The translations under genes were made by a program, and so were the position numbers. Source: an uncultured bacterium (GTDB taxonomy: Bacteria > Bacillota_I > Bacilli_A > RFN20 > CAG-826). Taken from it: 64,000 bases of DNA. The notes beneath the pieces were generated by a model, which saw only the letters and a list, made by a program, of their open reading frames with translations, was not told where the DNA came from and ran no database searches. The stretch spans positions 5,134 to 69,133 of the forward strand of contig CASEYK010000018.1 of NCBI GenBank assembly GCA_949292105.1, read 5' to 3'. Shown one piece after another: positions 1 through 64,000 of the stretch. Numbering within the stretch: position 1 is the stretch's first letter; each line of letters starts with the position of its first letter.

Positions 1-232
1 TTCTGCTCCATTGATAAACGCATGGGTCACATCGACGCCTTTTTTATTATAAACTTTTTCTCCCTTTATTTCATTGGGCAGTCTTGGAATGGATAATCCT
101 CCCTCAACCTCTGGACAAAAAGGAACTAATTCGTATTTTTCAAGCAGCTGTTCAATCAAAGGGGAGCGGTTATTTTGACCGTCATAGCGGACTTTATCCC
201 CGACTAAACAAGCTGATATCAATATTTTTTCC
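1..232 (-). CDS. DUF523 family protein, 5' portion only; the gene runs off the window edge
   Basis: The reverse-complement translation begins MEKILISACLVGDKVRYDG...VPFCPEVEGGLSIPR, which matches the DUF523 N-terminal signature. The ATG is at 230-232 on the minus strand. Confidence 0.55.
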
Positions 233-297
233 ATAACTTCTTAAACGATTGTTATTTTAATGAGAAAATAAAAAGCATTCAAGGTATAATAACAAAT

Positions 298-942
298 ATG
301 AATAAACCATTTACTTATTGCGTTGGCGAAACTTTGTATCCCGTCATCGTTACATATCGAAAAATGAAAACCATTCGCTTCCGTTATCGAGATGGCGCTT
401 TTTATGTCAGTTGCCCGCGTTTTACTTCGAGACTCACGATTGAAAAAGGATTGAATAAATTCGGAGCTAAATTGATTGCTGATGCGACAAAAAGCCAGCC
501 GATTGGTCGAGATTATGCTTATTTATTTGGACAAAAAATACCTCTTTCGTTTCCAGCTGGAGATTTTTCTTTTGTCAGTGGCGAACAGATTGCTTATCGA
601 AATAAAGATGAATTTGAAGCCAAGATGAAAAAATTTTTTCAGCGCTATTTGGAATCACGCGTTCGTTTCTTTGAAACGAGAATGGGTATTACTCCGCCTT
701 ACAAAGTGCGAGCGAGAAAAATGAGTTCCCGCTATGGTTCAAACTCGCGTGGGACGCATTCCTTAACTTTTAGCACAATTTTATATCACTATCATCCCGA
801 TATTATCGACTCGGTCGTCGTCCATGAATTAGCACATTATTTCGTTTTTAATCATTCAAAGAAATTTTATGATATCGTGATAAAATATTGTCCATATTAC
901 CAGACGCTTCACCATAAGTTGAAAAAGGGGATATTCGCATGA
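298..942 (+). CDS. YgjP/DUF45 (M48-like) zinc metallopeptidase
   Basis: HEXXH motif (VVVHELAHYFVFNH) near the C-terminus, ~210 aa, typical of the DUF45/YgjP family. Confidence 0.6.
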   Translation: MNKPFTYCVGETLYPVIVTYRKMKTIRFRYRDGAFYVSCPRFTSRLTIEKGLNKFGAKLIADATKSQPIGRDYAYLFGQKIPLSFPAGDFSFVSGEQIAYRNKDEFEAKMKKFFQRYLESRVRFFETRMGITPPYKVRARKMSSRYGSNSRGTHSLTFSTILYHYHPDIIDSVVVHELAHYFVFNHSKKFYDIVIKYCPYYQTLHHKLKKGIFA

Positions 943-1655
943 AATATTACATCAGTTCAAAAACAAATGAAAAAGTCAAAAGAGCTTTTAAACTCCACCA
1001 AGAAAAATATCGAGAACAATATCAGCTTTTTCTGGCCGAAGGGCGATTTGATTTAGAAATGGCTTTGAAATATCAAGCTGTCGTTGAAGTTTTTACTTGT
1101 CAAGAGATTGAACTCGATGAAACAATCCCACAATATATCGTTAGCGAAGAAATTATTCAAAAATTGTCTTCAACCTCGACACCGCAAGGAATTGTTTTTG
1201 TTTGCAAAATGTTTAATTATCACCATCGCACGATGGATAAAATTGTTTATCTCGATGGTATAAGCGACCCCGGCAATATGGGGACAATTATTCGGACAGC
1301 TCTTGCATTTGGCTATGATGGAGTTGTTTATTCGCCTGGTTCAGTCTCGATGTATAATCCTAAAGTTATCGCTAGTTCAAAAGGGGCGATTTTTGCTCTG
1401 CCAGTTTTAGAAGGGAACTTAGCCTCTTTTCAATCGACGCATCACATCTATGCAAGCGTTGTTGATGAAAAAGCAGTGGATATTAGAGATATCTATGCCC
1501 AAAAACCTTTTGTTCTTGTCATCGGTTCAGAGGCAAGAGGTGTGTCAACGCAGACACTCGCTTTAGCTGAAAAACTCATCTATATTCCAATTTCAAGCAT
1601 CGATTCGATCAATGCAGCGGTCGCCGCTGGAATCATGATGTACGCATTAAAATAA
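939..1655 (+). CDS. TrmH/SpoU-family RNA 2'-O-methyltransferase (YsgA-like)
   Basis: SpoU methylase motifs (GNMGTIIRTA, VLVIGSEARGV, IPISSIDSINAAVAAGI). It sits just upstream of pheST, as ysgA does in Bacillus. Confidence 0.7.
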   Translation: MKYYISSKTNEKVKRAFKLHQEKYREQYQLFLAEGRFDLEMALKYQAVVEVFTCQEIELDETIPQYIVSEEIIQKLSSTSTPQGIVFVCKMFNYHHRTMDKIVYLDGISDPGNMGTIIRTALAFGYDGVVYSPGSVSMYNPKVIASSKGAIFALPVLEGNLASFQSTHHIYASVVDEKAVDIRDIYAQKPFVLVIGSEARGVSTQTLALAEKLIYIPISSIDSINAAVAAGIMMYALK

Positions 1656-1710
1656 ATAACACTTATAACATTTCTTTGTTATAATGAATAAATCTATCGG
1701 AGATGAATGT

Positions 1711-2745
1711 ATGAAAGACAAAATTGAGCAAATTTGGTCGGAAGCTCAAAAGGACATTGAACAAATAAAAAGTTGCGCCGATGTTGTTGAAATCCGCAAC
1801 AAATATTTATCGAAAAAAAGTGAGTTGTCAACCCTCTCTATCGCTTTAAATCAACTTCCGCCAGAACAAAAAAGGGAATTTGGCCAAGCTTTGGGCAAAG
1901 TTAAAGGTGCTATTAGTGAGAAACTTGAAGTGCTGAATAAAAAGTTGGCTGAAGAAGAATTGAATAAAAAACTTCAATCGGAGCAAATCGATATTACTCT
2001 ACCAGGGCGATTTAATACTTGCGGAGCAAAAAATCCTTATTATATCGTCAAGGATGAAATCGTTGATATTTTCCTGCGCATGGGTTTTGAAGTAGCTGAA
2101 GGTCCAGAAGTTGAGACTGATCGCTATAATTTTGAATTGCTCAATATTCCAAAAGATCATCCTTCCCGCGACATGCAAGATACATTCTATCTCGAAGATA
2201 GCCTTCTAATGCGCACCCAGACTTCGGCTATTCAAGCGCGCTTTATGGAGCAAAAGAAAGGACAGCCTTTCAAAATGATTTGTCCAGGCAAAACTTATCG
2301 AAGAGATGATGATGATGCTACGCATTCACATCAATTTTCTCAAGTTGAAGGATTGGTGGTCGATAAAGGTATCAATATGGCACATTTAAAAGCCACTTTA
2401 GAATTATTTGTTAAAAAGATGTTTGGTGAAAAGCGCAGCATTCGCTTGCGCTCATCTTTCTTCCCCTTTACCGAGCCAAGCGTTGAAATCGACATTTCAT
2501 GTGCAGCTTGCGGTGGCAAAGGATGCTCGATGTGTAAAGGAACAGGATATATTGAAATTTTAGGTGGTGGCATGGTCCATCCCAATGTTTTAAGAATGAA
2601 TGGTTACGATCCCGATGTCTATTCTGGCTTTGCTTTCGGCTTAGGAACGGAAAGAGTGGCCCTACTTCGATATGGCATCGACGATATTCGTAAATTATTC
2701 AATAACGATGTACGCTTTTTACATCAATTTAAAAAGAGAGTATAG
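1711..2745 (+). CDS. pheS: phenylalanine--tRNA ligase alpha subunit
   Basis: Class II aaRS motifs (FPFTEPS, GFAFGLGTERVA). The start was chosen at ATG 1711 with an upstream GGAG, not the earlier in-frame ATG at 1684. Confidence 0.95.
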   Translation: MKDKIEQIWSEAQKDIEQIKSCADVVEIRNKYLSKKSELSTLSIALNQLPPEQKREFGQALGKVKGAISEKLEVLNKKLAEEELNKKLQSEQIDITLPGRFNTCGAKNPYYIVKDEIVDIFLRMGFEVAEGPEVETDRYNFELLNIPKDHPSRDMQDTFYLEDSLLMRTQTSAIQARFMEQKKGQPFKMICPGKTYRRDDDDATHSHQFSQVEGLVVDKGINMAHLKATLELFVKKMFGEKRSIRLRSSFFPFTEPSVEIDISCAACGGKGCSMCKGTGYIEILGGGMVHPNVLRMNGYDPDVYSGFAFGLGTERVALLRYGIDDIRKLFNNDVRFLHQFKKRV

Positions 2746-2757
2746 GAGGACAAATTC

Positions 2758-5154
2758 ATGATCGTTTCATATAAAAGTTTGCAACAATTCGTTGATTTAG
2801 ATGGCCTTACTCCCGAAGAAGTCGCTCAAAAGTTGACATTTGCTGGTATCGAGGTGGAATCGATTACACATCTAGGTTATGGTACAAATCTTGTAATCGG
2901 TCACATTCTCGAATGTGAACCGCACCCAGATAGCGACCATCTTCATGTTTTAAAAGTTGATTTAGGTGCTCGATATGGCGTCAAACAAATTGTCTGCGGT
3001 GCTCCCAATGCAAGAAAAGGTCTTAAAGTTATTGTTGCTCGCGAAGGAGCGGTGCTGCCTGGTGGAAAAATCGGTCATAGTATTATCCGCGGTGTTGAGT
3101 CTGAAGGTATGTGCTGCTCGCTGCTTGAACTTGGCGTTGAGAGCAAGTATTTGAACGAAAAACAAACATCAGGTATTGAAGAACTCGATGAATCTTCCCC
3201 TGTTGGTGAAGAGCGAGTTTTAGAATATTTAGGTCTTGATGATACTCGCCTCGATTTAAATGTTTTAGCCAATCGTCCTGATTTGCTTTCACTTATCAAT
3301 GTCGCTCGTGAAGTCGGCGCTATTTTTAATCGTCCGATTAAAGAAATGTATGTCGAAATTTTACAAGACTTTGAGACTGATTTTAAAGTTGGCTCAAAAA
3401 CTTCAAAATGTTCTCAATTTTCTATCAAAGAAATTAAAGATATTAAAATCAAAAATTCACCGAAATGGATGAAACAAGTTTTGATGTCGATGGGAGTAAG
3501 AAGCATTAACAATATCGTCGATATTGGTAATTATGTCATGCTTTTAACCGGCCAGCCTCTTCACATGTATGACCTGGACAAACTTCCCGAACGCTCTTTA
3601 TTCGCCGAAGATGATTTAGAGCGACCTTTCATCGCTCTCGATGAAAAGGAATATCAATTGCAAAAAGGCGATATTTGCATTTGTTCTCACCATGAGCCGA
3701 TGTGTTTAGGTGGCATTATGGGTTCGCTTGCCTGCGCTGTCGATGAAAATAGTCACAACATTGTCATCGAAGCTGCTTCTTTCGATGGAGCGAGCATCCG
3801 CCATACATCAAATCGCCTCGGTTTAGCTTCTGAATCATCAATGCGCTTCGTAAAAGGGACAAATCATTTCCAATCGGAACAAGTAATCGATTTAGCGGCC
3901 TATTTAATTAAAACGCTCTGTGATGGTCAACATTTTTCTCAAACAAAAGTTTACCAGAGCGAGAAATATGAAGAAATTGTTATCAAATCGTCTACTGAGC
4001 GCATCAATGGTCGCCTTGGAACAACTTTTTCGAATAATGAAATTAAGCAGACTCTTGAGAGATTATATTTCCGCGTCAACATGAAAAATGATGGCTCTTT
4101 TACTTGTGCCGTTCCGCCTTTTAGGCTCGATGTCAAGGAGGATGCTGATTTAAGCGAAGAAGTGATTCGCTTGCTCGGCTACGAGCATATCGATGCTCGA
4201 CTTCCTCGCTTCGATACAACTGTCGGTCGACTTAGCCCTGTTCAAGAAAAAATCTCTTTCCTAAGAGAAATGTTATTAAATCGTGGGTTAGATGAATGTT
4301 TAACATATTCCTTAATTAGTGAAAAAGAAGCCCAATGTTTCAACTCTTTTTTCAAAGAAAACCCATATCGCTTACTCAATCCTTTAACAGATGACCATGT
4401 CATACTTCGCACCAATGTTATCCATTCTCTTTTAATGTCAGCTTCATACAATGTCGCCCGCCAAAACAAGAATCTCGCCTTTTTTGAAACATCGCTAATA
4501 AGCGATAAAAGTGCGAATACGCACCATTTGGCGGTTTGTTTGCTCGGTGAATGTTTAGAACAAGATCAATTAAAGCGCCGCCCATATGATTTTTATGATG
4601 CTAAAGGAATAGTGGAAGCAATCATGGAAGTAATCGGCATCGATAATTCGCGATACAAATTTGAAAAAAATACAACTGTCAGTGAACTCCATCCAGGAAA
4701 AAGTGCTTTAATCGTCGTTCAAAATAGACCGATTGGTTTCTTAGGCGAACTTCATCCTAAAATGAAGGAGTTTTACGATATAGGAAAAAATAGTGCTGTT
4801 GTTTTAGAAATTATTCTCGATGAACTTTTACAGTTGAGGACTAAAGAGGTTAAATCTAGCAACATTTCTAAATTCCCAAGCGTCAGCCGCGATCTAGCCT
4901 TGATTGTTAAAGACGAAGTGGACGCTCTTGATTTACTTCGCTTAATCAAATCAGTCGGCAAAGGTTTAGTTATCGATACTCATGTTTTCGATGTCTATAA
5001 AGGTGAAAACATCGAAAAAGGTTACAAATCGCTCGCCATCAACATTACTTATTGCAGTTTTGATCATACCCTCAGTGATAAAGAAGTAACATTGGTGGAA
5101 GATCAAATCAAATTTGAACTTAACAAGCGTTTTGGAACAATTTTAAGGGCATAA
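2758..5154 (+). CDS. pheT: phenylalanine--tRNA ligase beta subunit
   Basis: 798 aa with a tRNA-binding N-terminal domain, B3/4 and B5 domains and the PheT C-terminal domain, immediately after pheS. Confidence 0.95.
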   Translation: MIVSYKSLQQFVDLDGLTPEEVAQKLTFAGIEVESITHLGYGTNLVIGHILECEPHPDSDHLHVLKVDLGARYGVKQIVCGAPNARKGLKVIVAREGAVLPGGKIGHSIIRGVESEGMCCSLLELGVESKYLNEKQTSGIEELDESSPVGEERVLEYLGLDDTRLDLNVLANRPDLLSLINVAREVGAIFNRPIKEMYVEILQDFETDFKVGSKTSKCSQFSIKEIKDIKIKNSPKWMKQVLMSMGVRSINNIVDIGNYVMLLTGQPLHMYDLDKLPERSLFAEDDLERPFIALDEKEYQLQKGDICICSHHEPMCLGGIMGSLACAVDENSHNIVIEAASFDGASIRHTSNRLGLASESSMRFVKGTNHFQSEQVIDLAAYLIKTLCDGQHFSQTKVYQSEKYEEIVIKSSTERINGRLGTTFSNNEIKQTLERLYFRVNMKNDGSFTCAVPPFRLDVKEDADLSEEVIRLLGYEHIDARLPRFDTTVGRLSPVQEKISFLREMLLNRGLDECLTYSLISEKEAQCFNSFFKENPYRLLNPLTDDHVILRTNVIHSLLMSASYNVARQNKNLAFFETSLISDKSANTHHLAVCLLGECLEQDQLKRRPYDFYDAKGIVEAIMEVIGIDNSRYKFEKNTTVSELHPGKSALIVVQNRPIGFLGELHPKMKEFYDIGKNSAVVLEIILDELLQLRTKEVKSSNISKFPSVSRDLALIVKDEVDALDLLRLIKSVGKGLVIDTHVFDVYKGENIEKGYKSLAINITYCSFDHTLSDKEVTLVEDQIKFELNKRFGTILRA

Positions 5155-5156
5155 AT

Positions 5157-5648
5157 ATGGACATTAATATTGGACAGCTCAGCGCAGATAAAATTAACGA
5201 GTTTGTAGAATTGATTGACCTCTCTAATGAACAATTTGATACTTCACATATCCGCCGCATCACTCAATGCAATGCGGTGGCAAAAGTTCAAAAATACGAT
5301 GAGATGGTCGTCATTGATTTATATGTCGATTTTAATGCTGTTGTACCATGTAGTTACACGCTTGAAGATGTCGATTATCATGGCAAGGGCGAGGAAAATC
5401 TCATCTTTAAAGATGAAGTCGATGAAGATAGCCTTTTAATCCCTGCTAATAATGTCATCGATTTAAAGCCTTTTATCATTTCATTGATTGTCGCTAGCGT
5501 TCCATTAAAAGTTGTAGGCAAAAATGCCACTTTGCCCAAAAATGGGGATGGATACCGTATTTTAACAGAAGATGAATATTTCGCTGAAAAGCATTCGAAG
5601 AAAGCGAGTTCAGTCTTCGATAAGTTAGATAACATCGATATAGATTGA
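5157..5648 (+). CDS. DUF177 (YceD/YlbN-like) protein with degenerate Cys motifs
   Basis: The IDLKPFIISLIVASVPLKVV segment matches the YceD C-terminal motif. Only one Cys remains where CxxC pairs are usual. Confidence 0.4.
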   Translation: MDINIGQLSADKINEFVELIDLSNEQFDTSHIRRITQCNAVAKVQKYDEMVVIDLYVDFNAVVPCSYTLEDVDYHGKGEENLIFKDEVDEDSLLIPANNVIDLKPFIISLIVASVPLKVVGKNATLPKNGDGYRILTEDEYFAEKHSKKASSVFDKLDNIDID

Positions 5649-5669
5649 GTATAGAGCATTGTTTATTTT

Positions 5670-5702
5670 AGTCCCCTTACCCTTGGGGACTTTTTCTTTT
5701 TA
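5670..5702 (+). terminator. rho-independent terminator after the DUF177 gene
   Basis: Hairpin agtcccc-ttaccctt-ggggact followed by a T-run. Confidence 0.6.
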
Positions 5703-5724
5703 TAAAAAAAATGCAATTTTGTAT

Positions 5725-5753
5725 TGTCAAAAATAATCGTTAGAGCATATAAT
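5725..5753 (+). promoter_or_regulatory. sigma-A type promoter of the mraZ cluster
   Basis: -35 TTGTCA (5725-5730), 17-nt spacer, -10 TATAAT (5748-5753). Confidence 0.5.
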
Positions 5754-5763
5754 TGAGGTACAA

Positions 5764-5787
5764 GTGGAAGAAAGTGGCAAGTTGTGG
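5764..5787 (+). promoter_or_regulatory. candidate MraZ operator: three GTGG direct repeats at 10-bp phasing
   Basis: GTGG at 5764, 5774 and 5784 (aAGTGGaagaAAGTGGcaagttGTGGca), immediately 5' of the mraZ ATG. It resembles the AAAGTG[G/T] and TGGGN repeat operators described for MraZ. Confidence 0.5.
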
Positions 5788-5789
5788 CA

Positions 5790-6227
5790 ATGTTTATCAA
5801 CCGATACTATAAAACTCTTGATCAAAAAGGTAGAGTGGTAATTCCTAGCGAAGTTAGGGAAGAACTCGGAAGTCCTTTATACGCAATGAAAGGATATGAA
5901 GGTTCAATCGCTATTTATCGCGAAAAAGAATTTGAACGCTTGGCCGAAGAGGCTGAAACTCTCCCTTTCAACAAGAAAGATGTCCGTTTATACCTCAGGC
6001 TTAGACTCTCATCAACGTGTCGATTGGAACTTGATTCACTCGGAAGAATTCAACTTCCAACCGCTTTATTGGCCCGCTACAACATTGGAAGAGAAATCGT
6101 CTTATTAGGCATTGGCAATCACCTCGAAATATGGGACCGTCAAGCCTTTGATAAGTATGAAGAAGAATCTGAATCTGTTTTTGACGAAACAGCTGAAAGA
6201 ATTAAAAATTACAAAGACGAACAGTAG
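5790..6227 (+). CDS. mraZ: transcriptional regulator MraZ
   Basis: N-terminus MFINRYYKTLDQKGRVVIP with a duplicated DxxxR-like domain. The start is taken at ATG 5790 (canonical MF... N-terminus) rather than the GTG at 5784 used in the ORF track. Confidence 0.9.
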   Translation: MFINRYYKTLDQKGRVVIPSEVREELGSPLYAMKGYEGSIAIYREKEFERLAEEAETLPFNKKDVRLYLRLRLSSTCRLELDSLGRIQLPTALLARYNIGREIVLLGIGNHLEIWDRQAFDKYEEESESVFDETAERIKNYKDEQ

Positions 6228-6229
6228 AG

Positions 6230-7156
6230 ATGGATAAACACATTCCTGTCTTACTAGACGAAACGATTGAACTTCTCAATGTCAAACCAAATGGTATCTA
6301 CATCGATCTAACGCTCGGTCGAGCCGGTCACGCTAGCGAAATCTTAAAAAGACTTGATAGCGGTATGCTCATCGGTGTGGATCGAGATGAAAAAGCTCTT
6401 ATTGAAAGCAAAACGCGCTTGGAGCAAATATCAGATCATTTCCAACTTGTTCATTCTAACTATTACAACATTGATCACATCCTCGATTCACTGCGGATTG
6501 AAGCAGTGGACGGGGTGCTGATGGATTTAGGTGTTTCATCCCCTCAATTCGATGAAAAAGAGCGAGGATTCTCTTACAGAGAAGATGCTTTGCTCGATAT
6601 GAGGATGGATCAAACGCAAAGCCTAGATGCATCATATATTATCAACAACTATTCGCTTGAAGAGTTAACGCGCATTTTTCGAGATTACGGCGAAGATAAG
6701 TACGCTTATCAAATCGCAAAAAGAATTGTTAAAGAGCGCGAAAATGCTCCAATTAAGACAACATTCCAATTAGTTGACATCATCAAGGCGAGCAAACCAC
6801 AGAAAGAATTGAAAAAAGTCGGTCACCCAGCCAAACAAATTTTTCAAGCACTGCGCATCGCTGTCAACGACGAGCTCAATTCCTTGTCCCAAGCGCTCAA
6901 AATTATTCCCGAAAGATTAAAAAAGCACGGCGGACGACTCGTCATTATCACTTTTCACTCATTGGAAGATCGAATGGTCAAACAAACTTTTAAATCACTA
7001 TGTGAGATTAAAGGCAACCGCGAGGACATTCCTGATGCTCCTCAAAACATTGAATATCGACTTGTTCAGCGCAAACCTATTGTTCCAACTGAACAAGAGC
7101 TGATAGATAACCACCGCGCTAAAAGCGCTAAACTGCGAGCTATTGAAAGGCTTTAA
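6230..7156 (+). CDS. rsmH: 16S rRNA (cytosine1402-N4)-methyltransferase
   Basis: MraW family motifs (IPVLLDE, DLTLGRAGH, DLGVSSPQ, FHSLEDR). Confidence 0.95.
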   Translation: MDKHIPVLLDETIELLNVKPNGIYIDLTLGRAGHASEILKRLDSGMLIGVDRDEKALIESKTRLEQISDHFQLVHSNYYNIDHILDSLRIEAVDGVLMDLGVSSPQFDEKERGFSYREDALLDMRMDQTQSLDASYIINNYSLEELTRIFRDYGEDKYAYQIAKRIVKERENAPIKTTFQLVDIIKASKPQKELKKVGHPAKQIFQALRIAVNDELNSLSQALKIIPERLKKHGGRLVIITFHSLEDRMVKQTFKSLCEIKGNREDIPDAPQNIEYRLVQRKPIVPTEQELIDNHRAKSAKLRAIERL

Positions 7157-7174
7157 GCCGAAGGAGAAAAAATT

Positions 7175-7399
7175 ATGATGAAAGACAAACTTGTTAAATA
7201 CAATCACAAAGGCGGATATTATCGACTCCGCAAATTTTTTCTCGCTTCTTTGCTTTTAGCTTCAATTTCAACAGCAGTTGTGGTTCCTACTTATGTCAGC
7301 GTCAGCGCGAAAGAAGACGCTGAAGCGCAACAACAAAGCAGCAGTTCATCAGATCAAACAGTGGAGGATGTTGGCGATGCGACGCTCTCTTTTGAATAA
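7175..7399 (+). CDS. small single-TM protein, possibly FtsL-like
   Basis: 74 aa with one predicted transmembrane segment (FFLASLLLASISTAVVV), in the position ftsL occupies after rsmH in Firmicutes. Confidence 0.3.
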   Translation: MMKDKLVKYNHKGGYYRLRKFFLASLLLASISTAVVVPTYVSVSAKEDAEAQQQSSSSSDQTVEDVGDATLSFE

Positions 7400-7589
7400 A
7401 CTCTACTGGATTGTGAATGCATGGATTGTTGTCTTGTTTGTTTCCTATTGCATCATTCTCAATTATATTAACTCTCTCCTATTTGTCTGCCTAGCAGGAG
7501 CAACTCTTCTCCTTACCTTACTTATCTTTAATCTCCTCTATTATGTTAGGCATAGCAAATTCTCATCAAAGGTCGTTTCTACTAGGTAG
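7376..7589 (+). CDS. small two-TM membrane protein
   Basis: GGAGGA lies 8 nt upstream of the ATG at 7376. The product is hydrophobic. It overlaps the previous ORF in another frame. Confidence 0.3.
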
Positions 7590-7607
7590 AAACGCTCTTG
7601 TAAAGAA

Positions 7608-7640
7608 GCCGTGATATCCCCCTTATTCACGGTTTTTTTA
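7608..7640 (+). terminator. rho-independent terminator
   Basis: gccgtga...tcacgg hairpin followed by tttttttta. Confidence 0.55.
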
Positions 7641-7763
7641 TATTTGGTCAACTAGTAGAAAAATAGTAGTTTTTTGTGTAATGTTATGTCCAAGTTTAAT
7701 AAATAATTATTAACTATTGTATATTTGCACAAAGACCGATAAAATAAATTAAGGTAATTAAAT

Positions 7764-8963
7764 ATGGATAAACCACTTGCAGCACTAGAAATAACCTCAA
7801 AATCGATTAAACTTGTCGTCGGATATGAGATCGATGGTCAAGTTTATGTTTTATATTCACTCACTCAACCTGTCGGTCATATCGTCGATGCCGGTTCTTT
7901 TTTAGACTATCAGACGATCGTCGAAGAGATAAAAAAACTCCGCGAGATTTCGGATAGTTCGGCTCGCATGCGCATCAATATCAGCGGCGTGTTGCTTTTA
8001 CTCCCTCCATATGGTTTAGAAATTTTCCAAACTCAGCAAGTAACGACAATCGTCAGCGAAGAAGGGCGCATCGGTAACATCGACATCCGCAATATCTATG
8101 CATTGATCCGCAAGAGCCGCATCCCGGTCAACAATGATTTAATCGATATTGTTCCTGATAGTTTTGTTCTCGATCAAGGTCGCACTTTCCAAAACCCACC
8201 GATTGGTCAAACTTCTAACACTCTGATGGTCTCAGCGAAAGTGCATACTCTTCCTCATAACATTTACTCTTCTTATACCGATTCGTGCAATGCTGCTGAA
8301 ATCGGCATCAAAAGAACATTCGTCGCGCCTTTTGCGGCTTCTGAACTGCTCGGTTCGTATGAAGATTTACCACAAGATTATATCTTAGTCGATATCGGCG
8401 CTTATACCACAACTGTTTCTCTAATTGGTCAAAAACAGCTCTTCGCTTCGACTTTCTTTACTTGGGGTGGAGATGTTATTACCAAAAAAATTGCTGAAAA
8501 TTTTAACATTAGCGAGGCTGAAGCGGAAAAATACAAAATATTGTATGGTCTAGATAACCGTAAACTGCCTTTCCACGCTCCGATATGTATCGTCAAAGAC
8601 GAAGAAGGAGGGCAAAGGAAATACTATGCCGAGGATTTGTCGAATATCATTCATGAAGAACTCGGCGTCTTCTCTTCTAAACTCAATGCTTCAATTGATA
8701 GTTTATTGGAAGGATATGATATTTCGTATAAAGGCCTTCCGATGTTATTAATCGGCGGAGCTAGCCAACTCAATGGGCTAAAAGAATATCTCGAACCAAA
8801 AGTTCCGAGCGAGTATGTGCGCGTTGTCTATCCACGCTCCATGGGTGCTAGAGATCCAAGTATGTTTAATTGTTTGGGCGCCATTTTATGCCACGCTAAA
8901 TATCAGAGCGTGTACGATGAAACGCACCCAAAGGTCAATCAAGTGACAAGAAATCCTAAGTAG
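7764..8963 (+). CDS. ftsA: cell division protein FtsA
   Basis: Actin-like ATPase with the FtsA N-terminus (LEITSKSIKLVVG). Confidence 0.9.
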   Translation: MDKPLAALEITSKSIKLVVGYEIDGQVYVLYSLTQPVGHIVDAGSFLDYQTIVEEIKKLREISDSSARMRINISGVLLLLPPYGLEIFQTQQVTTIVSEEGRIGNIDIRNIYALIRKSRIPVNNDLIDIVPDSFVLDQGRTFQNPPIGQTSNTLMVSAKVHTLPHNIYSSYTDSCNAAEIGIKRTFVAPFAASELLGSYEDLPQDYILVDIGAYTTTVSLIGQKQLFASTFFTWGGDVITKKIAENFNISEAEAEKYKILYGLDNRKLPFHAPICIVKDEEGGQRKYYAEDLSNIIHEELGVFSSKLNASIDSLLEGYDISYKGLPMLLIGGASQLNGLKEYLEPKVPSEYVRVVYPRSMGARDPSMFNCLGAILCHAKYQSVYDETHPKVNQVTRNPK

Positions 8964-8977
8964 GGGGATATATTGAT

Positions 8978-10105
8978 ATGCAAAATTACGATTTAGATAA
9001 TTTCGAACCGGCGGCGAAAATTGTCGTCATCGGTGTCGGTGGAGCTGGCAATAATGCCGTCAACCGCATGATTGATGAAGAAATTTCCAATGTTGAATTT
9101 TATGTCGCCAATACTGATAAACAAGCTCTTTCAACGAGCAAAGCGGGCAAGCGCATTATTTTAGGTCCAGAAATTACTGGTGGCCTTGGAGCTGGCGGTG
9201 AGCCTGAAGTCGGAGAGAAAGCTGCAGAAGCTAGTGCTGATGATATCCGCGAGATTGTTAAAGATGCTGATTTAGTTTTTATCGCTGCTGGAATGGGTGG
9301 CGGCACTGGAACTGGTGCAGCACCAGTTGTTGCTCGCATTGCAAAAGATGCTGGTGCATTAGTTATCGCAATTGTTACTCGTCCTTTTACCTTTGAAGGT
9401 AAAAAGCGCATTGTCAATTCTGTCGATGGCTTAAATAAACTTCGCGCAAATGTTGATTCAATTATTGTTGTTTCAAACGACAAATTATTGATGATGAGTG
9501 GCAATTCACCTATTTCTCAAGCTTTTAATGATTCTGACCGCGTCTTGGCTCAATCCGTTAAAACAGTCGTTAACCTTATCCTTTTGCCCGCTATTATCAA
9601 TCTCGATTTTGCCGATGTAAAAAACACTTTGAAAGATTCGGGTGTCGCCCTTATCGGATTTGGCATGGGCTCTGGTCCAAACTGTGCTAAAGAAGCAGCG
9701 AGCAACGCGATTAATTCACCTCTTCTCGAAGCTTCTATTGCCGGTGCAAGGCGCGCTATTGTGGCTGTGACTTGCGGACCAAATGTTTCTTTGTTTGATG
9801 CACAAGAAACCGTCAATCGCTTAATCGATGCGTCTGGGCTTGATATCGATATCAAATTTGGCATCGCTATCAACGATCAACTCAACGACGAGATTTTAGC
9901 AAGCGTTATTGCTACTGATTTCGAAGAAGAAATTGATTTCTCTTCCTCGACTACTTTCAATCCTCGCCCAACCGATAGCAATAAAAATATTCTTGATATG
10001 GAACAAACCAACATCAAAATCGAAGAAGAGAAAAAAGAACAACAAAATTCTAATGAAGACGATTTGTCGATTCTTCCTTCTTTCCTCCGCGGCGATAAAG
10101 ATTAA
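8978..10105 (+). CDS. ftsZ: cell division GTPase FtsZ
   Basis: GGGTGTG tubulin signature and a C-terminal FtsA-binding peptide (DDLSILPSFLR). Confidence 0.95.
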   Translation: MQNYDLDNFEPAAKIVVIGVGGAGNNAVNRMIDEEISNVEFYVANTDKQALSTSKAGKRIILGPEITGGLGAGGEPEVGEKAAEASADDIREIVKDADLVFIAAGMGGGTGTGAAPVVARIAKDAGALVIAIVTRPFTFEGKKRIVNSVDGLNKLRANVDSIIVVSNDKLLMMSGNSPISQAFNDSDRVLAQSVKTVVNLILLPAIINLDFADVKNTLKDSGVALIGFGMGSGPNCAKEAASNAINSPLLEASIAGARRAIVAVTCGPNVSLFDAQETVNRLIDASGLDIDIKFGIAINDQLNDEILASVIATDFEEEIDFSSSTTFNPRPTDSNKNILDMEQTNIKIEEEKKEQQNSNEDDLSILPSFLRGDKD

Positions 10106-10116
10106 TAATCAAGTTG

Positions 10117-10145
10117 TTGTATCTTTTTAGAAGATACTTTATAAT
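10117..10145 (+). promoter_or_regulatory. promoter of the ileS leader
   Basis: -35 TTGTAT (10117-10122), 17-nt spacer, -10 TATAAT (10140-10145). Confidence 0.45.
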
Positions 10146-10149
10146 TCGT

Positions 10150-10398
10150 ATATGCTGTTCGACAGCGATTAGAAGACAAGTTCTTAAGAAATACAGCCAC
10201 AAGCGAGTCGATGATGGTGGAAGTTCGATTGGCATGCTCTTAATGAATATCCCTTCTTCTTAGAAGACTGAACTAATAGTAAGCTTCCAGAAAGTCTAAC
10301 TGTAAATGAGACGAATGAAGTGTCAACTCAAAGTGAGTTGGAACTAAGGTGGTACCGCGCTTATTTTGCGTCCTTAGGGACGCTTTTATTTTGGAGGT
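10150..10398 (+). promoter_or_regulatory. T-box riboswitch leader (ileS)
   Basis: Conserved T-box sequence aactaaGGTGGtACCGCG at 10342-10359, followed by the terminator hairpin gcgtcc-ttag-ggacgc plus UUUUAUUUU at 10368-10392. Confidence 0.8.
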
Positions 10399-10405
10399 TG
10401 TCGTT

Positions 10406-13162
10406 ATGGATTTTAAATCGACGCTATTGATGAACAAGTCAAAGTTTGAAATGCGTGGTGGATTGGCTCAAAAAGAGCCGCTGCTCGTTCAAAAATGGCA
10501 AGATGAGCAATTATATCAAAAGATGAATGAAAACCGTCTAGGGGCCGAACCATTTATTTTGCACGATGGTCCGCCTTATGCTAATGGTGACATTCACTGC
10601 GGGCATGTTCTCAATCGCCTTTTGAAAGATTTTGTCGTCCGTCATAAAAATATGCAAGGCTATCTCACGCCGTTTGTGTTAGGGTGGGATACACATGGTT
10701 TACCAATTGAAAATCAAGTGACTAAATCAGGCGTGAATCGAAAGGCAACTCCCATTATTGAATTTCGTAAAAAATGTGAAGAATATGCTCTTTTGCAAGT
10801 CAATCGACAAAAAGAAGAAATGCTACGCCTCGGTATTGTTGGCGATGTTTCTCATCCTTATTTAACACTACAAAAAGAATACGAAGCCAAACAAATTGAA
10901 TGCTTTGCTCACATGGCTTTAAATGGGTTGATTTATAAAGGTCTTAAACCTGTTTATTGGTCGCCTTCGAGCGAAAGCGCGCTCGCGGAAGCTGAAATTG
11001 AATATCACGATATAAAATCGCATTCCATCTATGTTGCTTTTGATGTCAAAGATGGCAAAGGCTTGTTATCCAAAGGTGATAAAGTAGTTATTTGGACGAC
11101 AACACCTTGGACTTTACCTGCCAATTTAGCCATTTCTGCTCATCCTGATTTTATTTATGGCTTATATGATACAAATAGAGGAAAACTTGTTTTCCTCAAA
11201 GAATTTGCTCAGCGTTTGCAACAAGAACTTGATTTGGGCGAGATTAAACTTCTCAAAGAATTTAAAGGCCGAGATTTAGACGGTGTTGTTTGTCAGCATC
11301 CTTTTTATGATCGCGATTCGCTCCTTATCGTCGGCACACATGTTACCAATGAAACAGGTACTGGATTAGTTCATACCGCTCCCGGTCATGGTGTTGAGGA
11401 CTATAATGTTTGTTTGAATTATCATATTGATCCTTACTGTCCAGTGGATGAAAAAGGCTTTTTGACAAAAGATGCTGGCGAGCGTTTATCTGGTGTTTTC
11501 TATGAAGACGCCAATGATATTGTTTTGCAAATGCTTGAAGAAAACCACGCTCTTTTGAAACATGAAGTTTTCACCCATAGTTATCCGCATGATTGGCGAA
11601 CAAACAAGCCTTTGATTTTCCGTGCGACAAAACAGTGGTTTTGTTCTATTGAGCCAATTCGAACGAAACTGTTAGAACAAATTGATAAAACGCATTGGTA
11701 TCCTGCTTGGGGCAAAACGCGCATGCTCAATATGATTAAAGACCGACAAGATTGGTGTATCTCTAGACAAAGAGCATGGGGTGTACCAATTCCTATTATT
11801 TACTGCGAGGATGGGACACCAATCATTGAGAAAAAAGTTTTTGATCATATCGTTGACCTCATCAAAGAAAATGGTTCTAATATCTGGTATGAAAAGGACG
11901 CGAAAGATTTATTGCCAGAAGGATATACAAATGTTCATTCACCGAATGGTTTTTTCACAAAAGAAAATGATATTATGGATGTTTGGTTCGATTCAGGCTC
12001 TAGTTTTGATGGCGTTTTAATCGCCCGTGGTCAAAAATATCCTGCTGATTTATATTTAGAAGGCAACGACCAATATCGCGGATGGTTTAATTCGAGTTTA
12101 ATCATTTCAACTGCCGTGTTTGATAAAGCGCCATACAAAAATGTTGTTTCACATGGTTTTGTGGTCGATGAAAACTGGGATAAGATGTCCAAATCTAAAG
12201 GCAATGGAATTAATCCTAGCAAAATTGCTAATGTTTATGGCGCCGATATTTTAAGACTGTGGGCCGCCAGTGTCGATTATCAACAAGATGTTCGTATTTC
12301 TGAAAGCATTATTAATCAAGTGTCTGAAGTTTATCGCAAACTCCGCAACACATTGAAGTTTATGTCGTGGAATCTTGTCGATTTTAATCCAAAAAAATTG
12401 GCAAAAAACTATGAAAAAGTTGATTTATTCATTTTGGCGAGATTAGAAGAAGTGGTCAAAGAAGTCAATGATAATTTCGACCGTTATGATTTCGCTTCTA
12501 GCATCTCTTCATTGATGACTTTCCTCTCGACTGATTTAAGCGCTTTCTATCTCGATATCGCCAAAGATACTCTATACTGCGATAGTGCTTCAAGCCAAAG
12601 AAGAAATCAGATTCAATCAGTTATTTATCAAGTGAGCGAAACTGTTCTTCGACTATTAAATCCTTTCTTGCCATTTACAATGGATGAATTCAATCATAAT
12701 TTACCTGGCAAGCGCGCTGAAAATGTTCAGTTGTTAGATTATCCAAAATCAACTTCGAAATATGATCACCGTCTTCTCGAAGAATATGCGCTCTTTATTC
12801 AACTGAGAAACGATGTTTTAAAAGCTTTAGAAGTAGCAAGAAGTAATCAGATGATTGGTTCGAGCCAAGAAGCGCATGTTGTCATCAAAATAAATAATGA
12901 TGACATTCGTCAAATGTTTGATACAATAAAGGCAGATATTCGTGCCAAATTGTTTGTTGTCTCATCTATCGACACCGTCGATAAATTAGAAGGTGGCACG
13001 GAATATCAAGTATCAACCATTTTAGTAAAAAGACACGGTGGTCATTTTTGCAGCCGTTGTTGGAATTATGATGAAAATGCGAAAGAAGTGGAAGAAGGCA
13101 CCTATTTATGCCCTCGCTGTCAAGAAGTAATGGAGAAAGATTATGGAACAAAACGAGAATAA
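10406..13162 (+). CDS. ileS: isoleucine--tRNA ligase
   Basis: HIGH-type motif (PYANGDIHCGH), KMSKS, and a C-terminal zinc finger (CSRCW...CPRCQ). The start is at ATG 10406 after GGAGG, not at the in-leader ATG 10349. Confidence 0.95.
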   Translation: MDFKSTLLMNKSKFEMRGGLAQKEPLLVQKWQDEQLYQKMNENRLGAEPFILHDGPPYANGDIHCGHVLNRLLKDFVVRHKNMQGYLTPFVLGWDTHGLPIENQVTKSGVNRKATPIIEFRKKCEEYALLQVNRQKEEMLRLGIVGDVSHPYLTLQKEYEAKQIECFAHMALNGLIYKGLKPVYWSPSSESALAEAEIEYHDIKSHSIYVAFDVKDGKGLLSKGDKVVIWTTTPWTLPANLAISAHPDFIYGLYDTNRGKLVFLKEFAQRLQQELDLGEIKLLKEFKGRDLDGVVCQHPFYDRDSLLIVGTHVTNETGTGLVHTAPGHGVEDYNVCLNYHIDPYCPVDEKGFLTKDAGERLSGVFYEDANDIVLQMLEENHALLKHEVFTHSYPHDWRTNKPLIFRATKQWFCSIEPIRTKLLEQIDKTHWYPAWGKTRMLNMIKDRQDWCISRQRAWGVPIPIIYCEDGTPIIEKKVFDHIVDLIKENGSNIWYEKDAKDLLPEGYTNVHSPNGFFTKENDIMDVWFDSGSSFDGVLIARGQKYPADLYLEGNDQYRGWFNSSLIISTAVFDKAPYKNVVSHGFVVDENWDKMSKSKGNGINPSKIANVYGADILRLWAASVDYQQDVRISESIINQVSEVYRKLRNTLKFMSWNLVDFNPKKLAKNYEKVDLFILARLEEVVKEVNDNFDRYDFASSISSLMTFLSTDLSAFYLDIAKDTLYCDSASSQRRNQIQSVIYQVSETVLRLLNPFLPFTMDEFNHNLPGKRAENVQLLDYPKSTSKYDHRLLEEYALFIQLRNDVLKALEVARSNQMIGSSQEAHVVIKINNDDIRQMFDTIKADIRAKLFVVSSIDTVDKLEGGTEYQVSTILVKRHGGHFCSRCWNYDENAKEVEEGTYLCPRCQEVMEKDYGTKRE

Positions 13163-13871
13163 AGAACTCGCGCTGACGAAAAAAGAAAAAGTTGTTAAAT
13201 GGTTCCGATGGTTTTTCTTTTCCTTTATTTGGCTTGGCGTTTTGCTTTTAATCGTTGACTTTATTAGCAAACAAATTGTTTTAAACACGATGAGCGTCGG
13301 CCAAACCATTGAAATAATTCCTCATTTTTTCTCGTTTCAATATGTAGTTAATGATGGAATGGCTTTCGGCTTAGATTTTAACAATGCCATTACCAATCGA
13401 GTTATTTTTATTACCGCTTCTGTTATTGGCGCTATCCTAATTATTGGCATTTATGTTTGGAAGTATAAAAAACTTACAAAGTATGTTAAAGCTTGCTTGA
13501 TGATTATCGGTGCTGGATGTATTGGTAACTTAATTGATCGCGCCTTCTATAGTGCTGAGTATCTTCACTATACAACCAATGGAGTTGTGGATTTTATTGC
13601 CTTTGATTTTGGAACATATGCCTTCCCGCGCTTCAATATCGCTGATTCGTGCCTAGTTATTGGTACTATTATGTTGGTTGTTTGGCTCTTTGTTAGCGAG
13701 GCGCAAGACGATAAAAAGAAAAAGGCTGAAGAAAGAGCTAAAAAAGCCAATGAAAAAGTATTGTCGCTAGATGAAAAAAAGCGTCTAGAACAAGAGGCAG
13801 ATCAAAATATTATCCAAGATGATTCCAAAAAGACATATAACAATAAAAATCATGAAAAAGTAGAAAAATAG
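13143..13871 (+). CDS. lspA: lipoprotein signal peptidase II with a long charged C-terminal tail
   Basis: LspA motifs NDGMAFG and FNIADS, then ~60 aa of K/E/D-rich tail. The first 20 nt overlap the end of ileS. Confidence 0.8.
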   Translation: MEQNENKELALTKKEKVVKWFRWFFFSFIWLGVLLLIVDFISKQIVLNTMSVGQTIEIIPHFFSFQYVVNDGMAFGLDFNNAITNRVIFITASVIGAILIIGIYVWKYKKLTKYVKACLMIIGAGCIGNLIDRAFYSAEYLHYTTNGVVDFIAFDFGTYAFPRFNIADSCLVIGTIMLVVWLFVSEAQDDKKKKAEERAKKANEKVLSLDEKKRLEQEADQNIIQDDSKKTYNNKNHEKVEK

Positions 13872-13878
13872 TAGAAAA

Positions 13879-14787
13879 ATGGTAAATATTATCGTTGATA
13901 AACAATACGAAGGAACAAGGCTTGACAAATTGTTAAGCCTTCTTTTAAATGATCTTTCTCGATCTCAAATCGTTCATCTTATCGATGATGGAAAATGTTT
14001 TGTTAACCAACATGTATGCAAGGCATCATACCGCGTTAAAGAAGGCGATAAAATTGATATTTCGCTCGAAAAAAAAGCGAATGATTTGCATCTGCAATCA
14101 GAAAAAATTGAACTAGATATTGTTTATGAAGATGATGATATTGCCATTATTAATAAGCCTCAGGGTATGGTTGTCCATCCTGGAAACGGCAATAAAGAGC
14201 ATACATTAGCTAATGCTTTACTCTATCATTTCAACAGTTTAAGTACAATTAATGGTGAATTTAGGCCAGGGATTGTTCACCGGATAGATAAAGATACAAG
14301 TGGGTTAATTTGCATTGCTAAAAACGATCGTGCACATCGCTGTTTGGCTGAACAGTTGGCACAACATACGATGAAAAGAGAATATATCGCCTTGGTCAAG
14401 GGCGCTTTTAAAGAGAACAAAGGCCATATCGATCTTCCAATTGGGCGCGATAAGAATAATCGTCTCAAAATGGCGGTGGACGCCAAAAATGGTAAAAGAG
14501 CTGTAACTGATTTTGAAGTTATTAATCGTTATAACGATTACACATTGATACGCTGCCGATTAGAGACTGGCCGTACTCATCAAATCCGCGTCCATTTGGC
14601 CTACATTGGTCATCCGGTTGATTCTGATCCTTTGTATAATAAAAAAAATGCGACCCGTCTTCATCCAAACGGGCAGTTACTTTCAGCTGTTAAACTGACG
14701 CTTATTCATCCTTCGTCACATAAAGAGATGACTTTTACAATTGACTTGCCGCAATATTTTCAAGAGATTATTTCTCGTCTGGATTAA
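13879..14787 (+). CDS. rluD: RluA-family 23S rRNA pseudouridine synthase (RluD-like)
   Basis: N-terminal S4 domain plus the HRIDKDTSGL catalytic motif. Confidence 0.85.
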   Translation: MVNIIVDKQYEGTRLDKLLSLLLNDLSRSQIVHLIDDGKCFVNQHVCKASYRVKEGDKIDISLEKKANDLHLQSEKIELDIVYEDDDIAIINKPQGMVVHPGNGNKEHTLANALLYHFNSLSTINGEFRPGIVHRIDKDTSGLICIAKNDRAHRCLAEQLAQHTMKREYIALVKGAFKENKGHIDLPIGRDKNNRLKMAVDAKNGKRAVTDFEVINRYNDYTLIRCRLETGRTHQIRVHLAYIGHPVDSDPLYNKKNATRLHPNGQLLSAVKLTLIHPSSHKEMTFTIDLPQYFQEIISRLD

Positions 14788-15670
14788 TCGCTTTTATTAT
14801 TTTTTTATAGGTTGAAAAATCTTGTTTAGCGATTTTACTAAATTCGGTTAAACTGAATTTTTTTATAAATTGATGTGCGAAATCAATAACATTTTGGTTA
14901 CATCCTTTGGGAATTAAGAGACCATATTTCTTTTCAAGTTTTGCCTTCTCAAGCAAGAAAGCATAACGGGCGATAACGCTTGAAAGAGCGACGCTTGGAT
15001 ATGAACTTTCGCCTTTCGTTTCGAAAACGACATTTTCATTTATGACATTTTTCTCATTTTTTAGGTAAGAATAATATGTTTTCACATTGACGAATTGATC
15101 GACATAAATATAGTTGGCATCTTTATGCTTTGCATAAACATTAATTAAGGCTTTGTTATGCATTTTAGCTTTCAAAGTATTTAAGTTTTCGCCTTTCGCA
15201 ATCATTTCATTATATTTTTCATTTGAAAGCGTAAGTTTTGAGAAAGAAATTTCTTTTGATAATCGCTGTCCAATTTCCATAATTTTGGCATCGCTTAGTT
15301 TTTTGGAGTCTTTTATTCCAAACTCTTCGATCAATTTTAGTTCTTTCTCTCCAACATAAGTGGCAACAACGATCATCGGCAAAAGAAAATCGCCAACCCC
15401 AACTTCATCAGAACCGATTTGAGAAGAATTGTCTTTCCACATTATAAAATGTGGAAGATATTGATTTAATACTTGTTTTGGGTCATTCGCTTTAATCAAT
15501 AAGGTCATCCCTTTTTTTGACTGATATATTTTTAATTCTCCTTCAGCGGCATTCACTTCATAGAGGACATATGGCTCGTTTGATTTTTTAAATGGTAAGG
15601 CTTTTAAAAGAGTTTGTAACTCCTCGGTGCCAATAGAGATTGATAAAAACTTGTTTTTCATAATTATCAT
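14768..15670 (-). CDS. rnhC: ribonuclease HIII
   Basis: GSDEVGVGDF active-site motif with an RNase HIII N-terminal domain. It is divergent from mutS2, as in Bacillus. Confidence 0.8.
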   Translation of the reverse strand: MIIMKNKFLSISIGTEELQTLLKALPFKKSNEPYVLYEVNAAEGELKIYQSKKGMTLLIKANDPKQVLNQYLPHFIMWKDNSSQIGSDEVGVGDFLLPMIVVATYVGEKELKLIEEFGIKDSKKLSDAKIMEIGQRLSKEISFSKLTLSNEKYNEMIAKGENLNTLKAKMHNKALINVYAKHKDANYIYVDQFVNVKTYYSYLKNEKNVINENVVFETKGESSYPSVALSSVIARYAFLLEKAKLEKKYGLLIPKGCNQNVIDFAHQFIKKFSLTEFSKIAKQDFSTYKKIIKAINPDEK

Positions 15671-15722
15671 ACTAGCACAATTGTTTATCTTATTCAGTTG
15701 TTTGTTGTGCTATCATAATCCT

Positions 15723-18023
15723 ATGCAAAACATTTTTGAAACATTTGAATTTCGAAAAATTCAAGAAAGCCTTGCGAAGTATAGCAAAACTGATTTAGGT
15801 CACAGTTATATCGCTTCTTTATCGTTTCTAAGCGTAGAGGAATTAAAACTCGCCAAGCAAAAATTAGAAGAAATGGTTTCTTTGCTTATGCGTTTTGGAC
15901 CTCTTCCGATTAATGTATCAAAAAAAGCTATCGATATCATCGAAACAGCGAAAAAAAGTGGCATATTAACATGCAAGGATTTTTATGACATTTCAGTTGA
16001 TATCGAAACAACTTTTGCTCTAGCAAAATATTTTAAAAAAGTCGATAATACTTATCCTTTGATGAATGCTCTACATGAGAGGATTTGTGATTTATCCAAT
16101 CTTTATGAACAAATTAAAAAAATAGTTTCAAATGCCTTAACTGTTAAAGATGACGCCAGTCCTGAACTCTATTCAATTCGTGCGAAGATTAAGGCAAAAG
16201 AGAAGAAATTACAAGAACTCTCAATTCGCTTAAGCGATTCTTATAAAGATTATCTCAACGATGAAAGGGCAACGATTAGAGATGGACATATTGTTTTGCC
16301 CGTTAAAGTCGGCATGAAAAATAAAATCAGTGGAATTATTTACGATATTAGTGATTCTGGCGGAACAGTTTTTATTGAGCCGATGGAGATAGTGGAATTA
16401 AACAACGAAATCACAGCTTTAAAAATTAGCGAAAATGAAGAGGTGCGAAAGATTTTATTAGAGCTCACTAACCTTGTTATCATTCAAGAGAAAGAAATTG
16501 TTAACAATAATAAAATTATTGGCGAACTTGATTTTATTAGCGCAAAAGCACATTATCACCGCGAAATTGATGGAACAATTGCTCTATTTAGCCATACGCG
16601 AACTATTGAACTTCTCGAGGCCCGCCATCCGCTTATTGATCCGCAGAAGGTCGTGGCTAATTCTTATCGGCTCGATGAAGAGAAAAGAATTCTTATCATT
16701 TCAGGGCCAAATGCTGGAGGAAAAACCGTTTCGTTAAAAACCGTCGGTTTACTCGTTTTAATGAATCAGTGCGGATTATCAGTTCCAGCGCAAAAGGCGA
16801 CGCTCTCATATTTTTCACATATCTATGTCGACATTGGTGATAATCAGTCTTTGACTGATAATTTATCGACTTTCTCAGCTCATATTTCACAAATTGGGAA
16901 TATTTTAACGCATGTAAAAGGTAACGATTTAGTTCTTATTGATGAGCTTGGAACCGGCACTGATCCAGCCGAAGGACAAGCTATCGCTTTAAGTGTTGTT
17001 CAATTTTTAGAAAAAAGAGGATGTTTCGCTCTTATTTCTTCCCATTTCAACGCTTTGAAAGAATATGCCTTTTTGTCTAAGTGGATTGAAAATTCATCGA
17101 TGATGTTTGATGAGCAAAAGCTTCTTCCAACATATTTATTTAAAGAAGGAGTTCCTGGTAAAAGTTATGCTTTTGAAGTGGCGTATCGATACGGATTACC
17201 AAAAGAGATAATCGAAAGAGCACAACAATTTTTGAATAGTGATGAGCGTAAAGACGAAGACAATATTTTACAAATCCTTCAACAAAAATTGGAGACGACA
17301 GTTCGCCTAGAAAAAGAACTACAAATTAAAGATGAACAGCTACAAAAGAAAGATGCGGAACTTACAAAGATTGCCCAATCTTTAAATGAGAAGAAACAAC
17401 ATTTGCTCGAAGAAGTGGAAGAAGAAAAAGAAAAATTGCTCGAACAAGCTAAAGACAAAATCGATGCAATTATTAAAAGCGTCCAAAATCAACCTGACAT
17501 TAAAACGCATCAATTCATTGATGCTAAAGGGCAACTTGATAATCTAAAAAAAGATATTGAATTAGAAGAATTCAATGAACAAATTGCTGTTGGCGATTAT
17601 GTTTATTTACCTTCGATGCATATTTATGGGGTAGTAAAACGAATTCAAGGCAAAAAAGCTTATTTAGATTCGGATGCTGGATTAAGTGTCGAAGCCTTAA
17701 CTTCGCGGCTAAAAAAACTTGATCGACCGATTGAAAAAGCAAAACCAGTTATTCAAAAAAAGATTGTTGTTGAAGATTCTTTACCTCTCCAATTAAATTT
17801 AATCGGTTATCATGTTGACGAAGCGCTTGAAGCTCTTGATAAATATATCGATCAAGCCAAAGTTCGACACATGCATCAAGTACGAATTATTCACGGCTTT
17901 GGCAGCGGAGCGCTTCGAAATGCTACGCATGAATATCTTAAAAAGCAAAAAGGATTGACATTTAGATTAGGCAACGAATACGAAGGGGGCGGTGGCGCCA
18001 CCGTGGTCACATTTGATGAATAA
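15723..18023 (+). CDS. mutS2: endonuclease MutS2
   Basis: Walker A (GPNAGGKT), MutS domain V and a C-terminal Smr domain. The start is at ATG 15723, not at 15627. Confidence 0.9.
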   Translation: MQNIFETFEFRKIQESLAKYSKTDLGHSYIASLSFLSVEELKLAKQKLEEMVSLLMRFGPLPINVSKKAIDIIETAKKSGILTCKDFYDISVDIETTFALAKYFKKVDNTYPLMNALHERICDLSNLYEQIKKIVSNALTVKDDASPELYSIRAKIKAKEKKLQELSIRLSDSYKDYLNDERATIRDGHIVLPVKVGMKNKISGIIYDISDSGGTVFIEPMEIVELNNEITALKISENEEVRKILLELTNLVIIQEKEIVNNNKIIGELDFISAKAHYHREIDGTIALFSHTRTIELLEARHPLIDPQKVVANSYRLDEEKRILIISGPNAGGKTVSLKTVGLLVLMNQCGLSVPAQKATLSYFSHIYVDIGDNQSLTDNLSTFSAHISQIGNILTHVKGNDLVLIDELGTGTDPAEGQAIALSVVQFLEKRGCFALISSHFNALKEYAFLSKWIENSSMMFDEQKLLPTYLFKEGVPGKSYAFEVAYRYGLPKEIIERAQQFLNSDERKDEDNILQILQQKLETTVRLEKELQIKDEQLQKKDAELTKIAQSLNEKKQHLLEEVEEEKEKLLEQAKDKIDAIIKSVQNQPDIKTHQFIDAKGQLDNLKKDIELEEFNEQIAVGDYVYLPSMHIYGVVKRIQGKKAYLDSDAGLSVEALTSRLKKLDRPIEKAKPVIQKKIVVEDSLPLQLNLIGYHVDEALEALDKYIDQAKVRHMHQVRIIHGFGSGALRNATHEYLKKQKGLTFRLGNEYEGGGGATVVTFDE

Positions 18024-19782
18024 TAAAGTTAAGGCTCTTATCACCAATCTTAAGCATTTGCCCGGCGTTTATCTAATGCATAACGCGAAAGATGAAATTA
18101 TTTATATTGGCAAAGCCAAAGATTTATATAACCGCGTCAGCCAATATTTTTTAAGACCACAAGCTGGCAAAGTGGCCAAAATGGTTTTTGATGTCGATTA
18201 TTTTGAAACTATTATCACTAAAACTGAAAAAGAAGCACTGATATTAGAGATGAATCTTATTCAGACACATTATCCTAAATACAATATTCTTTTAAAAGAC
18301 GACAGCCATTATCCATATATTGCTCTTCATAAAAAAGGCGATCCGTTCTTGACGATTAAAAGAAATAACAAAGACCGCAATTACGATTATTTTGGTCCTT
18401 TTCCAAGCGGCAAAAGCGCACGAGGAACAATTGAACTTTTAAATAAAATTTTTCCTTTAAGAAAATGCTCTCCTTTAAAAAAGGAACCTTGCTTATATTA
18501 CCATTTAGGGCAATGTTTGGCTCCTTGTATTAAACCCGTCGATAGCAGTGTATATGAAACTATTGTTGAACAAATCAAAAGATTTTTTAAAGGCGATAGC
18601 ACCACAATCAAAAGAGAATATGAGAAAAAAATGCTTGATGCTTCTAGCGAACAAAAATATGAGCTAGCGGCTGAATATAAGAAAATAGTCGATTATATCG
18701 AACATATTAGTGCCGCTCAAAATGTTGAAAGCAACGACCATAAAGATTATGATGTGTTCGCCTATGCTACTCGAGACAATTATCTCGCTTTATCAGTCAT
18801 TGTATATCGCGATGGAATGGTTTTAGGCAAAAATAGTTTCGTTGTCGAACGGTTTGATGAACTAGGCGAACAAGTTCAAGATTTAATACTTCAGTATTAT
18901 CAAAAACATACAACGCCTGTTGAAATTGTCATTAATGATGAAAACGTCATCGCTTTATTAAGCGATTATTTGGATAGCCGAATTGAAAGCGTTACACGTG
19001 GACATCGTTTTGAACTAGTTTCTATGGCGCTCGAAAACGCTCAAAATGCTTTGGATGAATATTATCTAAGCCCGAGAATTGACGAAAATAAAATTGCTCT
19101 TTTGGAAGAACTAGGACAAATATTAAATATTGATACTCCTCTGCGCATTGAACTGTTTGATAATTCCCATTTGCAAGGCTCTAACCCCGTTGGAGCGGTG
19201 GTGACATTTATTAATGGCGAACCAGCCAAGTCGCTATATCGAAAATATCATATTGAGTGGAGCGAAGGAAAAGATGATTTAAAGTCGATGAAAGAAGTTG
19301 TTTGGAGACGCTATAAAAGGATGAAAGAAGAAAATAAAACCTTCCCATCCCTTATTTTGCTCGATGGTGGTCTAAACCAAATCAACGCTGCTAAAGAAGC
19401 CTTGAACGATCTAGATGTCAGCATCCCTATTTATGGACTTTATAAAAATGATAAACACCAAACTGAAGGTATTATCGATGAATATGGACAAAAATATAAA
19501 ATTGAGAATAAATCATTATTTTTCATGTTGACAAGAATGCAAGATGAAGTACATCGATTTGCTATTTCATTTCATCGATCACTAAGAGATAAAAGTTTCA
19601 AAAACTCTATTCTCGATGGTGTTAAAGGTTTGGGTGAAAAAAGAAAAGAAATAATTCTAAGAAATTATCAGGATATTAAAACATTAAAAAACGCCAGTGT
19701 CGAAGAGTTAAAACAATTTTTGCCTGTTGATGTCGCTTTATCTCTTTATCAATCACTTCATAACGATGATGAAAACAATTGA
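18016..19782 (+). CDS. uvrC: excinuclease ABC subunit C
   Basis: GIY-YIG N-terminus (GVYLMHNAKDEIIYIGKAKDL), UvrC and RNase H-like domains and a C-terminal HhH. The start overlaps the end of mutS2 by 8 nt. Confidence 0.95.
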   Translation: MNNKVKALITNLKHLPGVYLMHNAKDEIIYIGKAKDLYNRVSQYFLRPQAGKVAKMVFDVDYFETIITKTEKEALILEMNLIQTHYPKYNILLKDDSHYPYIALHKKGDPFLTIKRNNKDRNYDYFGPFPSGKSARGTIELLNKIFPLRKCSPLKKEPCLYYHLGQCLAPCIKPVDSSVYETIVEQIKRFFKGDSTTIKREYEKKMLDASSEQKYELAAEYKKIVDYIEHISAAQNVESNDHKDYDVFAYATRDNYLALSVIVYRDGMVLGKNSFVVERFDELGEQVQDLILQYYQKHTTPVEIVINDENVIALLSDYLDSRIESVTRGHRFELVSMALENAQNALDEYYLSPRIDENKIALLEELGQILNIDTPLRIELFDNSHLQGSNPVGAVVTFINGEPAKSLYRKYHIEWSEGKDDLKSMKEVVWRRYKRMKEENKTFPSLILLDGGLNQINAAKEALNDLDVSIPIYGLYKNDKHQTEGIIDEYGQKYKIENKSLFFMLTRMQDEVHRFAISFHRSLRDKSFKNSILDGVKGLGEKRKEIILRNYQDIKTLKNASVEELKQFLPVDVALSLYQSLHNDDENN

Positions 19783-19823
19783 AAACATTTTCACACTTGT
19801 TTAATATATTAAATGCTACATAT

Positions 19824-19900
19824 ACCCTCGTAGCTCAGTTGGATAGAGCAACAGCCTTCTAAGCTGTGGGTCAGGCGTTCGAGTCGCCTCGAGGGTGCCA
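19824..19900 (+). tRNA. tRNA-Arg (anticodon UCU)
   Basis: The cloverleaf was folded by hand: acceptor ACCCTCG/CGAGGGT, D-arm GCTC-AGTTGGATA-GAGC, anticodon stem ACAGC/GCTGT with loop CTTCTAA, T-arm AGGCG-TTCGAGT-CGCCT, discriminator G and an encoded CCA. Confidence 0.9.
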
Positions 19901-19915
19901 TTGAAAATACTGAGA

Positions 19916-19940
19916 CAGTCTGTCACGCAGGCTGTTTTTA
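19916..19940 (+). terminator. terminator after tRNA-Arg
   Basis: cagtctg-tcacg-caggctg hairpin followed by ttttta. Confidence 0.5.
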
Positions 19941-19957
19941 TTATCTTAAGATAATAA
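19938..19957. repeat. 20-bp perfect palindrome TTATTATCTTAAGATAATAA
   Basis: Exact reverse-complement symmetry, located between the tRNA terminator and the promoter of the nuclease gene. Confidence 0.8.
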
Positions 19958-19977
19958 TATAGCCAAAATCAACTAAA

Positions 19978-19990
19978 TATTGTCTCACAA
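19978..19990 (+). repeat. 13-bp motif TATTGTCTCACAA, copy A; overlaps the -35 of the nuclease promoter
   Basis: Near-identical copies occur at 21694-21706 and 21736-21748. Confidence 0.7.
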
Positions 19991-20009
19991 AACATAAATG
20001 TTATATAAT
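19980..20009 (+). promoter_or_regulatory. promoter of the restriction-endonuclease-like gene
   Basis: -35 TTGTCT (19980-19985), 18-nt spacer, -10 TATAAT (20004-20009). The ATG at 20016 lies ~7 nt downstream, so the transcript would be leaderless. Confidence 0.45.
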
Positions 20010-20015
20010 ACATTT

Positions 20016-21062
20016 ATGATGGAAAAAACCACAACAGAAAGCATTATCAAATATTTTCACTACCATAAAGGCGAAGTTTTTGAAGTAGATATCCTACATA
20101 AAAGAAAGTTTTCTGATATCAACTATGATTCTTTTAGAAAATTGGTATCCAGAATTTCAAATCGTGGCGAAGAATTAACGCATTTAGGTTTTAGCCTTTA
20201 TTACATCGGAAAAGCAAATGAAATGATGCTAGATGACATTGTCTTTAATTATTTTGTTCAAAAGATTAAAGTTGAACTCAATATTTTAAATTCGCTCATT
20301 GGCTCTAAAAATATCGAAGAAGAATTCAAATCTATCGTTAATCAATATCCTAATGTTTTGGTCGTGGTACCAATTCTTTTAGCAAAAAGAGAAGCTGAAA
20401 TTAAAGTACAAGATGCTGACGGTAGTTATGTTTTTAACTTTGTTAAAATGAACTATACAGTCGACCAATATACTCTTTTCATGAGAAATAGCGGTCTATT
20501 TGATTTATTACAAAACCACATCATTAATAACCTAGTCGATTATGTTTTAGGTATTGAAGTCGGAATGGACACTAACGGAAGAAAAAATAGAACAGGTCAT
20601 GTTATGGAAGACCTAGTTGAATCCTACCTCATTAAAGCTGGTTTAGTTAAGGGCAAGACATATTTCAAAGAAATGTGTGCTTCTGATGTCGAAAAGAAGT
20701 TCCATTTAGATTTATCTAAACTAAGCAACGATGGTAAAGCAGAAAAGAGATTTGACTTTGTGTTTGTTGGTGCATTAGGGACTGTTTTCGCCTGTGAATG
20801 TAATTTCTACAGCGGAGGCGGTTCGAAACTAAACGAAACTGCTAGAAGTTACAAAACATTAACTGAAGAATCAAGAGAAATAACAGGATTCCAATTCGTT
20901 TGGTTTACAGATGGAATTGGCTGGAATAGTGCAAAGCACAATTTGGAAGAAACATTTGACGTGTTGGAAAACCTTTACAACTTGCACGATTTAGAAAATG
21001 AAGCAATTAATCAATTGATTGATCCAACGAGATATTTAAATAAACTTTTAACTAATAAATAA
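20016..21062 (+). CDS. DpnII/MboI-family type II restriction endonuclease homolog with a ~55-aa N-terminal extension and no adjacent methyltransferase
   Basis: Motifs LNILNSLIGSKNI, GIEVGMDTNGRKNRTGHVMED and CNFYSGGGSKLNETARSYK, recognised from memory as the DpnII family (Pfam PF04556 type). The ATG at 19998 used in the ORF track lies inside the promoter spacer and is rejected. Confidence 0.5.
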   Translation: MMEKTTTESIIKYFHYHKGEVFEVDILHKRKFSDINYDSFRKLVSRISNRGEELTHLGFSLYYIGKANEMMLDDIVFNYFVQKIKVELNILNSLIGSKNIEEEFKSIVNQYPNVLVVVPILLAKREAEIKVQDADGSYVFNFVKMNYTVDQYTLFMRNSGLFDLLQNHIINNLVDYVLGIEVGMDTNGRKNRTGHVMEDLVESYLIKAGLVKGKTYFKEMCASDVEKKFHLDLSKLSNDGKAEKRFDFVFVGALGTVFACECNFYSGGGSKLNETARSYKTLTEESREITGFQFVWFTDGIGWNSAKHNLEETFDVLENLYNLHDLENEAINQLIDPTRYLNKLLTNK

Positions 21063-21073
21063 CGGAGGCTTGT

Positions 21074-21673
21074 ATGGCACTTATAAAATGTCCTGAATGT
21101 GGGAAAGATGTGAGCACTGCTGCAGATGTATGTCCGCACTGTGGCTACCCCATTAAAAAAGAATCTAAGGTTAAACCTGAAGAAAAACCAAACGAGAACT
21201 ATCCAAAGCCAAAAAATACCGCTTGGGTTGAAAAATGGAAAAGCAAGGCAAAGGCTACTAGATGGAAATGGACGCTTTTGTTTCTTGGTTCCTTAGTTCT
21301 TCTTGCGGTCTTTATAATTTTATTATGTACAGATAAAGAAGTTACTTCTTATGGTACATACTCAAAAACCGTTTGGATAATTATGGTTGGTATTTCATCA
21401 TTTATTGCATTTATTATGTTTACGCTATGGCTGGTTGCTTTAATTACAATCAGAGTTCGCGCTAGACAATATGATGGTTATACAGTTCTAGTATATGTCA
21501 GCTTTAATCATTGCTTAGTAGTTGAAGATGAAGTTCAAGATTCAGGATTTGTTAATAGATTTCTTTATGGCCAACTTCCTAACAAAAAGCAAGTATGGGT
21601 TAACATATCTGCATGGGATGGATCTGTTAAAATGGGCATCGGTAAAGAAGGCGACGAAAAGAATCTAATTTAG
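21074..21673 (+). CDS. zinc-ribbon transmembrane protein (CPxCG...CPHCG, K-rich linker, 2 TM helices, ~75-aa C-terminal domain)
   Basis: GGAGG RBS and a 12-nt gap after the nuclease gene indicate translational coupling. Confidence 0.6.
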   Translation: MALIKCPECGKDVSTAADVCPHCGYPIKKESKVKPEEKPNENYPKPKNTAWVEKWKSKAKATRWKWTLLFLGSLVLLAVFIILLCTDKEVTSYGTYSKTVWIIMVGISSFIAFIMFTLWLVALITIRVRARQYDGYTVLVYVSFNHCLVVEDEVQDSGFVNRFLYGQLPNKKQVWVNISAWDGSVKMGIGKEGDEKNLI

Positions 21674-21693
21674 TAAAAATGCCAAAAACATTG

Positions 21694-21706
21694 TATTATC
21701 TCACAT
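21694..21706 (+). repeat. 13-bp motif TATTATCTCACAT, copy B
   Basis: Direct repeat of copy A, differing by 1-2 mismatches. Confidence 0.7.
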
Positions 21707-21735
21707 AAAATAATTTATTTTTGAAGAAAGATTGG

Positions 21736-21748
21736 TATTATCTCACAA
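21736..21748 (+). repeat. 13-bp motif TATTATCTCACAA, copy C
   Basis: Direct repeat located 42 bp after copy B. Confidence 0.7.
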
Positions 21749-21773
21749 ATTTAAAGACATTTCATGTAAATAA

Positions 21774-21798
21774 CCATTTCGTGCCGAAGTGGTTTTTT
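21774..21798 (+). terminator. rho-independent terminator of the nuclease/zinc-ribbon operon
   Basis: ccatttcg-tgc-cgaagtgg hairpin followed by tttttt. Confidence 0.55.
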
Positions 21799-21939
21799 AA
21801 AAACATAATGCTTGGCTCTTTTTATTACGTTGTTGCACTTATTTCAGTTAATACCTTATGTCTTTAAATTAGCCAATGGAATTACGATTGAAACCAAAAA
21901 ACTTAACCAAGTAATATTAAATTAAGTGAGGCTCTAAAT

Positions 21940-22347
21940 ATGGATGAAATAAAATGTCCTAAATGCGGAAAAGTATTAACAGATAATGAAAAAGAGAAAA
22001 AAATTTGTCAAGAATGTGGTTGTTTGTTTGAAATTATTGATTCTAAAAAAGGGAAAAAGTCTGAAGCCGTTAGCGCCATCATTAAAGATTATAGAAAAAT
22101 AAATTACAAATCTTGGATTAAGTTCTATATTTTCTTCTTATTCTTGTGGTCAATCTTAACTATCTTTGGAGTGTTACAAGGCTATGTCCACACATCAAAT
22201 CCATGGAATTGGATTATCTTGGTTGTAGGAGTGGTAGTTTACATTATTGTGTTTATCTTAATTCAATTTCAAATAAATGTTATAAGAGATATTTATATGT
22301 TAAAAATTAAAGTTGAAAAATTAGAAAATAAGAATGACAACGAATAA
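21940..22347 (+). CDS. zinc-ribbon (CPKCG...CQECG) two-TM membrane protein
   Basis: GAGG RBS. Same architecture as 21074..21673 but without the C-terminal domain. Confidence 0.55.
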   Translation: MDEIKCPKCGKVLTDNEKEKKICQECGCLFEIIDSKKGKKSEAVSAIIKDYRKINYKSWIKFYIFFLFLWSILTIFGVLQGYVHTSNPWNWIILVVGVVVYIIVFILIQFQINVIRDIYMLKIKVEKLENKNDNE

Positions 22348-22475
22348 TCATGCAAGAGTGTGAAGTTGTAGAAACAAGGAATTCTAAAGATGCTAACTAA
22401 TAAAACATTCAAATAAAAACATTAAACAAGTAACTCAAAAGTCTTTTCAAAGACCAAATTACTATTGTTAACTTA

Positions 22476-22700
22476 ATGTTGGAAATAATTTGGAAGATGA
22501 TAGCCTTGTATCCAGAAATAGGACAATATCTCCCGGCACCAGACATGGATCAAGTTTTAAGCGGGAAGACGAACAATCCTTTCTATGTTCTTTGCATTCA
22601 TATTATTGGGATACATTGTTCAAGAATCATCTTTTTAGATGATATTAAAAGAGTAAAACTAGAAAACAGCACTGACTATCAAAAAGAATTGATGGAATAA
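22476..22700 (+). CDS. hypothetical 74-aa ORF, possibly a gene remnant
   Basis: Isolated ORF in an AT-rich intergenic stretch with no recognisable motifs and a weak ribosome-binding site. Confidence 0.2.
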   Translation: MLEIIWKMIALYPEIGQYLPAPDMDQVLSGKTNNPFYVLCIHIIGIHCSRIIFLDDIKRVKLENSTDYQKELME

Positions 22701-22973
22701 ATATTATAAGTTTAATCAACAAGCATTATCAAATTTTAAAAGCTACGGAAAATAAAAAGAGCACTGAGAATTTTGAATGTTATTATAAAACTTTTAGTTA
22801 TTAATTTGACTAATTTTATTTAGAAAGCAATATATACAATAGTATTACAACGCATCAAATAAGCAGCAATTTTTTGTAGTATCAAATGTTTTTATACAAT
22901 TGCTTGGCAAATATCTGTAATCGTGAAAACATAATGCACATTTAGTTAATAAAATTAAGGATGCATAATAATG

Positions 22974-23024
22974 TTATCTCCAAAAAAATGTTATATTTCT
23001 TTAAATTTATCTCCAAAAAAATGT
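22974..23024 (+). repeat. two perfect 18-bp direct repeats TTATCTCCAAAAAAATGT (22974-22991 and 23007-23024) upstream of the ATPase gene
   Basis: Exact duplication 33 bp apart. The repeats sit inside a possible 43-codon upstream ORF (22971..23102) that has an LSPKKC repeat. Confidence 0.7.
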
Positions 23025-23082
23025 AAAATATTGTATGAAAACTTCACAAATGTTAAGATAAAAGTGATTAATGAGGCGATGT

Positions 23083-24381
23083 ATGGAAAGAAAAATATAT
23101 GATAAGCTCTTAAACTGGAAAAAATCATTACATAGAAAACCTTTAGTGTTACAAGGCGCTAGACAAGTTGGAAAAACTTATATAGTTAATCTGTTTGGGC
23201 AAAAAGAATATGAAAACTATGTTTATTGCAATTTCGAAAAAGAACCTATTTTAGAAGATTTTTTTAACGAGCTTAATCCAAATAAAATTATTAGAAATCT
23301 CAGTATTTATAAGCATAAAGAAATTATTTCAAACCATACCTTACTAATTTTTGATGAAATTCAAGCATCACCAAAAGCTTTAAATTCTCTGAAATATTTT
23401 AATGAAGAAGCCAAAGAATATCATATCATTGCTTTGGGATCTCTATTGGGTGTATCTCTAAATAGAGAAAATTCCTCTTTTCCAGTTGGACAAGTCGAGA
23501 TGATGACAATGTATCCGATGGATTTTGAAGAATTTTTAATTGCGGTTGGTAATGATACATCTAAACTGAGTTTAGAAATTAAAAATGCCTATAAAAATGA
23601 TACTGCTTTGCCTGCTGGTCTTCATGAGTTAGCTATTTCACTATACAAGAAGTATTTGTATGTTGGCGGAATGCCAGAAGCTGTAAAAGTTTTTGTTGAG
23701 ACGAACAATCCTGAAATGGTTAGAATTGTTCAACTCGCAATTCTCGATGCCTATTTTAGCGACATGAGCAAGTATAATAGAACGACTGAAATACCCAAAA
23801 CAAAATTAGTTTTTGAAAATATATCGACACAGCTTTCTAAGGAAAACAAAAAATTTCAATATAAATATTTAAAAAGCGGAGCGAGGTCATCACAGTATGC
23901 CGAAGCGATAAAGTGGGTTTGTAGTGCTGGCATTGCAAATCAATTATTTAAATTAGAAAAAGTAACTTTACCACTTGAATCAAATAAATCTAATGATGAT
24001 TTTAAATTTTATATGAGCGATGTTGGTTTATTATGTGCTAGTCAAAATATACGCATTGAAGATATTGAATTAGACCTCAATGATTCATCTTTTCGTGGTG
24101 GATTATGTGAAAACTATGTCTTCAATCAATTAACATTTGCTGGGCTCAAACCATATTACTGGACTAGTAATTTTGATGCCGAAATAGATTTTATCATTAG
24201 GTTAGGAATGGATATCATTCCCATTGAAGTTAAGTCTGGAGAAAATACTCGATCGAAGAGTTTGAATGTGTATATGAAGAGTATGAACCCGCCATACGCA
24301 ATTAGAATATCTCAAAAGAATTTTGGATTCGAAAATAATATTAAGTCCGTTCCATTGTATGCCGTTTATTGTATTAAATAA
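23083..24381 (+). CDS. COG1373-type AAA+ ATPase (AAA_14 N-domain plus DUF4143 nuclease-like C-domain)
   Basis: Walker A GARQVGKT, Walker B LLIFDEIQ and the C-terminal DFIIRLG...IPIEVKSG motif. The start is taken at ATG 23083 with an upstream GAGG. Confidence 0.7.
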   Translation: MERKIYDKLLNWKKSLHRKPLVLQGARQVGKTYIVNLFGQKEYENYVYCNFEKEPILEDFFNELNPNKIIRNLSIYKHKEIISNHTLLIFDEIQASPKALNSLKYFNEEAKEYHIIALGSLLGVSLNRENSSFPVGQVEMMTMYPMDFEEFLIAVGNDTSKLSLEIKNAYKNDTALPAGLHELAISLYKKYLYVGGMPEAVKVFVETNNPEMVRIVQLAILDAYFSDMSKYNRTTEIPKTKLVFENISTQLSKENKKFQYKYLKSGARSSQYAEAIKWVCSAGIANQLFKLEKVTLPLESNKSNDDFKFYMSDVGLLCASQNIRIEDIELDLNDSSFRGGLCENYVFNQLTFAGLKPYYWTSNFDAEIDFIIRLGMDIIPIEVKSGENTRSKSLNVYMKSMNPPYAIRISQKNFGFENNIKSVPLYAVYCIK

Positions 24382-24549
24382 CATCAGTTGCAGTTTGAAA
24401 AATAATTGACAAAATAATAAAGTGAAACGCAATTATTAAAACATAAGTTGTTTGAATAGTTAAAAAATTACAAAAATATGATAGTAAAATATTCCTTCAA
24501 AAATATAAAATATCTTATAGATATTAAAAATGGATAACGGGAGTTAGTT

Positions 24550-25440
24550 ATGAATGTTATTAGAAAAAATCTAGGCTATGCATTATTTACAGCTTTTTGT
24601 GTCTTGTTTGCGGTTTATTTTATTTATGATTTAACACAAATCAGTGATGCGTTAGATGTCGAAGGTTCAAATTTACCGATGATTTTATTGATTATCGACA
24701 TTCTTGCGTGCTTGATAATGATTTCAATATCAGCTGATGGATTATTAAGAACAAATAAAGAAGATGAAAGAAAAATATTAATTTGTTGTGTCTTTCTCGG
24801 GCTTGTTTATTCATTCGCAAATGCGTTAGGAACAATCGTGACAATGACTGAGATGCAAAATCTTTATAATAATGTGGGTATTCAAATTCATTGGCCAGCT
24901 GAAACTATCATGACATTAATATTTTTGATTTTTGGTTTTGTTGCGTTATTGTTCGGGGCGATATTGAATTATGAGAATAACCTAAAAATGAAAAAAGGAT
25001 TTATTATTGCAGGAATTGGTTGTATTTTTATCGCGCTTATCATTGCACTAGCAAACAGTGGCTCATCTCAAACAACTTTTCAAGTTATAATAGGTGTTTT
25101 TCAAATAATATTAATGATTTGTCTTGGCACTTATGTATTGTTTATCAATTGTTTTAACAATAATGCAGATGAAAAAATCAAAATATGTTCATTCTGTGGC
25201 TCCGAAGTTCAATCTGATAAACTGTACTGTGATAAATGTGGGCATAAAATGGATGCAGTCACAACAGCAGTAAAAAGCAAAAACAACAATTACTCAAATA
25301 AACAAAAGATATCCACATCTAAACTAGATCAAGAAGAAGCAGAAGACTCTTTGAGAAGGTTGAAACAAATGCTTGATGAGAAAATAATTACTGAAGAAGA
25401 ATATAATGAAAAGCGAAAGAAATATATCGATAGGCTTTAA
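24550..25440 (+). CDS. polytopic membrane protein (~6 TM) with a zinc ribbon (CSFCG...CDKCG) and a C-terminal SHOCT-like tail
   Basis: The hydrophobic N-terminal two thirds predict about six TM helices. The C-terminus reads LRRLKQMLDEKIITEEEYNEKRKKYI. Confidence 0.5.
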   Translation: MNVIRKNLGYALFTAFCVLFAVYFIYDLTQISDALDVEGSNLPMILLIIDILACLIMISISADGLLRTNKEDERKILICCVFLGLVYSFANALGTIVTMTEMQNLYNNVGIQIHWPAETIMTLIFLIFGFVALLFGAILNYENNLKMKKGFIIAGIGCIFIALIIALANSGSSQTTFQVIIGVFQIILMICLGTYVLFINCFNNNADEKIKICSFCGSEVQSDKLYCDKCGHKMDAVTTAVKSKNNNYSNKQKISTSKLDQEEAEDSLRRLKQMLDEKIITEEEYNEKRKKYIDRL

Positions 25441-25525
25441 TAATGTTTGTGAAATATTGATTAAATTATAAATAGTTGAGATTACTATAAAACTACTAAA
25501 AATCTACCAAATGCATTGATATTAT

Positions 25526-26416
25526 ATGGACAAAATTGATACTTTACTAGAAAAAGGCAACTACGAGTTAGTTCTTAAAATAACGAAAAATAGCGATGAT
25601 ATTAAATATCTTTTTTATCGTCTTGCCGCTTTTGTCGCACTTGAAAAATATGAAGACGCCCTAGCCCTCATCAATAGCAAAAAATCAATCATGGAGCAAG
25701 ATTTGCGTTTGCTCATTAAAACGCATATCAATATTTTATGTGTACTAGAAAGATTTGATGAAGCATACGATGCAGCGAAAGATTACGCTGAACTTCCATA
25801 TCATTCGCAAGAAGTGGAAGAAATTCTTAAAGAATTACCACATCGTATTAGAAATGAAGAAAAAAAAGTTTTAGGCAAAAAGAAACTGAGCGAAGAAGAA
25901 ATGCGTAAAATTCTTTTAAGCGAACAAAATGATGAAAGATTGCTCGGAATTCTTCAAAAAATCGATCGAATTGAAAAATATCTTCCCGAATTAGAGAATT
26001 TGCTTGTTGCATATCCGCATTTATCGATTCGCGTCTTTATACTTTTAACACTAGTTAAAGTTAAGGTTAATGGACCGATTAAATTTAAAAATAGTCGTGA
26101 CGAGATTCAAGAAGTGTGTCCGCAAGTCTTACATGAGCCTTTCTCGTCGACCATCGATAGAGAAATTTCCAACCGCATTAATAAATACGACGATCCGACG
26201 GTGGCAAGCGTTGCTCATCAAATATTTTCTTCTTATGTCCTCTTTGTTTATCCTGAGTATATCACAAGTGATATTGATATTTTATATCAATCTCTTATCT
26301 TACTATCTAAAAAATACCTAGCAATCAATCTTAATAATACTGAACAAGAACTGTCAAACAATCCAGCGATTAGCGAATGCATATCATCGCTTGAAAAAGC
26401 ATTAAAAAATATCTAA
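25526..26416 (+). CDS. hypothetical alpha-helical (TPR-like) protein
   Basis: 296-aa ORF with no recognisable catalytic motifs. Confidence 0.35.
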   Translation: MDKIDTLLEKGNYELVLKITKNSDDIKYLFYRLAAFVALEKYEDALALINSKKSIMEQDLRLLIKTHINILCVLERFDEAYDAAKDYAELPYHSQEVEEILKELPHRIRNEEKKVLGKKKLSEEEMRKILLSEQNDERLLGILQKIDRIEKYLPELENLLVAYPHLSIRVFILLTLVKVKVNGPIKFKNSRDEIQEVCPQVLHEPFSSTIDREISNRINKYDDPTVASVAHQIFSSYVLFVYPEYITSDIDILYQSLILLSKKYLAINLNNTEQELSNNPAISECISSLEKALKNI

Positions 26417-26445
26417 TTTTCAACTAAATAAAGGGCGGAAAATGC

Positions 26446-26470
26446 ATCTTGCTTGCAAGATTTTTATTTT
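26446..26470 (+). terminator. rho-independent terminator
   Basis: atcttg-cttg-caagat hairpin followed by ttttatttt. Confidence 0.6.
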
Positions 26471-26514
26471 ATAGTAAAATAATCACTGCATGCATTTGTT
26501 ACGGAGGTAAAAAA

Positions 26515-27789
26515 ATGGAAAGAAAAGTTACAAAATTAGAACATTGTCATGTTGAGGTTGAAGTCGTTGTTGATCAGCCATCATGGAAAGCTGCCCAAGA
26601 CAAGGCATTTGAAAAATTAGCTAAAAATGTCACTGTCAAAGGCTTTCGACCAGGCAAAGCTCCTCTCAATCTCGTCAAAGAAAAAATAGATCCGATGAAA
26701 GTGATGGATGAAGCAATTAATTCCCTTCTTCCAAGCATCTATAGTGAGGTTTTGAAAGAAGAAGATATTCATCCTTATGCTCGCCCAGAAGTAGCGGTTA
26801 CAAAAATTAGTGACACTGAGTTGGAACTCAAATTTACTCTTGTTACCGCTCCACAAGTTGAACTCGGCCAATATAAAGGTTTGTCTGTGGGCAAAGAAGA
26901 ACCAACTGTCAGCGATGACGAAGTAGCTGCTGAATTATTAAAAGTTCAAGAACAAAACGCTATGCTTTTGGTCAAAGAAGGCGCTGCCGAAAACGGCGAT
27001 ACTGTCGTCATTGACTTCGTTGGTGAAGTCGATGGTAAACCATTTGAAGGCGGTACCGCTAGTAACTACGAATTAGAACTTGGCTCGCATTCATTTGTTC
27101 CAGGCTTTGAGGACCAATTAGTCGGGGTCAAAGCCAATGAAACAAAAGATGTCAATATTACTTTCCCAGAGAACTATGTTGAGAATCTCAAAGGCAAACC
27201 AGCCGTCTTCCATGTCACAGTTCACGAAGTGAAAGAAAAGAAACTTCCAGAATTAGATGACAATTTGGTCAAAGGTCTTAACATTGCTAATGTCAGCACC
27301 GTGGAAGACTTAAGACGACAAAAAAGTGCTCAGCTCAAGATAGAGAAAGAGCGCAGCGCAAGAAATACTTATATGAATAAACTTCTCGCTGAAATTGCTA
27401 AAAACTCTAAAATTGATATTCCGGAAGAAATTATTGATACACAAGTTGAATCAATGCGCCAAGACGCTGAAGCGCGTATGGCTCAATCCGGTCTTAAACT
27501 TGATCAATATTTGTCGATTATTGGTCAAACTGAAGAACAATACACTGAATCGATGAAAACACAAGCTCGAAAAGATGCAACTAACTACTTTATTCTCGAT
27601 GCCGTTGGCCAAAAAGAAGAAATTAGTGTCGAAGATGCTGATTTAGAGTTCGAATATGCCAAAATGGCGGAACAATACAAGATGAGTATTGACGACGTCA
27701 AAAAAGCCATCGCTCCACAACTCGATAGCTTTAGAAACAATGTCAAAATGAATCGTATCGAAGATTTGCTTTACCGCGAAAACGATTAA
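26515..27789 (+). CDS. tig: trigger factor
   Basis: N-terminal ribosome-binding motif GFRPGKAP and an FKBP-type PPIase domain. The start is at ATG 26515 after GGAGG. Confidence 0.9.
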   Translation: MERKVTKLEHCHVEVEVVVDQPSWKAAQDKAFEKLAKNVTVKGFRPGKAPLNLVKEKIDPMKVMDEAINSLLPSIYSEVLKEEDIHPYARPEVAVTKISDTELELKFTLVTAPQVELGQYKGLSVGKEEPTVSDDEVAAELLKVQEQNAMLLVKEGAAENGDTVVIDFVGEVDGKPFEGGTASNYELELGSHSFVPGFEDQLVGVKANETKDVNITFPENYVENLKGKPAVFHVTVHEVKEKKLPELDDNLVKGLNIANVSTVEDLRRQKSAQLKIEKERSARNTYMNKLLAEIAKNSKIDIPEEIIDTQVESMRQDAEARMAQSGLKLDQYLSIIGQTEEQYTESMKTQARKDATNYFILDAVGQKEEISVEDADLEFEYAKMAEQYKMSIDDVKKAIAPQLDSFRNNVKMNRIEDLLYREND

Positions 27790-27834
27790 TGTTCAAATCT
27801 TGTTAAGACAGTGCCGCCTAGTAAGGAGGAAAAT

Positions 27835-30162
27835 ATGTCTATGAACAATGAAAAATTAACGCTCCCTGTTCTTATTACGAGGAGTGTTGTTCTCTTCCCA
27901 GGCGTTCCTCAAATCATTGAGGCGGGAAGGCCAATTTCAATTAACGCTATTAATTCAGCACGCGATAATGCTGACTCTTTGATTTTTGTGACGACACAAA
28001 TCAACTTTGAAATTGAAAATCCTTCACCGGATGACTTCTATAAAGTTGGTACCCTTTGCCGTATCACTAGTTACAATCAAAGAAATAACGGGATTAAAAT
28101 TCGCGTTGAACCACTTGAAAAAATCCATTTGGATTTAGTCAGTGAAAATGAGCAAGGATATTATGTCGCTGAAGGTTCGGTTGTTCGTATGCAACAATAC
28201 GACGCAACCAAAAATAAAGCTATTGTCGACAGTGTCATGGGAATGCTCGATTCCATCCCTTACATCGTCGCTAAAATGCCTAAAAATGTTATTAATTCCA
28301 TCAGCAAAACCAATAGTGCTCAATTCCTTTGCTATTCCATTATTTCTAATTTAGATTTGCCAACTGATCGCGTTCAAGCTGCTCTTGAAGCGAATACAAT
28401 CGAGGAATTAATGCAAATTGTTCTCTCGGCGCTCGCTGGAGAAAAACAAAAAGGCGAAATTGAACGTGATATTCAAGAATCGGTTCGCGCTTCGACGGAA
28501 AAATCACAAAAAGAATACTTCCTTCGCGAGAAACTCAAAGCCATCAAAAAAGAACTCGGCGATGGTGGAGATGGCGAACAAGATATGGACTCAATACTTG
28601 AAAAGCTTGAGAAAAATCCGTATCCAGAAAATATTAAAGCTAAAGTTAAGTCTGAAATTAAGAAATTTGAAATGATGCCACAAGGTTCTCTTGAAGGAGC
28701 CCTTGTTCAAAATTACATCGATGTTCTTTTGAGTGTACCTTGGTATCAAAAAACCGAAGATAATGATGATTTAGATCGCGTTGAGAAGATTCTTGACGAA
28801 GATCACTTCGGATTAGAAGAGCCAAAGAAAAGAATTATTGAATATTTAGCTGTCAAGAAATTAACTGGCAATTTGAAATCTCCTATTCTTTGTTTTTATG
28901 GTCCGCCTGGATGCGGTAAAACTTCGCTCGGAAAATCAATCGCTCGAGCTTTAGGGCGCAAATTCTTTAAAGCTTCGCTAGGCGGTATTTCCGATGAAGC
29001 CGAAATCCGCGGACACCGACGCACTTACGTCGGTTCTATGCCTGGCCGTATCATCCAAGGAATGAGAAAGGTGGGAGTGACTAATCCTGTCTTCTTGCTC
29101 GACGAAGTCGATAAACTCGCATCATCGTATAAGGGTGATCCTGCAAGCGCTCTTCTTGAAGTGCTCGATCCGGAACAAAATACAGCATTCAACGATAATT
29201 ATTTGGAAGAACCATACGATTTGAGCGATGTTCTCTTCATTTGTACAGCTAACTACTTGGAAAATATTCCAGCACCTCTGCGCGATAGATTAGAACTCAT
29301 CGAAGTTAATTCATATACCGAGTTTGAAAAACTTCAAATCGCTAAACGTCACTTGGTCAAAAAACAGATTGAACTCAATGGCCTAAAGCCAGAGCAAGCG
29401 ACATTTACTGATGAAGGAATCTTGTATATCATACAAAGATACACGAGAGAAAGTGGTGTGCGTGAGTTAGAAAGAAAGATTGCGTCTTGTTTAAGAAAAG
29501 TCGCGGTCGCTATTGTCAAAGATCCTTCTATTCAAAATATTGTTGTCGACGCTGAGAAAGTAAGAGAATTCTTAGGCACTGAATTATTTGATAATACCAA
29601 AAAAGAGGTCAACCAACAAATCGGTGTTGTCACCGGCCTTGCTTATACCCAATACGGTGGTGATATCTTGCCAATCGAAGTCAATAACTTCCAAGGAAAG
29701 GGTGGCTTAATTCTTACTGGTCACCTCGGTGATGTGATGAAAGAAAGCTGCTCAATTGCGCTCGACTATGTCCGTGCCAACGCTGAAAAATATCACATCA
29801 ATCCTGAACTTTTCCAAAATAATGACATTCATGTCCATGTTCCAGAAGGTGCCGTTCCAAAAGATGGTCCAAGTGCTGGTGTGGCTATTACGACCGCGAT
29901 AATTTCTTGCTTGTCAAAAACACCAGTCAATCCTGATGTCGCTATGACGGGTGAAGTCACTCTTCGCGGCCATGCACTTCCTATCGGTGGCTTAAGAGAA
30001 AAATCTTTAGCGGCTCTTAGAAGTGGAATTAAGACCATCATTGTTCCAAAAGAAAATAAAAAGGATGTTGAAGAGTTGCCAGAAGAGGTCAAAAAATCTT
30101 TGCACATCGAATTTATGAAAAATGTCGATGATGCTTTAAAGATTGCTCTTATCCAGCAATAG
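27835..30162 (+). CDS. lon: ATP-dependent protease Lon (LonA)
   Basis: LON N-terminal domain, Walker A GPPGCGKTS and the catalytic motif PKDGPSAGV. The start is at ATG 27835 after TAAGGAGG. Confidence 0.95.
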   Translation: MSMNNEKLTLPVLITRSVVLFPGVPQIIEAGRPISINAINSARDNADSLIFVTTQINFEIENPSPDDFYKVGTLCRITSYNQRNNGIKIRVEPLEKIHLDLVSENEQGYYVAEGSVVRMQQYDATKNKAIVDSVMGMLDSIPYIVAKMPKNVINSISKTNSAQFLCYSIISNLDLPTDRVQAALEANTIEELMQIVLSALAGEKQKGEIERDIQESVRASTEKSQKEYFLREKLKAIKKELGDGGDGEQDMDSILEKLEKNPYPENIKAKVKSEIKKFEMMPQGSLEGALVQNYIDVLLSVPWYQKTEDNDDLDRVEKILDEDHFGLEEPKKRIIEYLAVKKLTGNLKSPILCFYGPPGCGKTSLGKSIARALGRKFFKASLGGISDEAEIRGHRRTYVGSMPGRIIQGMRKVGVTNPVFLLDEVDKLASSYKGDPASALLEVLDPEQNTAFNDNYLEEPYDLSDVLFICTANYLENIPAPLRDRLELIEVNSYTEFEKLQIAKRHLVKKQIELNGLKPEQATFTDEGILYIIQRYTRESGVRELERKIASCLRKVAVAIVKDPSIQNIVVDAEKVREFLGTELFDNTKKEVNQQIGVVTGLAYTQYGGDILPIEVNNFQGKGGLILTGHLGDVMKESCSIALDYVRANAEKYHINPELFQNNDIHVHVPEGAVPKDGPSAGVAITTAIISCLSKTPVNPDVAMTGEVTLRGHALPIGGLREKSLAALRSGIKTIIVPKENKKDVEELPEEVKKSLHIEFMKNVDDALKIALIQQ

Positions 30163-30164
30163 TT

Positions 30165-30749
30165 ATGGTCAATTTTAAAAATACAACATTTGTTAAAAGC
30201 GTTGCTCAAATCGATGACAAGCCAAGGCAGTTGAGCAAAGAAATTGTTTTTCTCGGCCGTTCTAATGTCGGTAAGTCGTCGCTGATCAACGCTTTAACAA
30301 ATAATGCTAGCCTAGCCAAAACTTCATCAAAACCTGGTTTAACAAAACTGTTGAATTATTTTAATGTCGACCAAACTTTTTATCTCGTCGATGCGCCAGG
30401 ATATGGCTATGCAAGTGGCGGTGTTGATCTCGATGCCCTATTCGCCAAACTGATGAACGCATATTTTTTGAACAACAAAGAGTTGAAAGGGGCATTGCTT
30501 CTCATCGATAGCCGCCGTGAAACGAATGAAATGGATAAAATGATGATTGATTTTTTGTTTCATCAAAATATCCCATTTCTTATTGTCGCAACAAAAATCG
30601 ATAAAACGAATCAAAAAGAGAGACACTTAATCGCTAAACATCTCAGCCAAATTGGAATTGAACAGCAAGCGATTAAATTTGTTTCATCTTTTGATAAGCA
30701 AAATATCAACCAATTACAAAAAGATATTGTCAGTTTGATTAATGCTTGA
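30165..30749 (+). CDS. engB: ribosome biogenesis GTPase EngB (YsxC/YihA)
   Basis: G1 motif GRSNVGKSS, G3 motif DAPGYG. It follows lon, as in Bacillus. Confidence 0.85.
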   Translation: MVNFKNTTFVKSVAQIDDKPRQLSKEIVFLGRSNVGKSSLINALTNNASLAKTSSKPGLTKLLNYFNVDQTFYLVDAPGYGYASGGVDLDALFAKLMNAYFLNNKELKGALLLIDSRRETNEMDKMMIDFLFHQNIPFLIVATKIDKTNQKERHLIAKHLSQIGIEQQAIKFVSSFDKQNINQLQKDIVSLINA

Positions 30750-30776
30750 TGACAAACAAGCGATAATTGTTTATAA
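30739..30776 (+). promoter_or_regulatory. promoter of the valS leader
   Basis: -35 ATGACA, 17-nt spacer, -10 TATAAT. Confidence 0.4.
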
Positions 30777-31005
30777 TCAAAACAGTTCGATGAAAAAGAG
30801 GAGTAATCGTTTGTCTTCTTAATAGAGAGTTAAGGATGGTGGAAGCTTAGCAAGAAGAGGCGATGAAGGTCGCTTTGGAGAACAAACCTCACCTGAGGAT
30901 AAAACAGGAATAACAAGAGCGTCATATCCATGATATGATGAACTAAGGTGGTACCGCGCACAATAAGCGTCCTTAGACAGGGACGCTTTTATTTTTAGGA
31001 GGAAT
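30777..31005 (+). promoter_or_regulatory. T-box riboswitch leader (valS)
   Basis: T-box sequence aactaaGGTGGtACCGCG at 30941-30958, followed by the terminator hairpin gcgtcc-ttagacag-ggacgc plus UUUUAUUUUU at 30967-30996. Confidence 0.8.
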
Positions 31006-31011
31006 TAGCTC

Positions 31012-33612
31012 ATGCTCGATAAAAGATATGATCACCGCGCTGTTGAAAGCGGTAAATACGAGAAATGGAAAGAAAAAGGTTATTTTAAGGCTGATAATCA
31101 ATCAAACAAACCGCCTTTTTGCATTGTTATACCTCCACCCAATGTCACCGGTAAACTTCATATTGGTCACGCTTGGGACAACACTATACAAGATATTGCC
31201 ATTCGCTACCGCAAGCTCAAAGGTGATGATACGCTGTATTTGCCAGGGATGGATCACGCTGGGATTGCAACCGAAGCAAAAGTAATGGAAAAGCTTCGAC
31301 ACCAAGGTGTTGATACGACAAAATTAACACGCGAAGAATTTTTAAAGTGGGCGTGGAGTTGGAAAGATGAATATGCCGATTCCATCCATAAGCAGTGGGC
31401 AAAGATGGGTTTAGCTCTCGATTATTCACGCGAGCGTTTTACGCTCGACGAAGGCTGTAATTACGCCGTTAGAAAAGTTTTTGTCGATCTATATAATCAA
31501 GGTCTTATCTATCAAGGATATAAAATTATCAACTGGGATCCAGTTCAAAAAACGGCGCTGAGCAATATCGAGGTCATTCATCAAGATGATCAAGGATATA
31601 TGTATTATTTTAAATATCCAATTGTCGGTTCAACTCAATATCTTACAGTCGCGACAACTCGACCTGAAACAATGTTTGGCGATGTATGTGTTGTCGTCAA
31701 TCCAAAAGATGATAGATATACAAATATTGTAGGTCAAAAAGTTATCAATCCAGCTAACGGCGAAATCATTCCCATTATTGCCGATGAATATGTCGATATC
31801 AATTTTGGAACTGGAGCGATGAAATGCACACCAGCACACGATCCTAACGACTTTATCATCGGTAGTAAATATCATCTAGATATGCCAATCATTATGAATG
31901 AAGACGCAACGATGAATGAAAGATGCGGTAAATATTGTGGAATGGATCGTTTTGCCTGCCGCGAAAAACTATTGGAAGATATTAGAGCTGCTGGCAATTT
32001 TATTCGAATGGAAGAGATTATTCACCCTGTCGGTCATTCTGAGAGAAGTGGCGCGGTCATCGAGCCGATGCTTTCCAAACAGTGGTTTATTCGCATTCGC
32101 TCATTAGCAGAACAAGCAATCGCTAATCAAAAAACAAATTCGAAGGTTCAATTTATTCCTAAACGATTTGAAAAATCTTTTATCCAATGGATGGAAAAAG
32201 CTGAAGATTGGTGTATATCGCGTCAATTGTGGTGGGGGCATAGAATTCCTGCCTATTACAATAAACATGATGGTAGTGTAATTGTTAGCATGGATCCACC
32301 TGCTGATATTGAGAATTATATTCAAGATGAAGATGTCCTCGATACATGGTTTAGCAGCGCTCTATGGCCGTTTTCAACATTGGGTTGGCCAAACCAAACA
32401 GCGGATTTTGATCGCTATTTCCCAACGAGTGTTTTAGCTACCGGTTACGATATTATTTTCTTTTGGGTGTCTCGAATGATTTTCCAATCTCTGCATTTTA
32501 CTGGTCGAGAACCATTTAAAAAAGTTGTTATTCATGGTTTGGTGCGCGATAGTCAAGGTAGAAAAATGTCCAAATCTCTCGGGAATGGCGTTGATCCGAT
32601 ACAAATCATTGATCAATATGGTGCTGATGCGCTCCGCTATTTTTTAACGACTAATTCGACACCGGGTCAGGATATGCGCTTTATTGAAGAGAAAATCAAT
32701 GCAGCGACAAACTATTTGAATAAGATATGGAATTCTGCTCGTTATGTATTGAGCATTTTACCTGCAGATTTTACGCCTATTAAAGATTTGTCGAGTTTGA
32801 AATTGATGGTCGCCGATCAATGGATACTTACCCGTCTTGAAAAAACAATTCATAGTGTTACGACCAACATGGATAAATATGACTATAATGTCGCAAGCAG
32901 TTTTTTGTACAATTTTGTCTATGATGATTTTTGTTCTTCTTACCTTGAGTTAAGCAAAGTTTCTTTGACAATTGATAGTGAGAACAAAAACTCTACTTAT
33001 CAAGTCCTTTATTACTGTTTGAAGTCCATCATTTTGATGATTTATCCTTATACTCCATTTATTGCTGAGGAACTATATCAGCATTTGCCAAATCATCTTG
33101 AAAGTATAATGCTTGAAAATTATCCTGTTTATCGCAAGAAATTGATGCGCACTGATTGTGATAAAGACATTGATTTACTCTTGCTTTTCATCAAGGATAT
33201 CCGTAGTTATAAAATCGAGAATAAGTTAGCCCCAAATACCGATTTAGAAATTATTTTCCGCTTTCCTGTTCAATTATTCAGTGATTTTAGCACTTATTTC
33301 AAACGCTTTAGTTTTTCAACAAATATCAGTTTTGGTGACACGCATTCAAAGAAAGGCGAACTCTATGTTCACGATGGGTTTGAAATGTTAGTTTGTTCAA
33401 ACAAGAGTTTGGATGATACGCTTGAAAAATTAGAAAAAGATATTGCATTAGAAAAAAGTGAGATTGAAAGATGCGAAAAAATGCTCTCGAATCCTAACTT
33501 TATGAGCAAAGCGCCAAAAGAAAAAATTGCTATTGAACAAGAAAAATTAGAAAAGCACCGCACTAATTTAAAACTGCTAGAAACTAACAAAGGCAAATTG
33601 CTCAATCGCTAA
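31012..33612 (+). CDS. valS: valine--tRNA ligase
   Basis: HIGH motif (PPNVTGKLHIGH), KMSKS and a C-terminal coiled coil. Confidence 0.95.
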   Translation: MLDKRYDHRAVESGKYEKWKEKGYFKADNQSNKPPFCIVIPPPNVTGKLHIGHAWDNTIQDIAIRYRKLKGDDTLYLPGMDHAGIATEAKVMEKLRHQGVDTTKLTREEFLKWAWSWKDEYADSIHKQWAKMGLALDYSRERFTLDEGCNYAVRKVFVDLYNQGLIYQGYKIINWDPVQKTALSNIEVIHQDDQGYMYYFKYPIVGSTQYLTVATTRPETMFGDVCVVVNPKDDRYTNIVGQKVINPANGEIIPIIADEYVDINFGTGAMKCTPAHDPNDFIIGSKYHLDMPIIMNEDATMNERCGKYCGMDRFACREKLLEDIRAAGNFIRMEEIIHPVGHSERSGAVIEPMLSKQWFIRIRSLAEQAIANQKTNSKVQFIPKRFEKSFIQWMEKAEDWCISRQLWWGHRIPAYYNKHDGSVIVSMDPPADIENYIQDEDVLDTWFSSALWPFSTLGWPNQTADFDRYFPTSVLATGYDIIFFWVSRMIFQSLHFTGREPFKKVVIHGLVRDSQGRKMSKSLGNGVDPIQIIDQYGADALRYFLTTNSTPGQDMRFIEEKINAATNYLNKIWNSARYVLSILPADFTPIKDLSSLKLMVADQWILTRLEKTIHSVTTNMDKYDYNVASSFLYNFVYDDFCSSYLELSKVSLTIDSENKNSTYQVLYYCLKSIILMIYPYTPFIAEELYQHLPNHLESIMLENYPVYRKKLMRTDCDKDIDLLLLFIKDIRSYKIENKLAPNTDLEIIFRFPVQLFSDFSTYFKRFSFSTNISFGDTHSKKGELYVHDGFEMLVCSNKSLDDTLEKLEKDIALEKSEIERCEKMLSNPNFMSKAPKEKIAIEQEKLEKHRTNLKLLETNKGKLLNR

Positions 33613-33623
33613 AAAAACAAATT

Positions 33624-33653
33624 ACCTCCTATATTTGATTAGGAGGTTTTTTA
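33624..33653 (+). terminator. valS terminator whose 3' arm carries the next gene's Shine-Dalgarno sequence
   Basis: acctcct-atatttgatt-aggaggt hairpin followed by tttttt. The ATG at 33656 follows directly. Confidence 0.6.
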
Positions 33654-33655
33654 AT

Positions 33656-33844
33656 ATGATTTATGGTGCAACTAAAATGAACGACATGGAATTAAAACAG
33701 CAAGTCGTTGGAGAACCAATTACTTTAACGGCTGTTATGGCGGTTGTTGCTGCGGCGATTGTTGCCGTCATTGTATATCGCTTATTTTTGTCGAATAAAG
33801 GTTCTGTGACGATTCCTGGCGGCTGGAAATTTTCTTGGAATTAA
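33656..33844 (+). CDS. small single-TM membrane protein
   Basis: 62 aa with a hydrophobic core (LTAVMAVVAAAIVAVIVYRLFL). The RBS lies inside the valS terminator hairpin. Confidence 0.35.
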   Translation: MIYGATKMNDMELKQQVVGEPITLTAVMAVVAAAIVAVIVYRLFLSNKGSVTIPGGWKFSWN

Positions 33845-34548
33845 TGGGTAAAATAGAAAATCTACCGCTTCTCGATCGGCCGAGAGAAAAAGCGATTCGA
33901 TATGGCATTGAAATTTTATCCGATTCTGAATTGCTGGCTATTATTATTGCCAGCGGAACAAAAAACAAATCAGCGATCGATATCGCACACGGGCTTATTT
34001 TTGACGGTGGTGGACTCAAAAATTTATCTTTATCAAATTGGCACGATTTGCTTGCTTTCGAAGGGATTAATGAAATAACGGCTCTAAAAATTGCTAGTGC
34101 GTTTGAACTAGGGAGGAGAATTACAAAAAAAGAATATGAGAGCACTGAAAAAATAATCGATAGCGCTTACCTTATCGATAAATATCATTCTTACTTTGAA
34201 CCGCTTGAACAGGAGATGCTTTTAGTTATATCTCTTAACAAAAGAAAACGCATTATTAAAGAAACATTCCTTTATAAAGGAACCAGCGAAGAAATTAATG
34301 TTTCAATTAAAGAAATTTTAAAAGAAGTAATACAGTGCGGAGCTTTTGGATTTTATCTAGTGCACAATCATCCAAATGCAGCGGCAGAACCATCACAATT
34401 AGACATCGTGCTGACATCGATGCTTATTAAGCAAGCTCAGAAGTTAGGCATCAAATTATTCGATCATCTCATTTTAGCCAAAACTGAGGCATATTCTTTT
34501 TCATCGAGCGAGTTGATTTTTAGTCAAAAGAAAAAAGATAATTTGTAA
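33835..34548 (+). CDS. radC: RadC-family (UPF0758) JAB/MPN domain protein
   Basis: N-terminal HhH-like region and the JAMM motif HNHPNAAAEPSQLD. The ORF track uses a TTG start at 33835; an ATG at 33842 is an alternative. Confidence 0.8.
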   Translation: MELMGKIENLPLLDRPREKAIRYGIEILSDSELLAIIIASGTKNKSAIDIAHGLIFDGGGLKNLSLSNWHDLLAFEGINEITALKIASAFELGRRITKKEYESTEKIIDSAYLIDKYHSYFEPLEQEMLLVISLNKRKRIIKETFLYKGTSEEINVSIKEILKEVIQCGAFGFYLVHNHPNAAAEPSQLDIVLTSMLIKQAQKLGIKLFDHLILAKTEAYSFSSSELIFSQKKKDNL

Positions 34549-34556
34549 AAAAATGC

Positions 34557-34585
34557 TTGTTAGGTCGTATAACATATGTTATATT
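34557..34585 (+). promoter_or_regulatory. promoter of the rplU operon
   Basis: -35 TTGTTA, 17-nt spacer, -10 TATATT. Confidence 0.5.
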
Positions 34586-34691
34586 ACATGCGTTGTCGCC
34601 TCACGAGCTACAACCGCCTAGAAGAGGTATCTAACTGATTTTTCGACCTTAATAGCGAGTCATTAGTGAATTTAATTCAAGGAGGGACAGT
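34586..34691 (+). ncRNA. possible ribosomal-protein L21 leader (autoregulatory 5' UTR)
   Basis: A ~105-nt untranslated leader between the promoter and rplU. Firmicutes carry a structured L21 leader in this position; the structure was not verified here. Confidence 0.25.
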
Positions 34692-35000
34692 ATGTACGCA
34701 ATCATCGAAACTGGTGGAAAACAAATCCGCGTTGAAGTCGGACAAAAGATTTTTGTTGAAAAACTCGAATCTGCTCCCGAGTCAGAAGTTGTCTTTGACA
34801 AGGTGTTATTCATCGGTGATAAGAAAAGTACCGTTGGTAAGCCTTATGTCAAAGGCGCAACCGTCGTAGCCAAAGTCGAAAAGCATGGTTTGTCAAAGAA
34901 AATTCGCGTTTTCAAATACAAATCCAAAGCTAATGAACGCAAGACCATCGGTCATCGCCAACCATATACTTGTTTGGTTATTGAAAGTATCAATGCTTAA
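34692..35000 (+). CDS. rplU: 50S ribosomal protein L21
   Basis: [19 protein letters not shown]-terminus. Confidence 0.95.
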
Positions 35001-35002
35001 TC

Positions 35003-35311
35003 ATGATTAAGGTTGAAATCGTCTATAAAGACAAAAAATTTGAATCATTGAAAGTAAGAGGGCACGCCGATAGTGCTCCACATGGTCAAGATCTCGTGTG
35101 CGCTGGAGTGAGCGCCGTCCTTACTGGAGGATTCAACAATTTAGAGAAAGAAAGTTCTTTCATTCTCAAATTAGATCGCGGCGATGCCGCTCTCATCAAA
35201 ACCGATGAGATTACTTCACACGATCTTACTGTGATAGAAACAATCATCACATCGCTCAAAACGATTCAAGAGAGTTATCCGCAGTATATCGAGATTGAAG
35301 AAAAAGAATAA
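35003..35311 (+). CDS. prp: ribosomal-processing cysteine protease Prp (YsxB)
   Basis: [20 protein letters not shown] motif. Located between rplU and rpmA. Confidence 0.85.
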
Positions 35312-35325
35312 AGAGGTGTTAAAAA

Positions 35326-35612
35326 TGATGAAATTTAAATTAGATTTACAACTCTTTGCTTCGAAAAAAGGTGTTGGTTCGACAAAAAATGGTCGTGACT
35401 CAGCTGGTCGTAGACTTGGTGCTAAAGTCAGCGATGGTCAATGGTGCCATGCCGGTTCGATAATCTATCGACAAAGAGGTACAAAAATTTATCCAGGAGA
35501 GAATACTAAAAAAGGTGGAGATGATACAATCTTCGCTCTCGTCTCCGGCATTGTTAAGTATGAGCGACTCGGTCGCAGCAAAACTGCGGTTCGAGTTATC
35601 GCTGATAAATAA
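35326..35612 (+). CDS. rpmA: 50S ribosomal protein L27 with an N-terminal propeptide
   Basis: [11 protein letters not shown]|[15 protein letters not shown] carries the Prp cleavage motif. The start is at ATG 35326 after AGAGGTG. Confidence 0.95.
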
Positions 35613-35630
35613 GTAAACAAAACATAAGTA

Positions 35631-35662
35631 AGACCACAATTCGTGGTCTTTCTTTCTATTTA
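35631..35662 (+). terminator. rho-independent terminator after rpmA
   Basis: agaccac-aatt-cgtggtct hairpin followed by a T-rich run. Confidence 0.55.
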
Positions 35663-35697
35663 TTCAGTGTTGTATAATAAAACAAAGAGGTTTTCAT

Positions 35698-36654
35698 ATG
35701 AAACTAATATCAATCGTCGTTCCAATGTATAACGAGGAAGAAATGGCTCCTATCTTTCTTGAAGAAGTGAGCAAAGTGATGAAAGGTCTAACCGATTATA
35801 GATTTGAAATCGTCGCAGTCAATGACGGCAGTAAAGACAAAACGCTCGAAGTGTTGAAAAAAAGCCTTGATACTTATCCATGGCTTGTCATTGTTAATCT
35901 CTCGCGCAACTTCGGGCACGAATCAGCTTTACACGCTGGATTAATCGAAGCTAAAGGCGATGCGGTTATTCCGATGGATGCTGATTTGCAAGATCCGCCA
36001 TCTCTTATTCCTGAACTCGTCAAGAAGTGGGAAGAGGGTTATGATGTTGTAAACGCTAAAAGAAAATCTCGCAAAGAAGATACATTTTATAAGCGAAAAA
36101 CGGCAGGAATGTTTTATCGCTTTATCAATAAACTATCTCCAAAAGTGAAAATTCCTGAAAATGTTGCTAATTTTCGTTTAATTAACCGCAAGGCTTTAGA
36201 CCAAGTCTTAGCGCTCAGTGAAAAAAATAGAGTCTTCCGCGTTGAAGTGCCATATGTTGGTTTTAAGGTTGGCGAAGTATATTTTTCAAGGCCTAAGCGT
36301 GACAAAGGTCAATCAAAATATAATACAAAAGCTATGACATCGCTCGCCATCGCTTCGACTGTTTCATTAACGACTAGACCTCTTGATTGGTGCATTGGAT
36401 GGACGATGCTCACCGGTATTGTTACTATGTTGTCGATTATTAGCGAAATAGTCATCGCCATTTTACTTGCGACCAACATTTTAACTTTTAGTTGGATTTA
36501 CATGGTCGTATGGCTCGGCATCAATATAACTTTGCTCATCGCTAGTGTGATTATGGTTCAACTAACCATTATGTCACAATACTTGGCTAAAGATGTTCTC
36601 GAAGCGAGAAATCGCCCAGATGTAATTGTTGATGAAGTCATCAGAAAGGAATAA
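35698..36654 (+). CDS. GT2-family polyprenyl-phosphate glycosyltransferase (GtrB/DPM1-like) with C-terminal TM helices
   Basis: IVVPMYNEE...VNDGSKD...DADLQD motifs and two C-terminal TM segments. Confidence 0.75.
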   Translation: MKLISIVVPMYNEEEMAPIFLEEVSKVMKGLTDYRFEIVAVNDGSKDKTLEVLKKSLDTYPWLVIVNLSRNFGHESALHAGLIEAKGDAVIPMDADLQDPPSLIPELVKKWEEGYDVVNAKRKSRKEDTFYKRKTAGMFYRFINKLSPKVKIPENVANFRLINRKALDQVLALSEKNRVFRVEVPYVGFKVGEVYFSRPKRDKGQSKYNTKAMTSLAIASTVSLTTRPLDWCIGWTMLTGIVTMLSIISEIVIAILLATNILTFSWIYMVVWLGINITLLIASVIMVQLTIMSQYLAKDVLEARNRPDVIVDEVIRKE

Positions 36655-36656
36655 CG

Positions 36657-37931
36657 ATGTTTATTGATCGTGTTGTCATTGAAGTCAGAAGTGGAAAAGG
36701 TGGCGATGGCGCCATCGCTTTTCGCCGTGAAAAATATGTTCCTAAAGGTGGACCTTCTGGTGGTAATGGTGGCCGCGGTGCATCAATTTATTTGCGCGCT
36801 AACAAAGCGATTAATACCTTGTTTAATTTTCGCCATTCCAAAACAATTATTGGACCTGATGGAGAAAAGGGAGGGATTAAAAATCAGTTTGGCAAATGTG
36901 CAGCAGATGTTGTAGTTGATGTTCCAGTCGGAACAGTTGTCTATCTTGAAGACGGTCATCGCTTTTTGGGTGATTTAGACAAAGATGGCAAAATGATTCG
37001 CGTCGCTAAAGGTGGGCGCGGAGGGCGTGGCAATACTTGCTTTAAATCTCCAACAAATCGCGCTCCACGCATCGCTGAAAACGGCGAACCGGGCGAAAAT
37101 AAACGTTTAATTCTCGAATTAAAATTATTGGCAGATGTCGGAGTGGTCGGACTTCCAAGCGTTGGTAAAAGCACTTTTTTGAGCGTTGTTACAAGCGCCC
37201 GACCTGAAATTGCTGATTATCCTTTTACGACTATTATTCCAAATTTGGGTGTTGTCTATCGACACGAAAAAAGTTTTGTCATCGCTGATTTGCCAGGTCT
37301 TATTGCCGGAGCTCATCAGGGAAAAGGATTAGGATTACAATTTTTACGACACATCGAAAGATGTCGTATCATTATCCATATGATTGATATGTCAGATAAT
37401 GGTCGAGATCCATTTGAAGACTATCAAACAATTATTGATGAACTAAAAGAATATGGTCTCGGCCTTGTTGAAAGGCGAATGATTGTCGTTGCTTCGAAAA
37501 TGGATGAAGAAGGTGCGCAAGCAAAATTGAGAAAACTACAAAAAGCTTTGCCTGATCAAAAGATTTTTCCTATTTCTTCGCTTAGCGATGAAGGAATTGG
37601 AGCTCTTCTCGATGAATGTATGTCTTTGCTTTCTCAAATTCCTCATAAACCCTTGGTTGAAGAAGAACCATTTGAAGATGTTAAGGTTTACTCTCTTGAT
37701 GGAGGGGAAAAAGAATTTGAAATTTTACATCCAGAAGCGCATCGCTTTGTCATTGTAGGCGATCAAATTATTAAATATTATAAGATGACAAATATCTCAA
37801 CTGACGAAGGAATGCTGAAACTCTTGACGCATTTTCGCCATCTGGGTATCGATGATGAATTGGAGAAAATGGGGGCCAAAAACGGAGATACGGTCGAAAT
37901 CGCCGACTTCGCTTTTGATTATGTAGAGTAA
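36657..37931 (+). CDS. obg: GTPase Obg
   Basis: Glycine-rich Obg fold (GGDGA, GGNGG, GGRGGRG), G domain (GLPSVGKST) and a C-terminal TGS-like domain. Confidence 0.95.
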   Translation: MFIDRVVIEVRSGKGGDGAIAFRREKYVPKGGPSGGNGGRGASIYLRANKAINTLFNFRHSKTIIGPDGEKGGIKNQFGKCAADVVVDVPVGTVVYLEDGHRFLGDLDKDGKMIRVAKGGRGGRGNTCFKSPTNRAPRIAENGEPGENKRLILELKLLADVGVVGLPSVGKSTFLSVVTSARPEIADYPFTTIIPNLGVVYRHEKSFVIADLPGLIAGAHQGKGLGLQFLRHIERCRIIIHMIDMSDNGRDPFEDYQTIIDELKEYGLGLVERRMIVVASKMDEEGAQAKLRKLQKALPDQKIFPISSLSDEGIGALLDECMSLLSQIPHKPLVEEEPFEDVKVYSLDGGEKEFEILHPEAHRFVIVGDQIIKYYKMTNISTDEGMLKLLTHFRHLGIDDELEKMGAKNGDTVEIADFAFDYVE

Positions 37932-38026
37932 TGAAAAAGACCAAATTTGATGTTGCTCTTGTTTCATCGCTAGTGGCGGCCGTTGTCATCCTCGCCATCA
38001 TCATTTTGTTTATTTTAATAAATTAA
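37931..38026 (+). CDS. candidate 31-aa single-TM micro-protein translationally coupled to obg
   Basis: TAATG stop-start overlap with obg. The sequence is MKKTKFDVALVSSLVAAVVILAIIILFILIN. It is below the 60-aa cutoff of the ORF track. Confidence 0.25.
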   Translation: MKKTKFDVALVSSLVAAVVILAIIILFILIN

Positions 38027-38044
38027 ATAAGGGAGAATAGATCG

Positions 38045-38596
38045 ATGATTTTTTATTTAAAAGGACATGTAGTATTCAAAGATAAAGATAGCGTTGTAAT
38101 CGATGTTCACGATGTCGCTTATCAAGTTTTAGTGTCACATATTGATTCATTTAAAGTCGGCGATGAAATTGTTTTATATACCTACAGCGTGGTCAGAGAA
38201 GATGAAGAATATTTAGTCGGTTTCTCCTCTTTGGAAGAAAAGAGCGTTTTCTTATCCTTGATTAAAGTTAAGGGGCTAGGACCAAAAACTGCCATTAACG
38301 CTCTTTCGACAACAACGCCAGATTTAGTTTTACAAGCCATTGCTTCTAACAATGTCGCTTATTTGAAAAAACTACCAGGTATCGGAGCGAAAGCAGCTGC
38401 TCAAATTATTCTCGATTTGAAAGGTCAATTGACTGGTACCAAAGGCAATCCAGGCGTTTACGATGAAGTTTATGATGCTTTAAAAGAATTGGGATACAAA
38501 GGGGCGGCAATCGACCGCGTTCTTTCTTCGATTAATGAACCGGATTTAGACGCTGAACAACTCTTAAGAGTTGCTTTAAGCAAAATGAGGAAGTAG
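38045..38596 (+). CDS. ruvA: Holliday junction helicase subunit RuvA
   Basis: MIFYLKGHVV N-terminus and HhH motifs (LIKVKGLGPKTA, LKKLPGIGAKAA). Confidence 0.9.
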   Translation: MIFYLKGHVVFKDKDSVVIDVHDVAYQVLVSHIDSFKVGDEIVLYTYSVVREDEEYLVGFSSLEEKSVFLSLIKVKGLGPKTAINALSTTTPDLVLQAIASNNVAYLKKLPGIGAKAAAQIILDLKGQLTGTKGNPGVYDEVYDALKELGYKGAAIDRVLSSINEPDLDAEQLLRVALSKMRK

Positions 38597-38599
38597 TGT

Positions 38600-39604
38600 A
38601 TGGCGAGATTAATGGATGCAAAGCGAGACGACAAAGAGACTTTAGAAGAGATTTCTTTGCGCCCAAAAACATTAGATGAATATGTCGGTCAATCCGATTT
38701 AAAAGATAATCTTCGCGTCTTCATCGGCGCAGCTTTAAAGCGTGAAGAGCCATTAGACCATTTACTATTTTATGGCCCGCCAGGTCTAGGAAAAACTACT
38801 CTTGCATATGTTATCGCCAATGAAATGGGGGCTAAAATTCATTTAGCTAATGGGCCGAGCATTGAAAAAACTGGCGATTTAGCCGCTATCTTGACATCTT
38901 TAGAACCGGGCGATGTTCTTTTCATCGATGAGATTCACCGTCTTCCACGTATTGTGGAAGAAGTTCTATACGGAGCGATGGAAGATTTTAATTTGACCAT
39001 TTTGATTAATAAAGACAACGCGCAGAGAACGCTTAATCTCTCTTTACCGCCGTTTACATTAATTGGGGCGACGACGCGTGCTGGAGATTTGTCCTTACCG
39101 CTTCGTACCCGTTTCGGCTATACCGAAAAAATCAATTTCTATACTGTCGAAGAAATCAATAAAATCGTTCATCGTACGGCTAGAGTTTTTAACTGCCATA
39201 TCGATGACGATGCCGCGCTCGAAATTGCAAAGCGCAGCCGTGGAACCCCGCGTATTGCTAACCGCCTTTTTAAACGTGTTAGAGATTTTGCAAATTTTGA
39301 AGGCAAGGATGATATTAGTCTCTTTGAGACGCAAAAAGCCTTAAAGGCTTTGAAAGTGGATGAAATCGGATTAGATGATGTTGATATCCGCTATTTAAAA
39401 ACGCTGATTGAAAGATTTAAAGGTGGACCTGTCGGGTTAGAAGTATTAGCCAATGCCATCGGCGAAGAAACGATGAATTTAGAGGATGTTTATGAGCCAT
39501 ATTTACTTCAAATCGGATTGGTTGATCGCACTCCGCGAGGTCGTGTTGCCACAGAAAAAGCATATAAACATTTAAAAATTACTCATCAGGGCAATTTGTT
39601 TTAG
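38600..39604 (+). CDS. ruvB: Holliday junction helicase subunit RuvB
   Basis: Walker [10 protein letters not shown], Walker B LFIDEIHR and a winged-helix C-terminus. Confidence 0.95.
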
Positions 39605-39737
39605 TTTTGTTTCGTATTATTGAGGTGTAAATGTCGAAAAAATCGCGCTTTTTTGTTGTTGAAATATATATATATTTGTAGTATTTTAATTGATAGACGC
39701 GTAGGCGCTTGTCTATCAGCACAGAGGAGGAACAGAT

Positions 39738-42380
39738 ATGAGAAGATTGTGGGCATATATTATCATTGCCTTTACCGCATTGGTGTGCATGGGGACAACA
39801 TTCACTAATATTTTTATCCAAACCGATTCAAATATTGAATATCAAGATGGTCGTGAGATTGTTTTCCGCATCAGCGATAAAGAAAATAACGATGATCCGC
39901 TTCCTGACACCGCGGTGGAAGAAATCGCCGATGTTATGGAAGATAGATTGAATAACTCTGGTATTTCTCGCTATGAAATTCAAACCGCTGGAAACGATAC
40001 TGTTAAAGTAATCTTCTCTGAACAAGATACCTCCCAATATCAAAATATTATTTATTATTTAAGTTTTAATGGTGAATTTGCAATTTCAACATCTACAGAT
40101 GTTGTTGCTTTAGGTGATGAATTTTTAACCGATAGCAAAGCTTATCTTGATACCATTAATTCCTATCCTTGTGTTGTCATTCCTGTTGATACTTCCAACG
40201 AAGAACTCAACGCCGTCATCGAAGAAGCCAATAAGTTGAAAGATGATGGGGAAGGTGAAACTTCGACCGATAGTGAAGGAAATGAAACAACAACAACTTA
40301 TATTTACCTCTGGTGTGATTATGAAGAAGGCGACACATATTCCAAAACTCAAGAATCGAGCGATGATTATGACGCCAAAGTAGCTGAAAAAATCATCATG
40401 AAATTCAATGTTACTGATGGTATTTGGTTTCCAGATGACGAAGAAAACAAATTAGGAAGTGCCATTAATGTCGATACAAACGGCGATGGAGTTGCTTCAG
40501 TTAAAGAAGTGGAGACAGCTTACGCTACTGCCCGTTATTACATTAATTTGCTCAACAGTGAAGCCTTGGACTATGACATAACTTATATGTATGATCAAAC
40601 GGTTTCGGCTTGGACGGAAAATCTCATCAATTATGGCACAAAAGCTACTCTCGCTTGGTCTAATACTCTTTTAGCTACTGTCGTGTCTATCATTGTTTTA
40701 TGCCTTGTCCTCATCGTCTTCTATCGACTTGGTGCCGTGTCGACTTTGGTCATGACTCTCGCTTCCGTTTTTGGCGGAATTGGTTTCTTGGTCTTATTCG
40801 GAGTTCAATTCAATTTAGCGACCATCATTGGATTAAGCGCTGTAGCGCTAGCCTCAATAGTTTCTTCTATCATCTACTTCACAAAATTAAAGGAAGAAGC
40901 TTACCGCGGACGCAGTTTGAAAAAAGCTAACACTGAAGCGAGCAAAAAATCGCTCCTACCAATTGTTGATGCCAATGTCATTCTCATTGTCATCGGCGCC
41001 TTTGCGTATTTGCTCGGTGGAACACTAATGAGCGGATTTGCTGCCGTGACAGTTTTAGGTGGTCTTATTTCTTTGATCTTGAACACAGTAGGCTTAAAGA
41101 TAATGATGTGGCTTGCGACAAATACAACTGCTTTAACAGGAAAATATGCAGTCTTTGGCATTGATCCGAAACTCGTTCCTGATTTAACCAAAGAAGAAAA
41201 ACAGACATATTATGGTCCTTATCAAGACAAAAACTTAACAAAGAAAAACAAACCAGTTGGTATTGTTGCTTCCATCTTATTCGTTGCTTCTTTGGCGGGC
41301 ATGATTACATTTGGTGTTTTAAACAATGGTAATATCTACAACGCACCATCTAGTGTTGCCAATTCGCAAATTTTCTTTGAAACTACAACTGATAATTCAG
41401 CATTAAACGAAACATATATCAATAATTTGCTCGAACATGTCTGTTTAGCACCAGAAACTACCTCTACAATTGATGATGATTTGGCGACCGAGCAATATGA
41501 CGCCATTTCTAATTTCGTAGTCAGCATTGATGATTATGAGCGTACAGATACCGAAAATGGTGTTGAAGTTAATTACTATTACTATATAGTAACACTTGAT
41601 TCTTCGTTCCCAACATCAACGACAAATGCTTTTTATAGCGAAAATGGTACTGATAGTGATGTAATGCTTGTTAATGATGCTTTAGAATATGCACTCAATG
41701 AATCTGCTATCGACACGAAAGCAAGCGTCAGCATGAAAGATGTCACGATTGTTAATATTGCCCAACCAGCTTGGGAACCAATTGTTTTATCGACATTCGT
41801 CGGAACTGCTGTCCTCTGCTTATATTTCATGTTAAGATATCGTCTCTCTCGCGGGCTTTCTTCCATTATCATTGCAACATTGGTTGGCGGAATTAGTTTA
41901 GGCTTCTTCTCACTTACTCGCTTAGTGACATCAACTTATGTCACCATCGCTCTTCCATTTATTATCATCGCTACGCTTTTGTTCTCCATCTTGTTTATGA
42001 ATCGAGAGAGAGAATTGGTGGTGGAAGATCGCAAGAATGATAATTCTATCGAAGCTCGTGAACAAATTATGGTGAAAGCCACTTCGTTGGCGTTCGGCCC
42101 TATCATTGCTGTTCTTTGTGTTTCTTTATTAATGGCTCTTTGCTTTTTTGGCTTTGGCCCACTTGTTACCTCTTATACTTACTTGATGATATTGGTTGGT
42201 TTGCTCGTCGGAGCACTTCTCGTTACAGTTTTATATGGGCCTCTCAGCCAATTGTTCTATCGCTGGTTCTCACATGTTCATATCAACATTAAGCCAAAGA
42301 AAGAGAGAAAGAAAAAGAAACAAGTCAAAGCTAAATCAGCCGAACCTGAAGAAGCTATCTTTATCGGCATTAACGATTAA
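39738..42380 (+). CDS. secDF: SecDF-like fused protein-export membrane protein with an acidic extracytoplasmic domain and a Lys-rich C-terminal tail
   Basis: 880 aa: TM1, a ~270-aa acidic loop, a 5-6 TM cluster, a ~220-aa loop and a second TM cluster, which is the SecD plus SecF topology. It is syntenic with the Bacillus ruvAB...secDF-recJ-relA block. Confidence 0.55.
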   Translation: MRRLWAYIIIAFTALVCMGTTFTNIFIQTDSNIEYQDGREIVFRISDKENNDDPLPDTAVEEIADVMEDRLNNSGISRYEIQTAGNDTVKVIFSEQDTSQYQNIIYYLSFNGEFAISTSTDVVALGDEFLTDSKAYLDTINSYPCVVIPVDTSNEELNAVIEEANKLKDDGEGETSTDSEGNETTTTYIYLWCDYEEGDTYSKTQESSDDYDAKVAEKIIMKFNVTDGIWFPDDEENKLGSAINVDTNGDGVASVKEVETAYATARYYINLLNSEALDYDITYMYDQTVSAWTENLINYGTKATLAWSNTLLATVVSIIVLCLVLIVFYRLGAVSTLVMTLASVFGGIGFLVLFGVQFNLATIIGLSAVALASIVSSIIYFTKLKEEAYRGRSLKKANTEASKKSLLPIVDANVILIVIGAFAYLLGGTLMSGFAAVTVLGGLISLILNTVGLKIMMWLATNTTALTGKYAVFGIDPKLVPDLTKEEKQTYYGPYQDKNLTKKNKPVGIVASILFVASLAGMITFGVLNNGNIYNAPSSVANSQIFFETTTDNSALNETYINNLLEHVCLAPETTSTIDDDLATEQYDAISNFVVSIDDYERTDTENGVEVNYYYYIVTLDSSFPTSTTNAFYSENGTDSDVMLVNDALEYALNESAIDTKASVSMKDVTIVNIAQPAWEPIVLSTFVGTAVLCLYFMLRYRLSRGLSSIIIATLVGGISLGFFSLTRLVTSTYVTIALPFIIIATLLFSILFMNRERELVVEDRKNDNSIEAREQIMVKATSLAFGPIIAVLCVSLLMALCFFGFGPLVTSYTYLMILVGLLVGALLVTVLYGPLSQLFYRWFSHVHINIKPKKERKKKKQVKAKSAEPEEAIFIGIND

Positions 42381-42385
42381 TAATT

Positions 42386-42409
42386 AGGCTACTTCGGTAG
42401 CCTTTTTTG
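42386..42409 (+). terminator. rho-independent terminator after secDF
   Basis: aggctac-ttcg-gtagcct hairpin followed by tttttt. Confidence 0.65.
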
Positions 42410-42421
42410 TAAAAAAAAAGA

Positions 42422-44002
42422 TTGAATGTTATGAAAGGCACTTTGTTTGAAAGACTTTTAAATTATTACGGAATTACTCAAGAAGATTTTACTCTTCTTT
42501 GTCGCGACTATGATCTCGATCATTTTTTAGATGGGCATCATTTCGATAATATTGAAGATGCTGCCGCACTAGTTAAACAAACGATGGCTAAAGGCGGAAA
42601 GATTATGATTTATGGTGATTATGATGCCGACGGTATTATGTCGACCTCAATTCTTGTTAATGCTTTTCATTATTTAAATTATGATGTCGGATATTATATT
42701 CCTAGCCGTTATCTCGATGGTTATGGAATTAATATGGAAAAGGCGCAAGAGATCGCTAATAAACAGTATAACCTAGTTATTACTGTCGATAATGGAATTA
42801 GCGCTTTTGAACCCATTAAATGGCTAAAAGAACAAGGAATAGATGTGATTGTGTTAGACCACCATACTCCGAGCGACAAAATGGTCGAAGCTAATTATAT
42901 TATCCATCCAAGCGTGTCACACTTTGGTGATATTCCAACCTCGGCTGGCTTTATCGCTTTTGTTTTTTCTAAATATCTATTAGGTAAATATGAAACATAT
43001 TTAGCAATCTTAGGAGCGATAAGTGTTGTGTCAGATATGATGCCTTTAAAAGGATATAATCGGAATTTATTAAGGACGGTTTTCGCATTATATAAAGATG
43101 GCATATATGATCAAATCGATGTATTAAAAGATGAAGATGATTTTAACGAAAATACAATCGGAATGAAAATTGCTCCTCGCATCAACGCCGTCGGTCGAAT
43201 TGTCAAAGATCAAACAATTAATCGGCTCGTGACTTATTTCACATCACATAATCAACAAACCATATATGCCTTGGCAGAATGGATCAAAAACATTAATGAA
43301 CTGCGCAAAGAAAAATCGCAAGACGCAGTCAGCGATTTATCATCTTATATCGATGAGGCTAAACCCGCTATTGTTTTAAACTTAGATATTGAAGAAGGGT
43401 TGCTCGGACTTGTCGCTAATCGCTTAGTGCGAGAATATCGAAAACCAATTATTATTTTTACAAAAGATAGCAGCGCACCTGATATCTACAAAGGCTCATG
43501 TCGCGCTCCTAAAGGTTTTAATGTTGTCGCCTCTTTTAATGCTTTATCACACCTTATTGTCACTAGCGGAGGTCACGCCTTAGCTGGTGGGTTGAGTGTT
43601 AAAGAGGAAAATTACGAGGCGTTTAAAAAAGCTTTTGAAGAGTATGCTGAAGGTGTTGTATACGAAGATGCTGGCGAAGAATTTATAGAATTAGGTATTA
43701 CTGAATTATCACTAGAAAACTACTATTTAGTGCAAAAATTTGCACCTTTTGGTGAAGAATGGCCTGCACCAGTTTTCAGGATTAGAAGAATAAAAACGAA
43801 TAGTTTGACTTATTCGAAAAATGGTTTACATCTCTTATCTAATCTCGGGATGAATACGCGTTTAGTTGGTTTTAACCTTTCACGCGAATATGTCTCACAG
43901 TTTGACTATGTCGATGTTTACGGTACGATGCGCCTATCCTACTTTAGACAACAACAAAATCTAGAATTTGTTGCGAAAGAGATTGTCGAGTCTATTGTTT
44001 AG
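42422..44002 (+). CDS. recJ: RecJ-like DHH-family single-strand DNA exonuclease (short form, no C-terminal OB domain)
   Basis: DHH motifs (GDYDADG, VLDHHTP) and a DHHA1 motif (SGGHALAGG), in the position RecJ occupies after secDF in Bacillus. Confidence 0.7.
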   Translation: MNVMKGTLFERLLNYYGITQEDFTLLCRDYDLDHFLDGHHFDNIEDAAALVKQTMAKGGKIMIYGDYDADGIMSTSILVNAFHYLNYDVGYYIPSRYLDGYGINMEKAQEIANKQYNLVITVDNGISAFEPIKWLKEQGIDVIVLDHHTPSDKMVEANYIIHPSVSHFGDIPTSAGFIAFVFSKYLLGKYETYLAILGAISVVSDMMPLKGYNRNLLRTVFALYKDGIYDQIDVLKDEDDFNENTIGMKIAPRINAVGRIVKDQTINRLVTYFTSHNQQTIYALAEWIKNINELRKEKSQDAVSDLSSYIDEAKPAIVLNLDIEEGLLGLVANRLVREYRKPIIIFTKDSSAPDIYKGSCRAPKGFNVVASFNALSHLIVTSGGHALAGGLSVKEENYEAFKKAFEEYAEGVVYEDAGEEFIELGITELSLENYYLVQKFAPFGEEWPAPVFRIRRIKTNSLTYSKNGLHLLSNLGMNTRLVGFNLSREYVSQFDYVDVYGTMRLSYFRQQQNLEFVAKEIVESIV

Positions 44003-44028
44003 CCATTATTATATTTGTAAGGGAAATT

Positions 44029-44697
44029 ATGAAAAACAAGTTTTTAATTTTTGCACCGCTGATTTTACCGATACTTACCAGTTGCGTTCAATTCAGCACC
44101 GATTCATTATCAGAAGGATTGGTTGGAGGGGAAAGCTCCTCTGATGTATCACAAAATATTGAATTCGTCGAAAATGCTGATTTATCAAGTCTTGTTCCTT
44201 CATTTTCTCTTACTTTTAAGAGCAGCCAAAATGAAGGCGGATACATTTCGACCTTTGAAGAATTTTTAAACCTTCTCGAACAGGATAGTGGATATGCGAT
44301 GGTCAATGGAATCGATACAACGACCATTAAATATGTTGCGCAAGGCTATCAAGGAATGAAATTAGGTATAAATGTCGGATCAAATCAAGGGTTTTTATCA
44401 GCGTATTTCAATTCGAGTTTCGTAGCTGTATCGATTGTGGCTACTCCTCGATATGTTGAATTGTATGATTCTTCTTCACATGAATTGACTTTAAATATTG
44501 ATACCAATTCATCAATCAGCGTTGATGGAACCCATTTCATACATTTGGCATCTTCTTTTGAAACTTACGAGGATGTTAAACCGACGACATGCAATTTCTT
44601 GCTCGACGAAAGTACTAATAATCTCGAATTATTCTCTTATTCTGGAAGAGTCAATATCCAAACCATTACTTTTTATAGTTCTAGTGTGAACGAATAG
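44029..44697 (+). CDS. putative lipoprotein
   Basis: Signal peptide with the lipobox LTSC (MKNKFLIFAPLILPILTSC). Confidence 0.55.
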   Translation: MKNKFLIFAPLILPILTSCVQFSTDSLSEGLVGGESSSDVSQNIEFVENADLSSLVPSFSLTFKSSQNEGGYISTFEEFLNLLEQDSGYAMVNGIDTTTIKYVAQGYQGMKLGINVGSNQGFLSAYFNSSFVAVSIVATPRYVELYDSSSHELTLNIDTNSSISVDGTHFIHLASSFETYEDVKPTTCNFLLDESTNNLELFSYSGRVNIQTITFYSSSVNE

Positions 44698-44789
44698 CTA
44701 AGTTTTAAACAAAATAAACACAATCAAAGTACGAAAAGTGTTTATTTTTTGTTTATAAAATAAACCTTTCCATTTATGATATTAAGTGT

Positions 44790-46994
44790 ATGAGTACAAA
44801 AAGTAGCGTTGTTAATGGCGGCTATCCGCTTCATACTTTTGAAGAAGTAGAGGACATCTACAAAAACTATATTTCTTCTGCTCAAGACCAAAAAAGAATT
44901 CGCGAGGCATACGAATTCATTTTAGACAAGCATAAAAATCAATTTAGAAAGAGTGGAGAACCATATTATCACCATCTCGTCGAAGTTGCATATATTCTCG
45001 CGAAATTACAATGCGGGCCTGCAACCATTATTGCTGGTCTTCTTCATGATGTTGTCGAAGACACCGATGTTACTGTCCAGCAAATTGAAAAGAAGTGGGG
45101 AAGCGAAGTTGCAAAAATCGTTGATTCGCTAACTAAAATTCAAAGGCTAAAACTATCTAAAATGAAAAGCGAAGAATTTGAAGCAGAAGATCATCGCAAA
45201 ATTTTCATCGGTATGGCAAAGGATATCCGCGTCATCATCATCAAATTAGCGGACCGACTTCATAACTTGCGTACATTACAGTCTTTATCGCCTGAACGGC
45301 AGCAGACAATATGTCGAGAAACGATGGATGTGTTTGTGCCAATCGCCCATCGATTAGGTCTTGATGTTATCAAGAGCGAAATGCAAGATATTTGTCTTTC
45401 ATATCTCGAACCAGAAAAATTTAATGAAATTAAAACTTTGCTTTCTAAAAAAGCTAAAACAATGGGCAAATCGCTTGAGAATTTAAAGAAAAGAATTGCC
45501 GATATTTTGTTTGAACATCACATTCCTTTCGATATTTCTTCACGCGTTAAGTCGATATTTTCTATATACGAAAAAATGTATGTGAAAGGTCATCCCTTCG
45601 AAGAAATCTATGATATTCTCGCTTTGCGCATCATCACTGAAACGGAACTACAGTGTTATGAGATACTCGGACTTATTCATCAAACCTATGTTCCTGTTCC
45701 CGGCCGTTTTAAAGATTACATAGCGATGCCAAAACCAAATATGTATCAATCGCTTCATACTTCAATTATCTCTGGAGATGGCAATCGTTATGAAGTGCAA
45801 ATCAGAACCAAAGAAATGGATGAAATCGCTGAAACAGGAGTTGCAGCCCATTGGGCATATAAAGAAGGTAGTGGATACAATTCAAAACAAGAGCAGCAAG
45901 AAATTGAAGATAAACTCCATTGGTTTAGAGACTTTGTCTCAATGTCGAGCGACGCTGAAAATGAGACCGCAAAGGAATATGTTGAAAACCTTACCAAAGA
46001 CATTTTCGAAGCTAATATTTATGTCTTTACGCCAAAAGGAAAAGTTATTGAATTGCCAGCTGGTTCAACGCCAGTCGATTTTGCTTATCGTATTCACACT
46101 AAAATAGGCGATACGACGACTGGATCGCTAGTCAATGGTGTTATGGTGCCACTCAATACTGTTTTATCGACCGGCGATATGGTCGAAATTAAAACATCGA
46201 AAACCTCTTCGCCGAGCGAAGGTTGGCTAAATTTTGTGAAAACGAGCATCGCTCGCACTTCGATTAAAAAATACATCGCAAAAAAGAGTGCTGAATTAGT
46301 TCGAGAAGAAAAAATTGCCAAAGGCAAAACATCGATGATTGACGCATTTCACGACCGCAATATCAGCGAAGAAGAAATGATGGAACTAATCGATACAAAA
46401 AAAGTCCTCGACCATTTCGAATGCCAAACAGTCGACGACTTATTCATCGCCGTCTCTGGCCGAAAGCCAATTCCTGGCGCTGTCATTGATTTTTTAGGAA
46501 TTAAAAAACCGATTGTCATGCCGACAGGAGCAAAAATTAAAAATATTGGTCAGTGTTGTCCTGTTTATTGTAAAGGAGCGGGGAATATTGCCATTAGTTT
46601 GGCTAATTGTTGCACACCGATTCCTGGCGATGACATCGTCGGATACATCACAAAAGGCAAAGGCATTAGCGTCCACCGTAAAAACTGTCCAAATATTGCT
46701 CACGAGAAAGAGAGATTAATCGAAGTGTTTTGGCGCGATGATATTGAATCAGCGACTTATCCTGTCGATATTCAAATCGAAGCTGGCGACCGACCGAAAT
46801 TGCTTTTAGACATCATGTCAGCCTTGAGCAACCAAAAAATTAGTCTCAGTTCTATCCATGCGCGATTAAATAACTTGAATACTGCAGTATTTAATGCCAC
46901 AATTTTGATTAGCGATTCCAAAAGATTAAATGATATATTTAATGTGCTACTTAATGTCGCTGGTGTTTATTCAGTGACTCGCGTCATTCATTAA
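44790..46994 (+). CDS. relA: bifunctional (p)ppGpp synthetase/hydrolase RelA/SpoT
   Basis: HD domain (HHLVEVAYIL...GLLHDVVEDT), synthetase domain, and TGS and ACT domains. Confidence 0.9.
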   Translation: MSTKSSVVNGGYPLHTFEEVEDIYKNYISSAQDQKRIREAYEFILDKHKNQFRKSGEPYYHHLVEVAYILAKLQCGPATIIAGLLHDVVEDTDVTVQQIEKKWGSEVAKIVDSLTKIQRLKLSKMKSEEFEAEDHRKIFIGMAKDIRVIIIKLADRLHNLRTLQSLSPERQQTICRETMDVFVPIAHRLGLDVIKSEMQDICLSYLEPEKFNEIKTLLSKKAKTMGKSLENLKKRIADILFEHHIPFDISSRVKSIFSIYEKMYVKGHPFEEIYDILALRIITETELQCYEILGLIHQTYVPVPGRFKDYIAMPKPNMYQSLHTSIISGDGNRYEVQIRTKEMDEIAETGVAAHWAYKEGSGYNSKQEQQEIEDKLHWFRDFVSMSSDAENETAKEYVENLTKDIFEANIYVFTPKGKVIELPAGSTPVDFAYRIHTKIGDTTTGSLVNGVMVPLNTVLSTGDMVEIKTSKTSSPSEGWLNFVKTSIARTSIKKYIAKKSAELVREEKIAKGKTSMIDAFHDRNISEEEMMELIDTKKVLDHFECQTVDDLFIAVSGRKPIPGAVIDFLGIKKPIVMPTGAKIKNIGQCCPVYCKGAGNIAISLANCCTPIPGDDIVGYITKGKGISVHRKNCPNIAHEKERLIEVFWRDDIESATYPVDIQIEAGDRPKLLLDIMSALSNQKISLSSIHARLNNLNTAVFNATILISDSKRLNDIFNVLLNVAGVYSVTRVIH

Positions 46995-47004
46995 AGGAGA
47001 AACT

Positions 47005-48264
47005 ATGGAAATTAAAAATGTCAAAGGGACTCATGATATATTTGGTGAAGAAACGAAAATATACGATTTTCTCATCGATGTTTTTTCACATCTTTGCCAG
47101 CGTTATGGCGCAAGCCACATTATCATACCGACTATCGAACACACCGAACTGTTTCAAAGAGGAGTAGGTGAAGGCAGCGATGTTGTGCGCAAAGAGATGT
47201 ATACTTTCGAAGACAAAGGTGGAAGGCTAATTACATTGAGACCAGAATTCACCGCTGGAATTGTTAGAAGTTTCATCCAAAATAAATTTTATGCCAATGA
47301 TCTGCCGTGTCGTTTGTTCTACCATGGTTCTGTCTTTCGCTATGAAAGACCTCAACAAGGTCGATATCGACAGTTTAATCAACTCGGTGTCGAATTTTTA
47401 GGAAGTGATAACTTTCTCGTCGATGTTGAAACAATCTCTTTGGCATTCTCTTTCTTGAAAGAACTCGGCTTAGACAAAAATATTGTCGTTAAGATAAATT
47501 CACTCGGCGATCTCGAAACGAGAAACCGTTATCGACAGGCTCTCAAAGATTATTTCGCTCAATACCTACCTGATATGTGCGAAGATTGTCAGAGCCGCTA
47601 TGAACTCAATCCTCTCCGTATTCTTGATTGCAAAGTTGATGCAGACCGTGTTTATATTGAAAAAGCACCATCAATCTCGACATTTTTATCGCCTCAATCA
47701 GCTCAGCGTTTTAACGATATTATTGAAGCTCTCAAGCAACTTGAAATTCCGTTTGAAATCGATCATACGCTTGTGAGAGGGCTTGATTACTATAGTGAAA
47801 TTGTCTATGAAATCCATATTAAAAACGCCAACGAAGGCGCTATTGGGGCTGGAGGCCATTATTCAACTCTTATTGAAGAATTAGGTGGTCCTAAAATGAG
47901 CGGAGTTGGTTTTTCGTTTGGCTTAGAGAGATTGCTTTCTCTTTTTGCTTCAAAGAGCGACTTAGCGTCGAAGGTAGTGGAAAGCAAAATTGATATATAT
48001 GTCATGCCAGTTGGCGAAGGCGTTCATTCTCAAGCTTTAAAAATAGCCCAATATCTGCGAGAAAATAATATCAGCGCCGATATATATCTTGAAAAGACAA
48101 AGTTAGGCAATATGTTTAAAAAAGCCCAAAAAAGAAATGCTAAATTTGCTTTAATCGTCGGTGAAGATGAGATTAAAAATCAAACTGTCCAATTAAAAAA
48201 TCTATCAACATCCGAACAAAAAGAAGTCAAACTGTCCGACATCTTAAAAACATTAAAGGAATAG
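47005..48264 (+). CDS. hisS: histidine--tRNA ligase
   Basis: Class II motifs (RYERPQQGRYRQF, GGHYS, FGLERL). Confidence 0.95.
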   Translation: MEIKNVKGTHDIFGEETKIYDFLIDVFSHLCQRYGASHIIIPTIEHTELFQRGVGEGSDVVRKEMYTFEDKGGRLITLRPEFTAGIVRSFIQNKFYANDLPCRLFYHGSVFRYERPQQGRYRQFNQLGVEFLGSDNFLVDVETISLAFSFLKELGLDKNIVVKINSLGDLETRNRYRQALKDYFAQYLPDMCEDCQSRYELNPLRILDCKVDADRVYIEKAPSISTFLSPQSAQRFNDIIEALKQLEIPFEIDHTLVRGLDYYSEIVYEIHIKNANEGAIGAGGHYSTLIEELGGPKMSGVGFSFGLERLLSLFASKSDLASKVVESKIDIYVMPVGEGVHSQALKIAQYLRENNISADIYLEKTKLGNMFKKAQKRNAKFALIVGEDEIKNQTVQLKNLSTSEQKEVKLSDILKTLKE

Positions 48265-48285
48265 TGAACAAAGAAGGAAATAGAT

Positions 48286-50010
48286 ATGAAAAGAACACAT
48301 TTTAATGGTGAAATTACTCTCGAACATCTCGGCCAACAAGTTTCTGTGGTCGGCTGGGTTAGCAAAAAAAGAAACCATGGTTCGATTGTTTTTCTTGATT
48401 TAAGAGATCGCACCGGTATTGTTCAAATCGTCTACCAAGACGATGATTTTAATCTCGATATTCGAAACGAATATGTTCTTCGCGTCGAAGGAACCGTTGA
48501 GAAAAGGTCAGTGGCCAACCCAAAATTGAAAACTGGGGAAGTTGAAATCAAAGCGAGTAAAATTGAAATCATCAATCAAGCGAAAACAACACCGTTGATT
48601 ATTGCTGATGAAACCGATGCGCTTGAAGATACACGCTTAAAATATCGCTACTTGGATTTAAGACGACCATGTATGCAACATTTTCTCGATGTCCGCCACC
48701 AAGTTAAAATGATTGTTCATCGCTATTTAAGCGAACATCGTTTTATCGAAGTTGAAACACCAAGTCTTATTTTGTCAACTCCCGAAGGATCGCGCGACTA
48801 TCTAGTTCCATCGCGGCTTCATCATGGAAAATTTTATGCTCTGCCTCAGAGCCCGCAAATTTTTAAACAACTTTTAATGATTGGCGGATTAGAAAGATAT
48901 TATCAAATCGCTCGTTGCTACCGAGATGAAGATTTAAGAGCAGATCGCCAACCTGAATTTACTCAAATAGATATCGAAGTTAGTTTTCTTAATCAAGATC
49001 AATTTCTTACTCTCATCGAAGGATTAATCAAGGTCATCTTTAAAGAAACAGTCGGTTATGAAGTTCAAACTCCATTGAGACGCATTCCATATAGCGAAGC
49101 TATTAATCGTTATGGAAGCGATAAGCCTGATACAAGATTTGGAATGGAACTACAAGATTTGGCGCTTGAACTCTCAAACTGTGCCTTTAACGGCTTTCAC
49201 GGCGTTGAAACGATTAAAGCGATTAAAGTAAGCGGACAAGCACCTCTTACTTCTCGAAAAGTCATCGATGAGTTGACACTTGAAGCCAAAAAATTTGGTT
49301 TGTCTGGAATTGTTGTGCTCAAAATTGAAAATGGTGAACCTACCGGTTCGTTTACAAAATTTTTATCTGATGAAGAAAAGAAGGCAATTTTACAAAAAAT
49401 GGAAGCAGTTGACGATGATCTCGTTTTAATCGCTGCCGGACCTTTAAATCGAGTCGCTCCATTGCTTGGCGCTATTCGAGTTAATTATGCGAAAAAATTG
49501 AATTTAATCGATCCTAATAGTTACGATTTGCTTTGGGTTGTCGATTTCCCTCTCTTTGAACGCGATGTCGAAACTGGTGGAATTACTAGTACTCACCATC
49601 CTTTTACTCGACCGCGCGACGAAGACCTCAAATATCTCGATTCCGATCCAACTCGTGTCTTGTCGTACGCTTACGATATCGTCATCAATGGCTATGAGGC
49701 TGGTGGTGGTTCTCTTCGTATTTATGATCAAAATGTACAAAAGAAGATTTTTGAAACTCTTGGATTAAGCGACGAAGACGTCAAAAGAAAATTTGGTTTC
49801 TTTATTGACGCTTTCCAATACGGAACTCCTCCACATGCTGGAATGGCCTTTGGCTTTGACCGTTTAATAATGATTTTATGCCACACGGACAATATAAAAG
49901 ATGTGATTGCTTTTCCTAAAAATTTGGCAGGTGTATGTCCGATGTCTGGAGCGCCTCAATCGGTCGACCAAGCTCAATTAGATGAGCTAGGAATTAAAAT
50001 AGATGAATAA
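48286..50010 (+). CDS. aspS: aspartate--tRNA ligase
   Basis: OB-fold N-terminal domain plus class II motifs (FRDEDLRADRQPEFTQ, GGGSLRI, GFDRL). Confidence 0.95.
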   Translation: MKRTHFNGEITLEHLGQQVSVVGWVSKKRNHGSIVFLDLRDRTGIVQIVYQDDDFNLDIRNEYVLRVEGTVEKRSVANPKLKTGEVEIKASKIEIINQAKTTPLIIADETDALEDTRLKYRYLDLRRPCMQHFLDVRHQVKMIVHRYLSEHRFIEVETPSLILSTPEGSRDYLVPSRLHHGKFYALPQSPQIFKQLLMIGGLERYYQIARCYRDEDLRADRQPEFTQIDIEVSFLNQDQFLTLIEGLIKVIFKETVGYEVQTPLRRIPYSEAINRYGSDKPDTRFGMELQDLALELSNCAFNGFHGVETIKAIKVSGQAPLTSRKVIDELTLEAKKFGLSGIVVLKIENGEPTGSFTKFLSDEEKKAILQKMEAVDDDLVLIAAGPLNRVAPLLGAIRVNYAKKLNLIDPNSYDLLWVVDFPLFERDVETGGITSTHHPFTRPRDEDLKYLDSDPTRVLSYAYDIVINGYEAGGGSLRIYDQNVQKKIFETLGLSDEDVKRKFGFFIDAFQYGTPPHAGMAFGFDRLIMILCHTDNIKDVIAFPKNLAGVCPMSGAPQSVDQAQLDELGIKIDE

Positions 50011-50074
50011 TATTTATAAAATACATTTTATAAAAATATACTAAAAAATTACTAGTTAAGATGAAAGGAAATTT

Positions 50075-52048
50075 ATGAAAACTATCGATCAACTCAGTAT
50101 TGCAACAATTCGTTCGCTTTGCATTGACACAATCAACAAGGCGAATTCAGGGCATCCAGGTATGGCGCTTGGCAGTGCACCAATTCTTTATACCCTTTTT
50201 ACTAAACACCTCGTCAGCAATCCAAACGAACCAGATTGGATTAATCGCGATCGTTTTGTGCTTAGCGCCGGTCATGCTTCGGCTCTACTCTATTCAATGC
50301 TCCATTTAAGCGGATATAAACTCAGCATCGATGATTTAAAGCAATTCCGTCAAGTCGATTCTTTGACACCTGGGCATCCAGAATTTCATCACACTCAAGG
50401 TGTTGATGCGACAAGTGGTCCTCTCGGTCAAGGAATTGCACAAGCCGTTGGTATGGCGATGGCAGAAAAAGCTTTAGCAGCCGCTTACGCCAAAGGAAAT
50501 AAACTCATCGACCATTACACTTATGTTTTATGTGGCGATGGTTGCTTGCAAGAAGGCCTCTCACAAGAGTCAATTTCTCTTGCCGGACATCAAAAATTAA
50601 ACAAATTAATCCTCTTCTACGATGCCAATCAAGTTACACTAGACGGTTCGCTTGATCTCTCTTTCTCAGAGAATGTCAAAATGCGCTTTCTCGCCAGCGA
50701 GTGGAATGTGTTAGAAGTAGCGGACGGTAATGATATTGACGCTATCGATGAAGCGATTAAAAAAGCTAAAAAATCAAAAGATAAGCCAACGATGATAATG
50801 GTTCATACCATTATTGGATATGGTTCTTCAAAGCAAGGAACGAGCAAAGTCCATGGTTCGCCATTAGGTGAAGAAGATGGTAAAAAAACCAAAGTTGAAG
50901 TTTATCATTTCGATCATCCCGATTTTTATGTCCCTGAAGAAGTTTATCAACACTTTAAAGATACATTCGCCAAACGCGGTGAAAAAGCTTATGACGAATA
51001 TATGAAAGAAAAAGAGAAGTACGCTAAGGAGCACGAGAGTGAGGCGATTCGCTTCGATAGCCTCATGCATTTAGATTTATCGTTGTACTTACCCGATGTT
51101 TTTCCAAATTTCGTTGAAGGTTCTTCCACGTCGACACGCGCTGCATCAGGCAAAGCTCTCAATGACTATATGCTCTCCATTCCAAACTTATATGGTGGTT
51201 CAGCGGATGTAGCGGGCTCTGTTATGACAAAGCTTAACTGCAGTGGAGATTTCACTCCAAATGACCGCAGCGGACACAATATTAACTGGGGTATTCGCGA
51301 ATTTGCTATGGCATCGGCTCAAAATGGTATGCTCCTTCACGATGGCATTCGCACTTATGTCGGATGCTTTCTTGTGTTTGCTGACTATTTGAAACCAGCC
51401 GTGAGAATGGCGGCTATTTCTCATTTACCGGCCATTTATCTTTTCTCGCACGATTCAATCGCTGTTGGCGAAGATGGACCGACCCATCAACCAATCGAAC
51501 AGTTAGCGATGTTAAGAAGCATTCCTCATATTCATGTTATTCGTCCAGCCGATGAAAGAGAAACTTATGGAGCATGGCATGCTGCTTTAAAGAGCACTGA
51601 TGCACCAACAGCTTTGATTTTGTCTAGACAAAATCTACCTCTTCTTCCAGGTTCTGACGCCGCTAAAGTTGCTCGAGGTGGATATGTTGTTTCGCCAGAG
51701 AAGAAAAAAGTTGATTTCGCTTTACTTGCCACTGGATCAGAAGTCAGTTTGGCTATTGAGGCACAAAAGAAACTTCTCGAATTAGGAATTGATGTTCGCG
51801 TTGTCTCTCTTCCTTGTTTGGAACTTTTTGCTGAGCAAGGTGAAGAATATATTGACAAAACAATTGGCGTTCCATACGAGAAGAGAATTTCGATTGAAAT
51901 GCTTTCAACTTTTGGATGGGCAAAATGGGCTAAACACAATATGGGAGTGGATCAATTCGGCGCTAGTGGTCCTGCTAAACAAGTTATCGCCAAATTCCAT
52001 TTCACTGTCGATGATGTAGTTGCTCTTTGTCAGCGATTGAAAGGATAA
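50075..52048 (+). CDS. tkt: transketolase
   Basis: TPP-binding motifs (GHPGMALG, GDGCLQEG) across 657 aa. Confidence 0.95.
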   Translation: MKTIDQLSIATIRSLCIDTINKANSGHPGMALGSAPILYTLFTKHLVSNPNEPDWINRDRFVLSAGHASALLYSMLHLSGYKLSIDDLKQFRQVDSLTPGHPEFHHTQGVDATSGPLGQGIAQAVGMAMAEKALAAAYAKGNKLIDHYTYVLCGDGCLQEGLSQESISLAGHQKLNKLILFYDANQVTLDGSLDLSFSENVKMRFLASEWNVLEVADGNDIDAIDEAIKKAKKSKDKPTMIMVHTIIGYGSSKQGTSKVHGSPLGEEDGKKTKVEVYHFDHPDFYVPEEVYQHFKDTFAKRGEKAYDEYMKEKEKYAKEHESEAIRFDSLMHLDLSLYLPDVFPNFVEGSSTSTRAASGKALNDYMLSIPNLYGGSADVAGSVMTKLNCSGDFTPNDRSGHNINWGIREFAMASAQNGMLLHDGIRTYVGCFLVFADYLKPAVRMAAISHLPAIYLFSHDSIAVGEDGPTHQPIEQLAMLRSIPHIHVIRPADERETYGAWHAALKSTDAPTALILSRQNLPLLPGSDAAKVARGGYVVSPEKKKVDFALLATGSEVSLAIEAQKKLLELGIDVRVVSLPCLELFAEQGEEYIDKTIGVPYEKRISIEMLSTFGWAKWAKHNMGVDQFGASGPAKQVIAKFHFTVDDVVALCQRLKG

Positions 52049-52119
52049 CTCCTTTCCATGCGCTTGATTTTTTGGACAAAAGCAATGAAATATTGTATAT
52101 TGTTTACGAGGTAAAACTT

Positions 52120-52461
52120 ATGGCTGATCACGTTTATATTAACAACTACTCTAACAAAGGCAAATTAGCTATTTCTCGAAATGTTTTTGACTCAGTTGTG
52201 TCAAATACTTTAGATCGCCTTAAAGTCAGTAAGTCAAGCAAACAAATGAAGCGCAATCAGAGATTTAGATTAAATAGACCCGTCCAGACAACGATTCGTC
52301 ATGGGATTGTCCATGTTTGGGTGGCTGTCGATATTCCTAAAGGCGAAAGCATCCAAGCTATTTCTCGCAAAATCGAAGAAGAAATCGCTGATTCTTTTTT
52401 AGCGATGACTGATCAAATTCCTTTTGATGTTCAAGTAAAAGTTGAAACCCTCATCCAATAA
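52120..52461 (+). CDS. Asp23/Gls24-family protein (YqhY-like)
   Basis: GKLAISRNVFDSVVSNTL and VAVDIPKGESIQAISRKIEEEI match the Asp23 pattern. The start is at ATG 52120 after GAGGT. It lies upstream of nusB, as in Bacillus. Confidence 0.5.
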   Translation: MADHVYINNYSNKGKLAISRNVFDSVVSNTLDRLKVSKSSKQMKRNQRFRLNRPVQTTIRHGIVHVWVAVDIPKGESIQAISRKIEEEIADSFLAMTDQIPFDVQVKVETLIQ

Positions 52462-52478
52462 GCGAGGTTTTATTATAA

Positions 52479-53096
52479 GTGTTCAAAAAGAAGAAATTGT
52501 CTTATGTGGACGCTCATAATAACGCTGTGAGTGCTTATAAACGATCAACAACCGCCATTATTTTCGTCGGTATCTTTAATGTTGTCGGTGCTATCTTTTA
52601 TTTAGTTCAAATCAATGGCGTGTCCAATAATTTAATGGGCCAATTTTTATGCTTGGGGTTGGATATGTTTATCTTTTCTATTCCGCCTGTTGCTTCTTTT
52701 CTCATTAATAATTTGCCGTGGACTGTCGTGATATATCTTCTTCTCTTTTTTGGCACATCCGCTATATATTGCTGGCTTGGAGCAGTAGCACTCCGCGGTA
52801 AAAAAAATTATTTATTTGCTGGTTCAATTCTTTATTTAATCGATTGGGTCTTTTTGCTTTGCTGTTATTTTTTTAGAAACGATTTAATCAGCGATGAATC
52901 GTTGTTTCTCATGATTGGTGTTCATGTTATTGTCACCGTCTTCATATTTATGGCAATATATCAATATCACAAAGTGATAAGCATTGAAATTCAGCACGCG
53001 AAAGCGATTCAAATACAACAAAAGCAGAAACAGTTAAATCAAAAAATAGAAGCAGAGCAAGAGAAAGAGGATGAGAAAAATGGAAACAAAAAATGA
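52479..53096 (+). CDS. hypothetical polytopic membrane protein
   Basis: 205 aa with 4-5 TM helices. The start is a GTG preceded by GAGGT. Confidence 0.35.
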   Translation: MFKKKKLSYVDAHNNAVSAYKRSTTAIIFVGIFNVVGAIFYLVQINGVSNNLMGQFLCLGLDMFIFSIPPVASFLINNLPWTVVIYLLLFFGTSAIYCWLGAVALRGKKNYLFAGSILYLIDWVFLLCCYFFRNDLISDESLFLMIGVHVIVTVFIFMAIYQYHKVISIEIQHAKAIQIQQKQKQLNQKIEAEQEKEDEKNGNKK

Positions 53097-53514
53097 AATT
53101 TCTAGGAATAAACAACAATTTATCGTTTTAACCGCTATCTATGATGTCTTAAACGACTGTCAAGAAGGCGATAAGAAGACTTTTGCTGATCCTCGCCCGA
53201 TTATTGAAGGACTCTGCGAATGCGAATACGATTCTTCCCCTTTTTATGTGCGCAAGCTAGTGCATTTAAGTTTAGAAAAATATGCTCAAATTCGCACAAT
53301 TATCGAAAAACAATTGATTGATTGGAAATGGGACCGCTTGCCGTTGTTGACTAGATCTATTTTTTTGATGTCATACGCTCATTATTATTATTACGGTGAG
53401 AAAGTCGATAAAAGAATCGTTATTGATGTCGCAGTTGAATTAGCTAAAAAATATATCGATGAAAAACAAGCCAAATTTATTCACGCTGTTTTAGATGAGG
53501 TTCTCAAACAATGA
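53071..53514 (+). CDS. nusB: transcription antitermination factor NusB
   Basis: WDRLPLLTRSIFLMSYAHYYY...VIDVAVELAKKY...KFIHAVLDEVL aligns with the NusB core. Confidence 0.8.
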   Translation: MRKMETKNEISRNKQQFIVLTAIYDVLNDCQEGDKKTFADPRPIIEGLCECEYDSSPFYVRKLVHLSLEKYAQIRTIIEKQLIDWKWDRLPLLTRSIFLMSYAHYYYYGEKVDKRIVIDVAVELAKKYIDEKQAKFIHAVLDEVLKQ

Positions 53515-54650
53515 AAGATTTTGGGGCTCCGATATATTCTGTTACGCAAATTAATCAGTTCGTTAAAAGTTTGATAACCAACGATCCGCGTCTTCAATAT
53601 GTTTTAGTTAAAGGCGAAGTGAGCAATTTGAAAGCTCAAGCGAGAGTAGGACATCTTTATTTTTCACTTAAAGATGAGAATGCTTTAATTAACGCTGTTA
53701 TGTTTAACACATACGCCAAAAAGATCGATTTTCCTTTTGATAACGGCCAAGAAGTTGTTGCCCTCGCTAGCGTCGATGTCTATGTTCCTCGAGGAACATA
53801 CCAGCTTAATGTCATCGCCATTGAACCAGTGGGCAGTGGCAAAGCATTGATGGAGCTCGAGATGCTCAAGAAAAAATTATACGCCGAAGGCTTGTTTGAC
53901 TCGCAAAAGAAAAGACCAATCAATATTTTTCCAAATTCGATTGGAGTTATAACTGCTAAAAATGGAGCAGCAATCGGAGATATAACAACCAATATTCAAA
54001 GGCGATACCCATATGCACAAATTTATTTTTTTCCTTGCCAAGTTCAAGGCGAAGGAGCGGCAAAAGATATATTGCGCGCTTTTAATCTTTCACAAAAATT
54101 TCATCTCGACACATTGATTATTGGCCGTGGCGGTGGTGCTAGCGAAGATTTAAGCGCTTTTAATGATGAAACCCTTGTTAGAGCAATTGCTAACAGCAAA
54201 ATGCCAACAATTGCAGCTGTTGGGCACGAAATAGATGTCACATTGACTGACCTTGTGGCTGATAAACGTGCGAGTACACCAACAGGAGCCGCAGAGCTTG
54301 CAACCGTTGATAAAAGAGAGATTGAACAAAAACTATTTGAGGCTTCAAATAGCCTCAAAAAAATATTGTTTCAGCAAATGAATGATTTAAATCTACGCAT
54401 TAATTCATACAAAGCGCTGTTAAGAACCATCGTTCAAAACCAAGTACGATTATTAGCTTCAACAATTTTAGCAAAAAAGCAGGTCATTGAATCACTTAAT
54501 CCAAAACTTGTTTTGGAAAGAGGTTACTCGATAAGCGTTAATGCGCTAGGAAAAACAATTACATCAACAAAAGATATCGCCGAAGGGGAAATAATGACAA
54601 CCTTGGTGAAAGATGGTAAAATTGAAAGCACAATTAATAAAAAATCATAG
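53511..54650 (+). CDS. xseA: exodeoxyribonuclease VII large subunit
   Basis: OB-fold N-terminus and an XseA catalytic domain (RGGGASEDL). Confidence 0.9.
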   Translation: MKDFGAPIYSVTQINQFVKSLITNDPRLQYVLVKGEVSNLKAQARVGHLYFSLKDENALINAVMFNTYAKKIDFPFDNGQEVVALASVDVYVPRGTYQLNVIAIEPVGSGKALMELEMLKKKLYAEGLFDSQKKRPINIFPNSIGVITAKNGAAIGDITTNIQRRYPYAQIYFFPCQVQGEGAAKDILRAFNLSQKFHLDTLIIGRGGGASEDLSAFNDETLVRAIANSKMPTIAAVGHEIDVTLTDLVADKRASTPTGAAELATVDKREIEQKLFEASNSLKKILFQQMNDLNLRINSYKALLRTIVQNQVRLLASTILAKKQVIESLNPKLVLERGYSISVNALGKTITSTKDIAEGEIMTTLVKDGKIESTINKKS

Positions 54651-54663
54651 GGAGCAACCGACA

Positions 54664-54864
54664 ATGAAAGACGAAACCTTTAATATAAAAAAGAAACTCG
54701 ACGAACTCGATAAAATAGTCGACGACATGCAAAATCACGAGCTTGATATCGATCAAAATTTAAAAGCATATGAAGAGGCACAAAAAATCATTAAGCAATT
54801 AGAAGATAAACTTGCACAAGTCAAAGAACAAATCGTTAAAGTGGTGGAAAAAGACGAAGAATAG
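54664..54864 (+). CDS. xseB: exodeoxyribonuclease VII small subunit
   Basis: 66-aa helical protein. The start is at ATG 54664 after AGGGAG. Confidence 0.8.
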   Translation: MKDETFNIKKKLDELDKIVDDMQNHELDIDQNLKAYEEAQKIIKQLEDKLAQVKEQIVKVVEKDEE

Positions 54865-54887
54865 TTGAATATTAGTAGTTTTATAGT

Positions 54888-64000: not shown

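Follow-up and report, generated by a model that had tools for sequence, protein, structure and literature searches.

A two-layered, strain-variable defence islet between tRNA-Arg and orf296 in an uncultured bacterium of the class Bacilli_A

DpnII/MboI-type restriction–modification (R-M) cassettes consist of a controller helix-turn-helix (HTH) protein, a Dam-like methyltransferase (M1), an N6_N4 methyltransferase (M2) and a DpnII-family endonuclease, with the canonical gene order HTH–Dam–N6_N4 methyltransferase–REase. Intact cassettes with endonucleases closely similar to the one studied here occur in gut Bacilli and Acholeplasmatales-like MAGs, in which MethyltransfD12 and N6_N4_Mtase genes lie directly upstream of the endonuclease gene. 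A different kind of candidate defence locus is PDC-S01, a single-gene candidate whose antiviral function is pending validation (PMC12988326) and which in rumen genomes is more frequent than any other single defence locus (PMC13356809). Sequences related to both meet at one site in the window (the whole 64-kb stretch of DNA that was analysed): a 5.6-kb block at the 3′ end of a tRNA-Arg gene, for which an initial annotation had proposed a novel defence or toxin-like system. We find that the block is an ordinary strain-variable defence islet and not a new system, and we consider it probable that it combines two foreign layers, a wrecked R-M remnant and a common candidate anti-phage gene, that do not form one system. 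All features described below lie on the + strand.

A variable slot downstream of tRNA-Arg

The flanks of the block are conserved core DNA, as first annotated, with mutS2–uvrC on the left and tig–lon–engB–valS on the right. The left anchor of the slot is tRNA-Arg(TCT) (19824–19900; ARAGORN; Rfam RF00005, 66.5 bits), the tRNA-Arg(UCU) of the initial annotation, which is kept beside uvrC in related genera (14 related loci carry the same tRNA downstream of uvrC). Just 3′ of the tRNA, a consensus scan identified a hairpin followed by a T run (19912–19938) that may act as a terminator. The right anchor is orf296 (25526–26416; tblastn in relatives), which matches no Pfam family at threshold. Because orf296 immediately precedes tig in almost all relatives, with identities as low as 27% (tblastn adjacency in loci L001–L003, L005–L008, L010–L017, L019, L021–L023, L027 and L034), it is a core gene outside the island. 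The accessory block is thus 19901–25525 rather than 19901–26514, and the right edge drawn at 26.5 kb was ~1 kb too far out.

The higher AT content ascribed to the block was confirmed: its GC content is 0.299 versus 0.376 in the rest of the window (z = −5.3), below every other equal-sized window in the 64 kb. The GC3 of the block genes is 0.24–0.28, close to that of the adjacent mutS2 and uvrC (0.27), indicating that non-coding DNA and amino-acid composition explain much of the GC deficit. The open reading frames (ORFs) and long gaps are as described, with gaps at 21674–21939 and 22348–23070; the only ORF in the second gap (22476–22700, from the ORF list) encodes 74 amino acids and has no homologues or family matches.

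Comparison of uvrC–tig regions across relatives, also proposed initially, revealed a conserved gene order with differing slot content. None of the five block proteins had a tblastn match in 80 related loci, and no related genus has the block; all of them keep the arrangement uvrC–tRNA-Arg–[variable slot]–orf296–tig. The complete order uvrC–tRNA-Arg(TCT)–X–orf296–tig is kept in 12 of the 80 loci, where X spans 0.76 to 6.5 kb: the smallest filler is a 0.76-kb alkylation-repair-like gene, and the others include an acyltransferase gene, HAD and lipoprotein genes, additional SPFH/zinc-ribbon genes and a YhcG nuclease gene. The same gene set with uniform composition in all relatives, which would have marked the block as core, was not found. 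The block is horizontally acquired DNA, and the tRNA-Arg(TCT)–orf296 interval is a lineage-wide variable slot.

Population comparison divided the block into two layers. The window arrangement (haplotype A) was found again at 99.4–99.97% identity in contigs from at least nine samples, many of them from one study series (ERZ162682xx) whose strains may be epidemiologically related. Contigs of haplotype B (L088–L090; 93–95% identical) match the window from position 22681 onwards but not to its left (blastn breakpoint, window 22681 = L088 8142). The right layer (22681–25525) is therefore common to both haplotypes of the species and the left layer (19901–22680) is present in only one; haplotype B lacks these 2.8 kb and has different genes over at least 8.1 kb left of the breakpoint, including a C-terminal fragment of GmrSD, a NADAR gene (PDC-M42C), a sub-threshold recombinase fragment and genes with no assigned function. 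Neither the left junction of haplotype B nor an empty site was seen among the contigs, which counts against our preferred explanation. All left-layer polymorphisms are nonsynonymous or frameshifts (in the ORFs, 5/5 single-nucleotide polymorphisms (SNPs) are nonsynonymous, with none synonymous over about 412 synonymous sites). The earlier description as an old or degraded island is fair for the left part; treating the block as a single unit is not, given that its halves differ in population history. SNP density among haplotype A contigs peaks in the 3′ half of uvrC, at 23.0–23.5 kb and in orf296, a pattern that hints at recombination.

The block resembles tRNA-linked islands in its location at a tRNA 3′ end, low GC content, variable presence among strains and genera, and defence-flavoured cargo; a winged-helix/XRE module of the kind discussed below also heads a tRNA-adjacent island with a resolvase and type I R-M genes (L102). 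Unlike such islands, it has neither an integrase nor a direct repeat of the tRNA 3′ end, and the same slot in sister genera holds ordinary metabolic or membrane genes. Pfam, PADLOC and further profile scans of all block ORFs were negative for integrase and transposase domains, and no second tRNA 3′ end (24 nt, ≤3 mismatches) occurs in the window, in agreement with the first reading of the sequence. Repeats flanking the block did not exceed chance level, an Rfam scan of the block found no non-coding RNA, and the recombinase fragment mentioned above is confined to haplotype B. The slot has probably been reshuffled between strains through homologous recombination in the flanking core genes and not by a resident integrase.

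The right layer: an ATPase and a membrane protein

The right layer begins with a non-coding leader (22681–23070, delimited by alignment with haplotype B) that contains two tandem copies of TTATCTCCAAAAAAATGT (22972–23026; repeat D2), which may serve as an operator. The following gene (23071–24381) encodes a COG1373-type ATPase, as recognized initially, with AAA_14 (PF13173, 1e-27) and DUF4143 (PF13635, 2e-30) domains that both exceed the Pfam cut-offs. The protein matches the PADLOC model of PDC-S01 over its full length (PDLC04786, 2.9e-164; residues 5–436) and shares the architecture of that family throughout, including intact P-loop and PD-(D/E)xK-like motifs (Walker A GARQVGKT at residue 29, Walker B LLIFDE at residue 91 and a D...EVK motif in the C-terminal domain). 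Given these domains and the enrichment of the family in defence contexts, the ATPase is most likely a stand-alone NTP-driven nucleic-acid sensor/nuclease that would act against invading DNA.

The second gene (24550–25440; Pfam, hydropathy) encodes a protein that spans the membrane about six times and carries a CxxC...CxxC zinc ribbon (residues 213–230), which would be cytoplasmic, and a SHOCT domain (PF09851, residues 266–291). The SHOCT tail reported initially holds up marginally, at 28.1 bits versus a cut-off of 27. Only two homologue clusters (89% identity) were found among 5.8 billion proteins, both from the same locus, and the protein is restricted to this species. Comparison of haplotypes A and B gave pN/pS values of about 0.12 (ATPase gene) and about 0.21 (SHOCT gene), indicating purifying selection on both; the right layer would be fixed in the species, with both genes kept by this selection.

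The two genes could also form a species-specific module in which a sensor ATPase/nuclease works with a membrane effector or anchor. Defence loci often include SHOCT-tailed and transmembrane proteins as partners, and the two genes here are neighbours with shared orientation in haplotypes A and B alike, each under purifying selection. They are separated by a 168-nt gap, however, and the membrane protein is confined to one species, too few for a co-variation test. Other PDC-S01 homologues examined have unrelated neighbours, and the literature lists PDC-S01 among single-gene candidates (PMC12988326). We regard such a module as unlikely and favour an ATPase that acts alone.

The left layer: a chimeric endonuclease gene and two zinc-ribbon genes

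The ORF initially annotated as a restriction-endonuclease homologue (19998–21062; Pfam PF04556, 3e-92) does belong to the DpnII family, but it is not intact: it is an in-frame chimera in which a 5′-truncated endonuclease gene is fused, at 20255/20256, to a piece of another gene. Translation starts at the ATG at 19998 or, more likely, at 20016/20019. The upstream piece (19901–20255; phmmer, DNA identity to L103) comprises the 5′ region and first ~79–86 codons of a winged-helix gene. Its product had 13 phmmer matches among 1.84 billion representatives, all at their N-termini (best match, P0123, 51% identity, E = 1e-15), and the DNA at 19899–20205 is 74% identical to L103 675–980. Elsewhere, members of this donor family are ~215–230 amino acids long and are followed by an XRE-type HTH gene, as in L102 and L103, where full-length winged-helix genes have an HTH_3 gene downstream. 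An AlphaFold model of the N-terminal fragment (pLDDT 88) has H-b-H-H-b-b winged-helix topology; a fold search against the PDB returned only generic winged-helix domains (E above 0.04), and no Pfam family came near threshold (a single chance-level match, OSK, E = 0.079, 12.6 bits versus 27). The winged-helix N-terminus of the donor family recalls AbiE type IV toxin–antitoxin systems (AbiEi and AbiEii) and DUF6088, and two members gave sub-threshold matches to AbiEi_4 (E = 0.0025) and DUF6088 (E = 0.004), the AbiEi matches scoring 17–18 bits versus a cut-off of 25. Unlike in AbiE systems, the block encodes no AbiEii nucleotidyltransferase, intact relatives pair with an XRE HTH protein, and only a fragment of the winged-helix gene survives in the window.

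The downstream piece (20256–21062; Pfam PF04556, DNA breakpoint) corresponds to the last 268 codons of an endonuclease gene of the DpnII family (GATC-type). Residues 87–354 are ~85–94% identical to enzymes of 298–300 amino acids (82–85% at the DNA level) and ~90% identical to the endonucleases of intact cassettes, and the ORF also matches PADLOC REase_II. DNA homology to DpnII-family genes breaks sharply at 20255. The PF04556 match (protein residues 87–338) starts only at model position 29 and extends to 277 of 278, so that the endonuclease domain is incomplete: the first 32 codons are missing, which in canonical enzymes encode MANRDFNxWLSTMKDSIATWTYYTDF... and are nearly invariant in 30–119 homologues. 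In their place stand ~80 unrelated winged-helix residues; the PD-(D/E)xK-bearing C-terminal part is kept whole. The chimeric ORF is open in 9/9 contigs that cover the site, and its endonuclease part has no private substitutions at columns with ≥97% conservation across 119 homologues. The fusion must therefore be of very recent date or remain under constraint; the SNP counts (4/4 nonsynonymous in this ORF) are too small to decide between the two. The architecture was not found in other lineages among the best 120 of 8000 homologues, which are ~300 amino acids long except for an internally duplicated 453-residue protein (P0001), and a word search with the N-terminal part of the chimera returned nothing.

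The remainder of the R-M cassette is missing from the 64-kb window, although a methyltransferase gene may lie elsewhere in the genome. Upstream of the endonuclease part, a tRNA and a gene fragment stand where intact cassettes have methyltransferase genes, and the downstream genes also differ. The window has neither the controller gene nor either methyltransferase gene of the canonical cassette: no cognate GATC methyltransferase gene adjoins the endonuclease part, and no ORF with an N6-methyltransferase DPPY-type (motif IV) context was found within the 64 kb. GATC is scarcer than expected across the whole window (observed/expected 0.49). Read from composition, this deficit shows apparent long past exposure to GATC restriction and is silent on the present state.

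The left layer continues with two genes for zinc-ribbon membrane proteins, bringing the total in the block to the three first reported (21074–21673, 21940–22347 and the SHOCT gene at 24550–25440). ZnR1 (21074–21673; Pfam zinc-ribbon families, hydropathy) carries its CxxC...CxxC ribbon at the N-terminus, is predicted to cross the membrane twice and ends in a region without a known family; scans of JGI metagenomes and IMG/VR yielded no full-length relatives. ZnR2 (21940–22347; weak Pfam zinc-ribbon matches, hydropathy) is a shorter paralogue with two transmembrane helices, and the 5′ ends of both genes share DNA (repeat D5). ZnR1 is broken by an 11-nt insertion in one contig (L100) and ZnR2 is cut to 111 amino acids by a 1-nt deletion at 22267 in two others (L092 and L094). 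An N-terminal CxxC...CxxC ribbon followed by transmembrane helices is also found in TcaA/YvbJ-like proteins of Firmicutes, but the likeness is confined to the ~30-residue ribbon (21.1 and 18.8 bits for the NCBIfam TcaA N-terminus versus a cut-off of 550), and the bodies of the ZnR proteins have no relatives in the scanned collections. The layer ends in a mostly non-coding stretch (22348–22680; haplotype B homology starts at 22681) without Rfam matches.

Some of these features would suit a chimera that works, either as a solitary GATC endonuclease protected by a Dam-type methylase encoded elsewhere or as a winged-helix-retargeted nuclease or DNA binder under selection: the reading frame runs through the fusion without interruption in all nine contigs, the conserved columns and the PD-(D/E)xK-bearing part are untouched, the N-terminal piece is modelled as a complete winged helix (pLDDT 88) and GATC is avoided. 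The 32 residues that are missing, however, hardly vary within the family and are covered by the Pfam model, every polymorphism in the ORF is nonsynonymous, and the architecture recurs in no other lineage among the best 120 of 8000 homologues. Neighbouring genes are frameshifted in some strains, haplotype B does without the chimera, and the 64-kb window encodes no methyltransferase. Together these points make a working chimera quite improbable. We infer from sequence that its endonuclease activity has been lost, and the chimera, ZnR1 and ZnR2 are probably no longer needed and starting to decay.

A proposed history of the islet

The chimera probably arose through an illegitimate join or deletion at ~1 nt of microhomology, connecting winged-helix codon ~86 to DpnII-type codon 33. 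One such step would have eliminated what else belonged to the regulator module, together with the R-M controller, both methyltransferase genes and the conserved N-terminus of the endonuclease.

A single novel multi-gene defence or toxin system spanning the whole 5.6 kb, with nuclease, zinc-ribbon proteins and ATPase acting jointly, is highly improbable. The block genes do share one strand, three membrane proteins each carry a zinc ribbon, and the ATPase and REase families both occur in defence islands, where they lie close together in two contigs (L081 and L082). The ATPase of those contigs is merely 26% identical to that of the block, however, the genes here are spaced by long non-coding gaps, some strains have frameshifts in ZnR1 or ZnR2, and the gene set does not co-occur elsewhere (80 loci, protein clusters, JGI and IMG/VR scans). 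Haplotype B, with ATPase and SHOCT genes behind wholly different upstream genes, largely refutes the idea. That the block is core DNA of merely odd composition has a negligible chance of being right: its GC3 does resemble that of mutS2 and uvrC, yet its GC content is below that of any other equal-sized window, and absence of the block from every related genus and of its left half from conspecific haplotype B refutes this reading.

The defence-system search proposed initially did return matches (PDC-S01 and REase_II with PADLOC), but the novel system expected at this site did not emerge: the only clearly intact defence-like gene is the abundant, already catalogued PDC-S01, the restriction gene is truncated and without methyltransferases, and the ZnR genes are frameshifted in some strains. 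As for the R-M remnant in the left layer, an event of the proposed kind would be one that lets a cell shed an addictive R-M system without dying.

The slot between tRNA-Arg and orf296

The tRNA-Arg(TCT) gene is present in a single copy at 19824–19900 on the forward strand (ARAGORN and Rfam) and is directly followed by a terminator-like hairpin (19912–19938; sequence and consensus scan). The adjoining block encodes a DpnII-family protein (19998–21062; Pfam), two zinc-ribbon membrane proteins, ZnR1 (21074–21673) and ZnR2 (21940–22347), an AAA_14+DUF4143 ATPase (23071–24381) and a polytopic membrane protein that carries both a zinc ribbon and a SHOCT tail (the SHOCT protein; 24550–25440), and is followed by a 296-amino-acid ORF, orf296 (25526–26416). 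ORF calling and domain searches thus recovered the gene set described in the initial annotation, and the long non-coding gaps reported there are real (21674–21939 and 22348–23070, the latter with a sole ORF of 74 amino acids without a family match). The high AT content was likewise borne out: GC is 0.299 in 19901–25525 versus 0.376 elsewhere in the window, lower than in all other windows of that size in the 64 kb (z = −5.3). Given that the GC3 of the block genes (0.24–0.28) is near the 0.27 of mutS2 and uvrC, the deficit is mainly due to non-coding DNA and amino-acid usage. No integrase or transposase was present among the block ORF domains, and a search for an att site found no duplicate of the tRNA 3′ end, both as initially stated. 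An Rfam search (E up to 1) for non-coding RNAs in the gaps returned the tRNA gene alone and no family within the block. Direct and inverted repeats in 19.7–26.6 kb were chance-level pairs, besides one tandem 18-mer upstream of the ATPase gene; a 17-nt pair (20039/22721) is within chance expectation in such AT-rich DNA (approximately one expected pair, by estimate). A candidate operator motif shared between the regions upstream of the endonuclease ORF and after ZnR1 (ATTGT.TCTCACAWAA) did not exceed shuffle expectation and was rejected, and promoter and terminator scans gave chance counts. Across the window (1–64000), four-base palindromes are strongly avoided (observed/expected of 0.22 for ACGT (18 vs 82.6), 0.49 for GATC, 0.60 for CATG and 0.63 for AGCT), which suggests long-term pressure by ACGT- and GATC-specific restriction in the lineage.

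We compared the region with 80 loci retrieved using Tig as the query (one genome per species), the nearest of which are from uncultured gut/rumen 'Bacilli' MAGs (Tig identity of 78%, 66% and 58%). Searching these loci with the window proteins (tblastn) showed that mutS2–uvrC–tRNA-Arg(TCT) and orf296–tig–lon–engB–valS are conserved among relatives and yielded no match to the five block proteins in any of the 80. The content of the tRNA-to-orf296 interval varies genus by genus—a DNA-alkylation-repair-like gene (0.76 kb; L002), an acyltransferase (approximately 1.1 kb; L007 and L008), a HAD hydrolase and a lipoprotein (1.5 kb; five loci, L016, L021–L023 and L034), the latter two plus SPFH and zinc-ribbon proteins (4.4 kb; L015 and L017), and all of these plus a YhcG-type nuclease (6.5 kb; L019). 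As none of the five block proteins has a match in these loci and the interval content differs, the block is accessory, in line with the initial annotation; the same genes do not lie between uvrC and tig in all relatives. The slot as such has long been variable, and is so across the lineage. In a sister clade, two genes conserved as a pair have been gained in the slot (4877–7531 in L015 and L017; 4802–7469 in L019), one for an SPFH/Band-7 protein that bears a double zinc ribbon and the other for a 440-amino-acid zinc-ribbon protein; in L019 they are joined by the nuclease (YhcG/DUF1016).

The right edge, initially placed at 26514, has to be moved to approximately 25525, since orf296 is core: almost all relatives have it immediately upstream of tig, at identities down to 27%. 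Orf296 has no Pfam family at threshold, with weak TPR-like hints only, and a pN/pS of approximately 0.25 between the haplotypes described below; it is a fast-evolving, positionally conserved core gene with a function unassigned by Pfam.

Two haplotypes and the right layer

Two arrangements of the block exist within the species, which is represented in, among others, samples ERZ16268187, ERZ16268077 and SRR32105375. Haplotype A, that of the window, was recovered in contigs of nine or more samples (99.4–99.97% identity; exact look-ups of ZnR1 and ZnR2). Haplotype B (contigs L088–L090) is 93–95% identical to the window solely from 22681 rightwards, across the ATPase leader, the ATPase gene, the SHOCT gene, orf296 and tig onwards; this breakpoint divides the block into a left layer (19901–22680) and a right layer (22681–25525). 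To the left of it, haplotype B has a different gene content over at least 8.1 kb. This content includes wreckage too: in L088 (102–1067; Logan SRR32105375_5328), a 126-amino-acid C-terminal GmrSD fragment (Pfam, 1.7e-8) adjoins oppositely oriented pieces of a split serine recombinase, which score below threshold; a NADAR gene (PDC-M42C match) and approximately six ORFs without a family come next. A common ancestral DpnII–GmrSD cassette for both haplotypes was considered and rejected, as the haplotype B fragment is unlike the GmrSD found beside intact DpnII cassettes.

Between haplotypes, pN/pS is approximately 0.12 for the ATPase and 0.21 for the SHOCT protein, indicating that the right layer is under purifying selection. 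The ATPase is a member of PDC-S01, a PADLOC candidate defence class, with a full-length model match (2.9e-164) and no damage to its Walker A, Walker B or C-terminal D...EVK motifs; a PDB sequence search gave no match. DUF4143 has been placed in the PD-(D/E)xK superfamily (PMC3424549). In rumen genomes, PDC-S01 ranks first in frequency among single defence loci (PMC13356809), and across all prokaryotes it is the fourth commonest defence, still as an unvalidated candidate (PMC12988326). Linkage of the ATPase to a restriction endonuclease, as in L081 and L082, was discarded given that the ATPases are just 26% identical. Two tandem copies of TTATCTCCAAAAAAATGT (22972–23026) precede the ATPase start by 45–100 nt; they are conserved in haplotype B and may be an operator for a regulator. 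The SHOCT protein has approximately six transmembrane helices, a ribbon and a marginal SHOCT match, and its homologues form two clusters only (89% identity) among 5.8 billion proteins. The joint presence of both genes in the two haplotypes would suit proteins that act as a pair; we consider this unlikely, and it is compatible with the history proposed below.

The chimeric endonuclease ORF and the left layer

The restriction-endonuclease homolog of the initial annotation is indeed a DpnII-family ORF, but the ORF is a chimera in which a winged-helix gene fragment (to 20255) is joined to a 5′-truncated endonuclease gene (from 20256). Among the best 120 of 8,000 homologues, nearly all have 298–300 amino acids and align only with chimera residues 87–354 (85–94% identity). 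Their canonical N-terminus (MANRDFNxWLSTMKDSIATWTYYTDFxKVYEN) is nearly invariant and corresponds to Pfam model positions 1–28, which the chimera leaves unmatched. DNA similarity to canonical DpnII genes (82–85%) sets in abruptly at 20255 and ends near the stop codon; at the junction, ...AAT TAT TTT is followed by GTT CAA AAG..., with approximately 1 nt of microhomology. Canonical genes stand in the order controller HTH–Dam-type methyltransferase–N6_N4 methyltransferase–endonuclease, often with other defence genes downstream. The upstream genes of this cassette are absent at the locus and the 64-kb window has no methyltransferase-like ORF, and the locus fails as a DpnII-type R–M system on both the complete domain and the methylase. 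An AlphaFold model of a canonical endonuclease, built to assess what the missing N-terminus does, was of too low confidence for this purpose, with pLDDT below 50 at residues 1–4 and 13–34 (block means of 38–50; mean of 68.5 overall). One DpnII-family protein (P0001; 453 amino acids, ENA contig of 1,857 nt) has its first ~150 residues internally duplicated, which reflects a tandem duplication or else an artefact of assembly.

The first 86 residues of the chimera belong to no Pfam family and had no match in a word-based search. Exhaustive phmmer searches identified 13 relatives, mostly of 212–230 amino acids and all matching at their own N-termini (best, 51% identity, E = 1e-15). The fragment is predicted to form a complete winged helix (pLDDT of 88), with PDB fold matches to generic winged-helix domains; PDB sequence searches gave no match for the chimera and chance-level matches for the winged-helix family profile (best E = 0.1). 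An AbiE assignment was rejected, as the matches of two family members to AbiEi_4/DUF6088 are no better than sub-threshold. In two loci (L102 and L103), a full-length winged-helix gene overlaps an XRE-type HTH gene downstream of it, and similarity to L103 reaches upstream non-coding DNA (74% over window 19899–20205). In L102, the pair comes directly after tRNA-Ala/tRNA-Met and heads an island that also comprises a resolvase, LRR proteins and a type I R–M system. The L102 gene call (P0130; 7905–8825 of ENA ERZ27302752 k141_815340) spans the tRNA-Met (peptide ...CRGFESPLSHH...), and the real gene begins at Met-61. The true start of the chimera is likely to be 20016/20019.

The chimeric ORF is open in nine of nine contigs, and private changes are absent from its nuclease part wherever columns reach at least 97% conservation, so either the fusion is recent or the product retains some function. 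That the chimera is functional is nevertheless quite improbable in our assessment, given the truncated domain. Its exact sequence is not on record because the window has private SNPs. Contig L100 (ENA ERZ16268256 scaffold_19299) starts exactly at the junction (position 1 corresponds to window 20256), which may reflect an assembly-graph branch and a coexisting variant in the sample with different upstream sequence, perhaps an intact R–M cassette.

ZnR1 and ZnR2 are paralogues with a common 5′ DNA repeat (D5), each with a CxxC...CxxC ribbon and two transmembrane helices. Outside the species, the ribbon alone finds matches; in JGI metagenomes and IMG/VR, matches to ZnR1 are limited to its 30 residues. 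ZnR1 is split by an 11-nt insertion in L100, and ZnR2 is truncated by a 1-nt deletion in L092 and L094. Within haplotype A, all five SNPs in left-layer ORFs are nonsynonymous (zero synonymous over approximately 412 synonymous sites); the pS of flanking core genes in the same contigs is 0.2–7%. Variable sites peak in the 3′ half of uvrC (66 in 1.5 kb; 18500–19999), at the ATPase gene start (15 per 500 nt; 23000–23499) and in orf296 (21 per kb; 25500–26499), with mostly 0–8 per 500 nt elsewhere; these peaks look like recombination tracts flanking island modules. From these small numbers, the left layer appears to be recently spread and weakly constrained, moving between strain backgrounds through flank recombination.

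Proposed history and implications

The picture that we favour, with fairly good confidence, is a persistent slot filled first by the ATPase and membrane protein genes and later, in one haplotype, by an R–M island that was subsequently disarmed. The slot would first have been filled in this species by the PDC-S01 ATPase and the lineage-specific SHOCT membrane protein, both then retained by selection. One haplotype would later have taken up a small island with an R–M system. In the simplest reading, a single deletion or illegitimate join disarmed the latter, removing the rest of the winged-helix/XRE module, the R–M controller, both methylase genes and 32 endonuclease codons, and would have left an in-frame chimeric ORF and two decaying zinc-ribbon genes.

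It is very unlikely that the block harbours either an active winged-helix–DpnII nuclease that is under selection and lacks an adjacent methylase—which may have acquired a new targeting domain or be tolerated through protection by a distant Dam—or a species-specific, two-component ATPase–SHOCT membrane-coupled defence module. That the whole block is one novel system has only a slight chance of being right and is contradicted by haplotype B, which has the right layer with other cargo. The block as core is refuted, with practically no probability left.

The block parts belong to known kinds, not a new kind. It resembles tRNA-linked islands in position, composition and variability, and differs in having neither integrase nor att. 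PHROGs gave no matches beyond the zinc ribbon, SHOCT and nuclease domains; phage and plasmid collections gave weak matches to the endonuclease part only, the rest of the block being unlike known phages and plasmids.

The main value of the analysis is one of clean-up: the region flagged as a possible home of a novel defence or toxin-like system is an ordinary strain-variable islet. For defence censuses, it is a warning that a PADLOC/Pfam 'REase_II' match at 1e-88 can be a truncated orphan; annotation pipelines would label the chimeric ORF left by R–M loss 'type II restriction endonuclease'. The locus provides an example of a one-step route by which an addictive DpnII-type R–M system can disappear, by deletion of both methylase genes and the endonuclease 5′ end with an in-frame chimeric ORF left behind, and one of a PDC-S01 gene fixed in a species under purifying selection. 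The variable slot at tRNA-Arg(UCU) has been retained in several genera of uncultured gut/rumen Bacilli, each with its own cargo.

Follow-up and report, generated by a model that had tools for sequence, protein, structure and literature searches.

The window analysed here, a 64,000-nucleotide stretch from the genome of an uncultured CAG-826 bacterium, carries downstream of uvrC and a tRNA-Arg gene a chimeric open reading frame (ORF), which is followed at close distance by a gene for a zinc-ribbon membrane protein (Table 1). The ORF (19998/20016..21062, forward strand) reported in the preliminary description is real, and the three motifs quoted there, LNILNSLIGSKNI, GMDTNGRKNRTG and NFYSGGGSKLNETARSY, are all present in its product. 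Codons 1-80 of one gene, named gene X here for easy description, are fused in frame to codons 33-300 of a dpnII-type restriction endonuclease gene. The true start of the chimeric ORF is ATG 20016. Residue numbers in the following text are those of the 354-aa reading from ATG 19998, in which the gene X part covers residues 7-86 and the endonuclease part residues 87-354.

Table 1 Features of the chimeric ORF and its flanks, in window coordinates
Feature	Position	Strand	Basis or remark
tRNA-Arg (TCT)	19824..19900	+	ARAGORN; left edge of variable segment
Terminator-like hairpin upstream of gene X	19912..19938	+	Terminator scan and folds
Promoter-like site of gene X, TTGTCT-18-TATAAT	19980..20009	+	10/12 consensus matches
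Chimeric ORF	20016..21062	+	348 aa; 354 aa if started at upstream ATG 19998
Gene X 5' fragment	20016..20255	+	AbiEi-like winged-helix family; first ~80 of ~220 residues
Deletion junction	20255..20256	+	...AAT TAT TTT / GTT CAA AAG...
dpnII-type 3' part	20256..21062	+	268 codons, DpnII/MboI family, without the family's conserved first 32 codons
GGAGG ribosome-binding site of zinc-ribbon gene	21064..21068	+	Read from the sequence
Zinc-ribbon/2-TM membrane protein gene	21074..21673	+	199 aa; Pfam Zn_ribbon_3 E=1.8e-7, N-terminal
Terminator-like hairpin and T-run downstream of zinc-ribbon gene	21772..21798	+	RNAfold -12.7 kcal/mol

Profile searches bear out the earlier assignment of the product to the DpnII/MboI family, with a match to Pfam PF04556 at E=3.1e-92 (309.3 bits against a cutoff of 23) and a match to the PADLOC REase_II profile at E=2.3e-88. 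Both matches are limited to a part of the profile, covering positions 29-277 of 278 in Pfam, where the N-terminal ~30 residues of the domain stay unmatched, and positions 34-288 of 290 in PADLOC. The close homologues are ~300 aa long and share 85-94% amino acid identity with the window product, to which they align at residues 87-354 only (119 closest among the matches listed). Their own N-terminus, MANRDFNxWLSTMKDSIATWTYYTDFxKVYEN, is missing from the window product; this segment is kept across the family, including the Akkermansia and Mobiluncus homologues, even at 50-65% identity. The N-terminus is abnormal, as had been noticed before, but it is not an extension of ~55 aa beyond the family core, since 80 foreign residues substitute for the conserved first 32. 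Decay of the catalytic residues, named in advance as an outcome that would refute the earlier description, was looked for, and the near-invariant core with its candidate PD-(D/E)XK catalytic residues was found intact: 0 of 156 near-invariant positions (at least 98% conserved in 119 homologues) are changed in the endonuclease part. In the protein collection, the conspecific fusion proteins cluster under a 300-aa canonical enzyme as representative, and an exact look-up of the 354-aa window product found this allele absent. The N-terminal 86 aa found no match in a word-indexed protein search.

The DpnII family forms group 37 of the PD-(D/E)XK nucleases (PMC3424549). A sequence search of the PDB for a solved structure returned nothing at E<=1. 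The AlphaFold2 model of the canonical homologue (pLDDT 66.6, with ~40-46 for the N-terminal 30 residues) is too poor to judge the N-terminus, and that of the chimera (pLDDT 46.8) is too poor to judge as well; the underlying alignments are shallow because nearly all of the 120 matches listed are 83-94% identical. Foldseek comparison of the canonical-homologue model with the PDB gave weak matches to PD-(D/E)XK nucleases, the best being Can2 (E=1.4e-3, TM 0.25), and the predicted model is consistent with a PD-(D/E)XK fold, no more.

The foreign head of the ORF belongs to a family of ~212-230 aa proteins, whose invariant residues are kept in the window fragment according to the alignment. A phmmer search of 1.84 billion representatives matched query residues 7-86 to residues 1-79 of protein P0121 with 51% identity (E=1e-15), and a Pfam search with the window N-terminal 93 aa alone gave no meaningful match. 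A likeness to AbiEi antitoxins and DUF6088-type winged-helix proteins is suggested by the full-length gene X product of the related MAG L026, which matches PADLOC AbiEi at E=1.7e-6; relatives in the family match Pfam AbiEi_4 and DUF6088 below threshold only. The arrangement differs from the AbiE system in two respects. Only the N-terminal third of gene X is present in the window, with the C-terminal ~140 residues deleted, and the neighbor of full-length gene X in L015 and L026 encodes an XRE-type HTH protein rather than the AbiEii nucleotidyltransferase. Searches of JGI metagenomes with the junction/N-terminus and with the L026 gene X gave no match, and neither did a search of viral contigs with gene X.

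The upstream elements of gene X came along with its head. DNA homology connects window positions 19899-20205 with positions 675-980 of L015, and the hairpin, the promoter and the ATG are common to the window and the full-length gene X of L015. The hairpin is also kept in L026, and the compensatory changes among the three sequences preserve folds of -14.4, -14.6 and -16.2 kcal/mol. As for the promoter proposed earlier at 19980-20009, a promoter-like site is indeed present there, but its consensus score is itself no better than chance: the scan of this AT-rich stretch found 34 promoter-like sites against 37.8 expected by chance. The site is nevertheless credible because a near-identical sequence precedes the full-length gene X in L015. 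Its -10 box ends 6 nt before ATG 20016, and therefore the mRNA is probably leaderless.

The origin of the fusion is visible at the junction. Homology to the dpnII genes of L001-L005, L021 and L026 begins abruptly at 20255/20256 in blastn comparisons. Microhomology at this point is at most 1 nt, which leaves a repeat-mediated deletion unsupported. The syntenic site of L026 reads uvrC – tRNA-Arg(TCT) – gene X – gene Y (XRE-type HTH) – dpnM – dpnA – dpnII, and taking ~2.8 kb out of this layout, between codon 80 of gene X and codon 33 of dpnII, reproduces the window chimera exactly. The comparison of the two loci, at the level of their sequences, has shown that the ORF arose by deletion from a classical dpnM-dpnA-dpnII cassette downstream of uvrC/tRNA-Arg. 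DpnM and/or DpnA adjoin the homologue in 27 of 30 GTDB loci, none of which contains the fusion, and the closest relatives (L001-L005, L021-L049) share the canonical order MethyltransfD12 – N6_N4_Mtase – DpnII. The window layout was also considered as the ancestral one and rejected, as each parent family also exists on its own in full length and homologues from different phyla keep the canonical N-terminus. No X::dpnII fusion was found outside its species in the 30 GTDB loci, the 1.84 billion representatives or the JGI metagenomes; it is restricted to one species-level cluster of at least 99.4% identity. An assembly artefact, which the preliminary description had allowed for, is excluded by nine independently assembled contigs with the identical junction. 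These contigs, which comprise ENA scaffolds, k87 contigs and Logan contigs, differ in sample and assembler, with the ENA assemblies ERZ16268187, ERZ16268222, ERZ16268077 and ERZ17292903 among their sources, and each spans both sides, so that an assembly or binning error uniting two unrelated contigs has a probability close to nil.

The left edge of the variable segment is marked by tRNA-Arg; the homology of the uvrC-tRNA block with L016 and L026 stops there or just after it, as given by the blastn end points. The tRNA-Arg gene likewise follows uvrC in L016, L026 and L050, and in L050 this site is occupied by another, independently truncated dpnII that has no methylases with it. Related genomes have at the uvrC/tRNA-Arg site either different cargo or a separately truncated dpnII.

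On the right side, the zinc-ribbon gene has its own GGAGG, as described before, and starts 11 nt past the stop codon of the chimera (12 by the earlier count). No terminator separates it from the endonuclease part, and it is probably transcribed along with the chimera from the gene X promoter. The terminator placed earlier near 21774-21798 corresponds to a hairpin and T-run at 21772-21798 that the consensus scan missed. The zinc-ribbon protein has ~65 full-length homologues, and the homology between the window and L016 restarts at 21073. In L016 the order is uvrC-tRNA-Arg-[3.3 kb other genes]-ZnR and in L019 it is tig-lon-engB-ZnR-valS, neither with a DpnII homologue beside ZnR. Conversely, no zinc-ribbon homologue occurs in the 30 DpnII loci, none follows the endonuclease gene in L001-L005, and the endonuclease/zinc-ribbon pair is known only from the one species-level cluster. 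Judged by this gene order, the zinc-ribbon gene is a resident chromosomal gene that borders the variable segment on the right. As a conserved chromosomal gene that has no DpnII-family enzyme beside it in two relatives, it is no partner of the endonuclease. The toxin or abortive-infection module of a nuclease and a zinc-ribbon protein suggested in the preliminary description is not borne out, as the pairing is not conserved and the endonuclease part goes back to a classical dpnM-dpnA-dpnII operon.

The lack of a nearby methyltransferase was confirmed over a span that starts ~8 kb ahead of the window and reaches position ~49.6 kb within it, based on precomputed Pfam annotation of conspecific contigs of at least 99.4% identity. 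No MethyltransfD12 or N6_N4_Mtase gene is annotated in this span, and the only methylases are the RNA methylases SpoU and RsmH. A tblastn search across the 64-kb window, in which DpnM-like and DpnA-like proteins from a relative served as queries, revealed no remnant (best E=0.1). The statement that GATC is not depleted had to be reversed, since the window holds 149 sites versus 273 +/- 14.5 in dinucleotide shuffles, the overall expectation being 273-307. With an O/E of 0.48 under a trinucleotide Markov model, GATC is the second most depleted 4-bp palindrome. This depletion is uninformative on the enzyme of this strain because it is lineage-wide and also seen in L016 and L019, whose fetched 16.6-kb loci are without a DpnII homologue.

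These data bear on the possibility that the chimera is an active methylation-sensitive GATC endonuclease in a "separated" R-M system, where the deletion was tolerated because an unlinked Dam/DpnM-type methylase protects the host. We consider such a system unlikely. The under-representation of GATC (O/E 0.48) counts in its favour, but extends to L016 and L019 and the lineage as a whole. A parallel is provided by the related MAG L043, where no methylase lies within 13 kb of a full-length homologue, and separated R-M systems are a documented class that accounts for 57 of 272 solitary RE genes (PMC3488263); in the window, however, the cognate methylases are exactly what the deletion removed. The near-invariant core residues are all intact and every sampled strain has the promoter and an open frame, which favours an active enzyme, whereas the conserved first 32 residues are gone with 80 foreign residues in their place, and the fusion is found in no other species.

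Fragments are a known class among the solitary RE genes, with 99 of 272 (PMC3488263). The window gene resembles these fragment-type genes (Ershova et al. 2012, PMC3488263) in being a truncated RE with no linked MTase and with orthologues in complete R-M systems that have the MTase upstream. It differs from them in that a second gene supplies the promoter and a head with which the fragment is in frame, and the pre-deletion layout is visible here at the syntenic site of L026. In comparison with the Streptococcus pneumoniae DpnII cassette (dpnM-dpnA-dpnB), MboI and LlaDCHI, residues 87-354 are those of a high-scoring family member, while the window has neither of the two methyltransferase genes, and its endonuclease gene does not encode the conserved N-terminal 32 residues and has a foreign 5' end.

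The retained 268 codons show no decay between species. The dN/dS of the endonuclease part is 0.023 against L005, with 38 synonymous and 9 nonsynonymous changes on the window branch and 36 and 8 on the branch of the intact L005 gene. Within the species, the fusion is present and its frame open in 10 of 10 sampled sequences. The SNPs of the chimera in the nine conspecific contigs comprise 0 synonymous and 3 nonsynonymous changes, including one V>D in the endonuclease part, and T20004A alters the -10 box in 4 of the 9. The ratio of synonymous to nonsynonymous SNPs is 84:16 in mutS2, uvrC, tig and lon versus 0:3 in the chimera (Fisher p=0.005, the chimera side consisting of 3 SNPs only). This pattern of three SNPs suggests relaxed constraint on the chimera and, together with the mutated -10 box, speaks against an active enzyme of a separated R-M system. 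The undecayed endonuclease core and the in-frame fusion with a promoter, open in all sampled sequences, are observations that run against a remnant.

Fusions of a winged helix and a nuclease exist as real restriction enzymes (PMC11037411), which raises the question of whether the deletion created a protein with a new function, its AbiEi-type winged-helix head and PD-(D/E)XK body serving in regulation, in DNA sensing or as a triggered toxin, perhaps together with the zinc-ribbon protein. The likeness to the DpnI/FcyTI fusions (Helbrecht et al. 2024, PMC11037411), a winged helix plus a PD-(D/E)XK nuclease and GATC, is formal only: those enzymes form conserved families and have a 6mA-sensing winged helix of DpnI type, whereas the window fusion arose by deletion in a single species and has an AbiEi-like head. 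Such neofunctionalization appears very unlikely to us. The in-frame fusion does retain the X family's N-terminal region in full, along with its invariant residues, and an undamaged nuclease core, but it occurs only in one species-level cluster of at least 99.4% identity, and its SNPs suggest relaxed constraint. The zinc-ribbon gene lies 11 nt on with no terminator between, yet the pairing is not conserved, as seen from L016 and L019 and from the DpnII homologues with other downstream genes, and the zinc-ribbon protein gave no match to a PADLOC defence family. It is highly improbable that the AbiEi-head::DpnII-core chimera is a functional new nuclease or DNA sensor that is safe from self-targeting, gated by the winged-helix head, maintained by selection and expressed with the zinc-ribbon protein.

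We conclude that the chimera is probably a recent and inactive remnant of a classical DpnII-type (GATC) R-M cassette left by one deletion. A single illegitimate deletion of ~2.8 kb, with its ends at gene X codon 80 and dpnII codon 33, took away the remainder of gene X, gene Y as a whole, the genes of both methyltransferases and the first 32 residues of the endonuclease, and the ends were rejoined in frame behind the promoter and the probably leaderless start codon of gene X. A cell would survive losing both methylases only when the same event also disabled the endonuclease, and therefore the truncated fusion protein has most likely lost its catalytic activity or is unstable. The chimera may now be drifting neutrally, and it would look intact because the deletion is recent, and for that reason only. 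Among the options offered in the preliminary description, that of an inactive enzyme agrees with this remnant, while that of a new defence module distinct from classical R-M does not.

The locus calls for caution in annotation, since automated pipelines would call the ORF a "type II restriction endonuclease" and a misreading as an orphan toxin or as a novel defence gene is possible. An active fusion would be one of the rare cases in nature of a restriction enzyme that persists with no methylase linked to it; if the fusion were a functional new protein, it would show a restriction enzyme repurposed after methylase loss. The comparison with L026 offers a concrete route by which an "addictive" R-M system can be shed without cell death, with one deletion removing the methylases and crippling the endonuclease at once. 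The uvrC/tRNA-Arg site emerges as a recurrent hotspot for the gain and loss of defence genes in these gut and rumen Bacilli.

The first open reading frame (ORF) after the tRNA-Arg gene matches the DpnII/MboI family (Pfam DpnII, PF04556, E=3.1e-92; PADLOC REase_II, E=2.3e-88) and contains all three family motifs quoted in the preliminary description, whose basic observation is real. The N-terminus of the 199-aa ORF behind it forms a zinc ribbon (Pfam Zn_ribbon_3, E=1.8e-7; UPF0547, E=2.2e-7), followed by hydrophobic stretches.

Features of the locus, in window coordinates unless a relative's locus is named
Feature	Position	Strand	Basis
tRNA-Arg(TCT)	19824-19900	+	ARAGORN
Hairpin	19912-19938 (L015 687-714; L026 ~6820-6845)	+	scan and fold
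Promoter-like TTGTCT-18-TATAAT	19980-20009	+	scan
First ORF	start 19998, 20016 or 20019, end 21062	+	ORF calling
GGAGG	21064-21068	+	sequence
Zinc-ribbon ORF, 199 aa	21074-21673	+	ORF calling
Hairpin with T-run	21772-21798	+	fold
Zinc-ribbon/TM protein, 135 aa	21940-22347	+	
AAA_14 + DUF4143 ATPase, 436 aa	23071-24381	+	
Zinc-ribbon/SHOCT membrane protein	24550-25440	+	
Gene Y, about 180-200 aa	L026 7617-8222; L015 1446-1991; L050 6504-7067		

The endonuclease profiles align only from their position 29 (Pfam) or 34 (PADLOC), corresponding to residue 87 of the 354-aa reading, and residues 87-354 are what the ORF shares in alignment with its 119 closest database proteins, whose identity is 83-94%, whose length is about 300 aa and whose coverage of the query is only 72-76%. 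These homologues begin with another, strongly conserved segment of 32 residues (MANRDFNxWLSTMKDSIATWTYYTDFxKVYEN), and DNA homology to five canonical genes sets in abruptly at window 20255/20256, with none upstream. What had been described as an N-terminal extension is thus a foreign stretch that replaces the family's own N-terminus. The lost segment persists where identity is as low as 50-65%, in homologues from MAGs of Akkermansia, Clostridium and Mobiluncus, and is a constrained part of the enzyme.

A word-indexed protein search with the N-terminus of the ORF returned no match. phmmer, run exhaustively against 1.84 billion representatives, identified a small family of about 212-230 aa (named gene X), residues 1-79 of which correspond to query residues 7-86; the best match, P0121, reached E=1e-15 at 51% identity, and the invariant residues of the family are retained in the window fragment. 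Members of the family match Pfam AbiEi_4 and DUF6088 below threshold, and the full-length gene X of L026, a related MAG, matches PADLOC AbiEi models (E=1.7e-6), one of them over positions 26-211 of 230. At the DNA level, window 19899-20205 is 74% identical to positions 675-980 of the P0121 locus (L015). The two loci have in common not only coding sequence but also the ATG, the promoter-like element and the hairpin 5' of it, which fixes the ATG at 20016, already chosen as the start in the preliminary description, as the real one. The -10 box TATAAT ends 6 nt 5' of this ATG with no Shine-Dalgarno sequence, an arrangement repeated in L015 (~757-796), and this proximity suggests that the gene X mRNA is leaderless. 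The hairpin, which directly follows the tRNA in the window, is conserved with compensatory base changes in the window, L015 and L026; because L015 has it with no tRNA there, it is part of the gene X cassette and not of the tRNA.

Among the GTDB species representatives, close homologues of the endonuclease were found at 30 loci, and in every case the match is confined to residues 81-348 of the 348-aa reading. In 27 of these loci, genes for DpnM-like and/or DpnA-like methyltransferases lie directly upstream (tblastn), in agreement with the precomputed Pfam annotation of L001-L003. The ancestral layout exists at the same chromosomal site in L026, where the order is mutS2, uvrC, tRNA-Arg(TCT), gene X (219 aa), gene Y (201 aa), dpnM, dpnA and dpnII (298 aa). 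A deletion of roughly 2.8 kb that joins gene X codon 80 (about L026 7240) to dpnII codon 33 (L026 10001) reproduces the window ORF exactly. The junction (AAT TAT TTT/GTT CAA AAG) has a microhomology of at most 1 nt. We are nearly certain that the ORF originated as such a deletion chimera. An artefactual junction was considered and rejected, as the junction recurs in nine contigs that come from different samples and were built by different assemblers.

Another MAG, L050 (6186-10429), shows that decay has also occurred independently at this tRNA-Arg site: uvrC, tRNA-Arg, gene Y and unrelated genes precede a fragment of dpnII that corresponds to residues 124-265 of the core query. The truncated ORF there has 126 aa, and there are no methylases. 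Gene Y, which encodes a C-terminal XRE-type HTH, overlaps the end of gene X and comes next in L015 and L026; it stands before dpnM in L026 and, given its weak matches to R-M control-protein models (E=0.001), is a candidate controller of the L026 cassette. DpnII genes occur in further states of decay or rearrangement: the gene of L045 is split by a ~1.46-kb insertion, L042 carries an extra 58-aa DpnII fragment (12944-13117), L043 holds a full-length homologue (2249-3118) with adjoining TIR-like genes and no methylase in 13 kb, and P0001 is a 453-aa DpnII protein with an internal tandem duplication. In L001-L004 (for example L001 4087-13708; Erysipelotrichaceae MAG), the DpnII system is intact, and the genes behind it encode a 907-aa protein without a Pfam match, a 1707-aa DEAD/Helicase_C/MZB protein and a NERD-helicase; the arrangement looks like a larger defence island.

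The retained endonuclease part has no substitution at 156 near-invariant positions, the window branch carries 38 synonymous and 9 nonsynonymous changes against 36 and 8 on the branch to an intact system (L005), and the pairwise dN/dS is 0.023. Because of these values, nearly all of that divergence arose under purifying selection, which means that the deletion is recent or else that selection still maintains the fusion. A fusion protein repurposed for another role would be a very improbable outcome. Other observations speak for a recent remnant free of constraint. The fusion was found in no other species among the 1.84 billion representatives, the 30 GTDB loci and JGI metagenomes. Across nine conspecific contigs, no more than three SNPs fall in the chimera (1047 nt), each of them nonsynonymous (H28N, N68D and V114D), compared with 84 synonymous and 16 nonsynonymous SNPs in mutS2, uvrC, tig and lon together (Fisher p=0.0055), and T20004A, which mutates the first T of the gene X -10 hexamer in four of the nine, segregates in the population. 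When window 18076-21673 was compared with these contigs (L006-L012, L051 and L052), 63 SNPs fell in uvrC (1.7 kb) and 4 in the chimera plus the zinc-ribbon gene (1.65 kb); this collapse at the tRNA suggests that the segment to its right has spread recently through the population.

In type II R-M systems, methylase loss kills the cell unless the endonuclease is lost too (post-segregational killing). One deletion taking both methylases and the conserved N-terminus of the enzyme would be the kind of event expected to survive. A PDB sequence search found no solved structure for the endonuclease, and structure models were of poor quality. We consider the chimeric product to be probably an inactive remnant.

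No DNA methyltransferase is encoded between a point about 8 kb ahead of the window and window ~49.6 kb in the precomputed Pfam annotation of conspecific contigs, which lists only housekeeping genes and no methylases other than SpoU and RsmH, both acting on RNA, and tblastn of the whole window with DpnM and DpnA of L002 gave no match (best E=0.1). The absence of a nearby methyltransferase, as first described, was thereby borne out, while the accompanying statement that GATC is not depleted was wrong: the window has 149 sites, against 273 +/- 14.5 in dinucleotide shuffles and 307 expected under a trinucleotide Markov model (O/E 0.48), making GATC the second most depleted 4-bp palindrome. The O/E is 0.23-0.63 in 18 of 19 related loci examined (0.88 in L049), and depletion extends to L016 and L019, where the 16.6-kb loci retrieved are free of DpnII homologues; being lineage-wide, it reflects long exposure to GATC restriction and is uninformative on this strain's current enzyme. 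At one site per 430 bp, an active enzyme would still shred unmethylated DNA. That the enzyme is active and the host protected by an unlinked methylase seems unlikely, and an inactive remnant is the reading we prefer. A separate, extreme depletion was seen for ACGT over window 1-64000 (18 observed, 83 expected under the trinucleotide Markov model, O/E 0.22); since related genomes give 0.66-1.16, this suggests that restriction specific for ACGT is at work in this species or was so until recently.

The zinc-ribbon protein has about 65 full-length homologues. In L016 (related species, 70% identity), a 3.3-kb block of different genes, one of them for a DUF1016/YhcG nuclease, separates uvrC and tRNA-Arg from the zinc-ribbon gene; L016 and the window are homologous as far as the end of the tRNA and again from window 21073, 1 nt ahead of the zinc-ribbon ATG. 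In L019 (more distant species, 50% identity), the gene lies between engB and valS with no adjoining nuclease gene. The genes 3' of the endonuclease homologues differ as well (the 907-aa protein and helicases in L001-L004, a lipoprotein in L005), and none of the 30 GTDB DpnII loci holds a zinc-ribbon homologue. Because the homologues of each gene have other neighbours, their adjacency is an accident of position beside a variable site, and the zinc-ribbon gene is not a partner of the nuclease as proposed. Co-transcription from the gene X promoter is plausible, since scanning found neither a terminator nor a + strand promoter-like site between the chimera and the zinc-ribbon gene.

GC content is low (0.27-0.32) over positions 22000-26400, which lie between the zinc-ribbon gene and tig and probably form a small defence or variable island. 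It contains the 436-aa ATPase, which matches the PADLOC candidate defence family PDC-S01 (E=2.9e-164), and the SHOCT protein, the third small zinc-ribbon membrane protein of the region, in which the SHOCT domain is C-terminal. The 135-aa protein, which has a start like that of the 199-aa gene, is likely its paralogue, and its gene is frameshifted by a 1-nt deletion at 22267 in two of nine conspecific contigs.

By sequence, the endonuclease part of the chimera belongs to the DpnII/MboI family, a PD-(D/E)XK group (PMC3424549). Unlike a working DpnII system, it has neither a complete domain nor a linked methylase, and its resemblance to winged-helix/nuclease fusion enzymes (PMC11037411) is only formal. 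The chimera matches the fragmentary type of solitary RE gene reported by Ershova et al., who classed 99 of 272 such genes as fragments and counted 57 of the 272 with distant methylases (PMC3488263). In conclusion, the locus represents an ordinary outcome, the decay of an R-M system, with unusually clean documentation.

Follow-up and report, generated by a model that had tools for sequence, protein, structure and literature searches.

The closest described counterparts of the locus analysed here are the attachment regions of ICEMlSymR7A and of the prophage KplE1. In ICEMlSymR7A, attP extends over about 280 bp and contains five P sites, and the winged helix-turn-helix (wHTH) protein RdfS binds both to attP and to the -35/-10 region of its own promoter (PMC11963761). 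In the tRNA-associated prophage KplE1, attL coincides in part with the promoter of the first gene and autoregulates it (PMC2951348). Our locus lies in a 64-kb window, by which we mean the whole stretch of DNA that was analysed. It resembles the att-arm and recombination directionality factor (RDF) sites of these two systems (IntS/RdfS and IntS/TorI, respectively) in that short motifs are repeated over about 100 bp to either side of the crossover, a tRNA gene adjoins one end, and the sites on the attL side overlap the promoter of the first element gene. In addition, the candidate binder is a predicted winged-helix protein, for which a dual role as regulator and recombination factor may be proposed by analogy. 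In contrast to both systems, the window element has no tyrosine integrase gene, it does not carry a second copy of the tRNA 3' end (the junctions have only CAT(T/A) in common), and the first gene is that of a 230-aa winged-helix protein of an unannotated family rather than an integrase gene.

A second point of comparison is provided by the CIMEs (cis-mobilisable elements), which, along with tandem accretion, have reportedly been described in Firmicutes. As in a CIME, the window element retains both end (att) modules and is without recombination genes, and in one related contig (L055) a right end is joined directly to a left end, the joint expected for tandem accretion or for a circular form. 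Described CIMEs differ in originating from ICEs whose integrases are of the tyrosine or large serine type, and in having longer att repeats at their flanks.

Other systems are called to mind by the genes between the ends. The DpnII cassette of Streptococcus pneumoniae reportedly has the order dpnM-dpnA-dpnB; compared with that cassette, the window is without both methylase genes and the first ~32 codons of dpnB, and a foreign winged-helix domain is fused to the remainder. Putative mobile forms of restriction-modification (R-M) systems (Furuta, Abe and Kobayashi 2010, PMC2853133) are similar in having R-M genes as the cargo of small insertion units and in the local rearrangements of the locus. 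Finally, antitoxins of the AbiEi type (type IV toxin-antitoxin systems) autoregulate via promoter repeats (PMC7319586, PMC3985639). The likeness to AbiEi consists of a predicted N-terminal winged helix, repeats before the gene that overlap its promoter, and weak AbiEi_4/DUF6088 similarity in 3 of 7 family members. On the other hand, the window and L056 genes have no AbiEii nucleotidyltransferase partner, and AbiEi operators are inverted repeats in one promoter, whereas the sites considered here are split between two element ends.

On balance, we think it probable that positions 19901-21759 are the decayed remnant of a small integrative element and that its repeated motifs are protein-binding sites, most probably of the element's winged-helix protein. 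What had been an unexplained repeat can thereby be read as an element map that gives the exact ends, the modules at these ends and a candidate for the protein that would bind them. The element family is undescribed, its repeats are features of an ordinary kind, and current ideas are not overturned; the value lies mainly in annotation and in a lead to an uncharacterised winged-helix family and an integration mechanism.

Repeats and the ends of the element

An earlier note on this DNA had drawn attention to a 13-mer that occurs three times around a nuclease gene and a zinc-ribbon gene:

19978-19990, plus strand: 13-mer copy 1, TATTGTCTCACAA, overlapping the -35 hexamer
21694-21706, plus strand: 13-mer copy 2, TATTATCTCACAT, the inner right-end site
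21736-21748, plus strand: 13-mer copy 3, TATTATCTCACAA, the outer right-end site, 11 bp from the element end

The consensus TATTRTCTCACAW has exactly these three matches in the window (starts 19978, 21694 and 21736, all on the plus strand), with 0.01 expected, and none of 100 dinucleotide-preserving shuffles reaches three. No further match was found on either strand of the 64 kb. When 2 mismatches are allowed, the 12 matches in the window compare with 10.1 expected, with no excess outside the three copies, and the heptamer TCTCACA occurs 8 times in the window, 3 of them in the 13-mer copies. Considering the exact-match, mismatch and heptamer counts together, the 13-mer is unlike a common AT-rich word in the available DNA. 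The earlier note was thus right to regard the repeat as real and non-random, and its placement of the copies also holds: copy 1 lies over the -35 of the cassette promoter (TTGTCT, 19980-19985), and copies 2 and 3, at a spacing of 42 bp, come after the zinc-ribbon stop codon (21673). A terminator hairpin (21772-21798) follows them.

Several simple accounts of the 13-mer were rejected. Copies 2 and 3 are not a 42-bp tandem duplication, as only 13-16 nt are common to them and their spacers are unrelated. Nor is the 13-mer a conserved feature of the flanks of zinc-ribbon genes, being absent beside the homologs in L047, L051-L054 and L065/L066, or a part of canonical DpnII cassettes.

Comparison with related contigs defines a 1.86-kb unit, 19901-21759, bounded by a left-end (LE) and a right-end (RE) module. 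The features of the two ends are as follows:

19824-19900, plus strand: tRNA-Arg(TCT) gene (ARAGORN; Rfam tRNA, 66.5 bits)
19901-20015, plus strand: LE module, non-coding, 115 bp (blastn, global alignment, 4-way alignment)
19912-19938, plus strand: hairpin with a 12-bp stem, then a T-run (terminator scan), an insulator at the left end that resembles an intrinsic terminator
19938-19957, no strand assigned: perfect 20-bp palindrome TTATTATCTTAAGATAATAA, two inverted TATTATCT cores, a candidate dimer-binding site
19980-19985, plus strand: -35 TTGTCT (promoter scan; 10/12, sigma-70-like)
20004-20009, plus strand: -10 TATAAT (promoter scan)
21680-21759, plus strand: RE module, consisting of CCAAAAA, GTATTAT-N6, 42 bp to TTGGTATTAT-N6, AATTT and terminal AAAGACA
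21772-21798, plus strand: terminator hairpin outside the element (fold -12.7 kcal/mol, z = -2.9)

The left boundary (19900/19901) falls between the encoded CCA of tRNA-Arg(TCT), 19898-19900, and a T, and the LE begins at the same nucleotide in all four loci. Its neighbour is tRNA-Arg(TCT), with an identical 3' end, in both the window and L056; in L057 it is the 3' end of tRNA-Arg(CCG), and in L055 an RE. The right boundary (21759/21760) falls between AAAGACA and a T, beyond which the flanks of the window, L055 and L056 are unrelated. Both ends flank cargo on one molecule in the window (LE at 19901, RE ending at 21759) and in L056, a single 6.2-kb contig in which the tRNA meets the LE at nt 29 and, after the cargo genes, the RE ends at nt 6243 with the same AAAGACA before a T. 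Only CAT(T) is common to both junctions, as CATT in the window and CATA in L056, and no direct repeat of the tRNA 3' end was found at the distal end, unlike the situation in classical tRNA islands. At the level of sequence, these alignments establish the modules, their boundaries and their recurrence beside different flanks. That the repeats delimit an inserted unit, as had been claimed, is therefore half correct: the modules that bound 19901-21759 do recur and do contain the three copies, but the true boundaries lie outside the repeats, 77 bp to the left of copy 1 and 11 bp to the right of copy 3.

How well are the ends conserved? The LE is 87% identical to positions 678-793 of L055, compared with 65% for the adjoining coding DNA, and an nhmmer profile of the LE matches only loci of the window species and L055-L057 in the 828 kb searched. 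The LE hairpin folds with -14.4 kcal/mol (z = -4.1), and L055 has the same structure with compensatory changes (for example, G-C to A-U). In the 4-way alignment the palindrome is kept with one change in L055-L057, where the site orthologous to copy 1 reads AAATTGTCTCAGAA, and the stretch AAACATAAATGTTATATAATACATTTATG around the -10 and the start is identical in L055 and L057. The ATG at 20016 follows the -10 by 7 nt without a Shine-Dalgarno sequence, and this arrangement suggests that the winged-helix gene starts as a leaderless mRNA. The RE is 60% identical to that of L055 (shuffles, 51 +/- 2.7%), and the REs of the window, L055 and L056 have in common their GTATTAT cores, a spacing of 42 bp and AATTT/G-AAAGACA at the end (3-way alignment and regex scan).

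The 8-nt core TATTATCT of the 13-mer is present in two additional, inverted copies, unmentioned in the earlier note, that form the palindrome, 23 bp upstream of copy 1 and the -35. With the three 13-mers, the palindrome makes up five TATTRTCT cores of the 11 in the whole window, and these lie at +38 to +84 from the left junction and at -66 and -24 from the right one. Measured from the ends, the palindrome lies ~38-56 bp and copy 1 77 bp inside the left end, and the RE sites lie 24 and 66 bp inside the right end. Conservation across the elements covers the core (G)TATTRTYT; CTCACA is a tail specific to the lineage, and the six nucleotides (N6) that follow GTATTAT vary between elements, and even between the two L056 sites. 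Recent conversion, rather than selection, could therefore be part of the reason why the three window copies agree over the full 13-mer. The heptamer TCTCACA, which the earlier note took to be the recognised part, turns out to be the least conserved portion.

Just outside the right end, the hairpin at 21772-21798 is probably the original tRNA-Arg terminator, displaced by the insertion. In a related species (L047), a similar hairpin, AACCAC...GTGGTTTTT, comes 11 nt after tRNA-Arg(TCT), and the reconstructed empty site (CCA, 12 nt and the hairpin) resembles the tRNA-Arg terminator unit of L047 and L065. The element would have inserted between the CCA of tRNA-Arg(TCT) and this terminator, with GGTGCCATTTCATGTAAATAACC as the predicted empty site and TTTAAAGACATTGAAAATACTGAGACAG as the predicted circle or tandem junction. 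By-eye inspection of the reconstructed RE-LE junction gave no convincing dyad symmetry, and the fold of the 3'UTR beyond the terminator is not significant (z about -1). No Rfam match other than the tRNA was found in 19700-23200 at E <= 1. Scans of viral contigs with the palindrome, hairpin and promoter strings gave no match, and a scan of metagenome contigs with the palindrome string gave a single chance match inside an ORF (L064).

A chimeric gene beside the left end

The unit had been described as exactly a two-gene operon. This description fails at the nuclease gene, which is a chimera of two unrelated genes:

20016-20254, plus strand: 5' part of the chimeric ORF, a ~80-aa winged-helix domain from the N-terminus of the ~230-aa P0241 family
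20255-21062, plus strand: 3' part of the chimeric ORF, dpnB (DpnII-family GATC restriction endonuclease) without its first ~32 codons
21074-21673, plus strand: gene for a 199-aa zinc-ribbon membrane protein (Pfam zinc-ribbon matches), cargo adjoining the right end

The 3' part matches Pfam PF04556 with E = 3e-92 over profile positions 29-277 only, positions 1-28 being missing and replaced. Nucleotide homology to canonical dpnB begins at 20255 in all four comparisons, in agreement with the protein alignment, and the fusion junction has a 1-nt microhomology. The 268 codons of this part are 85-94% identical to dpnB genes in dpnM-dpnA-dpnB operons, with conserved columns intact and no excess of substitutions. 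The canonical loci L020-L027 contain dpnM and dpnA; tblastn detected neither of these GATC methyltransferase genes in the 64-kb window. A methylase-less, apparently undecayed DpnII domain fused to a predicted DNA-binding domain is a curiosity for R-M biology, and one may speculate that the in-frame fusion yields a working nuclease that is held at the end sites of its own element. Homologs of the zinc-ribbon protein (35-74% identity) have unrelated surroundings, which in two cases include a nearby tRNA-Arg gene. The flank of one such homolog, in L065, carries an unrelated 30-bp tandem repeat in place of the 13-mer.

The 5' part is 50% identical to P0241 by phmmer (E = 2.7e-16). An AF2 model of the N-terminal domain (pLDDT 87.7) has the topology H-b-H-H-b-b-H, and its best Foldseek matches are winged-helix domains with probabilities of up to 0.94, though with E >= 0.16; on these models, the domain is a confidently predicted winged helix. 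A single-sequence AF2 model of the whole chimera was unusable (pLDDT 31). The third helix is the usual DNA-recognition helix of winged-helix domains, and the predicted third helix here (residues 37-49, NYDSFRKxxSR) is nearly identical in the window protein and P0241. The family carries no curated annotation. Similarity to Pfam AbiEi_4/DUF6088 is sub-threshold only (AbiEi_4, E = 0.0025-0.02 in 3 of 7 relatives), AbiEi_4 has no match to the window protein or P0241, and no DUF1814 gene was found nearby. A profile of the full-length family searched against PDB and Pfam returned nothing informative for the C-terminal domain, and tblastn of P0241 against plasmid and phage collections gave no match.

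Candidate binders of the motifs

The TATTRTYT cores are most likely protein-binding sites, to be assigned to the winged-helix protein and/or a recombinase. The LE that helps to define the family comprises a terminator hairpin, the 20-bp palindrome, a TATTGTCT site over the -35, the -10 box and the putatively leaderless start of the winged-helix gene, and the RE two GTATTAT-N6 sites 42 bp apart, the outer one 11 bp from the terminal AAAGACA. The cores would be bound by the winged-helix protein, whose gene lies immediately beside the left end. This protein would act through copy 1 and the palindrome to repress its own promoter, and would serve to mark the two ends or to bridge them, a role that recombination directionality factors and binders of arm-type sites have in att regions. 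The conserved third helix is matched by the conserved ATTGTCTCA and palindrome sites, which we count in favour of wHTH binding. The suggestion of operator sites in the earlier note is a plausible one: copy 1 lies across the -35 of a gene that encodes a protein with a confidently predicted winged-helix domain at its start.

Perhaps the motifs are instead arm-type sites of a missing recombinase, used only in the assembly of a synapse and not bound by the winged-helix protein. We regard this as doubtful. Motif sites lie on both sides of the inferred crossover at a scale that fits arm-type sites in the ~280-bp attP (PMC11963761). Their spacing and distance to the end are conserved in three elements, and both L056 and L057 encode a DNA-invertase-like small serine recombinase. 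However, the gene conserved with the end modules is the winged-helix gene and not a recombinase gene, and a heterobivalent tyrosine integrase is found in none of the elements seen. The recombinase that is present belongs to an invertase-like class for which no use of arm-type sites is known. A resemblance of TGTGAGATAATA to a gamma-delta/Tn3 resolvase half-site was set aside: the CTCACA tail is not kept in the elements that do carry a serine recombinase.

It is improbable that the 13-mers are functionless relics, only the GTATTAT core having ever been functional and the 12/13 identity having come from gene conversion or a local duplication as this mosaic locus was built by rearrangement. The locus does show heavy rearrangement, with its chimeric ORF, deletion and IS-like insertion alleles and, in some strains, frameshifts, and the N6 tails are not conserved between elements; but elements with a divergence of ~35% in adjacent coding DNA have kept the position, spacing and core of the sites, and the dissimilar flanks of the three copies argue against a segmental duplication.

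Still less probable is a role of the 13-mers as promoter elements, in which TGTGAGATAAT on the minus strand would be akin to a TRTGn-extended -10 directing antisense transcription into the operon, and TGGTATTAT on the plus strand (copy 3) to an extended -10. The promoter scan does flag 21765-21737 on the minus strand with a TG-extended GATAAT, TRTGNGATAAT occurs in the window at copies 2 and 3 only, and all three REs have kept TTGGTATTAT at the outer site. The minus-strand TGTGAGA, however, is not conserved in the REs of L055 and L056, where the N6 tails are TYGGGT, TCCTAT and TCGGGA. A plus-strand transcript from copy 3 would reach a terminator within ~50 nt in either the integrated or the joined form, and a promoter role leaves the conserved 42-bp pair and the palindrome unexplained.

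The proposal that the 13-mers are target-site duplications or an att core of a two-gene cassette that excises between them is scarcely credible, even though direct repeats do bracket the two genes: three independent left and three right junctions put the boundaries (19900/19901 and 21759/21760) outside the repeats, which belong to modules that travel with the element, one end has two copies, and the natural deletion allele described below uses other repeats and retains copy 1.

Related loci, mobility and decay

The winged-helix gene is the only gene common to the window and L056 elements; in L056 it is followed by a gene for an Xre-type HTH protein, and the cargo includes a type III R-M system. 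R-M genes (a DpnII type II remnant in the window, type III in L056) are thus carried by small elements beside tRNA-Arg genes in uncultured bacteria of a low-GC, gut type. A more far-reaching reading, which we consider unlikely, is that the locus is a relic of undescribed small carriers of defence genes that insert precisely after the CCA of tRNA-Arg without tRNA duplication, bring their own terminator in place of the displaced one and use TATTRTYT sites for a new winged-helix protein, with that protein or the invertase-like recombinase of L056 perhaps having a mobility function.

All of the evidence for mobility comes from a few short metagenomic contigs. Contigs with the right-flank 135-aa gene include occupied alleles only, with no unoccupied allele in which tRNA-Arg is followed directly by the terminator, and no circular junction of the window element was found. 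A UvrC query of the genome contigs returned only Lachnospiraceae UvrC loci with <=39% identity and no orthologous loci. The interval 19901-21759 contains no recombinase or integrase gene, and tblastn with the serine recombinase of L056 gave no match in the window.

The system is a relic in the window genome. Its winged-helix gene is without the C-terminal 150 codons, as a result of in-frame fusion to a 5'-truncated dpnB, and both DpnII methylase genes and any recombinase gene have been lost. A further step is seen in a deletion allele, which involves a different repeat:

20039-20052, plus strand: 14-bp repeat AAGCATTATCAAAT, left copy (repeat search, spacing 2682; deletion junction in L012)
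22721-22734, plus strand: 14-bp repeat AAGCATTATCAAAT, right copy, the other breakpoint of the 2682-bp deletion

In L008 and L012-L014, 20052 is joined to 22735 through AAGCATTATCAAAT, so that copy 1 remains intact upstream and copies 2 and 3 are lost. This allele is carried by about half of the long contigs sampled from the window species. Relatives without exactly the segment between the 13-mers had been envisaged in the earlier note; the 2682-bp deletion is the only excision-like or insert-less polymorphism found in relatives. In-frame gene fusion, microhomology deletion and IS insertion are thus routes by which such elements decay. An IS-like insertion allele of the locus was also observed, as were frameshifted genes at the locus in some strains.

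Repeats in the end modules of an inserted unit

The 13-bp direct repeats reported in the earlier note are real: in the 64 kb of the window, TATTRTCTCACAW has three exact matches, each of them on the + strand (copies 1 to 3, at 19978-19990, 21694-21706 and 21736-21748), against a mean expectation of 0.01, and none of 100 dinucleotide-preserving shuffles reaches three. When two mismatches are allowed, the 12 matches in the window show no surplus over the 10.1 expected by chance, and the TCTCACA heptamer occurs only eight times there (both strands), three of these being the repeats themselves. Judged by these shuffles and counts, the 13-mer is not a common AT-rich word in the available DNA. Copy 1 shares bases with the -35 (TTGTCT) of a 10/12 sigma-70-like promoter whose -10, TATAAT, is at 20004-20009. 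Copies 2 and 3 follow the zinc-ribbon gene, which has its stop codon at 21673, and precede a terminator hairpin at 21772-21798.

In L055, the locus encoding the full-length winged-helix relative P0241, the upstream region is 87% identical to window 19901-20015, and the adjoining coding DNA only 65%. The features of this left-end module and its surroundings are as follows.

Upstream of the repeat-bracketed genes: mutS2, uvrC and tRNA-Arg(TCT), the tRNA at 19824-19900
19901-20015: 115-bp left-end module, with a 12-bp-stem hairpin and then a T-run (z = -4.1 in the window and in L055; preserved by compensatory substitutions)
19938-19957, left-end module: 20-bp palindrome TTATTATCTTAAGATAATAA, each half-site being the 13-mer's first eight bases
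Over the -35, left-end module: site ATTGTCTCA(C/G)A
20004-20018 (L055 782-796), left-end module: -10 and start region the same in both loci, the ATG being 7 nt past TATAAT without a Shine-Dalgarno sequence

Because this start arrangement is kept in L055-L057, the mRNA of the winged-helix ORF is probably leaderless. L056 and L057, two more contigs with the same gene (P0284), have tRNA 3' ends joined to the left-end module at the identical nucleotide; the left flank is the last 28 nt of the same tRNA-Arg(TCT) in L056 and the 3' part of a tRNA-Arg(CCG), recognised against the complete gene in L065, in L057.

Right ends are found in L055 and L056. Just before its left-end module, L055 carries GGTATTATTCGGGT, 42 bp on GGTATTATTTGGGT, and then TATTG and AAAGACA, with spacing and distance to AAAGACA equal to those of window copies 2 and 3. 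At the far end of L056, directly after the last cargo gene, are CCAAAAATTG-GTATTATTCCTAT, 42 bp on TTGGTATTATTCGGGA, and then AATTT and AAAGACA, followed across the junction by TAGTAAC. Three left and three right junctions come from the window and L055-L057, and the DNA past each is unrelated; the comparative loci are all metagenomic contigs, and several are very short. By the junction criteria of L055-L057, the window element spans 19901-21759 (1859 bp). The idea that the repeats are an att-like bracket is right in spirit, in that they lie in the end modules of an inserted unit, but wrong in detail: the sites are not boundary duplications but internal, subterminal and conserved in position across elements. 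As predicted binding sites close to the ends of an integrative element, they are an ordinary kind of feature; the element family is undescribed and the window member is decayed.

L056 holds the tRNA-left end junction, cargo and right end together on one 6.2-kb contig. Its cargo comprises the winged-helix gene, an Xre-type HTH gene, a DNA-invertase-like serine recombinase gene and type III mod and res. In this complete element (798-1925) the winged-helix gene and the 182-aa Xre-type gene have a 41-nt overlap, and the convergent recombinase gene (phrog_125, E = 2e-48) comes next, adjoining the mod/res pair; the arrangement could serve phase variation or mobility. No recombinase gene was found in the window element, no circular form of this particular element in the metagenomic contigs compared, and no empty site for it among contigs with the right-flank 135-aa gene.

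The attL and attR junctions have only CAT(T/A) in common, and the tRNA is not duplicated. The terminator hairpin is just outside the right end of the window element, 12 nt from the junction. Because the tRNA-Arg genes of L047 (a related species) and L065 have their own terminator after 11 nt, the reconstructed empty site appears to be a normal tRNA-terminator unit; the L047 hairpin, AACCAC...GTGGTTTTT, is similar to that in the window. Termination of the tRNA would now be provided by the element's own left-end hairpin. Rfam returned no family but tRNA at the locus (19700-23200), and no 3'UTR structure past the terminator reaches significance.

The chimeric winged-helix/DpnII ORF

The "nuclease" ORF (20016-21062, + strand) matches Pfam DpnII (PF04556, E = 3e-92), but the match starts no earlier than residue 87 of the ORF and position 29 of the profile. 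Its closest relatives, 85-94% identical proteins of about 300 aa from canonical dpnM-dpnA-dpnB operons, align to the C-terminal 77% of the ORF only; the nearest dpnB homologs are in MAGs of Acholeplasmatales, Erysipelotrichaceae and Izemoplasmatales. Nucleotide homology to dpnB starts at one base, 20255, 32 codons into dpnB, in four of four canonical genes, with 1 nt of microhomology at the fusion junction. Since the 80 codons 5' of this junction match another family, the N-terminus of 212-230-aa proteins (P0241 50% identical, E = 2.7e-16), the ORF is an in-frame chimera of an 80-aa winged-helix N-terminus and a 5'-truncated dpnB that lacks its first ~32 residues.

AlphaFold, with a 24-sequence alignment, predicts with confidence for the 80-codon segment a helix-strand-helix-helix-strand-strand-helix winged helix (pLDDT 87.7). 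The best Foldseek matches in the PDB are winged-helix domains (Zalpha, GntR, PadR, Rpa2-WH), with probability at most 0.94 but E of at least 0.16. Similarity of the family to Pfam AbiEi_4/DUF6088 is sub-threshold and seen in some relatives only, and NCBIfam and PHROGs have no corresponding family.

The whole 64-kb window contains no homolog of dpnM or dpnA and no GATC methylase gene. Because the DpnII part shows no surplus of changes at columns conserved at ≥95% (one; 116 homologs average 1.2), it looks undecayed and cannot be called a pseudogene; it is a putative endonuclease. Among palindromic tetranucleotides across the window, ACGT is strongly depleted (18 observed vs 82.6 expected, ratio 0.22) and GATC moderately so (149 vs 305.7, ratio 0.49), which suggests restriction pressure at these two sites, past or present. 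L060, a 4.3-kb contig from sample ERZ16268256 whose zinc-ribbon gene is frameshifted (126 + 96 aa), has as its first base window 20256, exactly the fusion point; this hints at a second allele, perhaps an intact dpnB context, coexisting in that sample.

The conserved core and its proposed binder

What the motif keeps across elements is (G)TATTRTYT, and the next six bases vary by element (window, CTCACA; L055, TYGGGT; L056, TCCTAT and TCGGGA). The left-end site retains CTCA(C/G)A. Five TATTRTCT cores fall within the 196 bp of end modules, vs 11 in the whole window (both strands). The winged-helix gene, which abuts the left end, is the only gene common to the window element and L056-type elements. 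In winged-helix domains the third helix is the usual DNA-recognition helix, and here the predicted one (residues 37-49, NYDSFRKxxSR) is near-identical in the window protein and P0241.

The most economical reading, drawn only from position and conservation, is that the winged-helix protein binds the TATTRTYT cores. A dimer would bind the palindrome, binding at copy 1 would repress the protein's own promoter, and binding at the right-end pair would mark or bridge the ends. The earlier proposal of operator sites is plausible, now with a candidate protein. Such dual use in regulation and recombination has well-studied precedents: the winged-helix factor RdfS, from ICEMlSymR7A, binds its own promoter at the -35/-10 as well as attP (PMC11963761), and the first gene of KplE1, a tRNA-associated prophage, has a promoter that attL overlaps and autoregulates (PMC2951348).

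The main rival is that the cores are bound by the missing recombinase rather than the winged-helix protein, and the present data do not separate the two. Copies 2 and 3 also fit an antisense extended -10 (TGTGAGATAAT), but the other right ends have not kept this half of the motif. A plus-strand promoter, TGGTATTAT, is conserved, but its transcript would terminate within about 50 nt. As a companion of zinc-ribbon homologs or canonical DpnII cassettes the motif was rejected, being absent beside them elsewhere.

Population alleles and the surrounding island

Same-species contigs (>99.4% identical) form a long and a short class, the latter lacking 2682 bp. In L012, a short-class contig, 5901-6223 corresponds to window 19733-20056 and 6207-6600 to 22721-23114, which places the junction inside a 14-bp direct repeat, AAGCATTATCAAAT (20039-20052 and 22721-22734, spacing 2682). 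The deleted allele retains the tRNA, promoter, copy 1 and first 12 codons, and has lost copies 2 and 3. It arose from the long allele by microhomology deletion, not by excision at the 13-mers. The excision polymorphism between 13-mers that had been anticipated was not seen: no allele without exactly that segment occurs among the same-species contigs and those with the 135-aa gene. Long contigs retrieved via tig divide into about six long and five short alleles, and short "bubble" contigs place both within single samples (one such contig, L006, begins at 19967, k-1 before the breakpoint). In a third allele (L016 1-99, sample ERZ16268189), an unrelated 99 nt replaces the sequence left of 22766; on the reverse strand it starts TGAGAGG..., runs into an ORF start (MKYSWEYKLECVNKHKN) and resembles an IS element terminus.

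Between the tRNA and tig (19900-26400) GC content is 27-32%, vs 36-43% elsewhere in the window, and the genes include several zinc-ribbon/SHOCT membrane proteins and one AAA_14/DUF4143 ATPase. The additional island DNA right of the element possibly stems from earlier accretions. Just upstream of the ATPase gene is a 33-bp tandem repeat (22969-23029; TAATGTTATCTCCAAAAAAATGTTATAT / TAAATTTATCTCCAAAAAAATGTAAAAT), which has TTATCTC in common with the 13-mer.

The zinc-ribbon gene (21074-21673) is 74-76% identical in nucleotides to L047 5000-5565 and L065 2743-3341, vs only 57% protein identity for UvrC, and the homologs are again near tRNA-Arg (TCT in L047, CCG in L065), which suggests horizontal movement between tRNA-Arg-linked islands. 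The 199-aa and 135-aa genes are paralogs, since their 5' zinc-ribbon segments (21083-21107 and 21949-21973) have 22 of 25 nt in common; some strains (L002, L015) carry the 135-aa gene cut to 111 aa. Between the stop codon of a zinc-ribbon homolog and its terminator, L065 (3365-3424) and L066 (757-816) carry an unrelated 30-bp tandem repeat ending AAGG(G)TGGGTGC.

What the first reader, a model, noticed from the sequence alone, without database searches (positions are those of the whole stretch)
22971..24381. COG1373/DUF4143 AAA+ ATPase preceded by iterated 18-bp repeats and a possible overlapping upstream ORF
The 436-aa protein has Walker A and B motifs and the C-terminal DFxxxxG...IPIEVKSG motif of the DUF4143 PD-(D/E)xK-like domain. 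This widespread but functionally uncharacterised ATPase-nuclease fusion is frequent in mobile and defense contexts. Its leader contains two perfect copies of TTATCTCCAAAAAAATGT 33 bp apart. These lie within a 43-codon ORF (22971..23102, product MLSPKKCYISLNLSPKKCKILYENF...) that has an AAGGA RBS and ends 19 nt inside the ATPase gene. This could be a translationally coupled leader peptide or an iteron-type operator. The 370-bp non-coding stretch upstream (22701-22970) is unusually long for this genome.
Basis: partly seen in the sequence, partly recalled or inferred. Interest (0 to 1): 0.5.

Follow-up and report, generated by a model that had tools for sequence, protein, structure and literature searches.

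The report
Conserved repeat operator of PDC-S01 ATPase-nuclease
The two 18-bp repeats are real and belong to a cross-phylum array of direct repeats at the promoter of a very common, uncharacterised ATPase-nuclease gene; the array is most likely that protein's own binding site, while the overlapping small ORF is a chance by-product.

Summary
TTATCTCCAAAAAAATGT occurs twice (22974-22991 and 23007-23024), 33 bp apart. It is the longest local direct repeat in the window, and 0 of 200 simulations reach 18 nt.

The gene (best start 23083, 432 aa) is an AAA_14 + DUF4143 protein. It matches PADLOC candidate defence family PDC-S01, which is very abundant and unvalidated.

- **Conservation:** The same motif (TTATCTCCAAAAAA[A/G]TGTAA, 2-5 copies, period 32-33 bp) lies next to homologous genes in Bacillota, Spirochaetota, Actinomycetota and Bacteroidota. 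Of 49 arrays that could be evaluated, found by motif alone, 40 abut such a gene or its remnant.
- **Variants:** More distant homologs (33-42% identity; Pseudomonadota, Fusobacteriota, Bacteroidota plasmids) keep the 33-bp period and the AAAAARTGT box but carry clade-specific 5' boxes. A second subfamily has its own 23-24-bp array.
- **Position:** Orientation and motif type follow the protein tree. The arrays abut or overlap the promoter.
- **Protein fold:** The predicted fold is an Orc1/Cdc6- and STAND-like ATPase with a winged-helix-like segment, followed by an intact PD-(D/E)xK nuclease motif.
- **uORF:** The upstream ORF is not conserved, so I reject it.

Best explanation: an iterated operator bound by the ATPase itself, giving autoregulation (inferred, confidence about 0.6). 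I found no description of this element in the literature I could search.

The parts
22974..22993 (+). Repeat copy 1 (distal): TTATCTCCAAAAAAATGTTA. It has a 5' box TTATCTCC and a 3' box AAAAAAATGT(A/T)A.
   Evidence: Matches the family consensus built from 150 units in 57 arrays.
23007..23026 (+). Repeat copy 2 (proximal): TTATCTCCAAAAAAATGTAA, 33 bp after copy 1. It ends 4 bp before the -35 hexamer.
23031..23059 (+). Predicted sigma-70-type promoter: -35 TTGTAT (23031-23036), 17-bp spacer, TG (23051-23052), -10 TAAGAT (23054-23059). Inferred transcription start near 23066.
   Evidence: This position aligns with TTGACA/TTGATT ... TATAAT in 11 homologous leaders. The promoter scan tool did not list it. 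No transcript data, so it is an inference.
23073..23076 (+). Shine-Dalgarno GAGG, 6 nt before ATG 23083.
   Evidence: Aligned with GGAGG in homologs.
23083..24381 (+). PDC-S01 / COG1373 ATPase-nuclease gene (432 aa). Model regions: AAA+ 1-155 (Walker A nt 23155-23178, Walker B D91-E92 nt 23353-23358); helical domain 157-252; conserved basic loop 253-268; winged-helix-like segment 269-311; PD-(D/E)xK 335-424 (D369 nt 24187-24189, E382 nt 24226-24228, K384 nt 24232-24234).
   Evidence: Pfam, PADLOC PDC-S01 E 8.6e-164, invariant residues, AlphaFold2 model pLDDT 88 / pTM 0.88, fold matches.
22971..23102 (+). 43-codon ORF overlapping the repeats. Judged a chance ORF: a 33-bp period keeps both repeats in one frame. 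It is not part of the system.
22703..22973 (+). Upstream part of the leader. It is conserved only in the 98% sister strain (L001) and not in any other homologous locus. Upstream of about 22703 the two strains carry different island cargo.
19824..19900 (+). tRNA-Arg(tct) at the left border of the low-GC variable island (about 19.9-26.4 kb) that holds the ATPase gene.

Best explanation
The two repeats are a minimal, two-unit version of a conserved iterated DNA element that travels with this clade of PDC-S01 (AAA_14 + DUF4143) genes.

Each unit of about 21 bp is bipartite. It has a clade-specific 5' box (here TTATCTCC) and a widely conserved 3' box (AAAAAA[A/G]TGTAA). Units are spaced 32-33 bp apart in head-to-tail arrays of 2-5 copies, directly next to or on top of the gene's promoter.

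I propose that one protomer of the ATPase-nuclease binds each unit in a polar way, as Orc1/Cdc6 binds origin recognition boxes. I further propose that occupancy of the array controls transcription of the protein's own gene, most likely by repression, because in several clades the sites cover the core promoter.

Shown here:
- the repeats, and their conservation, period, position and co-inheritance with the gene;
- the protein's domain make-up.

Inferred:
- that the ATPase is the binding protein;
- the sign of regulation;
- the transcription start.
For: 1. Same motif, same spacing, different neighbourhoods. Homologs at 62-75% identity carry it in unrelated contexts (L002, L004, L005, L069, L092, and Treponema rectale L086). 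In the alignment nothing is conserved upstream of copy 1, whereas both copies, the -35, the -10 and the RBS align.

2. Motif-first scans find the gene.
- All 3 genome hits (Bacilli, Bifidobacterium and Bacteroidales MAGs) abut an ATPase gene; for L007 this rests on a 10-residue N-terminal fragment at the contig edge.
- I judged 53 arrays from the motif scans to be real; 49 of them could be evaluated.
- Of those 49, 31 abut an intact or contig-truncated gene, 9 abut a decayed gene or remnant, and 9 abut none.
- In the GC-rich Bifidobacterium locus the motif stays AT-rich and exact, although the protein is only 43% identical.

3. Positions the search pattern did not impose are still conserved: TT before the core and RTGTAA after it. 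Periods are 33 bp (63 intervals), 32 bp (27) and 31 bp (2).

4. Protein-first samples show the same thing.
- In 18 of 21 loci the best 18-nt direct repeat in the 220 bp upstream has a lag of 32, 33 or 66.
- It matches at least 15 of 18 positions in 15 of 21 loci; shuffles reach 16 of 18 in 1 of 420 trials.
- In-gene controls give 11-15 matches at scattered lags.
- Examples of variant units: Glaesserella CTTTCCTTTGAAAAAGTGT, Segatella GTCCCTCATAAAAGTGT, Collinsella ATTATTCGATGGAAAAACGTGG, Vibrio TTAATGCGCGTAAAAATGTAA.

5. Motif type and orientation follow the protein tree. Both were therefore inherited with the gene.

6. A second subfamily (L002 gene 7726-9015 and relatives at 79-100% identity) has its own conserved array, AAATATGGGTCAGTTTT x3-4 at 23-24 bp. 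In L107 the last unit runs straight into the -10 box.

7. Position relative to the promoter.
- Clade A: the proximal unit ends about 2-9 bp before the -35.
- Clade B: a unit ends 6 bp before the Bacteroidota TAnnTTTG box, or 4-14 bp before TATAAT. Often a further unit supplies the GGAG of the RBS.

9. No motif copy lies downstream of the gene, and no other gene is consistently adjacent.
Against: - There is no binding, footprint or expression data. The identity of the binding protein is an inference from co-inheritance.
- Nine evaluable arrays have no ATPase gene nearby. Three of them are related phage-like contigs, so the motif can exist, and perhaps act, without a linked gene.
- In clade A the sites lie upstream of the -35, a position also typical of activators or UP elements, so the sign of regulation is open.
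- The promoter scan tool did not call the window's promoter.
- Three homologs (L077, L090, L095) have only weak or differently arranged sites.
- The metagenome scan required the 13-mer core twice, so conservation of the core in that set is partly by ascertainment.
Confidence: 0.6

Rival explanations
1. The array is more than an operator. It is an ORB-like assembly site where the ATPase-nuclease oligomerises on DNA. It could be a docking or standby site, a self-marker that keeps the nuclease inactive, or the same sequence the enzyme recognises in foreign DNA. Autoregulation would then be a side effect.
For: - The fold relatives are Orc1/Cdc6 and STAND NTPases, which oligomerise on DNA or on a ligand.
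- Arrays expand to 4-5 units by exact 33-bp duplications (L018, L063).
- Perfect arrays persist next to decayed or deleted genes (L011, L012, L017, L019, L058, L074).
- Related phage-like contigs carry 2-3 units without the gene.
- The only alignment column that separates all TATCTCC clades from other clades is D365, which sits inside the nuclease domain (weak, a single column).
Against: - The arrays are always at the promoter and only on the 5' side. That is what a plain operator predicts.
- The window holds no other copy.
- Nothing here shows oligomerisation or cleavage.
Confidence: 0.2
2. The repeats are recognised by something other than the ATPase: a host factor, the RNA polymerase alpha subunit (UP-element-like A-tracts), or simply phased A-tract curvature that makes a portable strong promoter.
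For: - The 3' box AAAAAARTG resembles an A-tract or UP proximal subsite (my own knowledge).
- In clade A it lies at about -43 to -51 from the inferred transcription start.
- A-tracts recur every 33 bp.
Against: - The element is kept exactly in phyla with different promoter types: Bacillota, Actinomycetota, Spirochaetota and Bacteroidota.
- It occurs in both orientations and at different positions relative to the core promoter.
- The GC-containing 5' boxes are as conserved as the A-tract and change with the protein clade.
- A second subfamily uses an unrelated motif with a different period.
- No shared partner gene exists.
Confidence: 0.1
3. The repeats are a recombination or transposition site, marking the end of a mobile unit made of the array plus the gene.
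For: - The gene has crossed phyla.
- It often lies just after tRNA genes or at island borders (L002, L004, L092/L094, L104, and tRNA-Arg 3 kb upstream in the window).
- In clade A, conservation begins exactly at copy 1.
Against: - No motif copy or inverted copy lies downstream of the gene: best scores there equal the in-gene controls.
- No recombinase or transposase is consistently adjacent.
- In L092/L094 the island border is a tRNA fragment about 330 bp before the array, not the array itself.
Confidence: 0.05
4. The repeats encode a translated leader peptide (uORF 22971-23102, MLSPKKC...LSPKKC...) that is translationally coupled to the ATPase gene.
For: The ORF exists, with AAGGA 9 nt upstream, and overlaps the gene start by 20 nt.
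Against: - An ATG before copy 1 is present only in the window and its sister strain, not in 12 other same-orientation loci. Three of those loci have stops between the copies.
- One clade has the motif inverted.
- The conserved promoter lies downstream of the uORF start.
- There is no Pfam match.
Confidence: 0.03

Closest known systems
PADLOC phage-defence candidate PDC-S01 (COG1373; Pfam AAA_14 + DUF4143)
   Same: The window protein matches the PDC-S01 model end to end (E 8.6e-164) and both Pfam domains. The ATPase and PD-(D/E)xK motifs are intact. It lies in a variable low-GC island after a tRNA gene, next to a DpnII-type nuclease.
   Different: Published work treats PDC-S01 only as an abundant, unvalidated candidate: 'fourth most common defence across all prokaryotes' (PMC12988326; PMC13356809; bioRxiv 10.1101/2024.01.29.577857). 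I found no mention of a cis element, DNA-binding specificity or regulation.
Archaeal Orc1/Cdc6 and its origin recognition boxes (ORB)
   Different: Sequence identity is only 11-14%. The protein carries an extra PD-(D/E)xK nuclease domain. It is bacterial, often multi-copy, and sits in islands or plasmids. The sites sit on a promoter, and no replication-origin features were examined or seen.
Plasmid iterons with Rep autorepression, and DnaA boxes in the dnaA promoter
   Same: Direct repeats in front of the gene for the protein that binds them. They double as an operator, and copy number varies.
   Different: Rep proteins are not AAA+ proteins. Iterons are typically about 17-22 bp at a period of about 22 bp within an origin (my own knowledge). 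Here the period is 32-33 bp (23-24 bp in the second subfamily), the setting is chromosomal, and no origin is evident.
Archaeal AAA+ ATPases SSO1545 (2FNA) and PAB2304 (2QEN), Pfam Arch_ATPase
   Different: Identity is 12-16%. They have no nuclease domain. Their function is also unknown.
STAND/Avs-type defence NTPases with nuclease effectors
   Different: There is no repeat-type sensor domain, the protein is much smaller (432 aa), and the nuclease is C-terminal. A dedicated DNA array at the promoter is not a known Avs feature (my own knowledge).

Membership tests
PDC-S01 (PADLOC) / COG1373 | Full-length match to the family HMM | tested here: met
   PDLC04786 E 8.6e-164, residues 1-432 against model positions 3-433 of 439.
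PDC-S01 (PADLOC) / COG1373 | AAA_14 ATPase domain followed by DUF4143 (PD-(D/E)xK-like) domain | tested here: met
   PF13173 97 bits (cut-off 27) and PF13635 106 bits (cut-off 28.1). Walker A, Walker B and D369/E382/K384 are invariant in 73 sequences.
PDC-S01 (PADLOC) / COG1373 | Anti-phage activity | not testable with these tools
   The family is a candidate only and experimental validation is pending (PMC12988326).
Autoregulatory operator bound by the adjacent gene's product | Sites conserved with the gene across lineages and located at its promoter | tested here: met
Autoregulatory operator bound by the adjacent gene's product | Direct binding by the gene product, and an effect on transcription | not testable with these tools
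   Needs EMSA or footprinting and reporter assays.
Plasmid-type iterons (replication origin) | Adjacent Rep initiator gene and origin features (AT-rich unwinding element, DnaA boxes), on a replicon | tested here: not met
   No Rep gene. The locus is a chromosomal island between uvrC/tRNA-Arg and tig. Origin activity itself is not testable here.
Orc1/Cdc6 with ORB elements | Orthology to Orc1/Cdc6 | tested here: not met
   Fold-level similarity only, at 11-14% identity. No PDB sequence match at E <= 0.01.
Orc1/Cdc6 with ORB elements | Iterated polar binding sites next to the initiator gene | tested here: met
   Head-to-tail arrays of 2-5 units next to the gene. This is a resemblance in how it works, not membership.
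Translated leader peptide / uORF | ORF with a start codon conserved in homologous leaders | tested here: not met
   Only 2 of 14 same-orientation loci (the window and its sister strain) have an ATG before copy 1. The motif is inverted in another clade.
Known cis-regulatory RNA (Rfam) | Match to a covariance model, or a stable conserved fold | tested here: not met
   No Rfam hit in 22.4-24.6 kb at gathering threshold. RNA fold z = +0.47.
Transposon or IS terminal repeats | Related repeats at both ends of the unit | tested here: not met
   No motif within 300 bp downstream of 31 genes; scores equal the in-gene controls.

The most novel reading that the evidence does not exclude
COG1373/PDC-S01 proteins are sequence-specific, Orc1/STAND-like ATPase-nucleases, and the recognition code of each can be read from its own promoter. 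Each subfamily carries an iterated copy of its cognate site, with a variable 5' box and a conserved 3' box at a 32-33-bp or 23-24-bp period. The array serves as the platform on which the protein assembles, rather than as a simple operator. The same site in foreign DNA, such as the arrays seen in phage-like contigs, would be either a target or a decoy.
Probability: 0.2. Interest if true: 0.85.

Novelty: new variant of a known kind. Interest (0 to 1): 0.62.

Why it matters
PDC-S01 / COG1373 is among the most abundant unexplained gene families in prokaryotes. One survey ranks it the fourth most common 'defence' system, and another finds it the most frequent single locus in rumen genomes. Here it has 1,682 clusters at 50% identity with E <= 1e-30.

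Nothing is known about what these proteins bind or how they are controlled. A precisely defined DNA element that travels with the gene across at least six phyla, and that changes with the protein clade, gives a concrete ligand to test. Possible experiments include binding, footprinting, structures on a 2-4-unit array, box swaps between clades, and reporter assays.

It also gives a way to predict specificity from sequence alone. In addition, it warns annotators that small ORFs over such arrays are artefacts of a period divisible by three.

Tried and rejected
- **uORF / leader peptide:** rejected. It is not conserved.
- **Structured RNA or ssDNA:** no Rfam hit. Folding is no better than shuffles for RNA (z +0.47) or DNA (z +0.43).
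- **Transposon ends:** no motif downstream of the genes.
- **Exact-sequence look-up of the window protein:** not on record. The sister strain was reached through P0001.
- **PDB sequence search:** no relative. NCBIfam: no family.
- **Exact two-copy scan of viral contigs:** 0 hits. The relaxed scan gave 2 phage-like contigs without the gene.
- **Promoter scan tool:** gave no more hits than shuffles and missed the promoter later inferred by alignment.
- **Unrelated hits:** twelve metagenome loci share the 13-mer core by chance, as coding repeats, palindromes or other periods: L010, L014, L016, L022, L023, L025/L050, L062, L064, L068, L073, L075.
- **Specificity-determining residues:** the search gave a single candidate column (D365), too weak to build on.
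- **L017 versus L070:** the array was kept where the gene is replaced by about 380 bp of unrelated sequence. This does not decide between deletion and insertion.
- **Literature:** searches for DUF4143, COG1373, PDC-S01 and the motif itself found no description of the element. The library is incomplete, so this is absence within that library only.
Full report
**1. What is in the window**

The sequence at 22974-22991 and 23007-23024 is twice TTATCTCCAAAAAAATGT, 33 bp start to start. No third copy with up to 3 mismatches exists in the 64 kb. It is the longest exact local direct repeat in the window. In 200 first-order Markov simulations of the window none reached 18 nt; the maximum was 17.

The downstream ORF is listed from ATG 23071 (436 aa). 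ATG 23083 is the better start: it has GAGG 6 nt upstream, and every homolog begins MxRKIY.

The 432-aa product matches Pfam AAA_14 and DUF4143 above threshold. It also matches the PADLOC model PDC-S01 over its whole length (E 8.6e-164). In a 73-sequence alignment (40-75% identity to the window protein) several motifs are invariant: Walker A (G25, G30, K31), Walker B (D91, E92) and the nuclease motif D369...E382-x-K384.

The 43-codon ORF 22971-23102 exists.

The gene lies in a low-GC stretch of about 19.9-26.4 kb. On one side are rluD-like, RNase H, mutS2, uvrC and tRNA-Arg(tct). On the other are tig, lon and engB. The stretch also holds a DpnII-family nuclease and small zinc-ribbon or SHOCT membrane proteins.

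**2. The repeats are conserved far beyond related strains**

The 98%-identical sister strain (L001) has both copies unchanged. Its sequence upstream of about window 22703 is different island cargo.

Homologs at 75% identity in unrelated neighbourhoods (L002, L004) have the same 17-mer twice, again 33 bp apart.

An exact two-copy scan of one genome per species returned three loci, from a Bacilli MAG, a Bifidobacterium MAG and a Bacteroidales MAG.
- Each lies next to a homologous ATPase gene. For the Bacteroidales contig only a 10-residue N-terminal fragment at the contig edge is visible.
- In the GC-rich Bifidobacterium locus the motif remains AT-rich and exact, although the protein is 43% identical.
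- The Bacteroidales contig has five units.

A relaxed scan of metagenome contigs (the 13-mer core twice, gap 12-30) gave 69 loci.
- After removing redundancy and unrelated chance hits, and adding the window and the homolog loci fetched earlier, 57 arrays remain, with 150 units. Periods are 33 bp (63 intervals), 32 bp (27), 31 bp (2) and one of 64 bp. Copy numbers are 2 (35 arrays), 3 (12), 4 (6) and 5 (4).
- Positions that the search pattern did not impose are conserved: TT before the core and [A/G]TGTAA after it. The unit is therefore TTATCTCCAAAAAA[A/G]TGTAA.
- I classified the 53 arrays that came from the motif scans by hand. Intact or contig-truncated ATPase gene: 31. Decayed gene or N-terminal remnant: 9. 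No such gene: 9. Too close to a contig end to judge: 4.

**3. Protein-first samples give the same picture and show variants**

I collected 21 loci by protein similarity only, from viral contigs, plasmids and look-ups of database proteins. In 18 of them the best 18-nt direct repeat in the 220 bp upstream of the start codon has a lag of 32, 33 or 66 bp. Fifteen reach at least 15 of 18 matches. Shuffled upstream regions reach 16 of 18 in 1 of 420 trials, and in-gene controls give 11-15 matches at scattered lags.

Homologs at 33-42% identity keep the period and the 3' box but have other 5' boxes:

| Source | Unit | Copies |
|---|---|---|
| IMG/VR contigs | TTATTCGCTTGAAAAAATGTA | x4 |
| Glaesserella | CTTTCCTTTGAAAAAGTGT | x3 |
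| Segatella copri | GTCCCTCATAAAAGTGT | x3 |
| Collinsella | ATTATTCGATGGAAAAACGTGG | x3 |
| Vibrio | TTAATGCGCGTAAAAATGTAA | x3 |
| Phocaeicola | AAGTGCGGAAAAATGTA | x2, at 66 bp |

Three loci (L077, L090, L095) have only weak or differently arranged sites.

When the loci are ordered by a protein tree, motif type and orientation follow the clades.
- The window clade (61-100% identity) has the motif on the gene's strand, at 33 bp.
- A 43-46% clade has it on the opposite strand, mostly at 32 bp.
- The remaining clades have forward units with their own boxes.

A different COG1373 subfamily has its own conserved array. It comprises the second gene in L002 and relatives at 79-100% identity. The unit is AAATATGGGTCAGTTTT, 3-4 copies at 23-24 bp. 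A third paralog type shows AAATCTAT..AGT units. Iterated, subfamily-specific direct repeats in front of the gene therefore look like a general property of this family.

**4. Position relative to the promoter**

In 12 same-orientation leaders nothing aligns upstream of copy 1. From copy 1 onward the two units, a -35 hexamer about 2-9 bp after unit 2, a -10 hexamer 16-18 bp later, the RBS and the start codon all align. In the window these are TTGTAT (23031-23036) and TG-n-TAAGAT (23051-23059).

The start of the uORF would then lie upstream of the transcript (inference; no transcript data).

In the inverted clade a unit ends 6 bp before a Bacteroidota-type TAnnTTTG box, or 4-14 bp before TATAAT. 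In many loci a further unit lies between that box and the start codon, and its CTCC, read on the gene strand, provides GGAG at RBS distance.

In L107, from the second subfamily, the last unit runs straight into the -10 box.

No motif copy is found in the 300 bp downstream of the genes.

**5. The protein**

The AlphaFold2 model is confident (mean pLDDT 88, pTM 0.88). From its secondary structure and the fold matches I read the following regions:
- an AAA+ domain (1-155), with two helices between strands 2 and 3;
- a helical domain (157-252);
- a highly conserved but low-confidence basic loop (253-268);
- a winged-helix-like segment (269-311);
- the PD-(D/E)xK domain (335-424).

Sequence identity to all of these is 8-16%. 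This is a resemblance of fold, not membership.

**6. Interpretation**

The comparative facts are these:
- The element is inherited with the gene across at least six phyla: Bacillota, Spirochaetota, Actinomycetota, Bacteroidota, Fusobacteriota and Pseudomonadota.
- In the Bifidobacterium locus it stays exact and AT-rich although the protein is only 43% identical and the genome is GC-rich.
- It changes its 5' box with the protein clade.
- It sits at the promoter in either orientation.
- It has no other constant neighbour.

The simplest account is that the ATPase-nuclease itself binds each unit, one protomer per unit of about 21 bp. This would be polar and possibly bipartite, as Orc1 is on ORB. 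The array would then act as the gene's operator. Because units cover core promoter elements in several clades, repression is the more likely sign. In the window clade the units lie just upstream of the -35, so activation cannot be excluded.

Binding, the sign of regulation and the transcription start are all inferences.

Rivals that remain possible:
- The array is a platform for assembly or a self-marker, or the same site is used in trans. Orphan arrays next to dead genes and in three related phage-like contigs hint at this.
- Another factor, or DNA curvature, is responsible.

The leader-peptide idea is rejected, as are a structured RNA and transposon ends.

**7. Novelty**

The gene family is known but only as an abundant, unvalidated defence candidate. 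The PD-(D/E)xK survey lists DUF4143 with function 'unknown'.

Full-text searches for DUF4143, COG1373, PDC-S01 and the motif found no description of a cis element or DNA specificity. The searched library is incomplete.

I rate this a new variant of a known kind: an iterated operator or initiator-type site for an AAA+ protein, found here on a nuclease-bearing candidate defence protein. The family is large: 1,682 clusters at 50% identity at E <= 1e-30 and 12,959 at E <= 0.001.

**8. Caveats**

- The metagenome set was selected by the core 13-mer, so only the flanking positions, the period, the neighbours and the protein-first sets are independent evidence.
- Several protein-first loci are related to each other.
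- Taxon names come from record titles.
- The classification of array neighbours was partly by hand.

Noticed in passing
L038; L052 (= L110); L111 (array at oriented position about 8195): Three related phage-like contigs (two are in IMG/VR, and one has a terminase-like ORF) carry 2-3 units of TTATCTCCAAAAAAGTGT at 33/66 bp in an intergenic region. The units lie upstream, in inverted orientation, of an operon starting with a RusA-like ORF. No PDC-S01 gene is on the contig. This could be a decoy, a target or a borrowed operator.
   Followed up: partly
L076 2136-2215: The same 17-mer, TATCTCCAAAAAAGTGT, occurs four times at a 21-bp period, between a CHC2 primase-like ORF and another ORF. It looks like a plasmid or phage iteron set. 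The relation to the 33-bp arrays is unknown.
   Followed up: no
L002 7560-7700; L104 and L107 upstream of position 601: A second COG1373 subfamily ('GPKWCGKT' Walker A) has its own conserved array, AAATATGGGTCAGTTTT, 3-4 copies at 23-24 bp. In L107 it abuts the -10 box.
   Followed up: partly
L044 1711-1870; L006 about 5330-5480 (minus strand): L044 has two TATCTCC units followed by a different array, TTTCAAATCTATAAAGTAAA x3, in front of a distant paralog. The second Bifidobacterium paralog has GCAAAATCTATGGAGTAG x4-5. Its annotated TTG start probably lies too far upstream.
   Followed up: no
window 21693-21705 and 21735-21747: A 13-nt exact direct repeat, GTATTATCTCACA, with copies 42 bp apart. 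It lies in the intergenic region between two zinc-ribbon membrane protein genes and is the second longest local repeat in the window.
   Followed up: no
window 19998-21062: A DpnII-family restriction endonuclease gene (Pfam E 3e-92) lies directly after tRNA-Arg(tct) with no methyltransferase gene beside it. The upstream neighbours are uvrC and mutS2.
   Followed up: no
window about 19900-26400, compared with L001: This is a low-GC variable island between tRNA-Arg and tig. The 98% sister strain keeps the ATPase, its leader and the downstream genes, but carries different cargo (NADAR and others) upstream of window position about 22703. ORF 22476-22700 looks like a C-terminal fragment of the L001 119-aa gene.
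   Followed up: partly
L002 5334-5417; L004 5467-5551; L104 309-384; L092/L094 about 2150-2210: tRNA genes (Leu, Leu, Trp) lie 0.13-0.46 kb upstream of the arrays. In L092/L094 the segment shared between two different contexts starts exactly at a tRNA 3' fragment. This suggests the gene often rides at the end of tRNA-integrating islands.
   Followed up: partly
L011, L012, L018, L019, L047, L056, L058, L060, L074: Many array-adjacent ATPase genes are decayed (internal deletions, N-terminal loss, or only about 18 codons left) while the arrays are still near-perfect. In L017 the array is kept but the gene is replaced by about 380 bp of unrelated sequence.
   Followed up: partly
window 22703-22732 (minus strand): A near-consensus sigma-70-like site (TTGATA-18-TATAAT, 11 of 12) points away from the ATPase gene at the far end of the leader. 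No obvious gene lies downstream of it.
   Followed up: no
window protein residue 365 (nt 24175-24177): D365, four residues before catalytic D369, is the only alignment column that is constant in all three TATCTCC-type clades and never D in 15 homologs with other 5' boxes. It is a weak hint that the nuclease domain takes part in site reading.
   Followed up: no
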